Assembly (NCBI GenBank): GCA_977017645.1
Contig: OZ360232.1
Location: 37,758,001 to 37,822,000, forward strand
Direction of reading: 5' to 3'
DNA: 64,000 bases
Source: Torpedo marmorata
Taxonomy: Eukaryota
Position 1 is the stretch's first letter, and each line of letters opens with the position of its first letter. The position numbers and the translations under genes were made by a program. Shown here piece by piece: positions 1-64,000 of this stretch. A model generated the notes under the pieces. The model saw nothing but the letters and a program-made list of their open reading frames with translations, ran no database searches and was not told where the DNA came from.

Positions 1-265
1 GTTGTAAAGAAAAGGGATTTAGGGGTACAGGGAGATAGTACCTGTAAATTCGTGTCACGGGTAGATAGGGTAGTCTAAACGGCTTTCAACGCATTGGACT
101 TCATCAGTCAGAGTATTGAGTATAGATGTTGAGAGATCATGTTGCAATTGGATAAGACGTTGGTGAGGCCCCATTTGGAATATTGTGTTCACGGTTCCGC
201 AGAAAAGGTGTCAAGATGGAGAAGGTGCAGAGAGGATTTAGGAGGATATTGCTAGGACTCGGGGC
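1..265 (+). mobile_element. CR1-type LINE fragment (C-terminal ORF2 region), degraded
   Basis: Motifs gagtattgagtataga, aagacgttggtgaggccccatttggaatattgtg match the CR1 copies at 20850-21000 and 52300-52450. Confidence 0.75.
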
Positions 266-279
266 AGGAGGTCAATGTT

Positions 280-480
280 GTTGCTCATTACTCCACTGAA
301 CCATGTTGGATCCTGACATCTGGTACTGCTTTTGATGACTTTGTGCATTCTCCCCGTGAGGGTTTTCTCTAGATACTCAAACTTGAACTAGTAAGTTGAT
401 TGTCCACTGTAGGTTACTCATACATGTAGAAGAATGACAGTCAGAACGTTTATATGTTAACTGATGGGCATGTTTAGGAG
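280..480 (+). mobile_element. old V-SINE-like fragment
   Basis: ttgtgcattctccccgtg...ggttttctc resembles the V-domain core of the SINEs at 62436-62675; highly degenerate. Confidence 0.4.
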
Positions 481-1346
481 ACAATAAATTGAAGGGCCAT
501 GAGAAAGTATGACCGCCGAGAAGGAAGGGTAACTAATGGATTACGCCCGCCCCAATCCCCAACTCCACCACTGAAGCCAAAGCTGGCACAGGCCAAATAT
601 TATAAATATCTGGAACTGCCAAGCAAAATCAATAAATCCACGGACAATAAGGCGATGGGAATAGGTACAACATTGCTAGTTGAAGCAATATCCACAAAAT
701 GAAATTTAATCACCTAACATGAACATGGCAGCCTATACAACGAGCAATATACAGTACACAATCTATATTCTTTACTGTTTCTACACTAGTGATACATGAT
801 TACTGCGAGTCCAAGTTACAACCGCGGCCCATCTAAAATATGCCACAAATTAGGATGCGCCTGGAACCTTGTGAATGTAATTTTGTCATTAACTTCTTCA
901 AAGTTTCCTCCGGATAAATCATTGAACAGAAATCTTCATTTGTATTTCCTACATACACTGGGGATGTGACATGCCTATAGATCGTATGTCCCGAATGCTA
1001 TTTACTTCCCATCACTTGATATTTATGTCGTTTCCCTTCTGCTCTCTGGACCAACGTCCACATGCTTTATTTACTGCATACATCACTGATACAACCTTCA
1101 TTGGACATTAATAAAAAGATAAACGATGCTCCAGGATGTTTGTGTGGCTGGCTGCTGACAGTGAACGAAGTACTTTGGTCCCATGTTGCACGGAAGGAGC
1201 AACGAGGGCTATGTACATAATTTCACCCACAATTGTCCTCTAAAATTGGTATCAATTCCATATCGTACAAAATAGGTTGAACGGCTATTTCATCAAAGGC
1301 GACGAATTATGATTGCACACTATTAAATGTTCATGAGGGCAGTCCG

Positions 1347-1443
1347 GCTTTAAGAAATGTTGATGCAATTTTGGAAAGGGACTGGTTGTGTCGCTGTGCA
1401 CCAATAAGAATCTCAAACGCAGATATGGATCCATTACCCCTCC
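1347..1443 (+). promoter_or_regulatory. Pcdh variable-exon promoter 1 with conserved sequence element (CGCT box 1392-1395, CCAAT 1401-1405)
   Basis: gctttaagaaatgttgatg...gttgtgtCGCTgtgcaCCAATaagaat...atggatccatt recurs about 240-260 bp upstream of every Pcdh start in the window; a CGCT CSE is established for clustered Pcdh promoters. Confidence 0.85.
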
Positions 1444-1629
1444 CACAACCTAACAAGAAAGATCAGAATCGGCGAGAAAACGAGCAGACGGCGTTTAAGC
1501 TGTAGATGCGAGTGGAGAAGAATGAACACTTTATAAAATATTTTATTGCTGCAACAATTTGGTGGTAAGACTTGTTCTCCGGTTATTAGAGCAGAATTCT
1601 GTGTTTGGGAAATAATGCAGTGCGGAGTA

Positions 1630-4014
1630 ATGGCGAATTCGGCGCCATACAAAGCCATTGCGTTCTGTAGGGTTGCTTTTATGATTCTGGGATGTATAAT
1701 GGCGTTGACTGCAGAACAAATTCGATATTCTATTCCAGAGGAAGTGGAGATAGGGACTTTTGTTGGAAATATCGCTGAAGATTTGAGATTAAATGTACCG
1801 CAATTGTCCGCTCGTAAATTACGACTAGGCTCTGAAGATGGCGGTCAGTATATGAAGGTTAATTTGGATAATGGGATTTTGTATCTTCGTGAAAGAATCG
1901 ACCGGGAACTTCTTTGCGGACAGGCAACTGTGTGTCTCATTCCTTTTGAAATAATACTGGAAAATCCTTTGACAGTACATCGCGGGGAAGTCCAGATTCT
2001 TGATATCAATGACAATACCCCCACTTTTCGGGACAGTTCCATCACCTTACAAATGTCGGAAGCCGCTACACCAGGTGTGCACTTCCCCCTCGAGAGCGCG
2101 GAAGATCCGGATATTGGAACAAACACAGTCGCTGCTTACACAATCAGTCCCAATGAATACTTCAGTCTGAAAGCTCAGAGAACTGAGTACGGTGTTGTGA
2201 ATGCTGAGTTGCAGTTGGAGAAACAATTGGACAGAGAACTGCAGTCAGAATTCCAGTTGGTCCTAACGGCGGCTGATGGCGGAACTCCTCAGAGATCGGG
2301 CACAATTCAGATTCTCATTATGGTAGTGGACTTCAACGATAACCCACCCGTATTTGATCATGAAACCTACAAGGGCAGCATAAGGGAAAACGCACCTCGA
2401 GGTACATTGGTGTTGAAAATCAAGGCAAACGATTTGGACGAAGGTTTGAATGCTGAACTAACATATTCTTTCAGCAAACTAGCTTCACCAAGAGTTCTTG
2501 ATTTATTCAGTTTGGACCCCCACACTGGGGAGATTCGCGTGGAAGGAGAATTAGATTTTGAAGAAGCAAACGGTTATTCTCTGAATGTTCAAGCTTTGGA
2601 CCACGGGTCACCAGCAAGAGCAGGACGTTCCACAGTGTGGATCAAGGTAATTGATGTCAACGACAATGCACCCGAGATAAAATTAACACCAACTACGAGC
2701 AAAATTCCAGAAAACGCTCGACCGGGAACGTTGATAACTTTGATCAATGTCGTTGATCGCGATTCTGGTGAAAACGGACAATTCCATTGTGACATCCCAA
2801 AGAATATTCCCTTTAGACTTCGAACATCCTCTAAAAATCATTTCGAAGTGATTACAAGTGAACCGTTGGACCGTGAAGCTGTTCCTGAGTATAAAATATC
2901 TTTCGTAGCCTGGGACTTCGGGTCGCCTTCACTGTCAAGAAATAAAACCATACAGATTGTAATTTCAGACGTGAACGATAACGCACCCAGGTTTGGTGCA
3001 TCATCTTACAACTCATATGTGATGGAAAATAACGCCCCAGGTGCTTCTATTTTGGCACTAACTGCGAGGGATCGTGACATGGACCAGAATTCCTATGTTT
3101 CCTACTCCTTCCTGGAGCACGTTTTCCAAGACTTCCCAGTGTCCAGTTACTTCAGTATTAACGCAATGAAGGGCACCATTTTCGCGCTGCGCTCGTTTGA
3201 CTACGAGAAACGGAAAAACTTCCAGATTCATGTACAAGCCCGTGACGCTGGAGTGCCCCCGCTGAGCAGCAGCGCTACAGTGAACGTGATCGTCCTGGAC
3301 CAAAATGACAACGCGCCGGTAATTGTTTCACCTTCACAACAGAGTGAAGAGGAGATCGTGCCCAAGTTAGCCGTTCAAGGGTACTTGGTCACCAAGATAA
3401 TCGCGACTGATGCAGATTCTGGTCAGAACGCACGGATATCTTTTCAGATGGTAAAATCTACCGATCCCAGTTTGTTCAACGTTGATCAAAAGTCCGGTGA
3501 AATCAGAACAATGCGCGATATTCTGGAGTCGGATACCACCACACACTCTCTCTCCATTTTGATTAAGGACAATGGACAGCCAAGTCTCTCCAGCACAGTT
3601 ACAATGCACATTACAGTATTAGGGAATATCACTGAAAGAATAACTGAACGTGGTAACTTATCGAGCAATTTCGAACAATTCAATGATTTAAATCTTCATT
3701 TAATAATAATTTTCGGTTGCACTTCCGTTCTGTTTCTTGTGATTATCATTCTGCTCATTGGCATCAAATGCAAGCAGAATATAAATATCTCTCAAGAGTA
3801 TAATTCTCCCAGCTGTTGTTACAATCTTGGAGATTCACACGATGTGTTTAATCGGAACGCTGCAATGGAGGAAACATTACGCTATTCTGGGACAGGCGTG
3901 GTGCGCGTGCCAGAAGCGCATCATTACTCGGCCTGTCTGTCTCCAGAATCAGCGAAGAGTGATTTTCTCTTTTTGAAGCCATGCAGTGCTCCCACATCTC
4001 ATGCCAAATTCTAA
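1630..4014 (+). CDS. clustered protocadherin, gene 1 (signal peptide, EC1-EC6, TM, short cytoplasmic tail)
   Basis: Cadherin motifs DRE, DxNDNxPxF, AxDxD, LDFE; EC1 Cys-X5-Cys (CGQATVC); TM LIIIFGCTSVLFLVIIILLIGI; start set at MANS (1630) by alignment with paralog starts rather than the ORF-track TTG at 1546. Confidence 0.93.
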   Translation: MANSAPYKAIAFCRVAFMILGCIMALTAEQIRYSIPEEVEIGTFVGNIAEDLRLNVPQLSARKLRLGSEDGGQYMKVNLDNGILYLRERIDRELLCGQATVCLIPFEIILENPLTVHRGEVQILDINDNTPTFRDSSITLQMSEAATPGVHFPLESAEDPDIGTNTVAAYTISPNEYFSLKAQRTEYGVVNAELQLEKQLDRELQSEFQLVLTAADGGTPQRSGTIQILIMVVDFNDNPPVFDHETYKGSIRENAPRGTLVLKIKANDLDEGLNAELTYSFSKLASPRVLDLFSLDPHTGEIRVEGELDFEEANGYSLNVQALDHGSPARAGRSTVWIKVIDVNDNAPEIKLTPTTSKIPENARPGTLITLINVVDRDSGENGQFHCDIPKNIPFRLRTSSKNHFEVITSEPLDREAVPEYKISFVAWDFGSPSLSRNKTIQIVISDVNDNAPRFGASSYNSYVMENNAPGASILALTARDRDMDQNSYVSYSFLEHVFQDFPVSSYFSINAMKGTIFALRSFDYEKRKNFQIHVQARDAGVPPLSSSATVNVIVLDQNDNAPVIVSPSQQSEEEIVPKLAVQGYLVTKIIATDADSGQNARISFQMVKSTDPSLFNVDQKSGEIRTMRDILESDTTTHSLSILIKDNGQPSLSSTVTMHITVLGNITERITERGNLSSNFEQFNDLNLHLIIIFGCTSVLFLVIIILLIGIKCKQNINISQEYNSPSCCYNLGDSHDVFNRNAAMEETLRYSGTGVVRVPEAHHYSACLSPESAKSDFLFLKPCSAPTSHAKF

Positions 4015-4059
4015 ATTATAATGATCCGCTTTCATCACGACCGACCAATTGACGATTAA

Positions 4060-4194
4060 NNNNNNNNNNNNNNNNNNNNNNNNNNNNNNNNNNNNNNNNN
4101 NNNNNNNNNNNNNNNNNNNNNNNNNNNNNNNNNNNNNNNNNNNNNNNNNNNNNNNNNNNNNNNNNNNNNNNNNNNNNNNNNNNNNNNNNNNNNN
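4060..4194. other. assembly gap (N run) in 3' flank of gene 1
   Basis: Run of n. Confidence 0.99.
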
Positions 4195-4240
4195 TTATTG
4201 TTTTGTGGGATAGCGGGGATGAATTATTGTGCTCGTCAAA

Positions 4241-4246
4241 AATAAA
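4241..4246 (+). terminator. candidate polyadenylation signal AATAAA of gene 1
   Basis: AATAAA inside a block (aaaataaaa...aa(c/t)(t/c)gga(a)tcta) also present downstream of gene 2 (17955-17960). Confidence 0.4.
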
Positions 4247-4699
4247 ATCTCCGGTAACTGGAATCTATGCGCCTGCACTGGTATTTGTACACTTTCAAGG
4301 GAAGCCTACAACTAATCACCGCTATCCTCACAGATCGATTGTTGTGGATTACATATCGAAAGATAGCGCATGGTTCCAGTTATAATACCTCAACTTTACA
4401 TTCAGGAGCGTTATCCGAATTCACATAGAGTCACAACTTGGATTCTGTTTTGATATTCACCCATAATTGTTTCGGAAAAGCCTGAAATTGGCAGCATGAA
4501 TGCGAACAATTTAAACGGAACAAAGCATATGCAGTACATGCTACTTTACTGGTTCATTCTGATGCATGCTATCAGGAATACCTGGTGCAACTGTACACTA
4601 CACAGTGCATATAAAATATCAGACCCAGGGAGGCCTCTGAGTATAATAGATTTATATTTTGACGAAATTCTCCTTGAGCCTGGTTCTACCACTGCTTTC

Positions 4700-6300
4700 T
4701 TTTTAAAATATTTTTATTGAGTTTAACATATATCATACATACATAATCTGTAATAAACAGATAACAAATATTTTCGTATACATGTAAAATAACATATTGG
4801 AACTACATAGAACTATTTTCCATATAAACCGAAGTTAAATTCTGTTTGAATTAAAATAAACAGTAACAGACATAGTTAAACCCATTTCCTAATTACTCCA
4901 AAAAAGGATAAAAATAAAGTAAAAAAGAAAAAAAAGAAAAGAAAGTGCAACAAAAAAACCCCAAACCTAACCTAACTATAATCTAAACTCTTCCACTAAT
5001 CAAGTATGCCATTAAAAAAGGTACAAATATGGATGAAAAAACGACCTCCAGACACTAGACAGAGAATTCTCAGAGCATCCAAACTTCCTTAATCTTCCAA
5101 TCGAGATAATATTCCATAATGGGCCCCAGATCTTATTATATTGCAAGTTATTGTCTTTAATGTTGTATATAATTTTCTCTAAGTTTAAACAAGACATTAC
5201 ATCGTGTAACCACTGTGTATGAGTAGGCGAAGTATCTTCTTTCCATTTCAATAAAATTGTTCGTCTGGCTATCAACATGGTAAAAGCTAAAACTTTCTCC
5301 TGATTTGCAGATAGAAGTATATCCGGAGCTCGATAAAAACCAAACAAAGCAATTAATGGGCATGGTTGTAATTTGATCTTAAAAATCGTTGATAAAATTT
5401 GAAAAATATTTCTCCAGAATCTTCCCAAATTTGGACATTCCCAAAACATATGAATCAATTAAGCTTCAAAAAGTTTAAATTTCTCACATTGTGGGTCAAT
5501 ATTTGCATAGCAACGGAAGAATTTGAGTTTGGACATATGTATTCTATGTACCACTTTAAATTGTAATAAACAATGCCTTGCACAGAATGAGGAATCAGTG
5601 ATCAAACTAAGAGTAGAATGCCAATCTGCATCTGAAAAAGTTATATTCAAATCATGTTCCCAATCATTCATAATTCCAGTCATTGAAACTGATGTTAAAT
5701 TCAACAACTCGTTGTAAATACATGATATTAATCAACTATGAACAAACTGTAAATTAAACAATAAATCAACAATATTTGTTTCGGCAATTCGAGGAAAATC
5801 CGAAAGCTTAGACTGAACAAAATGCCTAACTTGTAAATATTTAAAAAAATGTCTATTAGAAAGATTAAATTTAGTTGATAATTGTCAAAAATAAGCAAAG
5901 ATATCTCGAACAAAAATATCTTTATTATTTTTTATTCCTAATCTGTACCATTCCTTGAACCCTAAATCTAACACTGATGGCTGAAAAAGATTGTTATCTA
6001 TAATGGGGCTAGCAAGAGAGAAACTATTATAACCAAAAAACGTTCTAAATTGAGCCCATATTCTCAAGCTATTTCTCATTATCGGATTAGTTATCAATTT
6101 GGAAAAGGAAACGGCAAAAAGGAACATAAAATTGCCAACATAGATGATTTTTTGGAAAACATTAGTTCCATTTCTACCCAAGAAGGCCAAAATATAATAA
6201 TAAAAGTAAATTGCGTATATTCGTCGCCCAATAATAGAATCTAAAATTTGGAAGTGATAATCCCCCATCCTTTTTAGCCTTTTGCAGATGGGCTTTATTT
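4700..6300 (-). mobile_element. L1-clade LINE 3' fragment, frameshifted
   Basis: Minus-strand ORFs with C-terminal L1 ORF2 motifs (CEK...HMFWECP, ARRTILLKWK, LEKIIY); A-rich tail near 4700. Confidence 0.85.
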
Positions 6301-6304
6301 ACAC

Positions 6305-7258
6305 GTAAAAAACACAAAAGCTGGAGAACTCAGCAGGTCAAACAGTGTCTTTTATGTAGCAAAGGTAGAAATACATAACCGACGTTTCAGGCTTGAGCCC
6401 TTCATCAAAGCATGAGAAAATGCCGGCAGGCGTCCGAACAAATGAGTGAGGGGGGAAGGGGGGTGGGAAAGGCAGGAGATGATAGGTGGAGAAAGGAGGG
6501 AGGGGACAGCAGCAAAGAGGGGGAGGAGGGATGGCTGGTTGGGTGGAAAAAAACAGGAAGGACAGGTGAAGGGGAGGGGAAGGGAACAACAAGCAGGTTT
6601 AGTGGAAAGCAGAAAAGTCAATGTTAATTCCATCTGGCTGGAGAGTGCCGAGACGGAATATGAGATGTTGTTCCTCCAATTTGCGGGTAGTCTGGGTGGG
6701 ATAGTACATGAGGCCATGGACAGACATGTGAGTGTGGGAGTGTGACCCGGAATTGAAATGGTTGGCAACTGGGAGGTCGCTGTTGTTGCGGACGGAGAGG
6801 AGGTGCTCAGCAAAGCGGTCTCCCAATCTACGACCGGTCTCTCCAATGTATAGGAAGCCACAAAGGGAGCACCGGATGCAGTAAATAAGTCCTCTGGATG
6901 TACAAGTGAAGTGTAGTTTCACTTGGAAGGCCTGTTTGGGGCCCTGGACCGTGGTGAGGGGGGAGGTGTGGGCGCAGGTGTTGCACCTCCTGCGGGCACA
7001 GGGGAAGGTTCCGGGGGGTGCGATGGGTGGGGAGGGATGAGTGCACGAGTGAATCGCGGAGGGAGCGGTCCCTACGGAAGGCCGAGAGGGGAGGAGAAGG
7101 AAAAATGTGTCTGGTGGTGGGATCCTGCAGCACGTGCCGGAAATTCCGGCGGATAATGTGTTGGATGCGGAGGCTGGTGGGGTGGTAGGTGAGGATGAGG
7201 GGTATTCTATGTTTGTTGCGTCTGGGGGCAGAGGGGGCCAGGGCAGATGAGCGGATTT
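6305..7258 (-). mobile_element. Penelope-like element 3' part (GIY-YIG endonuclease plus pLTR)
   Basis: ORF 6599-6922 GLIYCIRCSLCGFLYIGETGRRLGDRFAEH; ORF 6828-7262 RIPLILTYHP; near-identical copy at 40671-41533. Confidence 0.9.
6374..6414 (-). ncRNA. minimal hammerhead-ribozyme-like motif in Penelope pLTR
   Basis: Minus strand TTGATGA-A-GGGC-TCAA-GCCT-GAAA-CGTC; Penelope-like pLTRs are known to carry minimal hammerheads; first core base is U not C. Confidence 0.55.
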
Positions 7259-7339
7259 TCATTTTAGCTATGGCGACAGCAGGGGCCTATTGGGAAAGCT
7301 TTGACGTCTTCATTAGGTAACCAATCAACAGGGAGGAAC

Positions 7340-7490
7340 AGTCGTGCGTAGTTAGTCTATTGCCTCACAGGTCCAGGTGTCCTACTTTGATCATGTCCTC
7401 TGGTGCTCTTTGTGCGGAGTTGGCACTTTCTCAATGTGAAGGCTCTCCCTTCATGCTCCTGTCCCTTTGTCGTTCCCTCGTATGTGTAGA
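7340..7490 (+). mobile_element. old V-SINE-like fragment
   Basis: tgcctcacag...ctctggtgctctttgtgcggagttggcactttctc resembles the V-SINE core. Confidence 0.5.
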
Positions 7491-7611
7491 CTAATTAATT
7501 ACTGACACTTTGCCCTAAATGTAGGTTAAGCGCAAAGATGGGACCCAAATAGGGGGCTAATGGATCTGTGTGAAAGAAAGCAGCCCTTACCCAAATGTAA
7601 GTGCAGGGGAA

Positions 7612-8590
7612 GAACATGGAACAAAGAAGATTACAGCAGAGTACAGGCTCTTCGGCCACGATGTTGTGCCGACCTATATAAGCCTACTCAACAAACTAAG
7701 CTTTGTCTCCCTCACACCCATAACTCTCCATTGTTCTTGCAACCATGTGCCTGTCTAAGAGTCTTTCAAATGCCCCTGATGTACCAGCCTCGACCAGCAG
7801 CCCTGGCAATGCATTCCAGGCACCAACTCTCTATGTAAAAAACATACCCCTGACGTCTCCCCTACACTTTCCTTCCCACCTTGTACAGATGTCCTCTGGT
7901 ATTTCTACTCTCTCCCTGGGAAAAGGAGCTTCTGGGTGTCCACCCTATCTATGCCTCTCATAATCTTGTAAACCTCTATTAAGTCACCTCTCACCCTTCC
8001 TCGCTCCAAAAAGAAAAAACCGTCAGACACGTTCTCCAATTCAGGCAACATTCTGGACCCTCTCCTTTGTTTCCACATCCTTACTGTAATAAGGTGAACA
8101 GAACTGAACAAAATATTCAAAGTGTGGTCGAACCAGAGCTTTATGGAGCTTCAACATTACATCACGACTCTCGTACCCAATCCCCCGACTAATGAAGGCC
8201 AGGATTCCATAAGCCTTCTTAACTACCCTATGAACCTACGTGGCAACCTTGAGAGGTCTATGGATTTGGACCCCACGTTCCCTCTGTTATTCCACATTGG
8301 GGGGACTCTCTTTTGTTTCTCTGACTGTAAGGAATGTTAGAGGCGCTTAGGCAATTTATGCCGGTGGCGAATCTGTCTGCCTTGCAGCAGGCAAAAAGAA
8401 ATTTCATGGAATATGACACTGTTTTATTACTATGACAATAAATTGAATCTTGAAATAAAAATCTTGAAATCTTGAAATTGTTAAGGATCCTGCCATTAAC
8501 CATGTACTCTGCCTTCAATTTTGTACCTTCCAAAATGTATCATTTCACACTTGTCCGGATAGAACTCCATCTGCCACATTTTCGCCCAAC
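7612..8590 (-). mobile_element. CR1 LINE 3' fragment, interrupted at ~8292-8478
   Basis: Minus ORF RVRGDLIEVYKIMRGIDRVD; CR1 3' UTR near 7612-7680. Confidence 0.85.
8292..8478 (+). mobile_element. short LINE 3'-end insertion with (ATCTTGAA)n tail
   Basis: Ends tatgacaataaattgaatcttgaa...atcttgaaatcttgaaa, like Rex1-type tails; host CR1 resumes after it. Confidence 0.5.
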
Positions 8591-8591
8591 T

Positions 8592-8810
8592 TGGACGGAG
8601 ATGAGGAGGAACTGCTTGGTGAATCTGTGGAATTCGCTGCCCATTTAAGCAGTGGAGGCTTCTTCAGTAAATATATTTAAGACAAGTGTGGATAGATTTT
8701 TACATAGTCAGGGAATGAAGGGATATGGGGAAAAGCCGGTAGGTGGAGATGAGTCTGTCATCAGATCAGCTAGTTGGCCTACTCCTGCTCCTATTTCTTA
8801 TGTCCTTATG
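8592..8810 (+). mobile_element. CR1 LINE 3' end, second family
   Basis: gtgaatctgtggaattcgctgcc...cctactcctgctcctatttcttatgtccttatg. Confidence 0.7.
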
Positions 8811-9079
8811 TAAGTGACCATATTGCCTTTAGCTTAAAGATAGTCCAAGAAAAGAATGATGATAATCATGATAAAGAGATTTTAAAAATAATATACATTG
8901 TACATTGTACATATCGATATAAATGTTCACTTGTTGCAAACGAAGATGTACTTCATTAAAAACTGCAGGGGTTTACGTTCAATTACATTGGAAAGAAATA
9001 ACAAATAAAAAAAGTTACCGTAGTGCAAGGAAGCATGTGGCGTTGCAACAGTCCAGACTGTCTTTTTTTGTGGTATCGA

Positions 9080-9310
9080 AGCAGACAGTGATGAGTTTAA
9101 CAAGGGCCTGATAGCCGTTGGAAATAAACTGTTCTGAAACTCAGAGGTGTTAATCGTCAGGTGTCTGTACCTTCTACCCGAAGGTTGCAGTGAGAAGAGG
9201 TTGTTACTACAGTGATGGTGTTCTTTATGATGTTGCCTGATTTTTTGAGGCAACGCCTTACGTAGGTATCTTCAATGGATAGGACGTCACTGCCTGTGAT
9301 TACACTGGTC
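9080..9310 (-). mobile_element. Rex1/Babar-like LINE 3' fragment
   Basis: Minus ORF LQPSGRRYR...FQNSLFPTAIR matches the C-terminus of the ORF at 29018-29971. Confidence 0.7.
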
Positions 9311-9314
9311 CTCA

Positions 9315-12300
9315 GATTAATTTCCTAAATTGGGTCAAGTCCAATTTCCACAGGATTAGGCAGGAGGTAGCAATAGTTGACTGGACACACTTGCTAGAGA
9401 GTACAAGCATGTCTACCAAATGGAAGGTGTTTCAGAGGACGATAATGAAGATCTAGGTCAGTGGTTAGAACATAGAACACTCCAGCACAGTACAGTCTCT
9501 TCGGCCCACGATGATGTGCCGACCCTTATATTCCTTAAAAAATACTACCCCTACCCTGTAACCCTCTATTTTTCTTCCATCCATGTGCCTGTCTAAGGCA
9601 TAAGTGATCTGCGGTTAGTAAGGGATTACTTAAGGTGGTATGTGAGTGAAAAAAGGTTGAGGTCCACTGGTCTAGAACGAATATGTTCCCCATATGGTAA
9701 AGGGTAGAATGGCAAGGTTAAGAAATTCTCTTTAACAAGGCATATAGAGGCACAGATCACGAAGAAAAATTAGGTACTGTGCAGTACATATCAGATTCAG
9801 GCAGACTGGTTCGAGCGACCCACTTAAGGAATAATTAAGTAACATTAAGAAATGCAGGAGCATAGTGAAGTGGTAAATAAGGAAGGCTAAAAGAGGTTAT
9901 CAGATAGCTTTGGTGGACTGTAAGTTAGAATCCGTAACGATTTTATAAATATTACAAGAACAGAAGGGTCACAGGAAATGAATAGTTCCCCTTAATATTC
10001 AGGAGGCGTCCACATTTACAGCAAGAGGAAATGGGGAAGATCTTATATGAATATGTTCAGATTCAGATTTCAAATATAAGATTTATTGTCACAGTACATA
10101 CATGACGTCACATAGATTCTTTTTTTCCTGCGGGCACAGCAGAATTACCACTAATTGGTAGTGCAAAAGTAAACTGTACACAGCGTAAACATGTAAACAA
10201 TCAAAAGAACTGCTAACAGGTAACGAATGAAACTGAAAGTGAAACTGACTGTGCAATACAGAGAGAGCAAAGAAAAATCAATAAAGTGCACGAGTAAGAG
10301 TCCTTAAATGAGCTTCTAATTGGACTTTGTCGTTGAGGATTCTGATGGTAGAGGAGTAGCAGCTGTTCCTAAACCTGGGGTGCGTAATTGGATCATGGAT
10401 GACCTCAGCTCCAGACCACAATCAGTGAAGATTGGTAAGAACTTCTCCTGCACAATCTCCACAGTACCGGAGCACCACAGGGCTGTGTTCGTAGCCCCCT
10501 GCTCTACTCACTTTACACCTGCGACAGTGTTGCTCGGTATGACAATAACACCATGTACAAATTTGCCAACGATACCACGGTTAAGGTAAAAGGTAAAGGT
10601 TCCATTATTGTCACGTAATACTAGTAGGTTGTATAAAGGAAGGGGACGAGTCACCATACAGGATGGAGATTGAAAACCTGGCTGAATGATGCACAAAAAA
10701 CAACCTTGCACTCAATGTCACCAAAACTATGGAGCTGATTGTTGACTTCAGGAAAGGAAAGCCAGAGGTATACAATCCATTGATCATTGGGGGATCAGAG
10801 GTGGAGAGGGTGAGCAAATTTAGGTTCTTGGGAGTCAGAATCTCGGAGGATATTTCCTGGACCCAACACACCAATGGCATCGTTAAGAAAGCACGTCAGC
10901 GCCTTTACTTCCTCAGGAGCTTGCAGAGGTTTGATATGACACCAAAAGCCCTGGCAAATTTCTACAGATGTGTGGTGGAAAGTATCCTGACCGGCTGCAT
11001 CATGGTCCGGTATGGGAACACCAATATCCCTGAGCGTAAAGCCCTCCAAAAGGTAGTGGACACATTACTGGTAAAATCCTCCTCATTATTGAGTACATCT
11101 ACAGGGAATGCTGCCGTCGGAGGGCAGCAGCAATCATCAAAGACCCACACCACCCAGCACACGCTCTGTTCTCGCTGCTGCCATCAGGAGAGATGTATAG
11201 TTGCCACAAGACTCGTACCACCAGGTTTAGGAACAGCTGATACCCCTCCACCATCAGAATCCTCAAGACAAAGTCAAATCAGAGACTCATTTAAGGACTC
11301 TTACTCGTGCACTTTATTGATTGGATATAATTACTGGTGAACTAGATGAGCAGGAGGAGGAGGGGAGAGAGATGATTAAAGATAGCATAGAACATGTCTG
11401 CAACACTAATGAAGAGGTATTAGCCAACTTAGATCATATTAACTTGGATAGGTCTCCGGGCCCAGACCTGATGTGTACCATAACGATGTGGGAAAGCAGG
11501 CAGAAAATTGTTGGGGATTTGACGGACGATTTTTTTAACATCGTTGAGGACAGGAGAAGTTCAGGAGGACTGGAGGATTGCAAATATGGTGCCACTGTTT
11601 GAACGAGCGGCTGTCAGGATAATCCTGGTAACGACAAACCTGTTTGTCTGACGTCAGTGGCAGGGAAACTACTGGAGAGAATGTGAGAACTTTAGGATGG
11701 TCAGGGGAATACGAGGGAGAGCCAGAACGTAGTTTTTACGTACAAATCGTGTCTCACGAACTCGGTAGACATCCTTTGAAAAGATAACAAACAGATTAGA
11801 GGAGGGCAAGGTAGCTGATGCAATTTACATGGATTTGACATGTTTCATTAGGTCCCACCTACATGGTAGGTTGGCATGGAGGGTTATGGCACATGGGATA
11901 GGAGTCCAACCAGCCAATTGATTAAAAATTGGCTCAGTGATAGGAGTGCGAGGTTGGTTGCATATGTCAGTTTACGGACTGGAGGGCCAGTGGATTTATT
12001 TGATTTTTAGCGCTAGAGGCCTTGTTTTTTTTTTAACATATGTAAAAGATTTAGCGAAGAATATTTGTGGCAAGGTGAGTAAGTTTGCGGATGCCAGTAA
12101 AAGATGCGCTGCAGTGGACCTTGAAGAAGGTTACCTGGTTTTGCAACGGAATCTAGACCAGATGGGGAAGTGGGTTGAGGAATGGCAGATGCAGTTCGCA
12201 TGAAGAGTTACGAGATGCTGCATTCAGGTAAATATAATCAAGGCAGGACAAGTTGTTAAGAGTCTAACCCCAAAAGGTGTTGTGGAGCAGAGGGACATCG

Positions 12301-12650
12301 GGATGCAGGTACATATATCTTTAACTATAGCAGCACAGATAGTGTAGTGAAGAGAACATTTGTGATGTTTCCCTTTGTCGGTTACAGCATTGAATGCAAG
12401 TATTGGGACTTCATGGTGAAGTTATACAAGACGTTGGTGAGACCACACTTGGAACATTGTGTGCACGATTTGTAACGTAGCTATAGGAAGGATTATATAA
12501 GTTGTAAAGGGTACAGAAGACGTTTGCGAGGTTGTTGACAGGATTAGAGAAGTTGCGTTTATCGTGAGAGGCTTGAAAACTGGGCCTTCCTTGCTTGGAG
12601 CGTGTAAGATTGCGAGGGGATCTTATTGAAGACTTGAAGTACACAAAATC
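9315..12650 (+). mobile_element. old CR1 LINE, interrupted by a MITE/CR1 tail (~9455-9675) and a Rex1-like element (~10055-11323)
   Basis: Remnants DRSPGPD, SKFADASK, DQMGKWVEEWQMQF, aagacgttggtgagaccacacttggaa. Confidence 0.75.
10055..11323. mobile_element. Rex1/Babar-like LINE with internal inversion (3' end on minus 10055-10380, RT body on plus 10381-11323)
   Basis: ORF 10729-11340 [13 protein letters not shown]...FYRCVVESILTGC; 10276-10380 is the reverse complement of 11220-11323. Confidence 0.8.
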
Positions 12651-12669
12651 ACGGGGTGCATTGCTACGT

Positions 12670-13430
12670 AAATCGTGTCAGTAAAACCAGGGACGACCAT
12701 CCTTCACGACACATTAATAGCTCGGCGGTGGAGAGAGCAGAGAGCAACAAGATCCTCGGAGTCCACTTGAGTAGTGACCTATCCTGGACACACATCTCCT
12801 CACTTGTCAGGAAGGCACAACAGCGAAAGCAATTCCTGAGAAGACTGAGGTGGGCAGGGATACCGATCACCATCCTGTCAACTTTCCAAAGGAGCTCTAT
12901 CGAGAGCGTCCTTGCCGGCTGCATCACAATGTGGTATGGTTGCTAATAGACTATAGAGCATCGGATCGGAGGTCAATCCACAGGACCATAAGAGCAGAAG
13001 ACAGGATCACTGGGGTCTCCCCCTTCCCCATCGACGTGTTTAACTGGGATCGTTGTTGGAAGAGGGCTTGCAAAATTGTTGAGGACCCTTACCACCCCGC
13101 ACACAGCATCCTTCAGCTACTCCCGTCAGGAAGGAGATACAGGAGTATCAGAGCCAGAACTACTAGGCTGAGAAAATTTCTTCCAACGGGCAGTGAGACA
13201 GCTGAACGACTGAATGAAGTGCTCACACAAAATCTTCGAGCCTTACTCTTTATTAAACAATATTTATTTATTTTTATATGTGCATATACGTACAACATAT
13301 TTATCGTTTTTCTGTATGTGTGTTATATATAGATGTCTGTTTGCATGTTGTCCCAAAGAGCATAGAACGCTGTTTCGTCAGGTCGTACTTGTAAAATCGG
13401 ATGATATTAACGAACTTGAACTGAACTGAA
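12670..13430 (+). mobile_element. Rex1/Babar-like LINE 3' fragment
   Basis: RKAQQRKQFLRRL, SSIESVLAGCITMWYG, HPAHSILQLLPSGRRYRS; tail (GAACT)n. Confidence 0.8.
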
Positions 13431-13799
13431 TGCTTCCCAGAGTGGGACAACCTAAGAAGACAGCGCATAATTATAAGGCCAGAGTGGTGGGATTTGGAAG
13501 GGACGTGATTGGACAAGTTTGATGGGCAAGTGGAACGATTGTCAGGCAAAGTGGCGGACGCTGAAACGTTAGTTTCCTTTCACAAAACAATTGGATAACT
13601 ACGTAGATAGAATGGCGTTAAGGGATTGGAGGGGTATGGGCCTAATGCAGACAAATAGGACCAAAGCACTTGGACACGTTGTTCGGCGAGGACGAACTGT
13701 GCCTGTGATGCTGTTTCCGTGCTGTGGGACTCCAATGACCCCATGTCCATATTTCCTCCTCCAATTAAGTATATTTTGTGCCAGATCCCTGATTATCAG

Positions 13800-14470
13800 T
13801 GATAATATAGAACATCGTGATGGAGGGCCATATAGAGAGATTTTCGCACTTTGGCCTTCATAAATAAAACTATTGAGTACAGGAGTTTGGATGTTATGGG
13901 AAAGTTGTATAAGACATTGATGGGGCCACATTTGGGGTTTTGGGTGCAGTTTTGGTCACCTAACTACAGGAGAGATAGCAATGAAATTGAAAGAGTGCAG
14001 AGAACATTTACTAGGATGTTGCCGTGACTTGAGGAATTAATTTACATAAAAAAAGCTTAAACAGATTAGGACTTTATTCCCTGGAGCGTGGAACAATGTG
14101 GGGAGAGTTATAAAGGTAAACAAAATTACGATAGGCATTGAGTAAAAGCAAGTAGGCTTTTTTCCACTGAGGTTAGGTGAGATACAAACCTGTGGACATG
14201 GTTTAAGAGCGAAATGGGATAGGTTCAGGGGGAATATTAGGGGAAATCTCTTCATACAGGAACTGTTGGGAGTATGGAACGAGCTGCCAGCTGAAGTGGT
14301 GAATGCCGGCTCAATTTTAACGTTGAGGAAAAATTTGGACAGGTGCATGGATGGGAGGGGTATGGAGGAATATGAAATGGTTGCAGATCAGTGGGACTAG
14401 GAAGTATAATATTTCGCCACAGACTAGAAGCGCCGTAGGGCCTGTTTCCCGTGTTGTAAGATTCTATGCT
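13800..14470 (+). mobile_element. CR1 LINE 3' fragment
   Basis: Same 3' region and UTR as the CR1 at 20850-21467. Confidence 0.8.
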
Positions 14471-14510
14471 TATATATATATTTTTTTATTCCAGGTAGGT
14501 CAGATTTAAA

Positions 14511-14767
14511 GTAAAAACACACTGGTGGAGAAACTCAGCAGGTCAAATGGTGTACTTTATATCGCAAAGATAAAGATACATAACCAACGTTTCTGACTTG
14601 AGCCCTTATTCTAACCCTTCATCAGCATTGATGAAGGGCTCAAGCCCGAAACGTTGGTTATCTGTCTTTATCTTTGCTATATAAAGTACACTGTTTGACC
14701 TTCTGAATTTGTCCAGCATTGTGTTTTTACTTCAACCACGGTGTCTGCAGACTTTCGTGTTTTATTG
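14511..14767. repeat. palindromic Penelope pLTR-derived element (arms 14511-14625 and 14628-14730, plus ~35 nt tail)
   Basis: gtaaaaacac...cccttcatcag / ttgatgaaggg...gtgtttttac inverted arms, homologous to the Penelope ends at 6305 and 40671. Confidence 0.8.
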
Positions 14768-15085
14768 CTAAAATTTAAAGGAAGGTTTGTTCAAATCATA
14801 CGTCACTTTAATAATAATGGTCTCACCACATTTAACCAGAATCAAGATCAGCGTCGATTTGAGAATATTGTTGTCTCACAGTTGACTTGCAGTGGATTAA
14901 TTATTTTGGCGTCACATCTTATTGTCCGTACATCGCTGACTGACTCATTATTTCATCTGTTAGTATCCTCTAAAATGAGTATCACGACCTTCGAATGCAG
15001 ATGTTGTAAAATAAATAGAACAGTCGGTTTATCGATGACAAAGTTTTATGGTTGTACATCGTTAAATATAGACGAGAACAGTTTA

Positions 15086-15183
15086 GCTTTAAGAAATATC
15101 GTTGCTGGTTTTGAAAGGGACTGGTTGTGTCGCTGTCCACCAATAATAATCTCAAACGAAAGAATGGATCCAGTGCCCCTCCC
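15086..15183 (+). promoter_or_regulatory. Pcdh promoter 2 (CGCT 15131-15134, CCAAT 15140-15144)
   Basis: gctttaagaaat...ctggttgtgtCGCTgtccaCCAAT...atggatcca. Confidence 0.85.
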
Positions 15184-15383
15184 ACATCTCAGAAAATAAG
15201 ATCATAACCGACGAGAAAAGACAGCAGTGCGCACAGTCCATTTGAGGAGGAAAAGCGTTGCGCCTTCATTAATTTCGAATATAAATATATGATATAGATC
15301 TTCTGCTGCATTCATTTAAAAGATCAGTTCTCCGGTTTTTTCGAGCAGAGGCGTGGTTTGAAGAAACAATTCAGTGCGGAACA

Positions 15384-17780
15384 ATGGCGGATTCAGGGAT
15401 CAACGCTGCCACTGCTTTGAAAATCGCTGCTTTCATGATTCTGGTATGTCCAACTGATCTGATATTTGGAAAAATTCTCTATTCTATTCCTGAGGAACTG
15501 GAATTAGGGGCTTTTATTGGGAATATCGCAGAAGACTTGAGAATGAATGTACCGCAATTGTCCGCTCGTAAATTGCGGCTGGTCACTGATGGCGGAGCAC
15601 AGTTTATGAAAGTTAATTTAAATAATGGAATTGTGTCTGTTGGAGAAAGAATCGACAGAGAACATATATGTGGACAAGAGATTATTTGTAATGTTCTTTT
15701 CGAAGTAATACTGGAAAATCCTTTGTCGGCGTATCGTGGGGTATTGAAGATTCTTGACGTAAACGACAATTCTCCCACCTTCCAAGACAACACGATTGTC
15801 TTACAGATAGCCGAAGCGATTTCACCAGGGGTACTCTTCCCTCTCGAGAATGCGGAAGATTTGGACGCTGGAGTTAACACAATCATTGCTTACACAATCA
15901 GTTCCAGCGAGTATTTTAGCCTAAGGACGCAATCAACCGAGGACGGTATGATAATTACTAAGTTGCTGTTAGAAAAACCTTTGGATAGAGAGATACAGTC
16001 GTCCTTTCGGTTGATCCTGACGGCCATTGATGGTGGCAGTCCTCAAAAATCCGGTACAGCTCATATTCACATTACTGTAGTGGACATAAATGATAATCCA
16101 CCGCTATTCGATCCTGACATTTACAGAGGGAGTTTGTTAGAAAACGCGCTTCTGGGTACCTTGGTAATGAAAGTCAAAGCCATTGACTTGGACGAAGGGA
16201 CAAACGCTGACCTAACATATTCCCTCAGCAAGCTGAATTCAGAAAGAACTCGCGAATTGTTTAATTTGGACCCACACACTGGGGAGATTCGGCTCGAAGG
16301 GACGCTAGATTTTGAAGAAACGCAAAGTTATTCCTTGAATGTTCAAGCCGTGGACCATGGGTCGCCTGCAATGTTCGGAGATGCCAAAGTGCTAATCAAG
16401 GTAATTGACGTTAACGACAACGCACCAGAGGTAAAAGTGACATCTGCTACGAACAGAATTCTGGAAAATGTTCCTCCTGGAACATTGATAACCTTAATAA
16501 ATGTTATCGATCGCGATTCTGGGGTAAACGGGCAGTTTCACTGTGAAGTACCAAAACGTACTCCCTTTAGGCTTCAATCATCGTCGAAAAACCATTATGA
16601 ATTGATTACCAACGAACCGTTGGACCGTGAAGGTGTCCCTGAGTACAAAGTACCTTTTGTAGCCTGGGATTTGGGATCGCCTTCCCTATCAACAAACAAA
16701 ACCATTCAGATTGTAATATCCGATGTAAATGATAACGCACCAATGTTTGGTGAACCTTCATACAACATATATGTGATGGAAAACAATACTCCGGGCGCTT
16801 CTGTTTTCTCGGTAACTGCGACAGATGCTGATCTGGAACAGAATTCCTATATTTCCTACTCATTCTTGGAGATTCCTATCCATGCCTTGCCGGTATCCCC
16901 TTACCTCAGCATTAACTCTATGAACGGCACCATTTACGCGCTGCACTCTTTTGATTATGAGAAACTTAAAAACTTCCAAATCCACGTTCAAGCCCGTGAT
17001 GCTGGCGTGCCCCCACTGAGCAGCAGTGTTGCTGTGAATGTTATAATCTTGGATCAAAATGACAACGCTCCCATAATTGTTTCAGCTTCAGGACAAAGTG
17101 GATTAGAAGAGGTGGTGCTCCTACCTCAGTCGTCAGCTCAGGGGTACTTAGTCGCCAAGATTTTGGCTACTGATGCAGATTCCGGTCAGAATGCACGGCT
17201 CTTTTATCATATGGTGAAATCTACCGATTCCAGCTTATTCAATGTTGGTCAAAACCCCGGAGAAATCACAACATCGAGGGCTATTTTGCAGAGGGATACC
17301 ACAACACACACTCTCGTCATCTTGGTGAAGGACAATGGGCAACCGAGCCTCTCCAGCATATCTACAATTCACATCTCAGTTTTGGAGAACATTACTGAAA
17401 GAAACACACTAAGCAGTACTTCAGTGGCGAATTCCAAACATTTCCATGATTTAAATCTTTATTTAATCGTCCTTTTCGCATGCACTTCCATTCTCTTTCT
17501 TCTGACGATTATTCTGCTAATTGGCATCAAATGTAAGCAGGATAGAAATATTACCCAACAGTATAATTCTCCCCGTTGTTCTTATAAACGTGGGGATTCA
17601 AACGATACGTTCAACCTAAGACCGGTAATGGAGGAAACTTTACGCTATCCTGGGACTGGTCGTATAGCTCGCGTGTCAGAAGCGCACAATTACTCGGTCT
17701 GTCTATCTCCAGAATCAGCGAAGAGTGATTTTCTCTTTTTGAAGCCATGCACCGTTTCTACGCCGCAAGCCCAAAGCTAA
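15384..17780 (+). CDS. clustered protocadherin, gene 2
   Basis: 798-aa ORF with signal peptide, six cadherin repeats, CGQEIIC motif, TM, tail YSVCLSPESAKSDFLFLKPC. Confidence 0.94.
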   Translation: MADSGINAATALKIAAFMILVCPTDLIFGKILYSIPEELELGAFIGNIAEDLRMNVPQLSARKLRLVTDGGAQFMKVNLNNGIVSVGERIDREHICGQEIICNVLFEVILENPLSAYRGVLKILDVNDNSPTFQDNTIVLQIAEAISPGVLFPLENAEDLDAGVNTIIAYTISSSEYFSLRTQSTEDGMIITKLLLEKPLDREIQSSFRLILTAIDGGSPQKSGTAHIHITVVDINDNPPLFDPDIYRGSLLENALLGTLVMKVKAIDLDEGTNADLTYSLSKLNSERTRELFNLDPHTGEIRLEGTLDFEETQSYSLNVQAVDHGSPAMFGDAKVLIKVIDVNDNAPEVKVTSATNRILENVPPGTLITLINVIDRDSGVNGQFHCEVPKRTPFRLQSSSKNHYELITNEPLDREGVPEYKVPFVAWDLGSPSLSTNKTIQIVISDVNDNAPMFGEPSYNIYVMENNTPGASVFSVTATDADLEQNSYISYSFLEIPIHALPVSPYLSINSMNGTIYALHSFDYEKLKNFQIHVQARDAGVPPLSSSVAVNVIILDQNDNAPIIVSASGQSGLEEVVLLPQSSAQGYLVAKILATDADSGQNARLFYHMVKSTDSSLFNVGQNPGEITTSRAILQRDTTTHTLVILVKDNGQPSLSSISTIHISVLENITERNTLSSTSVANSKHFHDLNLYLIVLFACTSILFLLTIILLIGIKCKQDRNITQQYNSPRCSYKRGDSNDTFNLRPVMEETLRYPGTGRIARVSEAHNYSVCLSPESAKSDFLFLKPCTVSTPQAQS

Positions 17781-17954
17781 ATTACAATGATCAGTTTACA
17801 TCAATTGATAGCCGATGATGCCGGTTATCTTGTGTATCCAGCAATGTGAATCCTTGCAAGTCAAATATTTGTTTCCGAGTATTCCGCTTATGCACGTGTT
17901 TGTTTTGTTATTGTTATCGGTGATGTAAAGAGCTGGGTTGTTTTGATGGTCGAA

Positions 17955-17960
17955 AATAAA
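17955..17960 (+). terminator. candidate polyadenylation signal AATAAA of gene 2
   Basis: Same position in the 3' block shared with gene 1. Confidence 0.4.
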
Positions 17961-18394
17961 AGACCAATTAATCGGATCTAAACCTTTAACACTGATAAAT
18001 GTTACTTTTGGAAGGAGTTATGAGATTCGTCACTGAATGGTTTGCTTCTGCAGCTTTTGTTAGGTCGTCCAAACCATGAATATAGCGAATGGATAGAGGA
18101 TTTGGTTTTAATATCGGAAAATGGATCGAAATTACATTGAAAAACATTGTATAAGAATACTAGTACTCGTAGTTCATTGCAGGGCTAGAGTATACATTCT
18201 TTAAATTTAATCCTTAAATATTTAGCATATATGCCTGCTTTAACGGAATGCAATTCCATTAACTTTAAAGGTCATTTTGGTAAAGACTTTCAGGTTAGTG
18301 CAATAAGGTTCGTTCTATTGTGTCAAATTAATATGATTGGTACAGTTATACATTTGAATGTTTCCTTAAAACATCAAAATCCTACAAGGGTGTT

Positions 18395-21300
18395 CTGCGC
18401 AATAGGTCCATGTCTTTGCAAGTAGTATTGTAGGAAAGGCGTACGAGCTTAGAGCGTGGATTGGCGCGTGGAATTATAACATTGTGCCCATCAGTGAAAC
18501 TTGATTGCAGGAGGGGCAAGACTGGCAGCTCAATGTTCCGGGCTTCCGTTGTTTCAGACGCGATAGAACGGGGGGAATGAAAGGGGGAGGAATGGAATAA
18601 CATTGCTCGTCAGGGAAAATAGCACAGCTGTGCTCAGGCAGGACAGACCAGAAGGCTCGTCTACTGAGGCTATATGGGTGGAACTGAGGAACGGGAAATG
18701 TACGTCCACACTCATGGGGTTGTATTATAGACCGCCCATTATTCAGCAAGAATTGGAGAAGTAAATCTGAAGAGATATGGCACTCCGCTGCAGGAAACAT
18801 AAAGTTGTGATAGTAGGAGATTATAAATTTCCACATATTGATTGGGACCCCCACACTGTAAAGGACTGGATGGCTTGGAGTTTGTCAAATGTGTTCAGAA
18901 AAGTTTTCTAAATCAATATCTAGAGCAGTGGTTTTCAAACTGCCCCCCTAAACCCACATTCCACCTTAAGAAATCTCTATGACGTAAGTGCTCTGTGATT
19001 GGTGAGGGAATACTTAAGGTGGTATGTGCGTGGGAAGGGAAGGTTGAGAACCACTGATCTAGACCTAATTTTACAGAAATACTTTGCTTGAGAAAAATTG
19101 TCATTGGCCCATTTCCTTTGGAGTTATGAAACCGTGCACATAACGAGTAAATTCAGTATGATTAAAACAGTAGTATTCAAACCTTTTTATTTCCATTCAC
19201 ATACCACCTTAAGCAATCTCTTACTAATCACAGAGCACGTATGGCATAGGGATTGCTTAAGGTGGAATGTGAGTTTAGGGGGCAGTTTGAAAACCACTGA
19301 TCTCGAGGAACCAACTAGAGAGTGCAATACTGGATCTCCTATTGGGGAATGAGACAGGACATGTGACAGAAGAGAAGTTTGTGTAGGGTAACATTTTGGG
19401 TCCATAGATCATAATGCCATTAGTTTCAAGTTAATTATGGAGAAGGATGGGTCTGGGCCTCGGGTTGAGATTCTAAATTGGAGAAAGGATCTGGAATGGG
19501 TGGATTGGGAAAAGATGTTTTCTGGAAAAGATATGCTGGGTAAGTGGAAGACATTCAAATGTGAAATTTTGTTTCGGAAGAAGATATAAGTGTATAGCAG
19601 GTGTAGGCAACACGGAGTAAACAAGATACTCTAGGATTATAAGAAATGCAAGGCAAACCTCAAGAAATAAATCAATAAGGCTAAAAGAACACATAAGGTT
19701 GCTTTGGAAGAAAATGTGAAGGAAAATCCTAAGGGTTTCTACAGGTATATTAAGAGCAAGAGGATAGTGAGGGACAGAATTTGTCCCCTGGAAGATCAGA
19801 GTGGTCGGCTATGTATGGAGACAGAAGAGATCGGGGAGATCTTAAATGTTTTTTGCATCAGTATTTGGAATCTATACAGATTAATGAGGAGGAGGTGCGT
19901 CATGTCTTAAAGCAAATAAGGGTAGATAAATCCCCAGGGCCTGACAATATTTTCCTTCGAAAATTTAGGGAGACTAGTGTAGAAATTGCAGGGGCTCTGG
20001 CAGAAATATTTAAAATGTCCTCAGCCACAGGTATGGTGCCAGACGATTGGAGGGTAGCTCATGTTGTTCCGTTGTTTTGAAATGGCTCCAAAAGTAACCC
20101 TGGAAATTAGAGACCACTAAACCTGACGTCAGCAGTAGATACGTTATTGGATTGTGTTCTTAGACATCGGGTATACAAGTATTCGGATAGCCAGGGACTG
20201 ATTAAAGATACTCAACATTACTTTGTGCGTGATAGGTCGTGTTTAACCAATCTGATAGTTTCTCGAGGAGATTACCCGGAAAGTCTATGAAGGAATGGTT
20301 GTGGATGTTGTCTACATGGACCTTAGTAAGGCCTTTGACAAGGTCCCACATGGGAGGTTAGTCAGAAAGGCACAAACGCTAGGTAGTTATGGGGAGATAG
20401 TCAAATGGATTCGACATTGGCCACAGTGGAGAAGCCAGAGAGTGCTAGTGGATTATTGCTTCTCACATTGGAGGCCTGTGACTAGTGGTGTGCCTCAAGG
20501 CTCGGTGCTGGGACCATTGGTGTTTTTCATCCACATCAATGAACTGGGTGATAATGTAGTAAATTAGATTAGCAAATTTGCAGGTGACACAAAGACTGGA
20601 GGCGTTGTGGACAGCGAAGAAGGTTTTCAAAGCTTGCAGAGGGATCTGGACCAGTTTGGAAAATGGGCTGAACAATGGCAGACTGAATTTAATGCAGACA
20701 AGTGTGAGGTGTTGCATTTTGGAAGGAAAAACCAAGAAAGGACATCCACGGGTAAATGCTAGGGCACTGAGGAGTGAGGTAGAACAGAAGGATCTGGGAA
20801 TACACATACATAATTCCGTGACCGGTAGATAGGTGTGTAAAGTAAGCTTTTGGCATATTGCCCTTAATAAATGAAAGTATTGAGTATAGGAGTTGGGGTG
20901 TTATGATAAAGTTGTATAAGACATTGGTGAGGCAAATTTTGGAGTATTCTGTGCAGTTTTGGTCACCTAACTACAGGAAAGATATCAATAAGAGAGAAAG
21001 AATGCAGAGAAGATTTACTAGGATCTTGCCCAGACTTCAGAAACTGAGTTCCATGGAAAGATTAAACAGGTTTGGACTTTATTCCCTGGAGCATAGAATA
21101 ATGAGCGGAGATTTGATAGAGGTATTTAAAATTACGAGCGATCGAGACAGAGTAAATGTAAATAGGCTTTTACCACACAAACCAGAGAGCACGGGTTAAG
21201 ATTGAAAGAGGCAAGGTTGAGAAGGAACATTAGGGGGAACTACTTCACACAGAGAGTGGTGGGAGTGTGGAACCAGCTGCCAGCTGAAGTGGTGAATGCG

Positions 21301-21467
21301 GGCTCAATTTTAATTTTTAAGATGAATTTGGACAGGTACATGGATGGGAGAGGTATGGAGGGCTATGGCCGGGTGCAGGTCAGTGGGACTAGGCAGAAGA
21401 ATAGTTCGGAAGGGACTAGAAGGGCCGAATGGCCTGTTTCTGTGCTGTATTCTTCTATGGTTCTATC
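18395..21467 (+). mobile_element. CR1 LINE, near full-length ORF2 (APE plus RT), many stops/frameshifts
   Basis: APE region atatgggtggaactgagg; DKSPGPD, DVVYMDLSKAFDKVPH, SGVPQGSVLGP; 3' tail ttctatggttctat. Confidence 0.9.
18926..19299. mobile_element. hAT (Charlie-like) non-autonomous composite MITE inserted in CR1
   Basis: TIRs cagtggttttcaaactgccccc / gggggcagtttgaaaaccactg; 8-bp TSD atctagag (18918-18925) / atctcgag (19300-19307). Confidence 0.85.
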
Positions 21468-21894
21468 GTTCTTTGATATACTCCACACGAGCAAGTTTCA
21501 TTCACTTGCATGAAAAAACTTACAATCTGATAGCAAATATTAGACACGTTTACCTTAAACCTACACTGTCTGTAAATATTCCTTTGCACAGCAGGTAAAC
21601 GGAAGCAATGTAGATTTTACACTAAAATATGAAGACAAGAACAAAAGTCTATCGACGACCCCGAGGCATATTTGAGGAAAATTTGAGAATGTCAGACTGC
21701 TGAGATTTTATAATATTGAATGGGATGAAATTATGCTGTCTGGCACGAAACGCTACGAACGAACTCAAGGTTCATTGCTGTTATCTGGTCAAGATTATAA
21801 AATAATTTATTCGCTTTGGTTCTGCTCATATTTGTCATATTTCGACTATATTTATTTTAAAATCACTTTAATGGAGTTGTTCACGCATTTATAT

Positions 21895-23833
21895 AAGGTA
21901 TCATGCTCTATTGCGTATCATTCAGCCTGCAACCTTTCAAAATAATAACGTGTTTGTTTATTTCCTCTTCCAAAATGTTCAACCGTGCATTTCTCAACAT
22001 CTGCCATTTCTTTGCCCACTCTCCTAAGCTGTCCAAGTCTCTCTGCAACCTTTCGGTTTCTTCAGCACTTCCTGCTCCACCACCTATCTTGGTGTCATCT
22101 GCAAACATAGCCACAAAACCATTCAATCCGTAATCTAAATCATCAATATATATAGTAAAAAAGAAGCGGCCCCAACACCAACCCTTGCGGAACACCACTA
22201 GTAACAGGCAACCAACCAGAACAGGATCCCTTTATTCCCACCCTGTGCCTCCTGCCTGTCAGCCAATGCTCCACCCAATCTAATATCTTTCCTGTAATTC
22301 CATGGCCTCTCATCTTATTAAGCAGCCTCTTATGCGGCACCTTATCAAAGGCCTTTTTAAAATCCAAATACACAACATCCACAGCCTCTCCCATGTCCAT
22401 CCTACCTGAGATTACCTCAAAATATTCCAATAGGTTGGTCAGGCAGGATCTTCCCTTCATAAAATCATGCTGGCTTGGACCTATCATGTCATTCACCTTG
22501 AGGTATTTCATAACCTCGTCCTTGAGGATCGACTCCAAAATCTTACCAACTACCGACGTCAGACTAATAGGCCTATAATTTCCTTTTTTCTGCCTCCCTC
22601 CTTTGTTAAACAGCAGGACTACATTTGCGACCTCCAGAATCTCCAAAGCCACCTCCTTCAGAACCCGTGGCTGCACCTCACCCGCTCCGGGAGACTTATC
22701 TATCTTTAGTCCATTCAGCTTTCCTAGCACTATCTCTCTAGTAATCCTACCTGTACTTAATTCTATCCCCTGAGTCCTCTGACTATCAGGTATATTGCTA
22801 TTGTCTTCCTCAGTGAAGACTGACGCAAAATACTCATTTAGTTCCTCTGCCATCTCTTGGTTACCCTTTATAATTCCTCCAGCATCATTTTCATTCGGAC
22901 CTATATCTACCCGTGTCTCTCTTTTACTCTTCATATATTTAAAAAAACTCTTAGTATCCTTTTGTATGTTAATTGCCTACTTCCTTTCATAATTAATCTT
23001 TTCTTTCCTGATGACTGTCTTTGTCTCTCTCTGTAAGTTTTTAAAAGTTTAGGAATCCTCTGTTCTTCCACTAGTTTTTGCTTCTTTGTATGCCCACCCC
23101 TTTGTTTTTATGTTAGCCTAAACCTCTCTAGTTATCCACATTTGTGCCATTATTCCATTAATAATTTTCTTTTTCCTTGGATTATATCTATCCTGCGCTT
23201 TCTATATTTCATGTAGAAATATCATCCAATTCTGCTCTGCCGTCCCTCCATTTAGCTTACTTTTTCCGGTCAACTTGGGCCAGTTCTTCTCTCATACCAC
23301 TGTGATTTCCTTTGTTCCACTGAAATATTGATACACCTGATCTCAGCTTTCCCTTTTCAAATTTGAAACTGAACTCAATCATATTATGATCACTACTTCC
23401 TAAGGGTTCCAATACCTTTAATTCCCTAATCACATCAGGTTCATTTCACATCACCCAATCCAAAATCACCCAAACGCTGGTGGGTTTATTAACAAGCTGT
23501 TCCAAAAAGCCGTCCCTTCGGCATTCTAAAAACTCTCTCCTGAGATCCAGTACCTTCCTGACTTTCCCAATCTCCTTTCATGTTAACATCCCCCATAATT
23601 ATTTTGACATTTTCCTTTTGACACGCTTTTTCTATTTCCATCTGTAACTCGTAGTCCACTTCCCGCCTGCTGTTTGGGGGCCTATATATAACTGCTAATC
23701 GCGTCTTTTTACCCGTGTCATTTCTTAACTCAACCCACAAAGATTCTACAACATCTGACCCTATGTCCCTCCTTTCTAGTGATTTAATATCATTGTTTAC
23801 CATCAGGGCCACGCCACCCCCTCTACCTACCTT
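21895..23833 (-). mobile_element. CR1 LINE (APE to RT), degraded
   Basis: Minus ORFs ESLWVELRN, NYRPISLTSVVGK, YLDFKKAFDKVPH, FADDTKIGG. Confidence 0.9.
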
Positions 23834-24477
23834 TTTTTGGTTTTTATTATTTTCAACTTTACTTGAAACTCACAAGATAATGGTAAATTTGGATTTATCT
23901 TAATATGTTGGAACGCGATTTTATAGCTGCACTTCCAAGGCAGAGTTGTGCGTAATGATTGCCCATGTTCCCTACACACACACATTAAACGGATACAGAG
24001 AATTAAAAGAGATTAAATAATCATGATCTATTGCCAGATCTGGAGGATCACACTGCAATGAAACAAAATCAAAATTCTATCCTTTAAATTTTTGACTTGA
24101 CACAAGACATACTTATCAGCTATATTAAAAAGTTACATTTTTTTACAGTTATCAACCCGGCCAACCGATATACAGTATTGTGTAGTCAATTTCTCTCTAT
24201 TCATAATAATGTCCTGAGTGAGCAAGCAGACATCGAGATAGATGTTGTGTCAAGACGCCTGTCTGTCTCATTGGTTGCAGTTAGTGAACTCTTTCTGGCC
24301 CCATATTGCACAGTTGGTGCATCGATGACGAGTTTTTTTTTAGTTTAACTAAAATTGTTCTCCAAAGTGAGTATTATGATATTCGAAGACGGATGGTACA
24401 ACGAAACTTGAATCGTGAATTTAGTAAAGAGTTTGTATTATGACTGTGCTCTATTAAATATTCACGAGATCGGCCTA

Positions 24478-24575
24478 GTTTTAAGAATTGTTGGAGCGGT
24501 TGTTGAAAGGGACTGATTGTATCGCTGTTAACCAATGGGAATCTCGGACGCGGCAATGGATCCATTGCCCCTCCC
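24478..24575 (+). promoter_or_regulatory. Pcdh promoter of pseudogene 3 (CGCT 24523-24526, CCAAT 24532-24536)
   Basis: ttgaaagggactgattgtatCGCTgttaaCCAAT...atggatccattgcccctccc. Confidence 0.75.
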
Positions 24576-24810
24576 ACTATACAGTAAAAAATTAGATTCG
24601 CCGGAAAAAGCTGACATTCGTTAAGATTGTGGAATTAAGACGAGGAGAATAAACTTCACGCCTCTGTGCGTTTAATGTGTAGATGTTGCTGCAATAATGT
24701 TGTGAAGGGCAGTGCTTCGGTGTAATCGAGCAGAGGCCTGGCTTTGGTAAGGAATTCAGCACGGAACAAAAGCGAATTGCAACTATCTTGCTTTCAAAAC
24801 GTTTGCTTTC

Positions 24811-24900
24811 TTAGAACCATAGAATTACAGCACAGAAGACAGGCCCTTCGACCTTTCTAGTCTGGGCCGAGCTATTATTCTGCCTAGTTCCAGAACCTGC
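24811..24900 (-). mobile_element. 90-bp CR1 3' tail inserted in the signal-peptide region of pseudogene 3
   Basis: Reverse complement matches CR1 3' UTR at 21375-21467; flanks gtttgctttc|ctgatt rejoin to paralog tttgctttcctgatt. Confidence 0.8.
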
Positions 24901-26095
24901 CTGATTCCCTCTGTGTACACCGGATCGGAACTTTGGCAGATTCGCTATTATATTCCGGAGGAAATAAATGAGGAGGCGTTTTATGGCAATATATCTCAAG
25001 ATTTTGGGATGAATCCTCCGCGATTGTCAGCTCGTAATGTTCGGCTAACCTCGGATGATAGAGCGCAGCATGTGAAAGTTAATTTTGAAAATGGGATTTT
25101 GTCTGTTTGTCAAGCAATCAATCGACAGGGTGCATATCTATGGACAAGCAACTGTGCGTAAAATTCTTTTCAAAATTATACTGCAAAATCCTTTGGCGGT
25201 GCATCGCGGAGAAGGAGATTCTCGATATTCATGATCGTTCCCATGCTTTCCAGGAGAGCAGGAATGTCTTACAGATACCCGAAGCGATTACACAGGGGTA
25301 TACTTCCATCTGGAATCCGGGAAGTTCAGGACATTGGAATAAATGCAGTTGCTGCTTACAGAATCAGTTCTGACGAATACCTTAGCGTATAAACGCAAAG
25401 TCTGAGGACTGTATTACAATTTTCAAACTGCCTTTGCACAGAGAGCGACAATCCTGCTTTCAGTTCGTTCCGTTAGCCACTGTTAGTGGGGATATGGCAC
25501 AGCTCAGATTTATATTACTATAATGGACATCACTGGTAATCATCCGGTATTCGATCATGAAATTTACAGGAGAAATTTACAAGAGAAAACGTACCACTTG
25601 GTACCTTGGTGATGGAAATTAAAGCTAAAGACTCAGACAAAGTTTTTAAAGCCGAACTTCACCAAGAATTGACGAATTATTTAGTTTGGATCCCAACATC
25701 GGGAAAATGTGAGCTGAAGGAGAGCTTGATTTTGGAGAAGCAAACTCGATGTTGAAGCTGAGGACGACTGTACTCCAACAATCACAGGGCACTGCAAGGT
25801 ATTGATTAGGGTAATTGAAGTAAACGACCACACATCTGATAAAAAAGTGACATCAAGCACGGGCAATGTTCCCAAAGCAGCTGAGGTAGGAATTTTAAAA
25901 ACGTTTCTCAATGATATCGATCGTGATTCTAGAGAAAACTGGCTGATTTGCTGCGAGCTAGGAAAGAACATTTCGCCTTCAAACATCGTCGAAGCATCAT
26001 TATGAGTTGGATCTTGAATGTGTCCCTGGGTATACAATAGCTCTGGTCGCTTGGGATCTGTTAAGTAATAATTCATTGTTAAGTAATAAACCATA

Positions 26096-26761
26096 TTCCG
26101 ACATTATCAGGGTTATGTTTCAGATGTAATAGAGAGGAAGGTTCTTTTGTACATTCTACATGGTTCTGTCCAAAGATATATGATTTTTGTTTGAAAGTAA
26201 AAAAAATTTTAGACAAGGTATTACACTTCCAATGGACCCTATGATATTTTTGTTTGGAGATATTAAAATAATTAGTATTAAGATGAAATTAAATATGTAT
26301 CAAATCGAATTTTTGCGAATTGCTTTAGCTGTTTCTAAGAAATGCATTGCTATTATTTGGAAATCTGATGTAGATTTAGGGTTAGAAAGATGGCATGCAG
26401 AACTTCGTTCATGTATACCACTTGAAAAAATTACATAATTTACGTAATAAATATCATTTCTTTTTGAAAATGTGGAGCCCATATATAAAAACTGTTGGTT
26501 TAAGGATTTGAAGATCTCTGGATGTTATATCTGACTGGCGAACCTATCTTCCATAATAAAATTAGTTTATAGTTGTTCTTTTTTAGATTGACATCCTCCT
26601 TACTCTATCTTTTTCTTTCTTTCTTTCTTTTTTTTCGGGAGGGTTAGAGAGGGGAGGGAGGGAGGAGGGGGGTGAAAATGTATCACATGTATTTTGATAA
26701 TTTTGCATTTTATATTATGTATTGTGTGATTTAAAATTTTTAAATAAAATATTTTTTTAAA
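26096..26761 (+). mobile_element. L1-clade 3' fragment with 15-bp TSD inside pseudogene 3
   Basis: TSD aagtaataaaccata at 26081-26095 and 26762-26776; same family as 53690-54070 and 63335-64000. Confidence 0.9.
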
Positions 26762-28561
26762 AAGTAATAAACCATACATGTTGTAGTTTATGATGTAAAT
26801 GACAACGCGCCACGGTTTGCTGAACCGTCGTACAACATTTATGCGATGTAAACAACGTCGTTGGAACTTTATTTGTGATCTAGAACAGAATTCCGATGTT
26901 TCTTTCTCCTTCCTGAGTACGATCGTCGACAACTTTCCAGTGTCGTGTTTCATCAGAATTAACTCGATCAACAGCAGCATTTGCGCACTACGTACGTTAG
27001 ACTACGAGAAACTTAACAAAATCCATGTTGAAGCCTGCGACGGGTGAATGTGATCATCCTAGATCAAAACGATAACTCTCTCATAATAATTTAACGTTCA
27101 GAATTGGCGTGATCACATTCAGCGTAGATCCTGCCTCAATCAGCGAGACAGGGGTACTCGATCACCAAGATAATGGCTATTGATACAGATTCTGACCAGA
27201 ACGCAAAACTTTTTTTTCAGATGGTAAAATCTGATAGTGATCTGAGTTTGCTCAATGTTGGGTAAAATCTCGGTTCAAATTAGAATAGCCAGAAAATGTT
27301 TGAAATCTGATAGCACCACACAAACTCTTGTCATCTTGGTGAAGGACAACAGGCAGACGAGCCTCTCCAGCAACGTTGCAATTCAGATCTCACTTTTCGA
27401 AAACATTACTGAAACATAAACTGAATGTGGCCACACAGTGACGAAACCCGAAATGTTCCCTGATTTTAATGTTTATTCAAACGTCAATTTCGCTCGCACT
27501 TCCATTCTCTTTCTTGTGACGAGTATTCTGCTTATTAGCATCAAATGTAAGCAAAATAGAGGTAATCATCCCAGCTCGTACAAACTTGGGGATTCAAACG
27601 ATACGTTCAATCGAAGGGCTGATATGGAGGGAGCTTTTGGCGCGCGTTGAAGAAGCGCAACATTACTCCGTCTGTCTGTCTCCAGAATAAGCAAAAGCAA
27701 TTTTCTCTTTTTAAACCCATTTGGCGCTCCAGTGTCTCAGCACTAATCCTAAATTGCAATGGTGTGGTAGCATGAAACATCAATGAATACATTTGGATTT
27801 TTCATGCTGAGATGTTAATAATTGTGACTGAATTATTTTAGAAATTATACCAGATGTGTATGTTTTTGTTCTGATTTAGTCGTAAAACCTGACCGTGTCG
27901 TTTTATGTGTAAAAAGTAAGAGGACCAGTAACCGGAATCTAACTGTGTGAAAGTGCTATCTCTTCACTCTTACGGAAACGGACGACCACTTGAGCTCCAT
28001 ATTTCCATTGTTGTTGCGTCTTCTCAAATCACGTGACGCATGGATTCATCTATCGAACCTGAAGAATTAATATTGATGCAGTGCAATCAAAGAGACCCTC
28101 TCATCACATGGACAAATATTGTTTATGAAGGAACGTATTTGTTGTCATAATAAGTCCAGTGCGTGGCACTATAACTGATCCCATTTTAATCTAAAGTACA
28201 ATAAATCGTATAAATATAGGCCTATAACATTTATTCTTACTCTTTGAAGTGGTTGGTCCGGTTGTATTTAACATGCTTAATTATACTCCACTTGAATCAA
28301 ATTCTATCACTCATCACCTTTTTCAGAATTAACTTGATTATAAATATTTAATCATTATTAAATATTAACCAATTGTAGGTGTTTGCTTCAGACCGAACGC
28401 CGACGGAGACCTTTGGGTTTCTAAACGATACAAAAATAGAATGGAAAACAAACATCAAAATTACATTTGCCATCCTGAAGTTTAGTGCTGGGGAAAATTT
28501 GAATATTTGAAGCTGCTTTACAATGTGAGTTTTTATGATGTTTATATGAGTTTTTAATCAT

Positions 28562-28793
28562 ATTTTTTTAAATAGACATACAGCACGGTAACAGACCCTA
28601 CCGGCCACGAGACCGTGCAGCCCAATTACACCCACTTGACCTACAACCCCCGTACGTTTTGACGGGTGGTAGGAAACCGAAGCACCTGGAGGAAACTCAC
28701 GCAGACACGGGGAGAACGTACAGACTCCTTGATGATAGCACCGGATTCGAACCCGGTTCGACAGGGTTACGCGCCATGCTAACCGTGCCGCCC
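28562..28793 (-). mobile_element. V-SINE (HE1-like, tRNA-derived head, CR1-like tail)
   Basis: Reverse complement has B box GGTTCGAATCC and V-domain gttctccccgtgtctgcgtg...ggtttcct. Confidence 0.8.
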
Positions 28794-28863
28794 AAATTGT
28801 ACGAAAATTATGCTGCCTGACAATCAATCATAAAGAACTGAGGAATTCGACCATACAACCGTC

Positions 28864-29992
28864 TCAGAATCAGAATTTATTGTCATGAACAAGTCATGAA
28901 ATTCGGTGTTTTGCGGCAGCATCATAGTGCAATTAACATTCATATTAACCATTCTGAAGACATTACTATAAAAAATTATAAACAATAGTGCACGAAAAGT
29001 AAGGTAGTGTCTTTGGTTCATTGATTATTCAGGAATCTGATGGCAGCGGGGAAGAAGCTGACCTTGTGCCGTTGAGTGCACGACTTTAGGGTCCTGTACC
29101 TTTTCCCCGATGGAAGCAGAGTGAACAGGGCATGGCCTGGGTGGTGGGGGTTCTTGAGGATAGAGGCTGCTTTTTTAAGACACCGCCTCATGTAGATGTC
29201 CTCGATGGAGTGAAGTTTGGTGCCTGTGATGTCACAGGCCGAGTTAACTACCTTCTGGAGTTTATTCTTGTCCTGGGAGTTGACGCCACCATACCAGGCA
29301 GTGATGCAACCAACCAGAATGCTCTCCACGGTAAACCTGTAGAAGTTTACGAGAGTCTTTGGTGACATACCGAATCTCTGCAAACACCTCACAAAGTATA
29401 GCCGCTGACGAGCCTTCTTTGTGATTGCATCCACGTGGATGCTCCAGGACAGATCCTCAGAGATGTTGACACCCAGGAATTTGAAGTTCTTGACCCTCTC
29501 CACGACTGAGCCCTCGATGAGGACTGGGTCGTGTTCCCCTGACTTCCTCCGGAAGTCCACAATCATCTCCTTGGATTTGCTGACGTTGAGCTCAAGGTTG
29601 TTGTCATTAAACCATTCAACGAGCTGATCTATCTCCCTCCTGTACACTTCCTCATTGCCGTTTGTGATTCTGCCGACAACTGTGGTGTCATCGGCAAATT
29701 TGTATATGGCATTGGAATTGTGCCTGGCCACACAGTCATGAGTGTATAACGAGTAGAGCAGTGGACTAAGCACGCATCCTTGGGGTGCGCCTGTGTTGAT
29801 AATCAGTGATGAGGAGACGTTGTTTCCAATTCGTACTGACTGTGGTCTTCCGATGAGAAAGTCAAGAATACAGTTGCAGAGGGGGGTACAGAGGCTTAGA
29901 GTTTGTAGCTTCTTGACCAGCACTGAGGGAATAATGGTATTGAAGGCCGAGCTGTAGTCGATGAAGAGCAACCGTATGTATGAATTGTTGTT
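28864..29992 (-). mobile_element. Rex1/Babar-like LINE, 5'-truncated, RT ORF open
   Basis: 317-aa [31 protein letters not shown]; (ATTCTG)n tail; same family as 45081-46487. Confidence 0.9.
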
Positions 29993-30364
29993 TTCTCTAC
30001 AGTTTCATTACACAAATTTTACGTTGATTCAGCCACGTGTGATATTTCAATGGAGTAGTTAAAGCGTTTATATTCGACGCTATGTCGCTTTAATTTGAGC
30101 AGTAATGAGATAAATAATGAGCGAAGGCCTTCGAAATTGTGCTTTGCGTTCGATTTGAACAAAAGTTTTGTAATGCTGTAATCCAAAAACGAGGAGATTA
30201 TATGGGAGTTTAACGCCAAATGTCATAATTATAAAAATTTTCATATGTACACTGAGATAAATACAACTGCAGCTCGTTAATACCATTAGAGGCGCAGGGC
30301 AGCAGAGAGCAATTGCTGAAAACCGAACTATCTGCCGCGCGCATACAACCTCTGTTGCACAGTC

Positions 30365-30715
30365 GTGGAGTAATACAGCGTGAAAACAGGCCCTTTGACC
30401 TCACGTGCCCACGCTGACCACAATTTCCCACCCACGCTAGTCCCACATGGTTGCGTTTGGTCTGTATCGCTCCAAACTCATCCTGTCCATGTATCTGTCC
30501 ATTTTCCCCCTTAACCATTCCAATAGTACCGACCTCAACCATCTCCTCCGGCAGCGAATTCCATACACCCACCATCCTCTGTGTAAAAAGGGTACCCTTG
30601 AGTTCCTGTTAAATCTGTCCCCCTTACCTTAAATCTATGTCCTCTACTGATTCCCGTACTCAGGGGAAAAGGCAATCTGAATTCACTCCATCTATTCCTC
30701 TAAATACCACTAAAA
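30365..30715 (-). mobile_element. old CR1 3' fragment
   Basis: Minus ORF MVGVWNSLPEEMVE. Confidence 0.7.
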
Positions 30716-31423
30716 GATCAGCGAAAAGAAGTAACCTTGTCAAAATTCTTGGGCATGAGTGGTGCTTGGTTCACTGGTTGATATTCTTGTGACTGAGACA
30801 TACGCATGCGTTATGAAATCGGAATGCAGTGAGCAGAAAAATGTGCGAAATATCAGATCCCCTTCTGTACAGTTTGTGAACTTCTGCACTGACTGAGATT
30901 TTGTCACGAAAGTGAAGTGTTAAATGATGCTGGTTCTTTTATCTGGGTCTAATGTACCGCACGGTAAAATGCGCTGGAATCGCAAAGATAAAATTTCCAG
31001 GCTAATAAACCAGAAATGACAACTAGCAACTCAGAAAGACCGCATTCAGGCCGTTGCAGGGTAGCCGTAAAATGTCAATGCAGTTAATATTCCAGAACTT
31101 AATTTGAAAGACGGCTGCAGCAAAACCAAGCGGATGATCGCAAAAATATACTTTGTTTATAACTTTAGATGACTATGGATCAGTGTTACTCAAGAGCGCC
31201 CTTTCCCTATCTTGATGAGCATGTGATACGCTGTGCGTTCTGTTTATCTCTTGCCTTGGTAATGCTTTTGTTGCCGGTAAAAGACACTGAGAGGGATCTC
31301 ATCTCAAGAAGTTCATCTGCCTGGTTGCTGATGATTCCCAATTTTCAAAAGGGAATTTGAATTTGACATGTTCAGTACCATGTTTTTAAATTGTGCTCTA
31401 CGAAATATTCACAAGGACAATCC

Positions 31424-31522
31424 AGCTTTAAGAAATGTGGATGTAGTTGTTGAAAAGAACTGGGTGTGTCGCTGTGCACCAATAAGAATCAAAAAGGCAG
31501 AGATGGATCCATTGCCCGCCCC
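31424..31522 (+). promoter_or_regulatory. Pcdh promoter 4 (CGCT 31470-31473, CCAAT 31479-31483)
   Basis: gctttaagaaatgtggatg...gtgtgtCGCTgtgcaCCAATaagaat...atggatccattgccc. Confidence 0.85.
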
Positions 31523-31721
31523 CTTCGACACAGAAATATCAGAACTGAAAGGAAACGGGAACAAAGCGCAGTTTGACCGTGGAGGCCAGTTAAAAAAGAT
31601 AAAAGTCATACATTTATCTGTTCAGAATGTAAAAATATTGCTGCAATATTCTCGTAGGAGGCCATTTCTCTGGGTTTAATCGAGCCGTGGGTAGTATCGG
31701 AAAAGGATTCACTGCAGAACA

Positions 31722-34112
31722 ATGGCGAATTCGGCGATAAGCAACGCCGCTGCTCTCCAAACCTTTGCTTTCCTGATTCTGGTATGTACAGAGCATTCGA
31801 TTGCCGGGCAAATTCGGTATTCTATTCCCGAGGAAATGGAAGAAGGGGCTTTTGTCGGGAATATCGCTCAAGATTTGGGATTGGAAATACCGCAATTGCA
31901 TGATCGTAATTTTTTTCTGACGTCTGATGACGGAGCAGAGTATATTAATATTGAATTGGAGAGTGGGATATTATCCATTGCGAAAAAAATCGACAGGGAG
32001 CAGGTCTGCGGACAGGAAACAGCATGTACTATCACTTTTAAAATAATACTGGAAAATCCTCTGGAGGTGTATCGCGGGGAAGTGGAGATTCTTGACCTGA
32101 ATGATAATTCCCCTACATTCAGGGAGGGCACGATTGATTTACAGATAGTCGAATCTATGGCACCAGGAGTAGGCTTCCCTCTCGAGGGTGCGGAAGATCA
32201 GGACGTTGGAATTAATGCAGTCGCTGCTTACACCATCAGTTCCAGTGACTATTTCAGATTAAAGACACAGACATCCGATGACGGCATGATTGCTGTCGAG
32301 CTGCTGATGGAGAAACATTTGGACCGAGAGCTGCGGTCATCCCTTCGGTTGGTTTTGACGGCGATCGATGGTGGGATCCCTCAGAGATCGGGCACAACTC
32401 AGGTTCTCATTACTGTAGTGGACATCAATGATAATCCTCCTGTATTCCACCATAAAATTTACAGAAGCAGCTTGAGAGAAAACGCGCCACTTGGTACCTT
32501 GGTGGTGACGGTCAAAGCTAATGACCTGGACGAAGGGCTGAATGCTGATCTAACATATTCCTTCAGCAAATTAACTTCACCAAAATTGCGCGAATTGTTC
32601 AGTTGTGACCCCTATAGCGGAGAAATTCGAACCAACGGAGAGCTGGACTTTGAAGAAAAAAACAGCTATTCACTCCACCTTCAAGCTGTGGACCACGGAT
32701 CACCTGCAATAACAGGACACAGCCAGGTTTTGGTCAAGATCATTGACGTTAATGATAACACACCCGAGATAAAAGTGACGTCCTCCACGTGCAAAATCAT
32801 GGAAACCGCTTCGCTTGGAACTTTAATAACATTGGTCAATGTTATCGACCGTGACTCTGGAGAAAACGGGCAGATACACTGCGAGGTGTCAGGAAAAATC
32901 CCATTTAAACTTCAAACATCATCAAGCAATCATTATGAGCTGACTACGAGTGAGGAATTGGACAGGGAATCTGTCCCCGAGTATGAAATAGTTCTGGTGG
33001 CCTGGGATTTGGGGTCGCCTTCACTAGCGACAAATAAAACCATCCAGATTATAATTACAGATGTAAATGATAACGCCCCTCTGTTTTCGGTACTCTCCTA
33101 CAACATATATGTGACGGAGAACAACGCTCCGGGAACTTCTATCTTCGCTGTAACTGCCACGGATCGTGATATAGATCAGAATTCCTATGTTTCATACTCC
33201 CTCTTGTCGAATACTATCCAAGACACGCGAGTATCCAATTACCTCAGCATTAACGCAATGAATGGAACCATTTACGCGCTGCGCTCTTTTGACTACGAAA
33301 AACTTAAAATCTTCCAGATCCATGTTCAAGCCCGAGACGCTGGAGTGCCCCCATTGAGCAGCAGCGCTGCAGTGAATGTGATCATCTTGGATCAAAATGA
33401 CAACGCGCCTGTAATAGTTACGCCTTCAGCGCAGAGTGGATCAGCATCTACAGAGAACCTGCCCCAGTCAGCGGATCAAGGCTACTTTGTCACCAAGATA
33501 ATAGCAACTGATGCAGATTCTGGTCAGAACGCGCGGCTGTTTTATCAGGTACACCGATCAACTGATCCCACCTTGTTCAACATTGGGCAAAACTCCGGTG
33601 AGATCAGAACTGCTCGCAGAATGTTCGAGTCCGACACCTCCATACAAACTCTCGTCATCTTGGTGACAGACAACGGGCAGCCACGACTCTCCAGCACGGT
33701 TACAATTCACGTTTCATTTCTGGAGAACATCACTGAAGGAATCACGGAAAGGAATAACTTGGTGTCGGATCGCAAATATGACTCTGATCTTCATCTTTAT
33801 TTAATCGTCGTTTTCGGTTGCACTTCTGTTCTGTTTCTCGTGACCATCATTCTGTTGATTGGAATCAAATGTAAACAAGAGGGAACTGTTACCCAAAACT
33901 ATAATTCTTCCAGTTGTTGCTGCAGGCTTGGAGGTTCCACCGATGCGCTGAGTCGGAGATATGGAACGGAGGAAACATTACGCTATCCAGGGACCGGCCG
34001 GATAGTTCGAGTGCCAGAAGCGCACAATTACTCAGTCTGTCTCTCCCCAGAATCAGCGAAAAGTGATTTTCTCTTCCTGAAGCCGTGCGGCAGGCCCTCC
34101 TCTCAGCCCTAA
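31722..34112 (+). CDS. clustered protocadherin, gene 4
   Basis: 796-aa intact ORF, same domain order; close paralog of gene 6. Confidence 0.94.
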   Translation: MANSAISNAAALQTFAFLILVCTEHSIAGQIRYSIPEEMEEGAFVGNIAQDLGLEIPQLHDRNFFLTSDDGAEYINIELESGILSIAKKIDREQVCGQETACTITFKIILENPLEVYRGEVEILDLNDNSPTFREGTIDLQIVESMAPGVGFPLEGAEDQDVGINAVAAYTISSSDYFRLKTQTSDDGMIAVELLMEKHLDRELRSSLRLVLTAIDGGIPQRSGTTQVLITVVDINDNPPVFHHKIYRSSLRENAPLGTLVVTVKANDLDEGLNADLTYSFSKLTSPKLRELFSCDPYSGEIRTNGELDFEEKNSYSLHLQAVDHGSPAITGHSQVLVKIIDVNDNTPEIKVTSSTCKIMETASLGTLITLVNVIDRDSGENGQIHCEVSGKIPFKLQTSSSNHYELTTSEELDRESVPEYEIVLVAWDLGSPSLATNKTIQIIITDVNDNAPLFSVLSYNIYVTENNAPGTSIFAVTATDRDIDQNSYVSYSLLSNTIQDTRVSNYLSINAMNGTIYALRSFDYEKLKIFQIHVQARDAGVPPLSSSAAVNVIILDQNDNAPVIVTPSAQSGSASTENLPQSADQGYFVTKIIATDADSGQNARLFYQVHRSTDPTLFNIGQNSGEIRTARRMFESDTSIQTLVILVTDNGQPRLSSTVTIHVSFLENITEGITERNNLVSDRKYDSDLHLYLIVVFGCTSVLFLVTIILLIGIKCKQEGTVTQNYNSSSCCCRLGGSTDALSRRYGTEETLRYPGTGRIVRVPEAHNYSVCLSPESAKSDFLFLKPCGRPSSQP

Positions 34113-35714
34113 CGGTAAATCATATACGTAATATCGATAAATGACTCAATTATCGTTGTTATTTTACCATTTTCTCGGATTTGAATCAATGCACGTTAAC
34201 TATTTAAGAATATATTTCCTTCGACATGTCTTGTTCTTGTTTACGCAAAGGGTCAGGCTTAGTAGCGGTAATGGCAAAACAACAGTTAATAGTATCATCG
34301 CCTCAAATTTGAACCTGCTCACTCTGTTGTACAATGTTTCACGTATTACCGAACTGTTTATTTCTCGGTCAACTATTCAAAAGTTGTTGGCATATGCGTA
34401 ATTAATTAAACTTGTTGAATTAACATATATATTACGATCAAGTAATTTGTCACCGCACACAAAACATTTCTCATGCCGTATTGAGACTACATGGTCATCA
34501 GCGTTAGTCTCAGCATGGTGTCTGCTTCTAGGTGCACTCGAAAATATTTATCAAAATCTTAATCTGGCAGAATACTTCATTTCTATTTTGAACCCAAGTA
34601 TGAAGATGGGGCTATGGAATTCATTATGTTACTTAGTTTTAAAAGCGACTGGAAAAGTCATGTATTTCGAAGTTTACTTTAAACATCAGACGCAGAAGTA
34701 AGGCCATTCCGCGAGTAAACCCATGTATTTGATTATAATCAACCGGTTTATATTTGTGGTCATGTCTGCTTCCTCGACTGTTTATAAGTCGACACAAAAT
34801 TATTTCGATTGCAAGTACATCTGAAATTATTGCAAGTTGGTGTGATAAGAAAGCGGCCAACACTGGCAATGGTGTCTATTGACGTAAAATATAATATAAA
34901 AATAATCAAATGCATACTCACCATAATGATATTTAGCCCCGAGAAAACATTCCGACTTTCAACCTTTTCACCTGAGATACGGTACCCATGAAATAACCTG
35001 CATAATCATCATTCTGGATGCAACACAACTTGACCATCTGAACATCAGGGTTCTTGCAATACGCTGGCTAGTGTTGGATTGGTGTTTCTCTGTCATGGTT
35101 TTACCATTTTAGGCGAGCCTTTGGTATTTCTGTTGATTTCCTCCAAAGCATTATTAATGCTACGATGCCATTATTTTGGGCGATAATGGGGTTAAACATA
35201 AGTGAGGTTGTTCGAAATTGTCGGCTGTTGAAGATGTAGTGATTTTAACATAGAAATGAGAGAAGTGGGAATTAGAATTAATTGCACGGAAGTACGTTTG
35301 AATTGACGTGCAATATCAGGCAGGGTACTTGTTAAACAACTTTCGCACATTTATAACGCAGATAGGAGGAATACAGAGGTTATTAATCTAAATGGCCATG
35401 CTTCAGATTTAGGCCGCAGTGACCGATTAGCAAATTTGTCTTTTTAAAACTCAAATTAATATTTCTTTTAGTGGAATATCTCCCAATTGGTCCATATAAT
35501 TCATTCATATCAACGTAATTTCGTTTCTGGTGTCATTGTTATTGCACACGAATTGGGTTCTGTCTCTTTAAGCAGACTTCAGTTATCATTACAGTTGTGG
35601 TCCAAAAGTGGCATTGCAGGGCTAAATGTAAAGTTTTAGTCAGAATTAGTGCTCTTGACCACCCACTCGTATTTGGTTAATTATAGCAGGAAATGGCTTT
35701 AGCAAATCCAAGCC

Positions 35715-35820
35715 AAGCAGGGCCCATGCCCGAAACGTTGATTAACGTTTACTTCCTATGAATTCTGCGTGATCTGCTGAGTTATTTCAGCACATTAGCA
35801 TATTGCACGTAACCCCAGTA
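35715..35820 (+). mobile_element. old Penelope pLTR remnant (paralogous copies ~44095-44200 and ~59390-59490)
   Basis: gcccgaaacgttga...gatctgctgagttatttcagca. Confidence 0.55.
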
Positions 35821-36741
35821 TCTGAAGAACTTATTTTTTAACACCTTCTTCATCATTCTAATGGAACTGTGATCACGCAATGAAGTTGGCAGCTGCAACA
35901 ATAGAAAACCTTTTGTGCGCAATGGAAGAAACAATTGTCTGAACACGTCATAAGAACGCGGGACGGCGGACTCAACATCATGATGCGAAGTGTGGTTCAG
36001 GTGTGCAGAAAGAAGAAAGGTCACAAAGAGCTGCCGAATTGCGTATCTGCAGACATGTATTGAAGTAATGGATGCATTGTCGATTTTTTCAGTCGCCATC
36101 ATTATGTAATAATATCAACACACGCTTTGTTATACAGCTTTGACTTGCGTCCAGATAAATTATTTCCTATGCCCTGTTTGAATGCAAAGACCATGTGCTA
36201 CTTCCTAATACACCCAGAGTTCACATATTAATTTTTAAGCAAACTTGTGTTTAATGTCTGTTTCTGACATTGCACCGCCAAAGTAAAAGCTAGAGTCCCT
36301 CTTTCTTCGCAGGTGTTCGTTGAAGGGCAGCCCTCGCACCTTGTAGCAAAAGAAACGTACAATTGATGTCGGAAGTAGTGGAGTCCGAACGACAGGAAGG
36401 CAAGGCCAGGAAGAACTACTTGAACTGTGAACTCTATGGATAGCTCAGCGATGCTGATGAGTCTACGCGAAGCCCAATGGAAGACAGATTAATTGGTGAC
36501 TACGTCTTTTTGCTTACTCGCACTTCAATAGATTTAAGTTCGTTGTGAATGAGGAGAATGTGTTCAGACTGAAGACATGGATAAAGCCAGCTCAATAATT
36601 GGCACTGTCCTCTTCTACCAAGTGGGATGACTGAGAATTTGCAAAATGAGTATTTACTGGAAAGTCTTTTATCGTAACAATTCTGAAAATTCATTTTTCG
36701 AATCCTAAATTTTAAAATTGTAGAGAACATCATTGGGGTAA

Positions 36742-36860
36742 AGTAAAACACAAAGCTGGAGAAACGTAGCAGGTCAAGCAGTGTCCTTTATATAGCAAAG
36801 GCAAAAATACATAACCGACGTTTCGGGCCTGAGCCCTTCATCAAAGTATGGGAAAATGTG
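36742..36860 (-). mobile_element. solo Penelope pLTR fragment with hammerhead-like core (36817-36844); duplicate at ~46531-46650
   Basis: Homologous to 6305-6420; absent at the paralogous site ~60420; short ggtaaa duplication at the ends. Confidence 0.75.
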
Positions 36861-37049
36861 TAAATGGTAAATCACATTGGACTTGTGTAAAGCAACAAGC
36901 CTTCGATAAAATTGATTCGTGAAACGGATCAAATTTACTGACGGTCGTGCCCCAGGTAGCAAATCGAATTGTATTATTACAAATATTATTTCAACTGAAG
37001 TGGGTTTTAGTGCACCCCATCAAACGCTCAGCGCAATTGAGCTCAATTC

Positions 37050-37770
37050 ATAGAGCCATAGAATTGGACAGCATGGAAACAGGTCCTTCAGTTCAACGTC
37101 CTTGCCGACCACGCTTGTCCCATTTACTTGAGCTCCACTCATGGCTTCCAAACCTTTCGTATTCAGGTACATCCAAAAAGCCTTTTGAATGTAACAATTG
37201 TCTCCGCTGTACCATTTCCTTTGGCCGCTAGTTCCAGTATCCACAACCCTCCATGTGAAGAAGGTGCCTTCGGGCCCCTTTTAATTTGTTTCCCCTCTCA
37301 ACTTAAGTCTTTATCCTCTCATTTAGGATTCACTTACACTGCCAAAAAGGCTCTGATTATGTACTTAATCACTGCTATCTTTATTTTATAAACCTCTATA
37401 TCGACCACTTTGGCCTCGTTTACCCCAGAGAGAAAAGTTCCAGCCTTTCGGGAATCTCCATATAATTCAAGCCTATCTGTCTAGGCAACATTCTCTTGAA
37501 TCTTTTCTGCAGCCTTTCCAGCTTAACAATATATTTTCTATTTCTGGGTGACCAGATTTGCACATAATACTCCACGTGCGGTCTCACTAACATCACGTAC
37601 AATTCTAACATGACGTCGTTGCTCCTGTATTCAATGCCCTGACAGACAAAGGCAAGGGCGCCAAGTGTTTTTCACCACTCTGTGTACCTCCGGCGCCAAT
37701 TTCATGGAACGATGTACGTATACCCCCATGTCTCTTTGTTATACAACACTCTCCAGTGCAGAACATGGAA
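37050..37770 (-). mobile_element. old CR1 3' fragment (paralogous copies ~46840-47540 and ~60605-61310)
   Basis: Minus ORF LVRPHVEYYVQIWSP...LERLQKRF. Confidence 0.75.
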
Positions 37771-38159
37771 TCAACACTTGTGAATTGAAAATGAGAATAT
37801 TTCAGCAAACTTCAATCACACAATGCATGAACATGAATGGCAACTTGACCTCTGAAGCCGCGATGCGTTATATTTTGGACCTATTGCTGCTTTTGGTGGA
37901 ATTCCTCTGAATGCCGTATGATGGTGCAACAGTTAATGCTGTTGTCCCACAGATTCAGGGACGTCGGTTCGAACCTGACTTTGGCGCAGCATTCGTGGAA
38001 ATTACACAGTGTCTCCTTGAACCTTCCCTGCACTTCATCTTGGTTCCCCTTCTATTCCACATGACTCCCAAAGATAGATGTTGGAAAATAAATTGATTGT
38101 TCGATTTATCTAAGACTGTTTTATCGGCATGCAACAAATTTAATATTTGCGAGGACAGT

Positions 38160-38296
38160 TTAGATTTATGAACTGTCGATCTCCTTGTTGAAGAGAACTA
38201 ATTGTGTCGCTATGTACCAACGAGAATCGGAAAAGCGGTGATGGATCCATTGGTCCTCTTCCTTTGCAGCAAAAATATCAGACACGACGATAAAGA
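38160..38296 (+). promoter_or_regulatory. orphan Pcdh-type promoter A (CGCT 38208-38211), no exon downstream
   Basis: ttgttgaagagaactaattgtgtCGCTatgtaccaacgagaat...atggatccattggtcctcttcc aligns to the true promoters. Confidence 0.7.
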
Positions 38297-38297
38297 T

Positions 38298-38558
38298 ATT
38301 TTTTTTAAAATTTCGACATGCAGCAGGGTAACAGCTCATTTCGGCCCACGAGTCCGTGCCGCCGATTTTACAAACAATTAACGTACACCCCCGGTACGTT
38401 TCTAACAGTGGGAGGAAACCGGAGCCCCGGGGAAAAACCCACGCAGACACGGGGAAAACGCACAAACTTCTTGCAGGCAGCGCGGGATTCGAACCCCGGT
38501 TCCGATCACTGACGCTGTGAAGGCGTTGCGCTAACCGCTACGCTAACCGTGCCGCCCC
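38298..38558 (-). mobile_element. V-SINE (duplicate at 48061-48320)
   Basis: B box and V-domain on minus strand; absent from the paralogous site ~62890. Confidence 0.85.
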
Positions 38559-39563
38559 ATTACGCGTTCAGATTGTGAAGTCAAGGTGAGAAGAATAGAA
38601 GTCGAGATTTCATGTTTTCAAGATGTCAATACTTTGTGGCATGTATTTTGTAATGACAACTTTTCATTTTTTAGCAATTAATGATTTGCTCTCACTAGCC
38701 CCGACGCGCTCACCGCAGTCATCATGGACTAAACGTACTACTTCCTTGACGTTAAAATATCCCGAAATGCCAAGGAAAACCATCCAATGCAGAGACAATA
38801 AGATGGGCAATCAAAGATATTGTTGCGCCAAGATACAAAACAATATTTAACTAAAATGTTAAAGACGAAAAGAATATATGATCTCAATGCAGCAAACAAT
38901 CTAAATGCAAAAACGCAGCTAATACCAGGTATGCTGAATCTGCAAATCTGTATGCTTTATAATTGAATAAAAGAGTATCATCGCAGTTCCAACACAATCG
39001 AAAATTAATCCAGCACGTTCAGAACCTCATAAATGTCCCTAAATCAATGTAATTCGGTCAAAACCTCGCTGTAAATTTATAAACCCCAGCTTCCTTCATA
39101 TTTCCTATACCTTCTGCACATGACCTCAGAAAGATAAACGCTTTCAGACAATTTCTATTTACTGATTTTTATCTAATTTGATTGATATTCATCCTGATCA
39201 TAATCCTGAAGTTGGCTTTTGTTTACTTGTGACAAAAGTCAATTTGTAGCCATTACAGCCATTTGGTCATTGAATAGAACGTGATGAAAGACGGTCAAAA
39301 CTTTAGACTGTTGTGCCCAATGTTACTCAAGAACGACCTTTCCCTCTATTGACACCCGCAAGTGATAGGCTGTGCACCCTGTCCATCTCTTCTATTAAAT
39401 AATGCTTTACTTGTGGGTAAAATGCACCGAGGTGGATCTCACCTCAAGACGTTCATCTGCCTGATTGCTGATGATTCCCGATTTTCAAAAGGAAATTCAT
39501 ATTTGAGTCGTTCAGGACGATGCTTTTAAATTATAGACTACAAAATATTCATAAGGACAGTCG

Positions 39564-39662
39564 AGCTTTAAGAAATGTTGATGTAGTTGTTGAAAAGAAC
39601 TGGGTGTGTCGCTGTGCACCAACAAGAATCAAAAAGGCAGAGATGGATCCAATGCCCGCCCC
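39564..39662 (+). promoter_or_regulatory. Pcdh promoter of pseudogene 5 (CGCT 39610-39613; CCAAT changed to CCAAC)
   Basis: Near-identical to promoter 6. Confidence 0.8.
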
Positions 39663-39861
39663 ATTCGCAACAAAAAGATCAGATTTGAGAAGAAACGGGA
39701 ATAATGCGCAGTTTGACCGTGGAGTCCAGTTGAAAAAGATAAAAGTCATACATTTATCCATTCAGAATGTAAGAATATTGCTGCAATATTCTCGAAGGAG
39801 GCCATTTCTCCGGATTTAATCATGCATTGGGTAGTTTCGGAATAGGATTCATTGCAGAACA

Positions 39862-42483
39862 ATGGCAAATACGGCGATAAGCAACGCCGCTGCTTTCAAA
39901 ACCTTTGCTGTCCTGATTCTGGTATGTACAAAGCATTCGACCATAAAATGTACAGAAGCAGCTTGAGAGAAAACGCGCCACTTGGTACCTTGGTGGTGAC
40001 GGTCAAAGCTAATGACTTGGACGAAGGTCTGAATGCTGATCTAAAATATTCCTTCAGAAAATTAACTTCACCAAAATTGCGTAAAATGTTCAGTTGTGAC
40101 CCCTACAGTGGAGAAATCCGAACCAATGGAGAGCTAGATTTGAAAAAAACAAACATCTATTCACTCCACCTTCAAGCTGTGGACCACGGATCACCTGCAA
40201 CAACAGGACACAGCAACGTTTTTGTCAAGATAATCGACGTTAATGATAACGCACCCGAGTTCAAAGTGACGTCGTCCAGGTGCAAAATTATTGAAACCGC
40301 TTCGCCCGGAACTTTAATAACATTGGTCACAGTTGTCGACCGTGAAACTGGAGAAAACGGGCAGATATACTGCGAGGTGTCAGGGGAAATCCCCTTTAAA
40401 CTTCCAACATCATCAAGCAATCATTATGAGCTGATTACGAGTTAAGAATTGGACAGGGAAACTGTCCCCGAGTATGACGTAGTTCTTGTGGCCTGGGATT
40501 TGGGGTCTCCTTCACAGTCGACAAATAAAGCTATCCAGATTGTAATTATAGATGTAAATGATAACGCCCCTGTGTTTTCGGAGCCCTCCTACAACATATA
40601 TGTGACGGAGAACAATGCTCCGGGAACTTCTATCTTTGCAGTAACTGCCACTGATCCTGATATGGATCAGTAAAAAACACAAAAGCTGGAGAACTCAGCA
40701 GGTCAAACAGTGTCTTTTATGTAGCAAAGGTAGAAATACATAACCGACGTTTCGGGCTTGAGCCCTTCATCAAAGTATGAGAAAATGCCGGCAGGCGTCC
40801 GAACAAAGGAGTGAGGGGGGAAGGGGGGTGGCAAAGGCAGGAGATGATAAGTGGAGAAAGGAGGGATGGGACGGCAGCAAAGAGGGGGAGGAGGGATGGC
40901 TGGGTGGGTGGAAAAAACAGGAAGGACAGGTGAGGGGGAGGGGAAGGGAACAACAAGCAGGTTTAGTGGAAAGCAGAAAAGTCAATGTTAATGCCATCTG
41001 GCTGGAGAGTGCCGAGACGGAATATGAGATGTTGTTCCTCCAATTTGTGGGTAGTCTGGGTGGGATAGTACATGAGGCCATGGACAGACATGTGAGTGTG
41101 GGAGTGTGACCCAGAATTGAAATGGTTGGCTACTGGGAGGTCGCTGTTGTTGCGGACGGACAGGAGGTGCTCAGCAAAGCGGTCTCCCAATCTACGACCG
41201 GTCTCTCCAATGTATAGAAAGCCACAAAGGGAGCACCGGATGCAGTAAATAAGTCCTCTAGATGTACAAGTGAAGTGTAGTTTCACTTGGAAGGCCTGTT
41301 TGGGGCCCTGGGACGTGGTGAGGGGGGAGGTGTGGGCGCAGGTGTTGCACCTCCGGGGGTGCGGTGGGAGGGGAGGGACGAGTGCACGAGTGAATCGCGG
41401 AGGGAGCGGTCCCTACGGAAGGCCGAGAGGGAAGGAGAAGGAAAAATGTGTCTGGTGGTGGGATCCTGCAGCAAGTGCCGGAAATTCCGGCGGATAATGT
41501 GTTGACGGTGTCTACAGATTTTCGTGTTTACTTCTGATATGGATCAGAATTCCTATGTTTCATTCTCCCTCTTTTTGTATCGTATCCAAGACACGCGAAT
41601 ATCCAGTTACCTCAGCATTATTAACGCAAAGAACAGCACCATTTACGCGCTGCGCTCTTTTGACTACGAAAAACTCAAACACTTCCAGATCCATGTCCAA
41701 GCCCGAGACGCTGGAGTGCCCCCATTGAGCAGCAGCGCTGCACTGAATGTGATCTTCTTGGATCAAAATGACAACGTGCCTGTAATGGTTTCCCCTTCAG
41801 CGCGGAGTGAATCAGCATCTGCACAGAACCTGCCCCAGTCAGTGGACCAAGGCTACTTTTTCACCAAGATAATAGCAACTGATGCAGATTTTGGTCAGAA
41901 CGCGCAGCTGTTTTATCAGGTTCACCGATCAACTGATCCCACCTTGTTCAAAATTGGGCAAAACTCCAGTGAGATCAGAACTGCGCGCAAAATGTTCGAG
42001 TCCGACACTTCCAAACAAAGTCTCGTCATCGTGGCGACAGACAACGGGCAGCCACGACTTTCCAGCACCGTTTCAATTCACATTTAATTTATGGAGAACA
42101 TCACTGAAAGAATCACGGAAGGGAATAACTTCTTGTCGAATCCCAAATATTACTCTGCTCTTCATCTTTATTTAATCGTCGTTTTCGGTTGCACTTCTGT
42201 TCTGTTTCTCGTGACCATCATTCTGTTGATTGGAATCAAATGTAAACAAGAGGGAACTGTTACCCAAAACTATAATCCTTCCAGTTGTTGCTGCAGGCTT
42301 AGAGGTTCCACCGATGCGCTGAATCGGAGCCATGGAACGGAGGAAACATGACGCTATCCTGGGACCGGCCGGATAGTACGAGTGCCAGAAGCGCACCATC
42401 ACTCAATCTTTCTCTCCCCAAAATCAGCGAAAAGTGAGTTTCTCTTAATGAAGCCGTGCGGCAGGCCCTCCTCTCAGCCCTAA
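39862..42483 (+). pseudogene. clustered protocadherin pseudogene 5 (young, chimeric)
   Basis: ATG at 39862; frameshifting deletion of EC1-EC2 at ~39940; stops at 40443-40445, 42085-42087, 42349-42351; Penelope insertion in EC5. Confidence 0.93.
40671..41533 (-). mobile_element. Penelope-like element 3' part with 14-bp TSD, inserted in pseudogene 5
   Basis: GIY-YIG ORF 40963-41286; TSD ctgatatggatcag at 40657-40670 and 41534-41547; hammerhead-like core 40746-40773. Confidence 0.92.
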
Positions 42484-45080
42484 TGGCAAATCTTATCCGT
42501 AATATCGATAAATGACTCAATTATCGGTTGTTATTTTACCATTTTCTCGGATTTGAATCAATGCACGTTAACTATTTAAGAATATATTTCCTTCGTCATG
42601 TCTTGTTCTTGTTTACGCAAAGGGTAAGGCTTAGTATCGGTAATGGCAAAACAACAGTTAATGGTATCCTCGCCTCAAATTTGAACCTGCTCACTCTGTT
42701 GGACAATGTTTCACGTATTACCGAACTGTTTATTTCTCGTTCAACTATTCAAAAGTTGTTGGCATATGCGTAATTAATTAAACTTGTTCAATTAACATAT
42801 ATATTTCGATCAAGGAATTTGTCACCGCACACAAAACATTCCTCATGCCGAATTGAGACTACATGGTCATCAGCGTTAGTCTGAGCATGGTATCTGCTTC
42901 GAGGTGCACTCGAAAATATTTATCAAAATCTTCATCTGGCAGAATACTTCATTTCTATTTTGAACCCAAGCATGGAGATGGGGCTATGGAGTTCATTTGT
43001 TACTTAGTTTTAAAAGCGACTGGAACAGTCATGACTTTCGAAGTTTACTTTAAACATCACACGCAGAAGTAAGGCCATTCCGCGAGTATACCCATGTATT
43101 TTATTATAATTACCCGGTTTATATTTGTGGTCATCTCTGCTTCCTCGACTGTTTATAAGTCGACACAAAATTATTTCGATTGAAATTACATCTGAAATTA
43201 TTGCAAGTTGATGTGATAAGAAAGCGGCCAACACTGGCAATGGTGTCTATTGACGTAAAATATAATATAAAATAATCAAATGCATACTCACCATAATGAG
43301 GTTTAGCCGCGAGAAAACATTCCGACTTTCAACCTTTTAACCTGAGATACGGTACCCATGAAATAACCTGCATAATCATCATTCTGGATGCAACACAACT
43401 TAACCATCTCAACATCAGGGGTCTTGCAATACGCTGGCTTGGGTTGGATTGGTGTTTCTCTGTCCTGGTATTACCATTTTACGCGAGCCTCTGGTATTTC
43501 TGTTGGTTTCCTCCAAGACATTATTAATGCTACGACGCCATTATTTTGGGCGCTAATGGGGTTAAATATAAATGAGGTTGTTCGAAATTGTCGGCTGTTG
43601 AAGATGTAGTTATTTTAACATAGAAATGAGAGAAGTGGGAATTAGAATTAATTGCACGGAAGTACGTTTGAATTGACGTGGAATATCAGGCAGGGTACTT
43701 GTTAAACAACTTTCCCACATATATAAAGCAGATATGATGAATTCAGAGGTTTGTAATCTAAATGGCCATGCTTCAGATTTATGTCGCAGTGACCGATTAG
43801 CAAATTTGTCTTTTTAAAACTCAAATTAATATTTCTTTTAGTGGAATATCTCCCAATTGGTCCATATAATTCATTCATATCAACGTATTTTCGTTTCTGG
43901 TGTCATTATTATTGCACACGAATTGGGTTCTGCCTCTTTAAGCAGACTTCAGTTATCATTGCAGTTATGGTCCAAAAGTGGCATTGCAGGGCTAAATATA
44001 AATTTTAAGTCAGAATTAGTGCTCTTGACCACCGACTAGTATTTGATTAATTATAGCAGGAAATAGCTTTAGCAAATCCTCCAATCCTCCATGTGTCAAG
44101 CAGGGCCCATGCCCGAAACGTTGATTAACGTTTACGTCCTATGAATGCTGCGTGATCTGCTGAGTTACTTCAGCACATTAGCATATTGCACGTAACCCCA
44201 GTATCTGGAGAACTTAATTTTTAACACCTTCTTTATCATTCTAATGGAACTGTGATCACCCAATGAGGTTGGCAGCTGCAACAATTGAAAACCTTTTGTG
44301 CGCAATGGAAGAAACAATAGTCTGAACACGTCATAAGAACGCGGGACGGCGGACTCAACAGCATGATGCGAAGTGTGGTTCAGGTGTGCAGAAAGAAGAA
44401 AGGTCACAAAGAGCTGCCGAATCGCGTATCTGCAGACATGTATTGAAGTAATGGATGCATTGTCGATTTTTTCAGTAGCCGTCATTATGTAATAATATCA
44501 ACACACGCTTTGTTATACAGCTTTGACTTGCGTCCAGATAAATTATTTCCTATGCCCTGTTTGAATGCAAAGACCATGTGCTACTTCCTAATACACCCAG
44601 AGTTCACATATTAATTTTTTAAGCAAACTTGTGTTTAATGTCTATTTCTGACATTGCACCGCCAAAGTAAAAGCTAGAGTCCCTCTTTCTTCGCAGGTGT
44701 TCGTTGAAGGGCAGCCCTCGCACCTTGTAGCAAAAAAACGTACGTCAATTGATGTCGGAAGTAGTGGAGTCCGAACAACAGGAAGGCAAGGCCAGGAAGA
44801 ACCACTTGAGCTGTGAACTCTATGGATAGCTCAGCGATGCTGATGAGTCTACGCGAAGCCCAATGGAAGACAGATTAATTGGTCACTACGTCTTTTTGCT
44901 TACTCGCACTTCAATAGATTTAAGTTCGTTGTGAATGAGGAGAATGTGTTCAGACTGAAGACGTGGATAAAGCGAGCTCAATAATTGGCACTGTCCTCTT
45001 CTACCAAGTGGGATGACTGAGAATTTGCAAAATGAGTATTTACTGAAAAGTCTTTTATCGTAACAATTCTGACAATTTCA

Positions 45081-46487
45081 ACCTCTCATTGCGGCAGTCA
45101 GAGGTTCTCACCTGCTTCAAAAGGGCATCAATCATCCCGGTACCCAAGAAGAGTAGTGTGAGCTGCCTCAACGACTACCGCCCAGTAGCACTAACTTCTA
45201 CTGTGATGAAATGCTTTGAGAGGCTGGTCATGGCCAGAATTAACACATACCTAAGCAAAGATCTGGACCCACTGCAATTCGCATATCGCCACAACCGCTC
45301 CACAGCAGATGCAATATCGCTGGCTCTGCACTCAGCTCTCGATCACCTCGAAAACAGCAATTCATACATACGGTTGCTCTTCATCGACTACAGCTCGGCC
45401 TTCAATACCATTATTCCCTCAGTGCTGGTCAAGAATCTACAAACTCTAGGCCTCTGTACCCCACTCTGCAACTTGATCCTTGACTTTCTCATCGGAAGAC
45501 CACAGTCAGTACGAATTGGAAACAACGTCTCCTCCTCACTGATTATCAACACAGGCGCACCCCAAGGATGCGTGCTTAGTCCACTGCTCTACTCGTTATA
45601 CAGTCATGACTGTGTGTCCAGGCACAATTCCAATGCCATATACAAGTTTGCCGATGACACCACAGTTATCGGCAGAATCACAAACGGCAATGAGGAAGCG
45701 TACAGGAGGGAGATAGATCAGCTCGTTGAATGGTGTAATGACAACAACCTTGAGCTCAACATCAGCAAAACCAAGGAGATGATTGTGGACTTCCGGAGGA
45801 AGTCAGGGGAACACGACCCAGTCCTCATCGAGGGCTCAGTCGTGGAGAGGGTCAAGAAACTCAAATTCCTGGGTGTCAACATCTCCGAGGATCTGTCCTG
45901 GAGCATCCACGTGGATGCAATCACAAAGAAGGCTCGTCAGCGGCTATACTTTGTGAGGTGTTTGCGGAGATTCGGTATGTCACCAAAGATTCTCGTAAAC
46001 TTCTATAGGTGTACATTGGAGAGCATTCTGGCTGGTTGCATCACTGCCTGGTATGGTGGCGCCAACTCCCAGGACAAGAGTAAACTCTAGAAGGTTGTTA
46101 ACTCGGCCTGTGACATCACAGGCACCAAACTTCACTCCATCGAGGACATCTACACGAGGCGGTGTCTTACAAAAGCAGCCTCTATCCTCAAGGACCCCCA
46201 CCACCCAGGCCATGCCCTCTTCACTCTGCTTCCATCGAGGAAAAGGTACAGGAGCCTAAAGACGAGCACTCAACGGCACAAGGACAGCTTCTTCCCCGCT
46301 GCCATCAGATTCCTGAATAGTCATTGAACCAAAGACACTGCCTTACTTTTCGTGCACTATTGTTTATAGTAATGTCGTTAGAATAGTTAATATGAATGTC
46401 AATTGCTCTATGATGCTGCCGCAGAACACCGAATTTCATGACTTGTTCATGACAATAAATTCTGATACTGATTCTGATTCTGATTCT
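45081..46487 (+). mobile_element. Rex1/Babar-like LINE, 5'-truncated
   Basis: 333-aa RT ORF 45089-46090 ([16 protein letters not shown]); (ATTCTG)n tail; absent at paralogous sites ~36690 and ~60370. Confidence 0.9.
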
Positions 46488-47924
46488 GAATCCTAAATTT
46501 TCAAATTGTAGAGAACATCATTGGGGTAAAGTAAAACACAAAGCTGGAGAAACTTAGCAGGTCATGCAGTGTCCTTTATATAGAAAAGGCAAAAATTCCT
46601 AACCGACGACTCGGGCCTGAGCCCTTCATCAAAGTATGGGAACATTTGTAAATGATAAATCACATTGTACTTGTGTTAAGCAACAAAACTTCAACAAAAT
46701 TGATTCGTGAAACGGATCAAATTCAGTGACAGTCGTGCCCCAGGCAGCAAATTGAATTGTATTGTTACAAATATTATTTCAACTGAAGTGGGTTTTAGTG
46801 CACCCCATCAAAAGCTCAGCGCAACTGACCTCAATTCATAGAGCCATAGAATTCTACAGCATGGAAACAGGTCATTCAGTTCAACTTCCTTGCCGACCAC
46901 GCTTGTCCCATTTACTTGAGCTCCACTCATGTCTCCCCAACCTTTCGTATTCAGGTACATCGAAAACGACTTTTGAATGTAACAATTTTCTGCGCTGTAC
47001 CATTTTTGTTTGGCCTCTAGTTCCACGTTTCCACAACTCTCCATGTGAAGAAGGTACCTTCGGGCCCCTTTAAATTTTTTTCCCTCTCACCTTAAGTCTC
47101 TGCCCTCTCATTTAGGATTCACTTACTCTGCCAAAAAGGCTCTGATTATGTACTTAATCACTGCTAGCTTTATTTTATAAACCTCTATATAGACCACTTT
47201 GGCAGCGTTTACCCCAGAGAGAAAAGTTGCAGCCTTTCGGGCTTCTCCATATAATTCAAGCCTATCTGTCTAGGCAACATTCTCTGGAGTCTTTTCTGCA
47301 GCCTTTCCAGCTTAACAACATATTTTCTATTTCTGGGTGACCAGATTTGCACACAATACTCCAAGTGCGGTCTCACTAACGTCACGTGCAGTTCTAACAT
47401 GACGTCGTTGCTCCTGTATTTAATGCCCTGACAGACAAAGGCAAGGGCGTCAAGTCTTTTTCGCCACTGGAACGATGTACGTATACCCCCATGTCTCTTT
47501 GTTATACAACACTCTCCAGTGCAGAACATGGAATCAACTCTTGTGAAATGAAAAGGAGAATATTTCAGCAAACTTCAATCACACAATACATGGGCATGAA
47601 TGGCAACTTGACCTCTGAAGCCGCGATGCGTTATATTTTGGATCTATTGCTGCTTTTGGTGGAATTCCTCTGAATGCCGCATAATGGCGCAACGGTTTGT
47701 GCTGCTGTCCCACAGATCCAGGGACGTCGGTTCGAACCTGACTTTAGCGCAGCATTTGTGGAAATTACACAGTGTCTCCTTGAACCTTCCCTGCACTTCA
47801 TCTTGGTTCCCCTTCTATTCCACATGACTCCCAAAGATAGATGTTGGAAAATAAATTGATTATTCGATTTATCTAAGACTGTTTAATCGCCATGCAACAA
47901 ATTTAATATTTGCGAGGACAGTTT

Positions 47925-48060
47925 AGATTTATGAACTGTCGATCTCCTTGTTGAAGATAACTAATTGTGTCGCTATGTACCATCGGAAATAGCTAAAGTG
48001 GCGATGGATCTATTGGTCCTCTTCCTTCGCAGCAATAATATCAGAAACGACGATAAAGAC
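47925..48060 (+). promoter_or_regulatory. orphan Pcdh-type promoter B (CGCT 47971-47974)
   Basis: ctaattgtgtCGCTatgtaccatc...atggatctattggtcctcttcc; duplicate of orphan A. Confidence 0.6.
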
Positions 48061-48320
48061 ATTTTTTTAAAATTTCGACATGCAGCATTACGACAGCTCA
48101 TTACGGCCCACGAGTCCCTTCCGCCCAATTTACACCAAATTAACCTACACCCCCGGTACGTTTCGTGCAGTGGGAGGAAACCGAAGCCCCCGGGAAAAAC
48201 CCACGCAGACACGGGGAAAACGTACAAACTCCTTACAGGCAGCGCGGTATTCGAAACCCGGTTCCGATCGCTGGCGCTGTGAAGGCGTTGCACTAACCGC
48301 TACGCTAACCGTGCCGCCCC
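48061..48320 (-). mobile_element. V-SINE, duplicate of 38298-38558
   Basis: Same sequence and same flanks. Confidence 0.85.
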
Positions 48321-48360
48321 ATTACGCGTTCAGATTGTGAAGTCAAGGTGAGAAGAATAA

Positions 48361-51300
48361 TGAGGACCAAACTAATAAAGAGCTCGAAGAAGTTGGATGA
48401 AGATATGATCATAAATGTTGTGTAAAATCTGTTGGGTGGGGGTGGACTTTTTGTTCTCTCCTACCTAGCCACACATCACCTTAGTGGCGAGGGCCACTTC
48501 CCGAGCAATGGAGGGTGGCAATACTGGGGTAATTATGCCATTAATGAATATAGTGGGGTTTTTAGTTTTTCTTTTATTTTTTATGTTTTTTCTTTTTTTT
48601 TCTAAGGAGATGTCAAGCAGATTACAAATGGGGAAGAGTGTGCTGGTGGATCTGATGTAAAGAGAGTTATTAAAAACTAGAAATGGCGGATAGTAAATCA
48701 ATAAATGTAGTAAGTATTAATATGAATGGGCTAAACAATCCGATTAAAAGGAAGAAAACTTTAGCATATATCAAAAAGTTAAATGTAGACTTAGCTTTTT
48801 TACAAGAGACACATTTGACAGATATAGAAGATCAGAATTTGAAAAGAGAATGGGTTGGTCAAGTGGTTGCATCTTCATTTAATTCTAAACAAAAGGAGTT
48901 GCTGTATTAGTTAATAAAAATTACCTTTTAAAATACAATCTGTGGTTGTAGATGTGGCAGGTAGATATGTTTTAATACATTGTCAGATATATTTAGAAAT
49001 GTGGACACTCATGAATATATATCTACCAAATATGGAAGATGAACAATTTATTCGATTCTTTTATGCATTTGTCAGAATGAAATGATAATATTTTAATTGG
49101 TGGGGATTTTAATTGTTGTTTATATTCAATAATGGATAAAACATCGAAATCAATTATTAGAACTAAAATTGCTAAAATAATTCTTATTTTGATGAAAGAT
49201 TTAAATTTAATAGATATATCGAGAAAGTTGAATCCAAGAGAAAAAAATATTCTTTCTGTTCTTTTCGGCATGACTCGTACTCTAGAATAGATAAGTTTTT
49301 ATTGTCCTCACAAGTAGAAGATAGGGTGACTCAAGTACAATACAAAGCAAGTATAATTTCTGATCACTTGCCTCTATTAATGTCATGTATAATTACAGAA
49401 AAAGAAAAAAACTATATATTGGTGGAGATTTAATTCTTCTTTATTAAAAAGAACGGAATTTTGTAACTATATAAGAAGAGAAATTCAAGAATTTTTACAG
49501 ATTAATTCTAACTCGATTGATAATAAATTTATTATTTGGGAAGCTTTAAAGGCTTATTTAAGAGGCCAAGTAATAAGTTATTCAGCAAAAGTTAAGAAGA
49601 AATATGTTCTGGAAGTGGATAATTTGGAGAGGGAGATTTAATTTTTGGAGAAGGATTTGCAAAAAATGAGATCAGAAGAAAAGAGGAAAAATTTAATTGA
49701 AACAAAATTGCATTATAATACGTTACAAACATATAAATTGGAAAAATTAATTAAAACAACTAGTTAGAGATGTTATGAATTGGGAGAAAGAGCGCATAAA
49801 GTGTTGGCGTTGCAATTAAAGAAAGAACAAACTTCTAGAACTATAAATGCCATAAAAAGAATTCAAAGAAAATAACATATAAACGTCGAGAAATAAATGA
49901 TTCCTTTAAGGAATTTTATTTAAATTTATATAAATCTCAAACTGATAAAGATGATTCTAAAATTAATGAATTTCTATCTAAAATTAAGATACCTAGATTA
50001 AATACTCAAAGTAAATAACTTTTAGATTTGCCGTTTTTGATGAGGGAAGTTAATGATGTTCTTCGTTCTTTAACGAGTGGAAAATCTCCAGCGGAGGATG
50101 GTTTCCCATCAGAATTTTATAAGGAGTTTCAGGATTTATTGATGCCTCCATATATGGAGGTGTTAAAACAAATAACGGAAACTCATTCGCAACCGGAAAC
50201 ATTTTCAAATGCAATAATTACAGTTATAACTAAAAAAGATATAGATGTGTTGAAAACAGAATCATATACACAAATTTCATTGTTACATGTGGATAATAAG
50301 ATAATGGCAAAAATTTTAGCAAATAGAGTGGCTAAATATTTACCAGACTTAATCCATGTAGATCAGGCTGGTTTTATTAAGAATAGATATTCAAAAGATA
50401 ATATAGCTAGATTAATTAGTTTAATAAATGTGGCTCAAAAAAGAGGAATTAGCATTAGTATTAACATTAAATGCCGAAATGGCTTTCGACAGATTAGAGT
50501 GGAATTATTTATTTAAAGTATTGGGGAAATTTGGTTTTGGAACTACATTTATTAATTGGATTAAAACTATATATAAAGAAACATCTGCTAGAATGGTGAC
50601 AAATGGAAAAAGTTCTTCAAAATTTTCTTTGACTAGGTCAACAAGACAAGGATGTCCTTTGTCGCCAGCATTGTTTATTTTAGCAATGGAACCTTTGGCA
50701 GAATTAATTAGACAAGATATTAAAATTTCAGGTATTAATGTTGGAAGAGAAGAGCATAAAATTAGTTTATTTGCAGATGATGTATTGATCTATATGACAA
50801 AACCTATTACTTCTTTAATACAATTGACGGTTTTATTGAGAGAATATGGGGAAATATCTGGTTCTAAGATTAATTCTGATAAAAGTGAAATTATGGCATT
50901 GACACAAGGGGATTATAATAAATGTAAAAAATTACACAATTTAAATGGTCAAAAGAAGGAATGAAATATTTTGGAATAAAGATTGATACAAAATTAGCCA
51001 ATTTATATAAATTAAATTATTTACCATTATTTATGAATATTAAAAAAGATCCAGAAAGTTGGAAAGATTTACCTATAACTTTAATAGGAACGGTAAATTG
51101 TATTAAAATGAATGTTTTTCCAAGAATTGAATATCTTTTTCAATCAATTCCTTATGAAATTCCTCAAAAATTCTTTAAAGATTTAAATTTAATTATTAGG
51201 AAGTTTTTGTGGAAAGGAAAGTTGGCTAGAGTAGGTTTGGAGAAATTAACTTGGAATTATGAAATGGGTGGGATATGCGAGATAAAAAAAAGCACATTGG

Positions 51301-54071
51301 GTAAATATGGAGAATATAGTGATTACGAAAGATGTAGTGTTAGGGCTTTTGAGGCATATAAAGGTGGATAAGTCTCCAGGACCCGACGGGATCTTCCCAG
51401 GGACCTTGAGAAAAATAAGGGAGGAAATAGCAGAGGCTCTGACCGTGATTTTCCAAATGTCATTAGTGAAGGGGATAGTGCCGGAGGATTGGCGTATTGC
51501 GCATGTGGTTCCGTTATTTAAAAAGGGTTCAAGGAGGAAGCCTGGCAATTATCGGCCTGTAAGTTTGACGTCTGTGGTAGGTAAATTAATGGAGAAAGTT
51601 CTTAGAGATAGTACTTATAAATATCTGGATAGACAGGGTCTGATCAGGAACACTCAACACGGATTTGTGAGCGGAAGGTCCTGTTTGACCAATCTGATTG
51701 AATTTTTTGAAGAGGTGACTAGGAATGTGGATGAGGGTAGCGCGGTGGATGTTGTCTATATGGACTTCAGTAAGGCCTTCGATAAGGTACCACATGGAAG
51801 GTTAGTTAGGAAGGTGCAGTCTTTAGGTATAAATTTTGAGATAGTCAAATGGATTGAACATTGGCTGAAAGGGAGAGGCCAGAGAGTGGTAGTGGATAAT
51901 TGTCTGTCAGGCTGGAGGCCGGTGACCAGCGGTGTGCCTCAGGGATCTGTATTGGGCCCATTGTTGTTCGTTATATACATTAATGATCTAGATGATGGGG
52001 TGGTGAACTGGATTAGTAAATATGCAGACGATACTAAGATAGGTGGAATAGTGGATAATGAAGAAGGTTTTCAAGGATTGCAGAGGGATTTGGGCTGCTT
52101 AGAAAAGTGGGTTGAAAAGTGGCAAATGGAGTTTAATGCTGATAAGTGTGAGGTGCTTCATTTTGGTAAGAAGAATCAGAACAAGACATACGTAGTAAAT
52201 GGGAGAGCATTGATGAATACAGAAGAGCAGAAAGAATTAGGAGTAATGGTGCATCGTTCCCTGAAGGTAGAAACTCATGTGAATAGGGTGGTGAAGAAGG
52301 CTTTTAGTATGCTGTCCTTTATCAATCATTGCATAGAATATAGGAGTTGGGAAGTGATATTGAGATTATATAAGGCGTTGGTGCGGCCTAATTTAGAGTT
52401 CTGTGTGCAGTTCTGTTCGCCAAATTATAGGAAGGATATCAAAAGAGTGGAGAGAGTGCAGAGAAGATTTGCCAGAATGTTACCTGGGTTTAAGCATCTA
52501 GAGTACAAGGAGAGATTGAGCAGATTAGGTCTTTATTCTTTGGAGCGTAGAAGGTTGAGAGGGGATTTGATAGAGGTATTTAAGATTATGAAAGGGATAG
52601 ACAGAGTGGATGTGGATAGAGTATTTCCGTTAAGCATAGGAGAGATTGAAACAAGAGGACATGAGTTAAGAGTTAAGGGGCAGAGGTTTAGAGGTAACAT
52701 GAGGGGGAACTTCCTTACTTAGAGAGTGGTAGCGATGTGGAATGAGCTTCCGGGAGAAGTAGTGGCGGCAGAGTCAATTTTATTATTTAAGAAAAAGTTG
52801 GACAGGTATATGGATGAGAAGGAGGTGGAGGGTTATGGGCAGGGTGCAGGTAGGTGGGACAAGAGAGGAGTGTTTGGTTCGGTGCGGACTAGAAGGGCCT
52901 AATGGCCTGTTTCCGTGCTGTAATTGTTATATGGTTATATGTTATTATAAAGCAGCTCAATTAAAATTTATTAATGAAATGTTTGATTTAGGAAAATCTT
53001 CTGCTTGGATTAGAAAAGAATTAAATAATATAGGATAAGATTTGAAAGAAGAAGTTATTTATAAATGGAATTCTAAATTATTATTAACAAGAGGGAAAAT
53101 TCTCCTATTTTTAAACATTTGTTAGAAATATGGAATAGAGTGGATAGGGAGATAGGAGGGAAAGGGTTAAGTTCTCGAAAAATGCCTTTATATCAAAATA
53201 AACTTATTCCATTTACTGTTGATAATCAATTATTTAAAATTTGGTTCCAAATGGAAATTAAGAAGATAAATGATTGTTTTGAAGCTAGTAAATTTATTAC
53301 TTTTCAAAGAATGAAAGAAAAGTTTAATATATTAAATAATACACTTTTTGCTTATTATTCAAATTAGAGCATTTTTAGTTAAACGTTTGGGCTATAGTTT
53401 GACTTTACCAAGACAAAGTGAACTGGAATTATTAGTTCCTAATGGAAGTATAAATAAATTTATTTCTCAAATATATAGATTGTTACAGAGAAAAATGCCT
53501 AAATTAGGAGTTCATAAATCAAGATTAAAATGGGAATCAGATCTCAATGTAACAATAGGTGAAGAACATTGGAAAGAACTATGTAAACAAAGTATGACGA
53601 AGATTATTAACGTTAGATATAGGTTGGTGCAATAAAAAAATTTCATCAATTATATCTAACACCTATGAAATTAAAGAAATTTAATCCGACATTATCAGGT
53701 TTATGTTTCAAATGTAATAGAGAGGAAGGTTCTTTTGTACATTCTACATGGTTCTTTCCAAAGATATATGATTTTTGGTTGAAAGTTAAAAAATTTTTAG
53801 ACAAAGTATTAGTATTACACTTCCAATGGACCCTATGATATTTTTGTTTGGAGATATTAAAATAATTAGTATTAAGATGAAATTAAATATGTATCAAATA
53901 GAATTTTTGCGAATTGCTTTAGCTGTTTCTAAGAAATGCATTGCTATTACTTGGAAATCTGATGTAGATTTAGCGTTAGAAAGATGGCATGCAGAACTTC
54001 GTTCAGCTATACCACTTGAAAAAATACTTATAAATTACGTAATAAATATAATTTCTTTTTGAAAATATGGA
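48361..54071 (+). mobile_element. L1-clade LINE ORF2 (APE, RT, C-terminus), frameshifted, lacking 3' UTR, with nested CR1
   Basis: SINMNGLNNPIKRKK...FLQETHL; RQGCPLSPALF; SLFADDVLIY; AT-rich. Confidence 0.9.
51273..52942 (+). mobile_element. young CR1 LINE nested in the L1
   Basis: Open 471-aa RT ORF 51307-52722 (YMDFSKAFDKVPH, KYADDTK); (GTTATATG)n tail; L1 frame resumes YYKAAQLKF. Confidence 0.92.
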
Positions 54072-54402
54072 CATAAGTAAATTTTTAGCCATTACAACTA
54101 TTTGGTCATTGAATGAAACGTGATGAATGACGGTCAAAACTTTAGAATGTTGTGCCCAATGTTACTCAAGAACGACCTTTCCCTCTATCGACACCCGCAA
54201 GTGATAGGCTGTGCACCCTGTCCATCACTTCTATTAATAATGCTTTACTTGTGGGTAAAATGCACCGAGGTGGATCTCACCTCAAGACGTTCATCTGCCT
54301 GATTGCGGATGTTTCCGGATTTTCAAAATGAAATTCATATTTGAGATGTTCAGGACGATGTTTTTAAATTATAGACTACGAAATATTCATAAGGACAGTC
54401 TA

Positions 54403-54500
54403 GCTTTAAGAAATGTTGATGTAGTTGTTGAAAAGAACTGGGTGTGTCGCTGTGCACCAATGAGAATGAAAAAGGCAGAGATGGATCCATTGCCCGCCCC
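54403..54500 (+). promoter_or_regulatory. Pcdh promoter 6 (CGCT 54448-54451, CCAAT 54457-54461)
   Basis: Same conserved blocks as the other promoters. Confidence 0.85.
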
Positions 54501-54699
54501 CTTCGCAACAAAAAGATCAGATTTGAGAAGAAACGGGAATAATGCGCAGTTTGACCGTGGAGGCCAGTTGAAAAAGATAAAAGTCATACATGTATCCATT
54601 CAGAATATATGAATATTGCTGAAATATTCTCGTAGGAGGCCATTTCTTCGGATTTAATCGAGCCGTGGGTAGTTTCGGAATAGGATTCATTGCAGAATA

Positions 54700-57090
54700 A
54701 TGGCGACTACGGCGATAAGCAACGCCGCTGCTTTCAAAACCTTTGCTGTCCTGATTCTGGTATGTACAGAGCATTCAATTGCCGGGCAAATTCGGTATTC
54801 TATTCCCGAGGAAATGGAAGAAGGGGCTTTTGTCGGGAATATTGCTCACGATTTGGGATTGGAAATACCGCAATTGTATGATCGTAATTTTGTGTTGACG
54901 TCTGATGACGGTGCAGAGTATATTAAGATTGAATTGGAAAGTGGATTCTTATCCATTGCGAAACTAATCGACAGGGAGCAGGTCTGCGGACAGGCAACAG
55001 CATGTATTATTCCTTTTAAAATATTACTGGAGAATCCTCTGGCGGTGTATCGCGGGGAAGTGGAGATTCTTGACGTGAATGATAATTCCCCTACTTTCAG
55101 GGAGGGCACAATTGATTTACAGATAGCCGAATCTATGGCACCAGGAGTAGGCTTCCCTATCGAGGGTGCGGAAGATCAGGACGTTGGAATAAACGCAGTC
55201 GCTGCTTACACCATCAGTTCCAGTGACTACTTTAGATTAAAGACACAGACATCCGATGACGGCATGATAGCTCTCGAGCTGCTGGTGGAGAAACCTTTGG
55301 ACCGAGAGTTGCAGTCATCCCTTAGGTTTGTTTTGACGGCGATCGATGGTGGGATCCCTCAGAGATCGGGCACTACTCAGGTTCTTATTACCGTAGTGGA
55401 CATCAATGATAATCCTCCTGTATTCGACCATAAAATTTACAGAAGCAGCTTGAGAGAAAACGCGCCACTTGGTACCTTGGTGGTGACGGTCAAAGCTAAT
55501 GACCTGGACGAAGGGCTGAATGCTGATCTGACATATTCCTTCAGCAAATTAACTTCACCAAAATTGCGTGAAATGTTCAGTTGTGACCCCTACAGTGGAG
55601 AAATCCGAACCAATGGAGAGCTAGACTTTGAAAAAACAAACAGCTATTCACTCCACCTTCAAGCTGTGGACCACGGATCACCTGCAACAACAGGACACAG
55701 CAACGTTTTGGTCAAGATAATCGACGTTAATGATAACGCACCCGAGATCAAAGTGACGTCGTCCAGGTGCAATATTATTGAAACCGCTTCGCCCGGAACT
55801 TTCATAACATTGGTCAATATTATCGACCGTGACTCTGGAGAAAACGGGCAGATATACTGCGAGGTGTCAGGAAAAATCCCCTTTAAACTTCAAACATCAT
55901 CAAACAGTCATTATGAGCTGATTACGAGTGAAGAATTGGACAGGGAATCTGTCCCCGAGTATGACGTAGTTCTGGTGGCCTGGGATCTGGGGTCTCCTTC
56001 ACTGTCGACAAATAAAACTATCCAGATTGTAATTACAGATGTAAATGATAACGCCCCTCTGTTTTCGGAGCCCTCCTACAACATATATGTGACGGAGAAC
56101 AATGCTCCGGGAACTTCTATCTTTGCAGTAACAGCCACGGATCCTGATATGGATCAGAATTCCTATGTTTCATACTCCCTCTTATCGAATCGTATCCAAG
56201 ACAAGCGAATATCCAGTTACCTCAGCATTAACGCAAAGAACGGCAACATTTACGCGCTGCGCTCTTTTGACTACGAAACACTCAAAAACTTCCAGATCCA
56301 TGTCCAAGCCCGAGACGCTGGAGTGCCCCCATTGAGCAGCAGCGCTGCAGTGAATGTGATCATCTTGGATCAAAATGACAACGCGCCTGTAATTGTTTCC
56401 CCTTCAGCGCGGAGTGGATCAGCATCTGCAGAGAACCTGCCCCAGTCAGCGGATCAAGGCTACTTTGTCACCAAGATAATAGCAACTGATGCAGATTCTG
56501 GTCAGAACGCGCGGCTGTTTTATCAGGTACACCGATCAACTGATCCCACCTTGTTCAACATTGGGCAAAACTCCGGTGAGATCAGAACTGCGCGCAGAAT
56601 TTTCGAGTCCGACACTTCAATACAAACTCTCGTCATCTTGGTGACAGACAACGGGCAGCCACGACTCTCCAGCACCGTTTCAATTCACATTTCATTTCTG
56701 GAGAACATCACTGAAAGAATCACGGAAAGGAATAACTTGGTGTCGAATCCCAAATATGACTCTGATCTTCATCTTTATTTAATCGTTGTTTTCGGTTGCA
56801 CTTCTGTTCTGTTTCTCGTGACCATCATTCTGTTGATTGGAATCAAATGTAAACAAGAGGGAACTGTTACCCAAGACCATAATTCTTCCAGTTGTTGCTG
56901 CAGGCTTGGAGGTTCCAACGATGCGCTGAATCGGAGATATGGAACGGAGGAAACATTACGCTATCCTGGGACCGGCCGGATAGTTCGAGTGCCAGAAGCG
57001 CACAATTACTCAGTCTGTCTCTCCCCAGAATCAGCGAAAAGTGATTTTCTCTTCCTGAAGCCGTGCGGCAGGCCCACCTCTCAGCCCTAA
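54700..57090 (+). CDS. clustered protocadherin, gene 6
   Basis: 796-aa intact ORF; signal peptide, EC1-EC6, TM, tail. Confidence 0.94.
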   Translation: MATTAISNAAAFKTFAVLILVCTEHSIAGQIRYSIPEEMEEGAFVGNIAHDLGLEIPQLYDRNFVLTSDDGAEYIKIELESGFLSIAKLIDREQVCGQATACIIPFKILLENPLAVYRGEVEILDVNDNSPTFREGTIDLQIAESMAPGVGFPIEGAEDQDVGINAVAAYTISSSDYFRLKTQTSDDGMIALELLVEKPLDRELQSSLRFVLTAIDGGIPQRSGTTQVLITVVDINDNPPVFDHKIYRSSLRENAPLGTLVVTVKANDLDEGLNADLTYSFSKLTSPKLREMFSCDPYSGEIRTNGELDFEKTNSYSLHLQAVDHGSPATTGHSNVLVKIIDVNDNAPEIKVTSSRCNIIETASPGTFITLVNIIDRDSGENGQIYCEVSGKIPFKLQTSSNSHYELITSEELDRESVPEYDVVLVAWDLGSPSLSTNKTIQIVITDVNDNAPLFSEPSYNIYVTENNAPGTSIFAVTATDPDMDQNSYVSYSLLSNRIQDKRISSYLSINAKNGNIYALRSFDYETLKNFQIHVQARDAGVPPLSSSAAVNVIILDQNDNAPVIVSPSARSGSASAENLPQSADQGYFVTKIIATDADSGQNARLFYQVHRSTDPTLFNIGQNSGEIRTARRIFESDTSIQTLVILVTDNGQPRLSSTVSIHISFLENITERITERNNLVSNPKYDSDLHLYLIVVFGCTSVLFLVTIILLIGIKCKQEGTVTQDHNSSSCCCRLGGSNDALNRRYGTEETLRYPGTGRIVRVPEAHNYSVCLSPESAKSDFLFLKPCGRPTSQP

Positions 57091-57784
57091 TGGTAAATCA
57101 TATCCGTAATATCGATAAATGACTCAATTATCGGTTGATATTTTACCATTTTCTCAGATTTGAATCAGTGCATGTTAACCATTTAAGATTATATTTCCTT
57201 CCACATGTCTTGGTCTTGTTTACGCAAAGGGTAAGTCTTAGTAGCAGTAATTGCAAAACAAAAGTTAATAGTATCCTCGCCTCAAACCTGAACCTACTCA
57301 CTCTGTTGGACGATGTTTAACGTATTACCGAACTGTTTTATTTCTCGGTCAACTATTCAAAAGTTGTTGGCATATGCGTAATTAATTAAACTTGTTGAAT
57401 TAACATATACATTTCGATCAAGGAATTTCTCACTGAACACAAAACATTCCGCATGCCGTATTGAGAGTACATGGTCATCAGCTTTCGTCTCAGTATGGTG
57501 TCTGCTTCCACGTACACTCGAAAATATTTATCAAATTATTCATCTGGCAGTATACTTCACTTCTATTTTGAACCCAAGTATGAAGATGGGGCTATGGAGT
57601 TCATTATGTTACTTAATTTTAAAAGCGACTGGAACAGTCATGAATTTAGAAGTTTACTCTAAATACCAGACACATGAGTAAGGCCGTTCGGCGTGTATAC
57701 CCATGTATTTGATTACAATCAACCGGTTTATATTGGTGGCCATCTCTGCTTCCCCTTCTCTTTATAACACGACACAAAAGTATT

Positions 57785-58457
57785 CGCTCAACGTCACTGC
57801 ACAGGTTGATAGAATATTTAAGAAAGCCTATAGGATGTTGGACTTCATTCATAGGGGGATTGAGTTCAGGAGTAGAGAGGTCATGTTGCAACTCTACAAA
57901 TCTCTGGTAAGACCACACTTAGAGTATTGTGTTCAGTTCTGATCATGTCATTATAGGAAGGATGTGGAAGCTATGGAGAGGGCGCAGAGGAGTTTTACCA
58001 GGATGTTGCTTGGATTGGAAAACAAGTCTTATGGGGCAAGGTGAGCAGAGCTGTGACATTTCTCTTTGGAGCGTAGAAGGATGAGAGGAGACTTAGTGGA
58101 GGTCTACAAGATTATGATAGGCATAGATAGGGTGGACAGACAGCACCTGTTTCCCAGGGCAGGAACAGCAAACACCAGAGGACATGTGTACAAAGCTAAG
58201 GGAGGGAAGTTTAGGGGCGACATCAAGGGTACATTTTTTACACAGAGAGTTGTGGGTGCCTGGAGTGCCTTTCCGGTGATGGTGGTGGAGGCTGAAACAT
58301 TAGGGGCATTTAAGAGACTCTTAGACAGGCACATGGATGAAATAAAAATAGAGGGTTTCGTGGAATCGAGGGTTTAGTACTTTTAAAAAAAATAATATAT
58401 GGGCCGGCATAACATCGAGGGTCGAAGGGTCTGTACTGTGGTGTAGTGTTCTATGTT
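57785..58457 (+). mobile_element. CR1 3' fragment specific to the gene 6 flank
   Basis: LYKSLVRPHLEYCVQF, RGDLVEVYKIM; empty sites at ~34800 and ~43170. Confidence 0.85.
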
Positions 58458-61400
58458 TATTTCGATTGCAATTACATCTGAAACTATAGCAAGTGGGTGT
58501 TATAAGAAAGAGGCAAACACTGGCAATGGTGTCTATTGTCGTAAAATATAACATAAATAAATAAAATTCAAATGTATACTCACCATCATGAGCGTTATCC
58601 CCGAGAAAACATTCGGACGTTCAAGCTTTTAACCTGAGATACGATACCCATGAAATAAACTGCACTATCATCATTCTGGATGCTGCACAAATTGACCATC
58701 TGAACATCAGGCGTCTTGCAATATGCTGGCTAGGGTTGGATTGGAATTTCCCTGTCCTGGTTTTACTCATTTTAGGCGTGTATTTGGCATATCTGTTGAT
58801 TTCTTTCATGATATTATTAATGCTACGATGCCATTATTTGGGCGCTGATGGGGTTAAAGATAAGTGAAGTTGTTCGAAATTGTCGTCTGTGTAGGATGTG
58901 GTGATTTTAACATGGAAATGAGAGAAGTGGGAATTTGAATTAATGGCACGGAAGTATGTTTGAATTGATGTGCAATACCTTTAAGATTATCAGACAGGAT
59001 ACTTGTTAAAAAACGTCCGCACCTATGTAAAGCAGATAGGACAAATTCTGAGGTTTGTAATCAAAATGGCTATGAGGTCGTAGTGACCGATTAGCACATT
59101 TGTCTATTTAAAACTCAAATTAATATTTCTTTTTATTGGAATATCTCCCGATTGGTCCATATAATTCATTGATATCAATATATTTTCGTTACTGGTGTCA
59201 TTGTCATTGGACACGACTTGGGTTCTGCCTCTTTAAACCGACTTCAGTTATCATTACACTTGTGGTCCAAAAGTGGCATTGCAGGGCTAACTATAAAGTT
59301 TAAGCCAGAATTAGTGCTCTTTGCCACCGACTAGTATTTAATTAATACCAGCAGGAAATAGCTTTTGGGAATCCTCCCATCCTCCATGTGTCAAGCAGGT
59401 CTCATGCCCGAAACGTTGATTAACCTTTAGTCCAATGGATGCTGCGAGGTCTGCTGAGCACTTCAGCACATTTGCATATTGCACGCAACCCCAGGATCTG
59501 CAGAATTTCTCTTTTTAACAACCTCTTCATCATTCTAATGGAATTGTGATCACGCTAATTGGGTTGGCTGCTGCAAACATGGAAGACCTTTTGTGCCCAA
59601 TGGAAGAAACAAATGTCTGAAGACTTCAAAAGGACGCGGGACGGCAGAGTCAACAGTATGATGCGAAGTGTGGTTCAGGTGTGCAGAGAGAAGAAAGGTT
59701 ACAAAGAGCTGCCGAATCGCATATCTGCAGAGAGGTATTCAAGTAATGGATGCATTGTCGATTTTTTCAATGCTCGTCATTATGTAATAATATCTACACA
59801 CGTTTTATTATACAGCTTTGACTTGCGGCTAGATAACCTATTTCCCATACTCTGTTTGAATGCAAATACCATGAGCTACTTCCTAATCCACCTAGAGTTC
59901 ACATTTTAATCTTTTAACAAACTTGTGTTTCATGTCTGTTTCTGACATTGCACCACCAAAGTAAAAGCTAGAGTCCCCGTTTCTTCACCGGTGTTCGTTG
60001 AAGTGAAGCCCTCGCACCTTGTAGCAATAAACATACGTCAATTGACGTCGGTAGTTGCGGAGTCCGAACGACAGGAAGGCAAGGCCAGGAAGAACCACTT
60101 GAACTGTGAAATCTATGGATAGCTCAGCGATGCTGCTGAGTCTACACAAAGCCCAACGGAAGACTGATAAATTGGTGACTACGTCTTTTTGCTTACCCGC
60201 ACTTCATTAGATTTCAGTTCGTTGTTGATGAGGAGAATGTGTTCAGAACGAACACATGGATAAAGCCAGCTCAATAATTGGCACGGTCCCTTTCTACCAA
60301 GTGGGATGAGTGTGAATTTGTAAAATTAGTATTTACTGAGAAAAGTCTTTTATCGCAACAATTCTGCCAATTCACTTTACTCGAATCCTAAATTTTCAAA
60401 TTGTAAGAGAATATCGATTGGGGAAAATAACATTGGACTTGTCCAAAATAACAAGCTTTCGGCAAAATTGATTCGTGAAACGGATCAAATTCAGTAACGG
60501 TCTTGCCCCAGGTAGCAAATCAAATTGTATAATTACAACTATTATTTCAGCTGAAGTGGGTTTTAGTGCACCCCATCAAACGCTTAGCGCAACTGACCTC
60601 AAGTCATAGAAACATACAATTCTACAGCATGGAAACAGGTCCTTCAGTTCAACGTCCTTGCCGACCACGCTTGTACCATTTACCTGAGCTCCACTCATGT
60701 CTTCCAAACCTTTCGTATTGAGGTACATCCTAAATGCACTTTGAATGTAACAATTGTCTCCGTTTGTACCATTTCCCTTGGCCGCTCTTTCCGTGTACCC
60801 ACAGCCCTCCAAGTGAAGAAGGTGGCTCCGGGGCCCCTTTTCAGCTTTTTCCCCTCTCACCTTAAGTCTCTGCCCACTCATTTAGGATTCAGTTACTCTG
60901 TGAAAAAAGGCTCTGATTATGTTCCTAATCACTGCTATCTTTATTTTATAAACCTCTGTGTGCACCACTTTGGTCTCGTTAGGTCCAGAGAGAAAAGTTC
61001 CAGCCTATCGGGCTTCTCCTTGTAATTCAAGCCTATCAGCCCAGGCAACATTCTCGTGAATATTTTCTGCAGCCTTTCCAGCTTAACAATATATTTTCCA
61101 TGCCTGGGTGACCAGATTTGCAAACAATACTCCAAGAGCGGTGATGTACAGTTCTAACATGACGTCGTTGCTCCTGTATTCGATGCCCTGTCGGGCAAAG
61201 GCAAGGGCGCAAAGTCATCTTCACCACTCTGTCTACCTCCGGTGCCAGTTTCATGGAACGATGTACGCATGTCACTTTGTTGTACAGCACTCTCCAGTGT
61301 AGAACATGGAATTAACTCTTGTGAATTGAAAAGGAGAATATTGCAGCAAACCTCAATCACACAATGCATGAGCATGAATGGCAACTTGACCTCTGCAGCC

Positions 61401-62329
61401 ACGATGCGTTATATTTTCAACCTATTGCTACGTTTGGTGGAATTCCTCTGAATGCCGCATGATGGCGCAACGGTTAATGCTGTTGTCCCACAGATCCAGG
61501 GACGACGGTTCGAACCTGACTTTGGCGCAGCACTTGTGGAAATGACACAAAGTCTCCTTGAAACCTTCCTGCAAGTCGTCTGTGTTCCTCTTATATTCCA
61601 GAAATATGAGCTGGTAACTCAAATTGTTATTGTTAAGAACACATTTGTATCAGTTAATGTAAAATAAGTCAAAGGTGAGATGCTGCGCATGTATGTGAAC
61701 GAATCATCTGCAGGGGTACAGGGGAATTAGGCGAGGGGATGTGATTGATGACATTTATCTATGAGAGTCCTCATGGTTCCGATGGTCTACTGCACTGTTT
61801 CAGGTATAAGAAAAGATTGGATCTGCAAAGATTGAAACTTCCTGAGATGTAGCATTATAAGATAGAAGCGAGTATAATTAGAATAGTTTGCTGTTACTAA
61901 TCATCTGGTTTCACATCTTTTCTCTTATTTCGAAATTTCCAAGTTGGACAACTGTAAATATAGCTATATTAGTTGCATTCTAATACATATATGGCTTTCT
62001 TTTGCCATCAGAATGGAGCGTGATGAAACATTATCGCACTTATTGGCCACAGTGTTCGATTGTTTTCCAAATTAAATGAAGTAAATGTGAAAAGTTTGGA
62101 AATTAAAGATGTCAAAAATCCCAATCAGCATTATTTCTGCTGTTTGAAATGACGATGTACAGGAATTTGGGTTATGAGTAACACATGAGAATAGTCTTTT
62201 TCTGTTATCAACCAGTGATCTGATACGTTGGGCAGACTGTTTCTCTTTCACTCTCAATACGATTATCCGACGTTGAGATAGCTGCCGTCCGAAGTCGTTC
62301 GCCTGCCTTATTCCCTTCAATTTAATGAA

Positions 62330-62950
62330 TTATTTTGGACCCATATTGCACCGTGGGTACGTTGGTTGGGAACATAATTTCCTTAATATAGATTGTCCTC
62401 TCATCTGACATTCATGACTTCGGAAGATAGATGTTGGCGAAGTGGTTATCGTAACGCCTTTACAGCGCCAACGATCGGGACCGGACCTGGGTTCGAATCC
62501 CGCGCTGTCTGTAAGGAGTTTGTACGTTTGTGCGTGGGTTTTCTCCGGGGACTCCGGTTTCCTCCCACCTTTCAAAATGTACTGGGGGTGTAGGTCAATG
62601 GGGTGTAAATTAGGCGGCACGAACTCGTAGGGCCGAAATGGCCTGTTATAGTGCTGTATGTCTAATGTTTTTAAAATTAAAATAAATCGAATCATCGATT
62701 TATGTAAGACTCTGTTATCGCCACACAACGTTAATATTTGCGAGGAAAGTTTAGATTTATGAACTGTCGATCTCCTTGGTGAAGAGAAATAGTTGTGTCG
62801 CTATGTACCAACGAGAATTGCAAATGCGGCGATGGGTTCAGTGGTCCTCTTCCTTCGTAGCAAACATATTAGAAACGACGATAAAGACAATAATTAGGCG
62901 TTCAGATTGTGAAGTCAAGGTGAGGAGAATAACATCGAGCTTTCATGTTT
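62330..62950 (+). promoter_or_regulatory. orphan Pcdh-type promoter C (CGCT 62799-62802) with its upstream block retained
   Basis: ttttggacccatattgcac...attgtcctc matches 1172-1240 and 24295-24365; agttgtgtCGCTatgtaccaacgagaat. Confidence 0.7.
62436..62675 (+). mobile_element. V-SINE specific to the gene 6 flank
   Basis: GGTTCGAATCC B box, V-domain, tail gggccgaaatggcctgtt...gtgctgtatgtcta; empty site atgttgg|aaaataaat at ~38080. Confidence 0.85.
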
Positions 62951-63334
62951 TTAAGATGTCAATACTTTGTGGCATATATTTTGCAAATACCAGTTTTCAG
63001 TTTTAGAGATGAAGGATTTGCTCACATCAGCCCCGACGCGCTATCCGCAGCCATCATGGACCAAACGGACTACATCCGTGACGGTAAAATATTCTGAAAT
63101 GCCAAGGAAAACCATCCAAAGCAGAGACGTTAAGATAAGCAATCAAAGCTATTGTTTCGCCAGGATAGAAAACAATATTGAATTAAAATGTTAAAAACGA
63201 AAACAATATATGATCTTAATGCAGCAAACAATCTAAATGCAAAAACGCAGCTAATACCAGGTATGCTGAATCTGCATATCCGTGTGCTTTATAACTGAAT
63301 AAAACATTATCATCGCAGTTCTAACACAATCGTG

Positions 63335-64000
63335 ATGCTCTTTTTAAAAAAATATATTTTATTTAGAATTTTAAATCACAAAATACATAAAATAAAATAT
63401 GAAATTATCAAAATATTTGTGATGCATTTTCACCCCCCCCACCCTCCCCTCCCCAACCCTCCCAACCCCACTAATCTAATAAAAAAATATAAAATAAAAA
63501 TAGAGAAAGAAAAAAAAAAGGAAAAAATAGAATAAGGAGGTTGCCGATCTAAAAAACATATATCTATAAACTAATTCTATTGTGGAGGTCAGGTATGCCA
63601 GTAGATCCGATACTCAGAGATCTTCAAATCCTTAAACCAACAACTTTCATATATGGGCTCCAAATTTTAAGAAAAAATGATATTTGTTACGTAAATTATA
63701 AGTAATTTTTTCAAGTTGTATACACGAACGAAGTTCTGCATGCCATCTTTCTAATCCTAAATCTAAATCAGATTTCCAAGTAATAGTAATACATTTCTTT
63801 GAAACAGCTAAAACAATTCGCGAAAATTCTATTTGATACATGTTTAATTTCATCTTAATATTAAATTTTCTAATATCTCCGAACAAAAATATCATAGGAT
63901 CCATTGGAAATGTAATCTTAAATACTTTATCTAAAATATTTTAAACTTTCAACCAAAAATCATAAACTCTTGGACAAAACCATGTAGAATGTACAAAAGA
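63335..64000 (-). mobile_element. L1-clade 3' end, runs off window
   Basis: Minus ORF MDPMIFLFGDI...ERWHAELRSC; reverse complement of the 26096-26761 family. Confidence 0.88.

What the first reader, a model, noticed from the sequence alone, without database searches (positions are those of the whole stretch)
38160..38620. Orphan Pcdh promoters: CGCT-box elements with no exon, one per repeat unit
Seen: besides the six gene-linked promoters there are three more copies of the promoter (CGCT at 38208, 47971, 62799). They keep the flanking blocks (ttgaagagaa..., atggatcc..., and in copy C the far-upstream ccatattgcac block) but no cadherin coding sequence follows; copy A sits 1.4 kb upstream of the next real CGCT (39610). 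The run gtgtCGCTatgtacca is identical in all three, while CCAAT has become CCAAC/CCATC. Known: in mammals CSE/CTCF sites govern stochastic promoter choice and alpha exons carry paired CTCF sites. Inference: these are either relics of a cleanly deleted exon or retained decoy/auxiliary elements that tune promoter choice. This is the best candidate here for an undescribed regulatory layer.
Basis: partly seen in the sequence, partly recalled or inferred. Interest (0 to 1): 0.7.

Follow-up and report, generated by a model that had tools for sequence, protein, structure and literature searches.

The report
Leftover promoters at protocadherin duplication joints
Three protocadherin promoter copies with no gene behind them are real, but they sit at the joints of a four-unit tandem repeat and change as fast as the DNA around them, so they are likely leftover duplication scars rather than a new control over gene choice.

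Summary
The three exonless CGCT boxes (38208, 47971, 62799) are real: of 30 promoter-profile hits in 464 kb, only these lack an exon. They are the joints of a four-unit tandem array [gene, 3' flank, next promoter]. The fourth unit, beyond the window, ends in their sister promoter D, which still carries a decayed exon. Each orphan keeps up to about 200 bp of 5' leader, cut 48 bp before D's ATG, then joins DNA that lies upstream of paralogous promoters. Orphans and D share lesions; CCAAT is intact in 26 of 26 intact-gene promoters and 0 of 3 orphans. The orphan core varies at 17 of 74 sites against 502 of 3560 in the flank; intact neighbours vary at 4 of 74. The identical 16-mer is unremarkable (7.4% of flank 16-mers). 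The joint also exists in another species, where the core is somewhat better kept (8 of 135, p=0.03, biased). Verdict: likely neutral duplication relics; passive CTCF binding is untested. The scan's earlier notes cover these promoters but not exonless copies.

The parts
38060..38296 (+). Orphan promoter A (CGCT 38208-38211; CCAAC; CTTTAAG box lost), paralog of promoter D, which lies beyond the window at G000:C44:37843807 with its decayed exon
38297..38558 (-).
   Evidence: family label and strand are inferred from copy number, size and sequence
38559..38665 (+). Rest of the 5' leader of A; homology to D ends at 38665 (the joint)
38666..39300 (+). DNA after the joint: far-upstream region of the next gene, collinear with upstream DNA of intact paralogs at 1392, -8755 and -27549
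39490..42480 (+). Broken unit-2 gene (CGCT 39610, CCAAC; about 0.66 kb internal deletion, insertion at 40670-41504, stops)
47823..48359 (+). Orphan promoter B (CGCT 47971; CCATC) with the shared SINE-like insertion 48062-48321 and a short leader remnant
48361..54069 (.). Retroelement insertions behind B (RVT_1 fragments); about 630 bp including the joint itself is lost in this unit
62127..62998 (+). Orphan promoter C (CGCT 62799; CCAAC) with far-upstream block at 62341, private SINE-like insertion 62433-62686 and 199 bp of leader; joint at 62998
62999..64000 (+). DNA after the joint in unit 3 (to 63332), then a LINE-like fragment from 63340; the intact unit-4 gene (CGCT at extended 65302) and promoter D (extended 85807, TGCT, CCAAC, ATG 86027) follow beyond the window
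31161..34112 (+). Intact unit-1 gene (CGCT 31470, 805-aa open frame); no orphan before it
54070..57090 (+). Intact unit-3 gene (CGCT 54448, 805-aa open frame, cadherin domains)

Best explanation
The three exonless boxes are decaying copies of one protocadherin promoter that lie at the three joints of a four-unit tandem array, likely left there when a duplication cut the neighbouring gene 48 bp before its start codon, and likely without a selected function. Shown: the array, the joint, the kinship with D, the decay. Inferred history: the ancestral order was gene Y then gene X (D today). X's promoter had likely already lost CCAAT and the CTTTAAG box. A segment from about 0.9 kb upstream of Y to the 5' leader of X was duplicated in tandem, so X's promoter and leader came to sit before the second Y without X's exon. 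Unequal crossing-over would then have multiplied the inner segment (flank, orphan, Y) to give four Y genes and three orphans, and each copy gathered its own insertions, deletions and substitutions.
For: Four collinear units, three orphans, and the last unit keeps the exon. Promoter tree (D,(C,(A,B))) with 100/100 for the four and 100/98 for the three. Mirror pattern expected from one old duplication plus later inner expansion: the unit-4 flank is the outlier (0.203-0.205 against 0.049-0.120) and the unit-1 upstream region is the outlier (0.217-0.226 against 0.045-0.089). DNA after the joint aligns to upstream DNA of 3 of 12 paralogous promoters clearly above shuffles (scores 119, 79, 57 against maxima 43, 55, 42; a fourth is marginal, 48 against 46). 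Lesions shared by A, B, C and D: +4 G to A, CCAAT to CCAAC, CTTTAAG to (C/T)TTATG. D's exon has 39 of 304 otherwise invariant coding sites changed (intact genes 0.3-4.3%), so it has decayed for about as long as one branch of the unit-4 split. Core variation 17 of 74, and 6 of 32 at positions fixed in nine intact neighbours, against 14.1% in the flank. Positive control: unit-1 against unit-3 working promoters differ at 2 of 74 core sites while their upstream DNA differs at 55 of 243. A and B lost 1.08 kb directly upstream; A and B took an insertion in the leader. In organism A one copy has two changes inside the 16-mer; in organism D the downstream block appears deleted.
Against: The left breakpoint cannot be seen: homology upstream of the unit-1 gene stops at 31161 in repeats, so duplication followed by a separate deletion gives the same map. 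All three orphans keep CGCT with its CpG while D and one other pseudogene lost it. The organism B copy differs from C at only 8 of 135 core-region bases against 294 of 2652 in flank pieces (p=0.034 one-sided), and at none in the 16-mer. The tests on 16-74 bases have low power against mild constraint. No binding or expression data were available.
Confidence: 0.8

Rival explanations
1. Same relic status, different origin: a longer segment including the whole X gene was duplicated and the X exon was later deleted once from the inner copy, before the inner segment multiplied.
For: Gives the same final map; the neighbouring unit-2 gene shows that internal deletions happen here; the left breakpoint is not visible.
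Against: Needs two events; no remnant of X exon or of D's 3' flank follows the joint (blastx blank; alignment score 48, within the shuffle range seen for other targets).
Confidence: 0.25
2. Born as relics, the boxes still bind CTCF and act as extra forward-oriented insulators or decoys that shift promoter choice, and the box itself is under mild selection in some lineages.
For: CGCT kept in 3 of 3 orphans and in the organism A and B copies laid; organism B copy is better kept than its flank (8 of 135, p=0.034); in mammalian cells single CTCF sites in the array insulate upstream genes (PMC7087399, section 10).
Against: Rough tally over three species: 2 changes in the 16-mer against about 4 expected (P=0.23) and 0 in CGCT against about 1 expected (P=0.36), so nothing significant; the organism B piece was clipped by local alignment at a divergent patch, and the whole 646-base piece differs at 65 sites, the flank rate; profile scores fell to 14-23 bits against 24-39 for intact genes; the mammalian CSE needs adjacent sequence to bind CTCF (PMC3333863 passages).
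Confidence: 0.12
3. The orphans are alternative upstream promoters for the next Y gene.
For: Same strand, 1.4-2.5 kb upstream in A and C; leader retained.
Against: CCAAT lost in 3 of 3; 34 and 48 ATG triplets lie between the orphan and the Y start in A and C; the gene behind A is itself broken; B is cut off by 5.7 kb of retroelements.
Confidence: 0.03

Closest known systems
Conserved sequence element (CSE, CGCT box) of clustered protocadherin promoters (PMC7811963, PMC4978886; passages read)
   Same: Same box, same strand, and in the sister copy D about 220 bp before the ATG; descended from such a promoter.
   Different: No exon follows; CCAAT and CTTTAAG boxes are broken; sequence is not constrained like the working promoters; CTCF binding not tested in this species.
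Pseudogenes and relics left by birth-and-death turnover in variable-exon clusters (Pcdh duplication, loss and degeneration, PMC4978886; 'relics' in Ugt clusters, PMC2819257; passages read)
   Same: Fragment of a dead cluster member made and multiplied by tandem duplication; 5 of 31 gene-linked hits in the scanned region front broken exons.
   Different: The fragment is promoter plus leader only, with no coding remnant, so exon-based annotation would miss it; it was amplified as the joint of a repeat unit.
Stand-alone CTCF insulators in the mammalian Pcdh array (PMC7087399; abstract and section 10 read)
   Same: A forward-oriented CSE-like site between promoters could insulate passively.
   Different: Those sites are shown by ChIP and deletion; here there is no binding evidence and no significant constraint.

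Membership tests
Working Pcdh promoter CSE | CGCT box in the family context, forward orientation | tested here: met
   Profile hits at 38.5, 16.7, 27.0 bits on + strand
Working Pcdh promoter CSE | About 200 bp upstream of a variable-exon start codon | tested here: not met
   Next exon 1570, 6645, 2670 bp away; blastx blank
Working Pcdh promoter CSE | Positions fixed in working promoters of this cluster (CCAAT, +4, CTTTAAG) | tested here: not met
   CCAAT 26 of 26 intact, 2 of 5 broken, 0 of 3 orphans; CTTTAAG 19 of 26, 1 of 5, 0 of 3
Working Pcdh promoter CSE | Slower substitution than flanking DNA | tested here: not met
   17 of 74 against 502 of 3560; working controls 4 of 74 against 44 of 168
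Working Pcdh promoter CSE / CTCF insulator | CTCF and cohesin binding, open chromatin, transcription start | not testable with these tools
   No ChIP, ATAC or CAGE data available
Tandem-duplication joint relic | n units give n-1 joints, and the last unit keeps the full parent | tested here: met
   4 units, 3 orphans, D with exon
Tandem-duplication joint relic | DNA after the joint matches the start of the unit | tested here: inconclusive
   Matches upstream DNA of paralogous promoters, but the unit-1 copy of that DNA is lost beyond 31161
Tandem-duplication joint relic | Neutral decay after the event | tested here: met
   one weak contrary signal in organism B

The most novel reading that the evidence does not exclude
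An exonless promoter made by a duplication joint has persisted in several related species as a stand-alone CTCF site: it lost the boxes that drive transcription but kept the CGCT core, and works as an insulator or decoy that biases stochastic choice among the freshly duplicated protocadherin genes.
Probability: 0.12. Interest if true: 0.6.

Novelty: new member of a known kind. Interest (0 to 1): 0.18.

Why it matters
As a relic it matters modestly: it records how this cluster grows (one old duplication, later unequal crossing-over), and warns that counting CGCT boxes overcounts genes. It also gives natural loss-of-function alleles that point to CCAAT and CTTTAAG as the parts that die first. 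If the boxes still bound CTCF they would be a natural version of the inserted-insulator experiments in mammals and a way for duplication scars to alter neuronal identity codes, but the sequence evidence does not call for that.

Tried and rejected
Decayed exon behind the orphans: none by blastx. CpG-retention argument: ancestral CpGs are kept in all three units at 69 of 96 flank sites, so keeping the CGCT CpG is not surprising. Assembly artefact: rejected, the units differ by 5-12% and carry private insertions, and organism A has two distinct copies. More orphans in the cluster: a second profile over 1,064 kb gave 35 hits, with one further exonless hit at 878839 (14.9 bits, no CGCT, no homology to other promoters; judged chance); the profile is blind to most of the distal sub-cluster, so that part is not tested. 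Expression: no RNA holder listed; run X3 (RNA is a guess) did not cover the orphan, which is no evidence either way. Microhomology at the joint: not testable, the left parent is lost. The elephant shark cluster paper (PMC2268768) is not held, so the sub-cluster name was not assigned. Earlier notes near this place: none.

Full report
Coordinates are window coordinates; values below 1 or above 64000 continue the same counting along the contig (contig place minus 37,758,000; the window is G000:C44:37758001-37822000). A, B, C are the orphans; D is their sister promoter at 85807; Y genes are the repeated genes with boxes at 31470, 39610, 54448 and 65302.

Setting. The window lies in a clustered protocadherin locus: four open frames of 805-831 codons on the + strand, with cadherin domains by Pfam for the one scanned, and 48 EC1 matches in the genome, 45 of them on this contig. 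That the animal is a cartilaginous fish comes from earlier scan notes on the same genome, not from a test of mine. The CSE with its CGCT box lies about 200 bp before the start codon and binds CTCF in mammals (PMC7811963 and PMC4978886, passages read).

Observation. A profile of 19 intact-gene promoters gave 30 hits above 12 bits in 464 kb, none on the minus strand; 27 lie 144-469 bp before cadherin sequence and A, B, C do not. A shorter profile over 1,064 kb gave 35 hits: 26 before intact exons, 5 before broken exons, the 3 orphans and one borderline hit that I judge chance. That profile misses most promoters of the distal sub-cluster, so the count covers the CGCT-type part only. No cadherin remnant follows the orphans.

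Anatomy. A search of the genome with orphan A returned 7 matches; after A, B and C the best is D (77%), ahead of the Y promoters. Self-alignment shows four collinear units, each a Y gene, its 3' flank and a promoter of the A/B/C/D type. In unit 4 that promoter is followed by an exon with frameshifts, stops and insertions (85991-90848). The orphans keep the promoter and the 5' leader; homology to D ends at 38665 in A and 62998 in C, matching D 85978, 48 bases before D's ATG at 86027. B lost the joint itself under retroelement insertions. After the joint the DNA is collinear with upstream DNA of intact paralogs: 3 of 12 promoters tested scored clearly above 30 shuffles, one marginally, eight not. 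Unit 1's own copy of that DNA is lost beyond 31161, so the left breakpoint is not seen.

History. A tree of 15 promoter regions (insertions left out of the working copies) groups D with the orphans at 100/100 and the orphans together at 100/98. The flank of unit 4 differs from the other three by 0.203-0.205, which differ among themselves by 0.049-0.120; upstream of the Y genes it is unit 1 that stands apart, by 0.217-0.226 against 0.045-0.089. This mirror pattern is what one old duplication followed by expansion of the inner segment predicts (inference). A, B, C and D share three changes: +4 G to A, CCAAT to CCAAC (B further to CCATC) and loss of CTTTAAG. CCAAT is intact in 26 of 26 intact-gene promoters and +4 is G in 23 of 26 (one A, in a distant CGCC-type promoter). 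D's exon differs at 39 of 304 sites that are fixed in 12 intact genes (95% interval 0.09-0.17; intact genes left out in turn 0.003-0.043), about half the unit-4 split. So the parent was likely dying when the first orphan was made. That the shared changes were harmless variants of a working X gene is possible but less likely.

Selection test. Among A, B, C, 502 of 3560 flank columns vary (14.1%), against 10 of 49 in the inner core, 17 of 74 out to the ATGGATCC block and 36 of 206 in the wider promoter; none is lower. At 32 positions fixed in nine intact neighbours, 6 vary among the orphans; against the leave-one-out rate of intact genes (19 of 309), C deviates significantly (7 of 32, p=0.006), B marginally (5, p=0.06) and A not (3, p=0.34). 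Repeat-derived neighbours diverge by 0.10-0.11. The control works: three intact Y promoters vary at 4 of 74 core columns against 44 of 168 upstream, although gene conversion may add to that contrast. The 16-mer identity has a 7.4% chance at a pre-chosen place.

Other species. Seven runs from four organisms share words with 54070-63340; I laid four, then three of these plus a second run of organism D (5 of 7 in all). One 2339-base contig of organism B carries flank, orphan, joint and then a Y promoter, at about 10% divergence: the joint is old and shared. In organism A, one contig resembling C has no change in the 16-mer and another, resembling A/B, has two (62796, away from the consensus; 62803, back to it). 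In organism D one low-depth contig differs at 9 of 77 bases and its loose end, with missing cover at 62836-62841, suggests a deletion of about 30 bases through the downstream block (my reading of 30 letters; whether this contig spans the joint was not shown). Against my reading: the organism B copy differs from C at only 8 of 135 bases, none in the 16-mer, against 294 of 2652 in three flank pieces (p=0.034). The piece was clipped where divergence starts, and the full 646-base piece differs at 65 sites. A rough tally with guessed branch lengths gives 2 changes in the 16-mer where about 4 are expected (P=0.23). Mild constraint on the box is therefore not excluded.

Mechanism. Most likely there is none to explain beyond origin: a promoter that had likely lost its activator boxes was carried along at a duplication joint and is drifting. 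The live alternative is passive. In mammalian cells each CTCF site of the array insulates upstream genes (PMC7087399, abstract and section 10 read), so a box that still binds could have an effect without being selected. Mutating the CSE or its adjacent element abolishes binding in vitro (PMC3333863, passages), which makes binding by these mutated copies uncertain.

Literature. Tandem duplication, loss and degeneration are well described for Pcdh clusters (PMC4151104, PMC4978886, passages), and relics are drawn in Ugt variable-exon clusters (PMC2819257, passages). Five searches (listings only) turned up no description of exonless Pcdh promoters; one search found no paper holding two or more of five terms (protocadherin and four phrases for such promoters). 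The library lacks most subscription papers and the elephant shark cluster paper; no supplements were read. The scan's earlier notes hold none with the word 'exonless'.

Verdict. Observation confirmed; a new instance of an ordinary product of gene-cluster turnover; interest 0.18; chance of a retained insulator role about 0.12.

Noticed in passing
window 39490-42480: Young pseudogene: about 0.66 kb lost from the signal peptide to EC2, between short similar sequences, plus an insertion; only 7 of 262 invariant sites changed, yet its CCAAT is already CCAAC.
   Followed up: partly
window 24380-27760: Older pseudogene (38 of 308 invariant sites changed) whose promoter keeps CGCT and CCAAT and deviates at only 1 of 32 fixed positions, better kept than its exon would suggest.
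   Followed up: partly
G000:C44 about 38.55-38.67 Mb (extended 798000-907000): Distal sub-cluster promoters have ATTGG...CCAAT pairs and mostly no CGCT; the CGCT profile misses them. Earlier scan notes describe the same.
   Followed up: no
extended 69439-77030 (L008-L009): LTR-type element with 691-base ends 90.9% alike inside the unit-4 flank.
   Followed up: no
extended -100282, -88630, -83065: Three upstream intact genes carry CGCC in place of CGCT, with CCAAT intact.
   Followed up: no
extended about 212000-218800 (L022-L023): Several kilobases of simple tetranucleotide-like repeat inside the cluster, open in all three frames.
   Followed up: no
window 28864-29995 and 45350-46471: A 1.13-kb repeat 92-95% identical to several copies elsewhere in the cluster, so likely a recently active family.
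   Followed up: no
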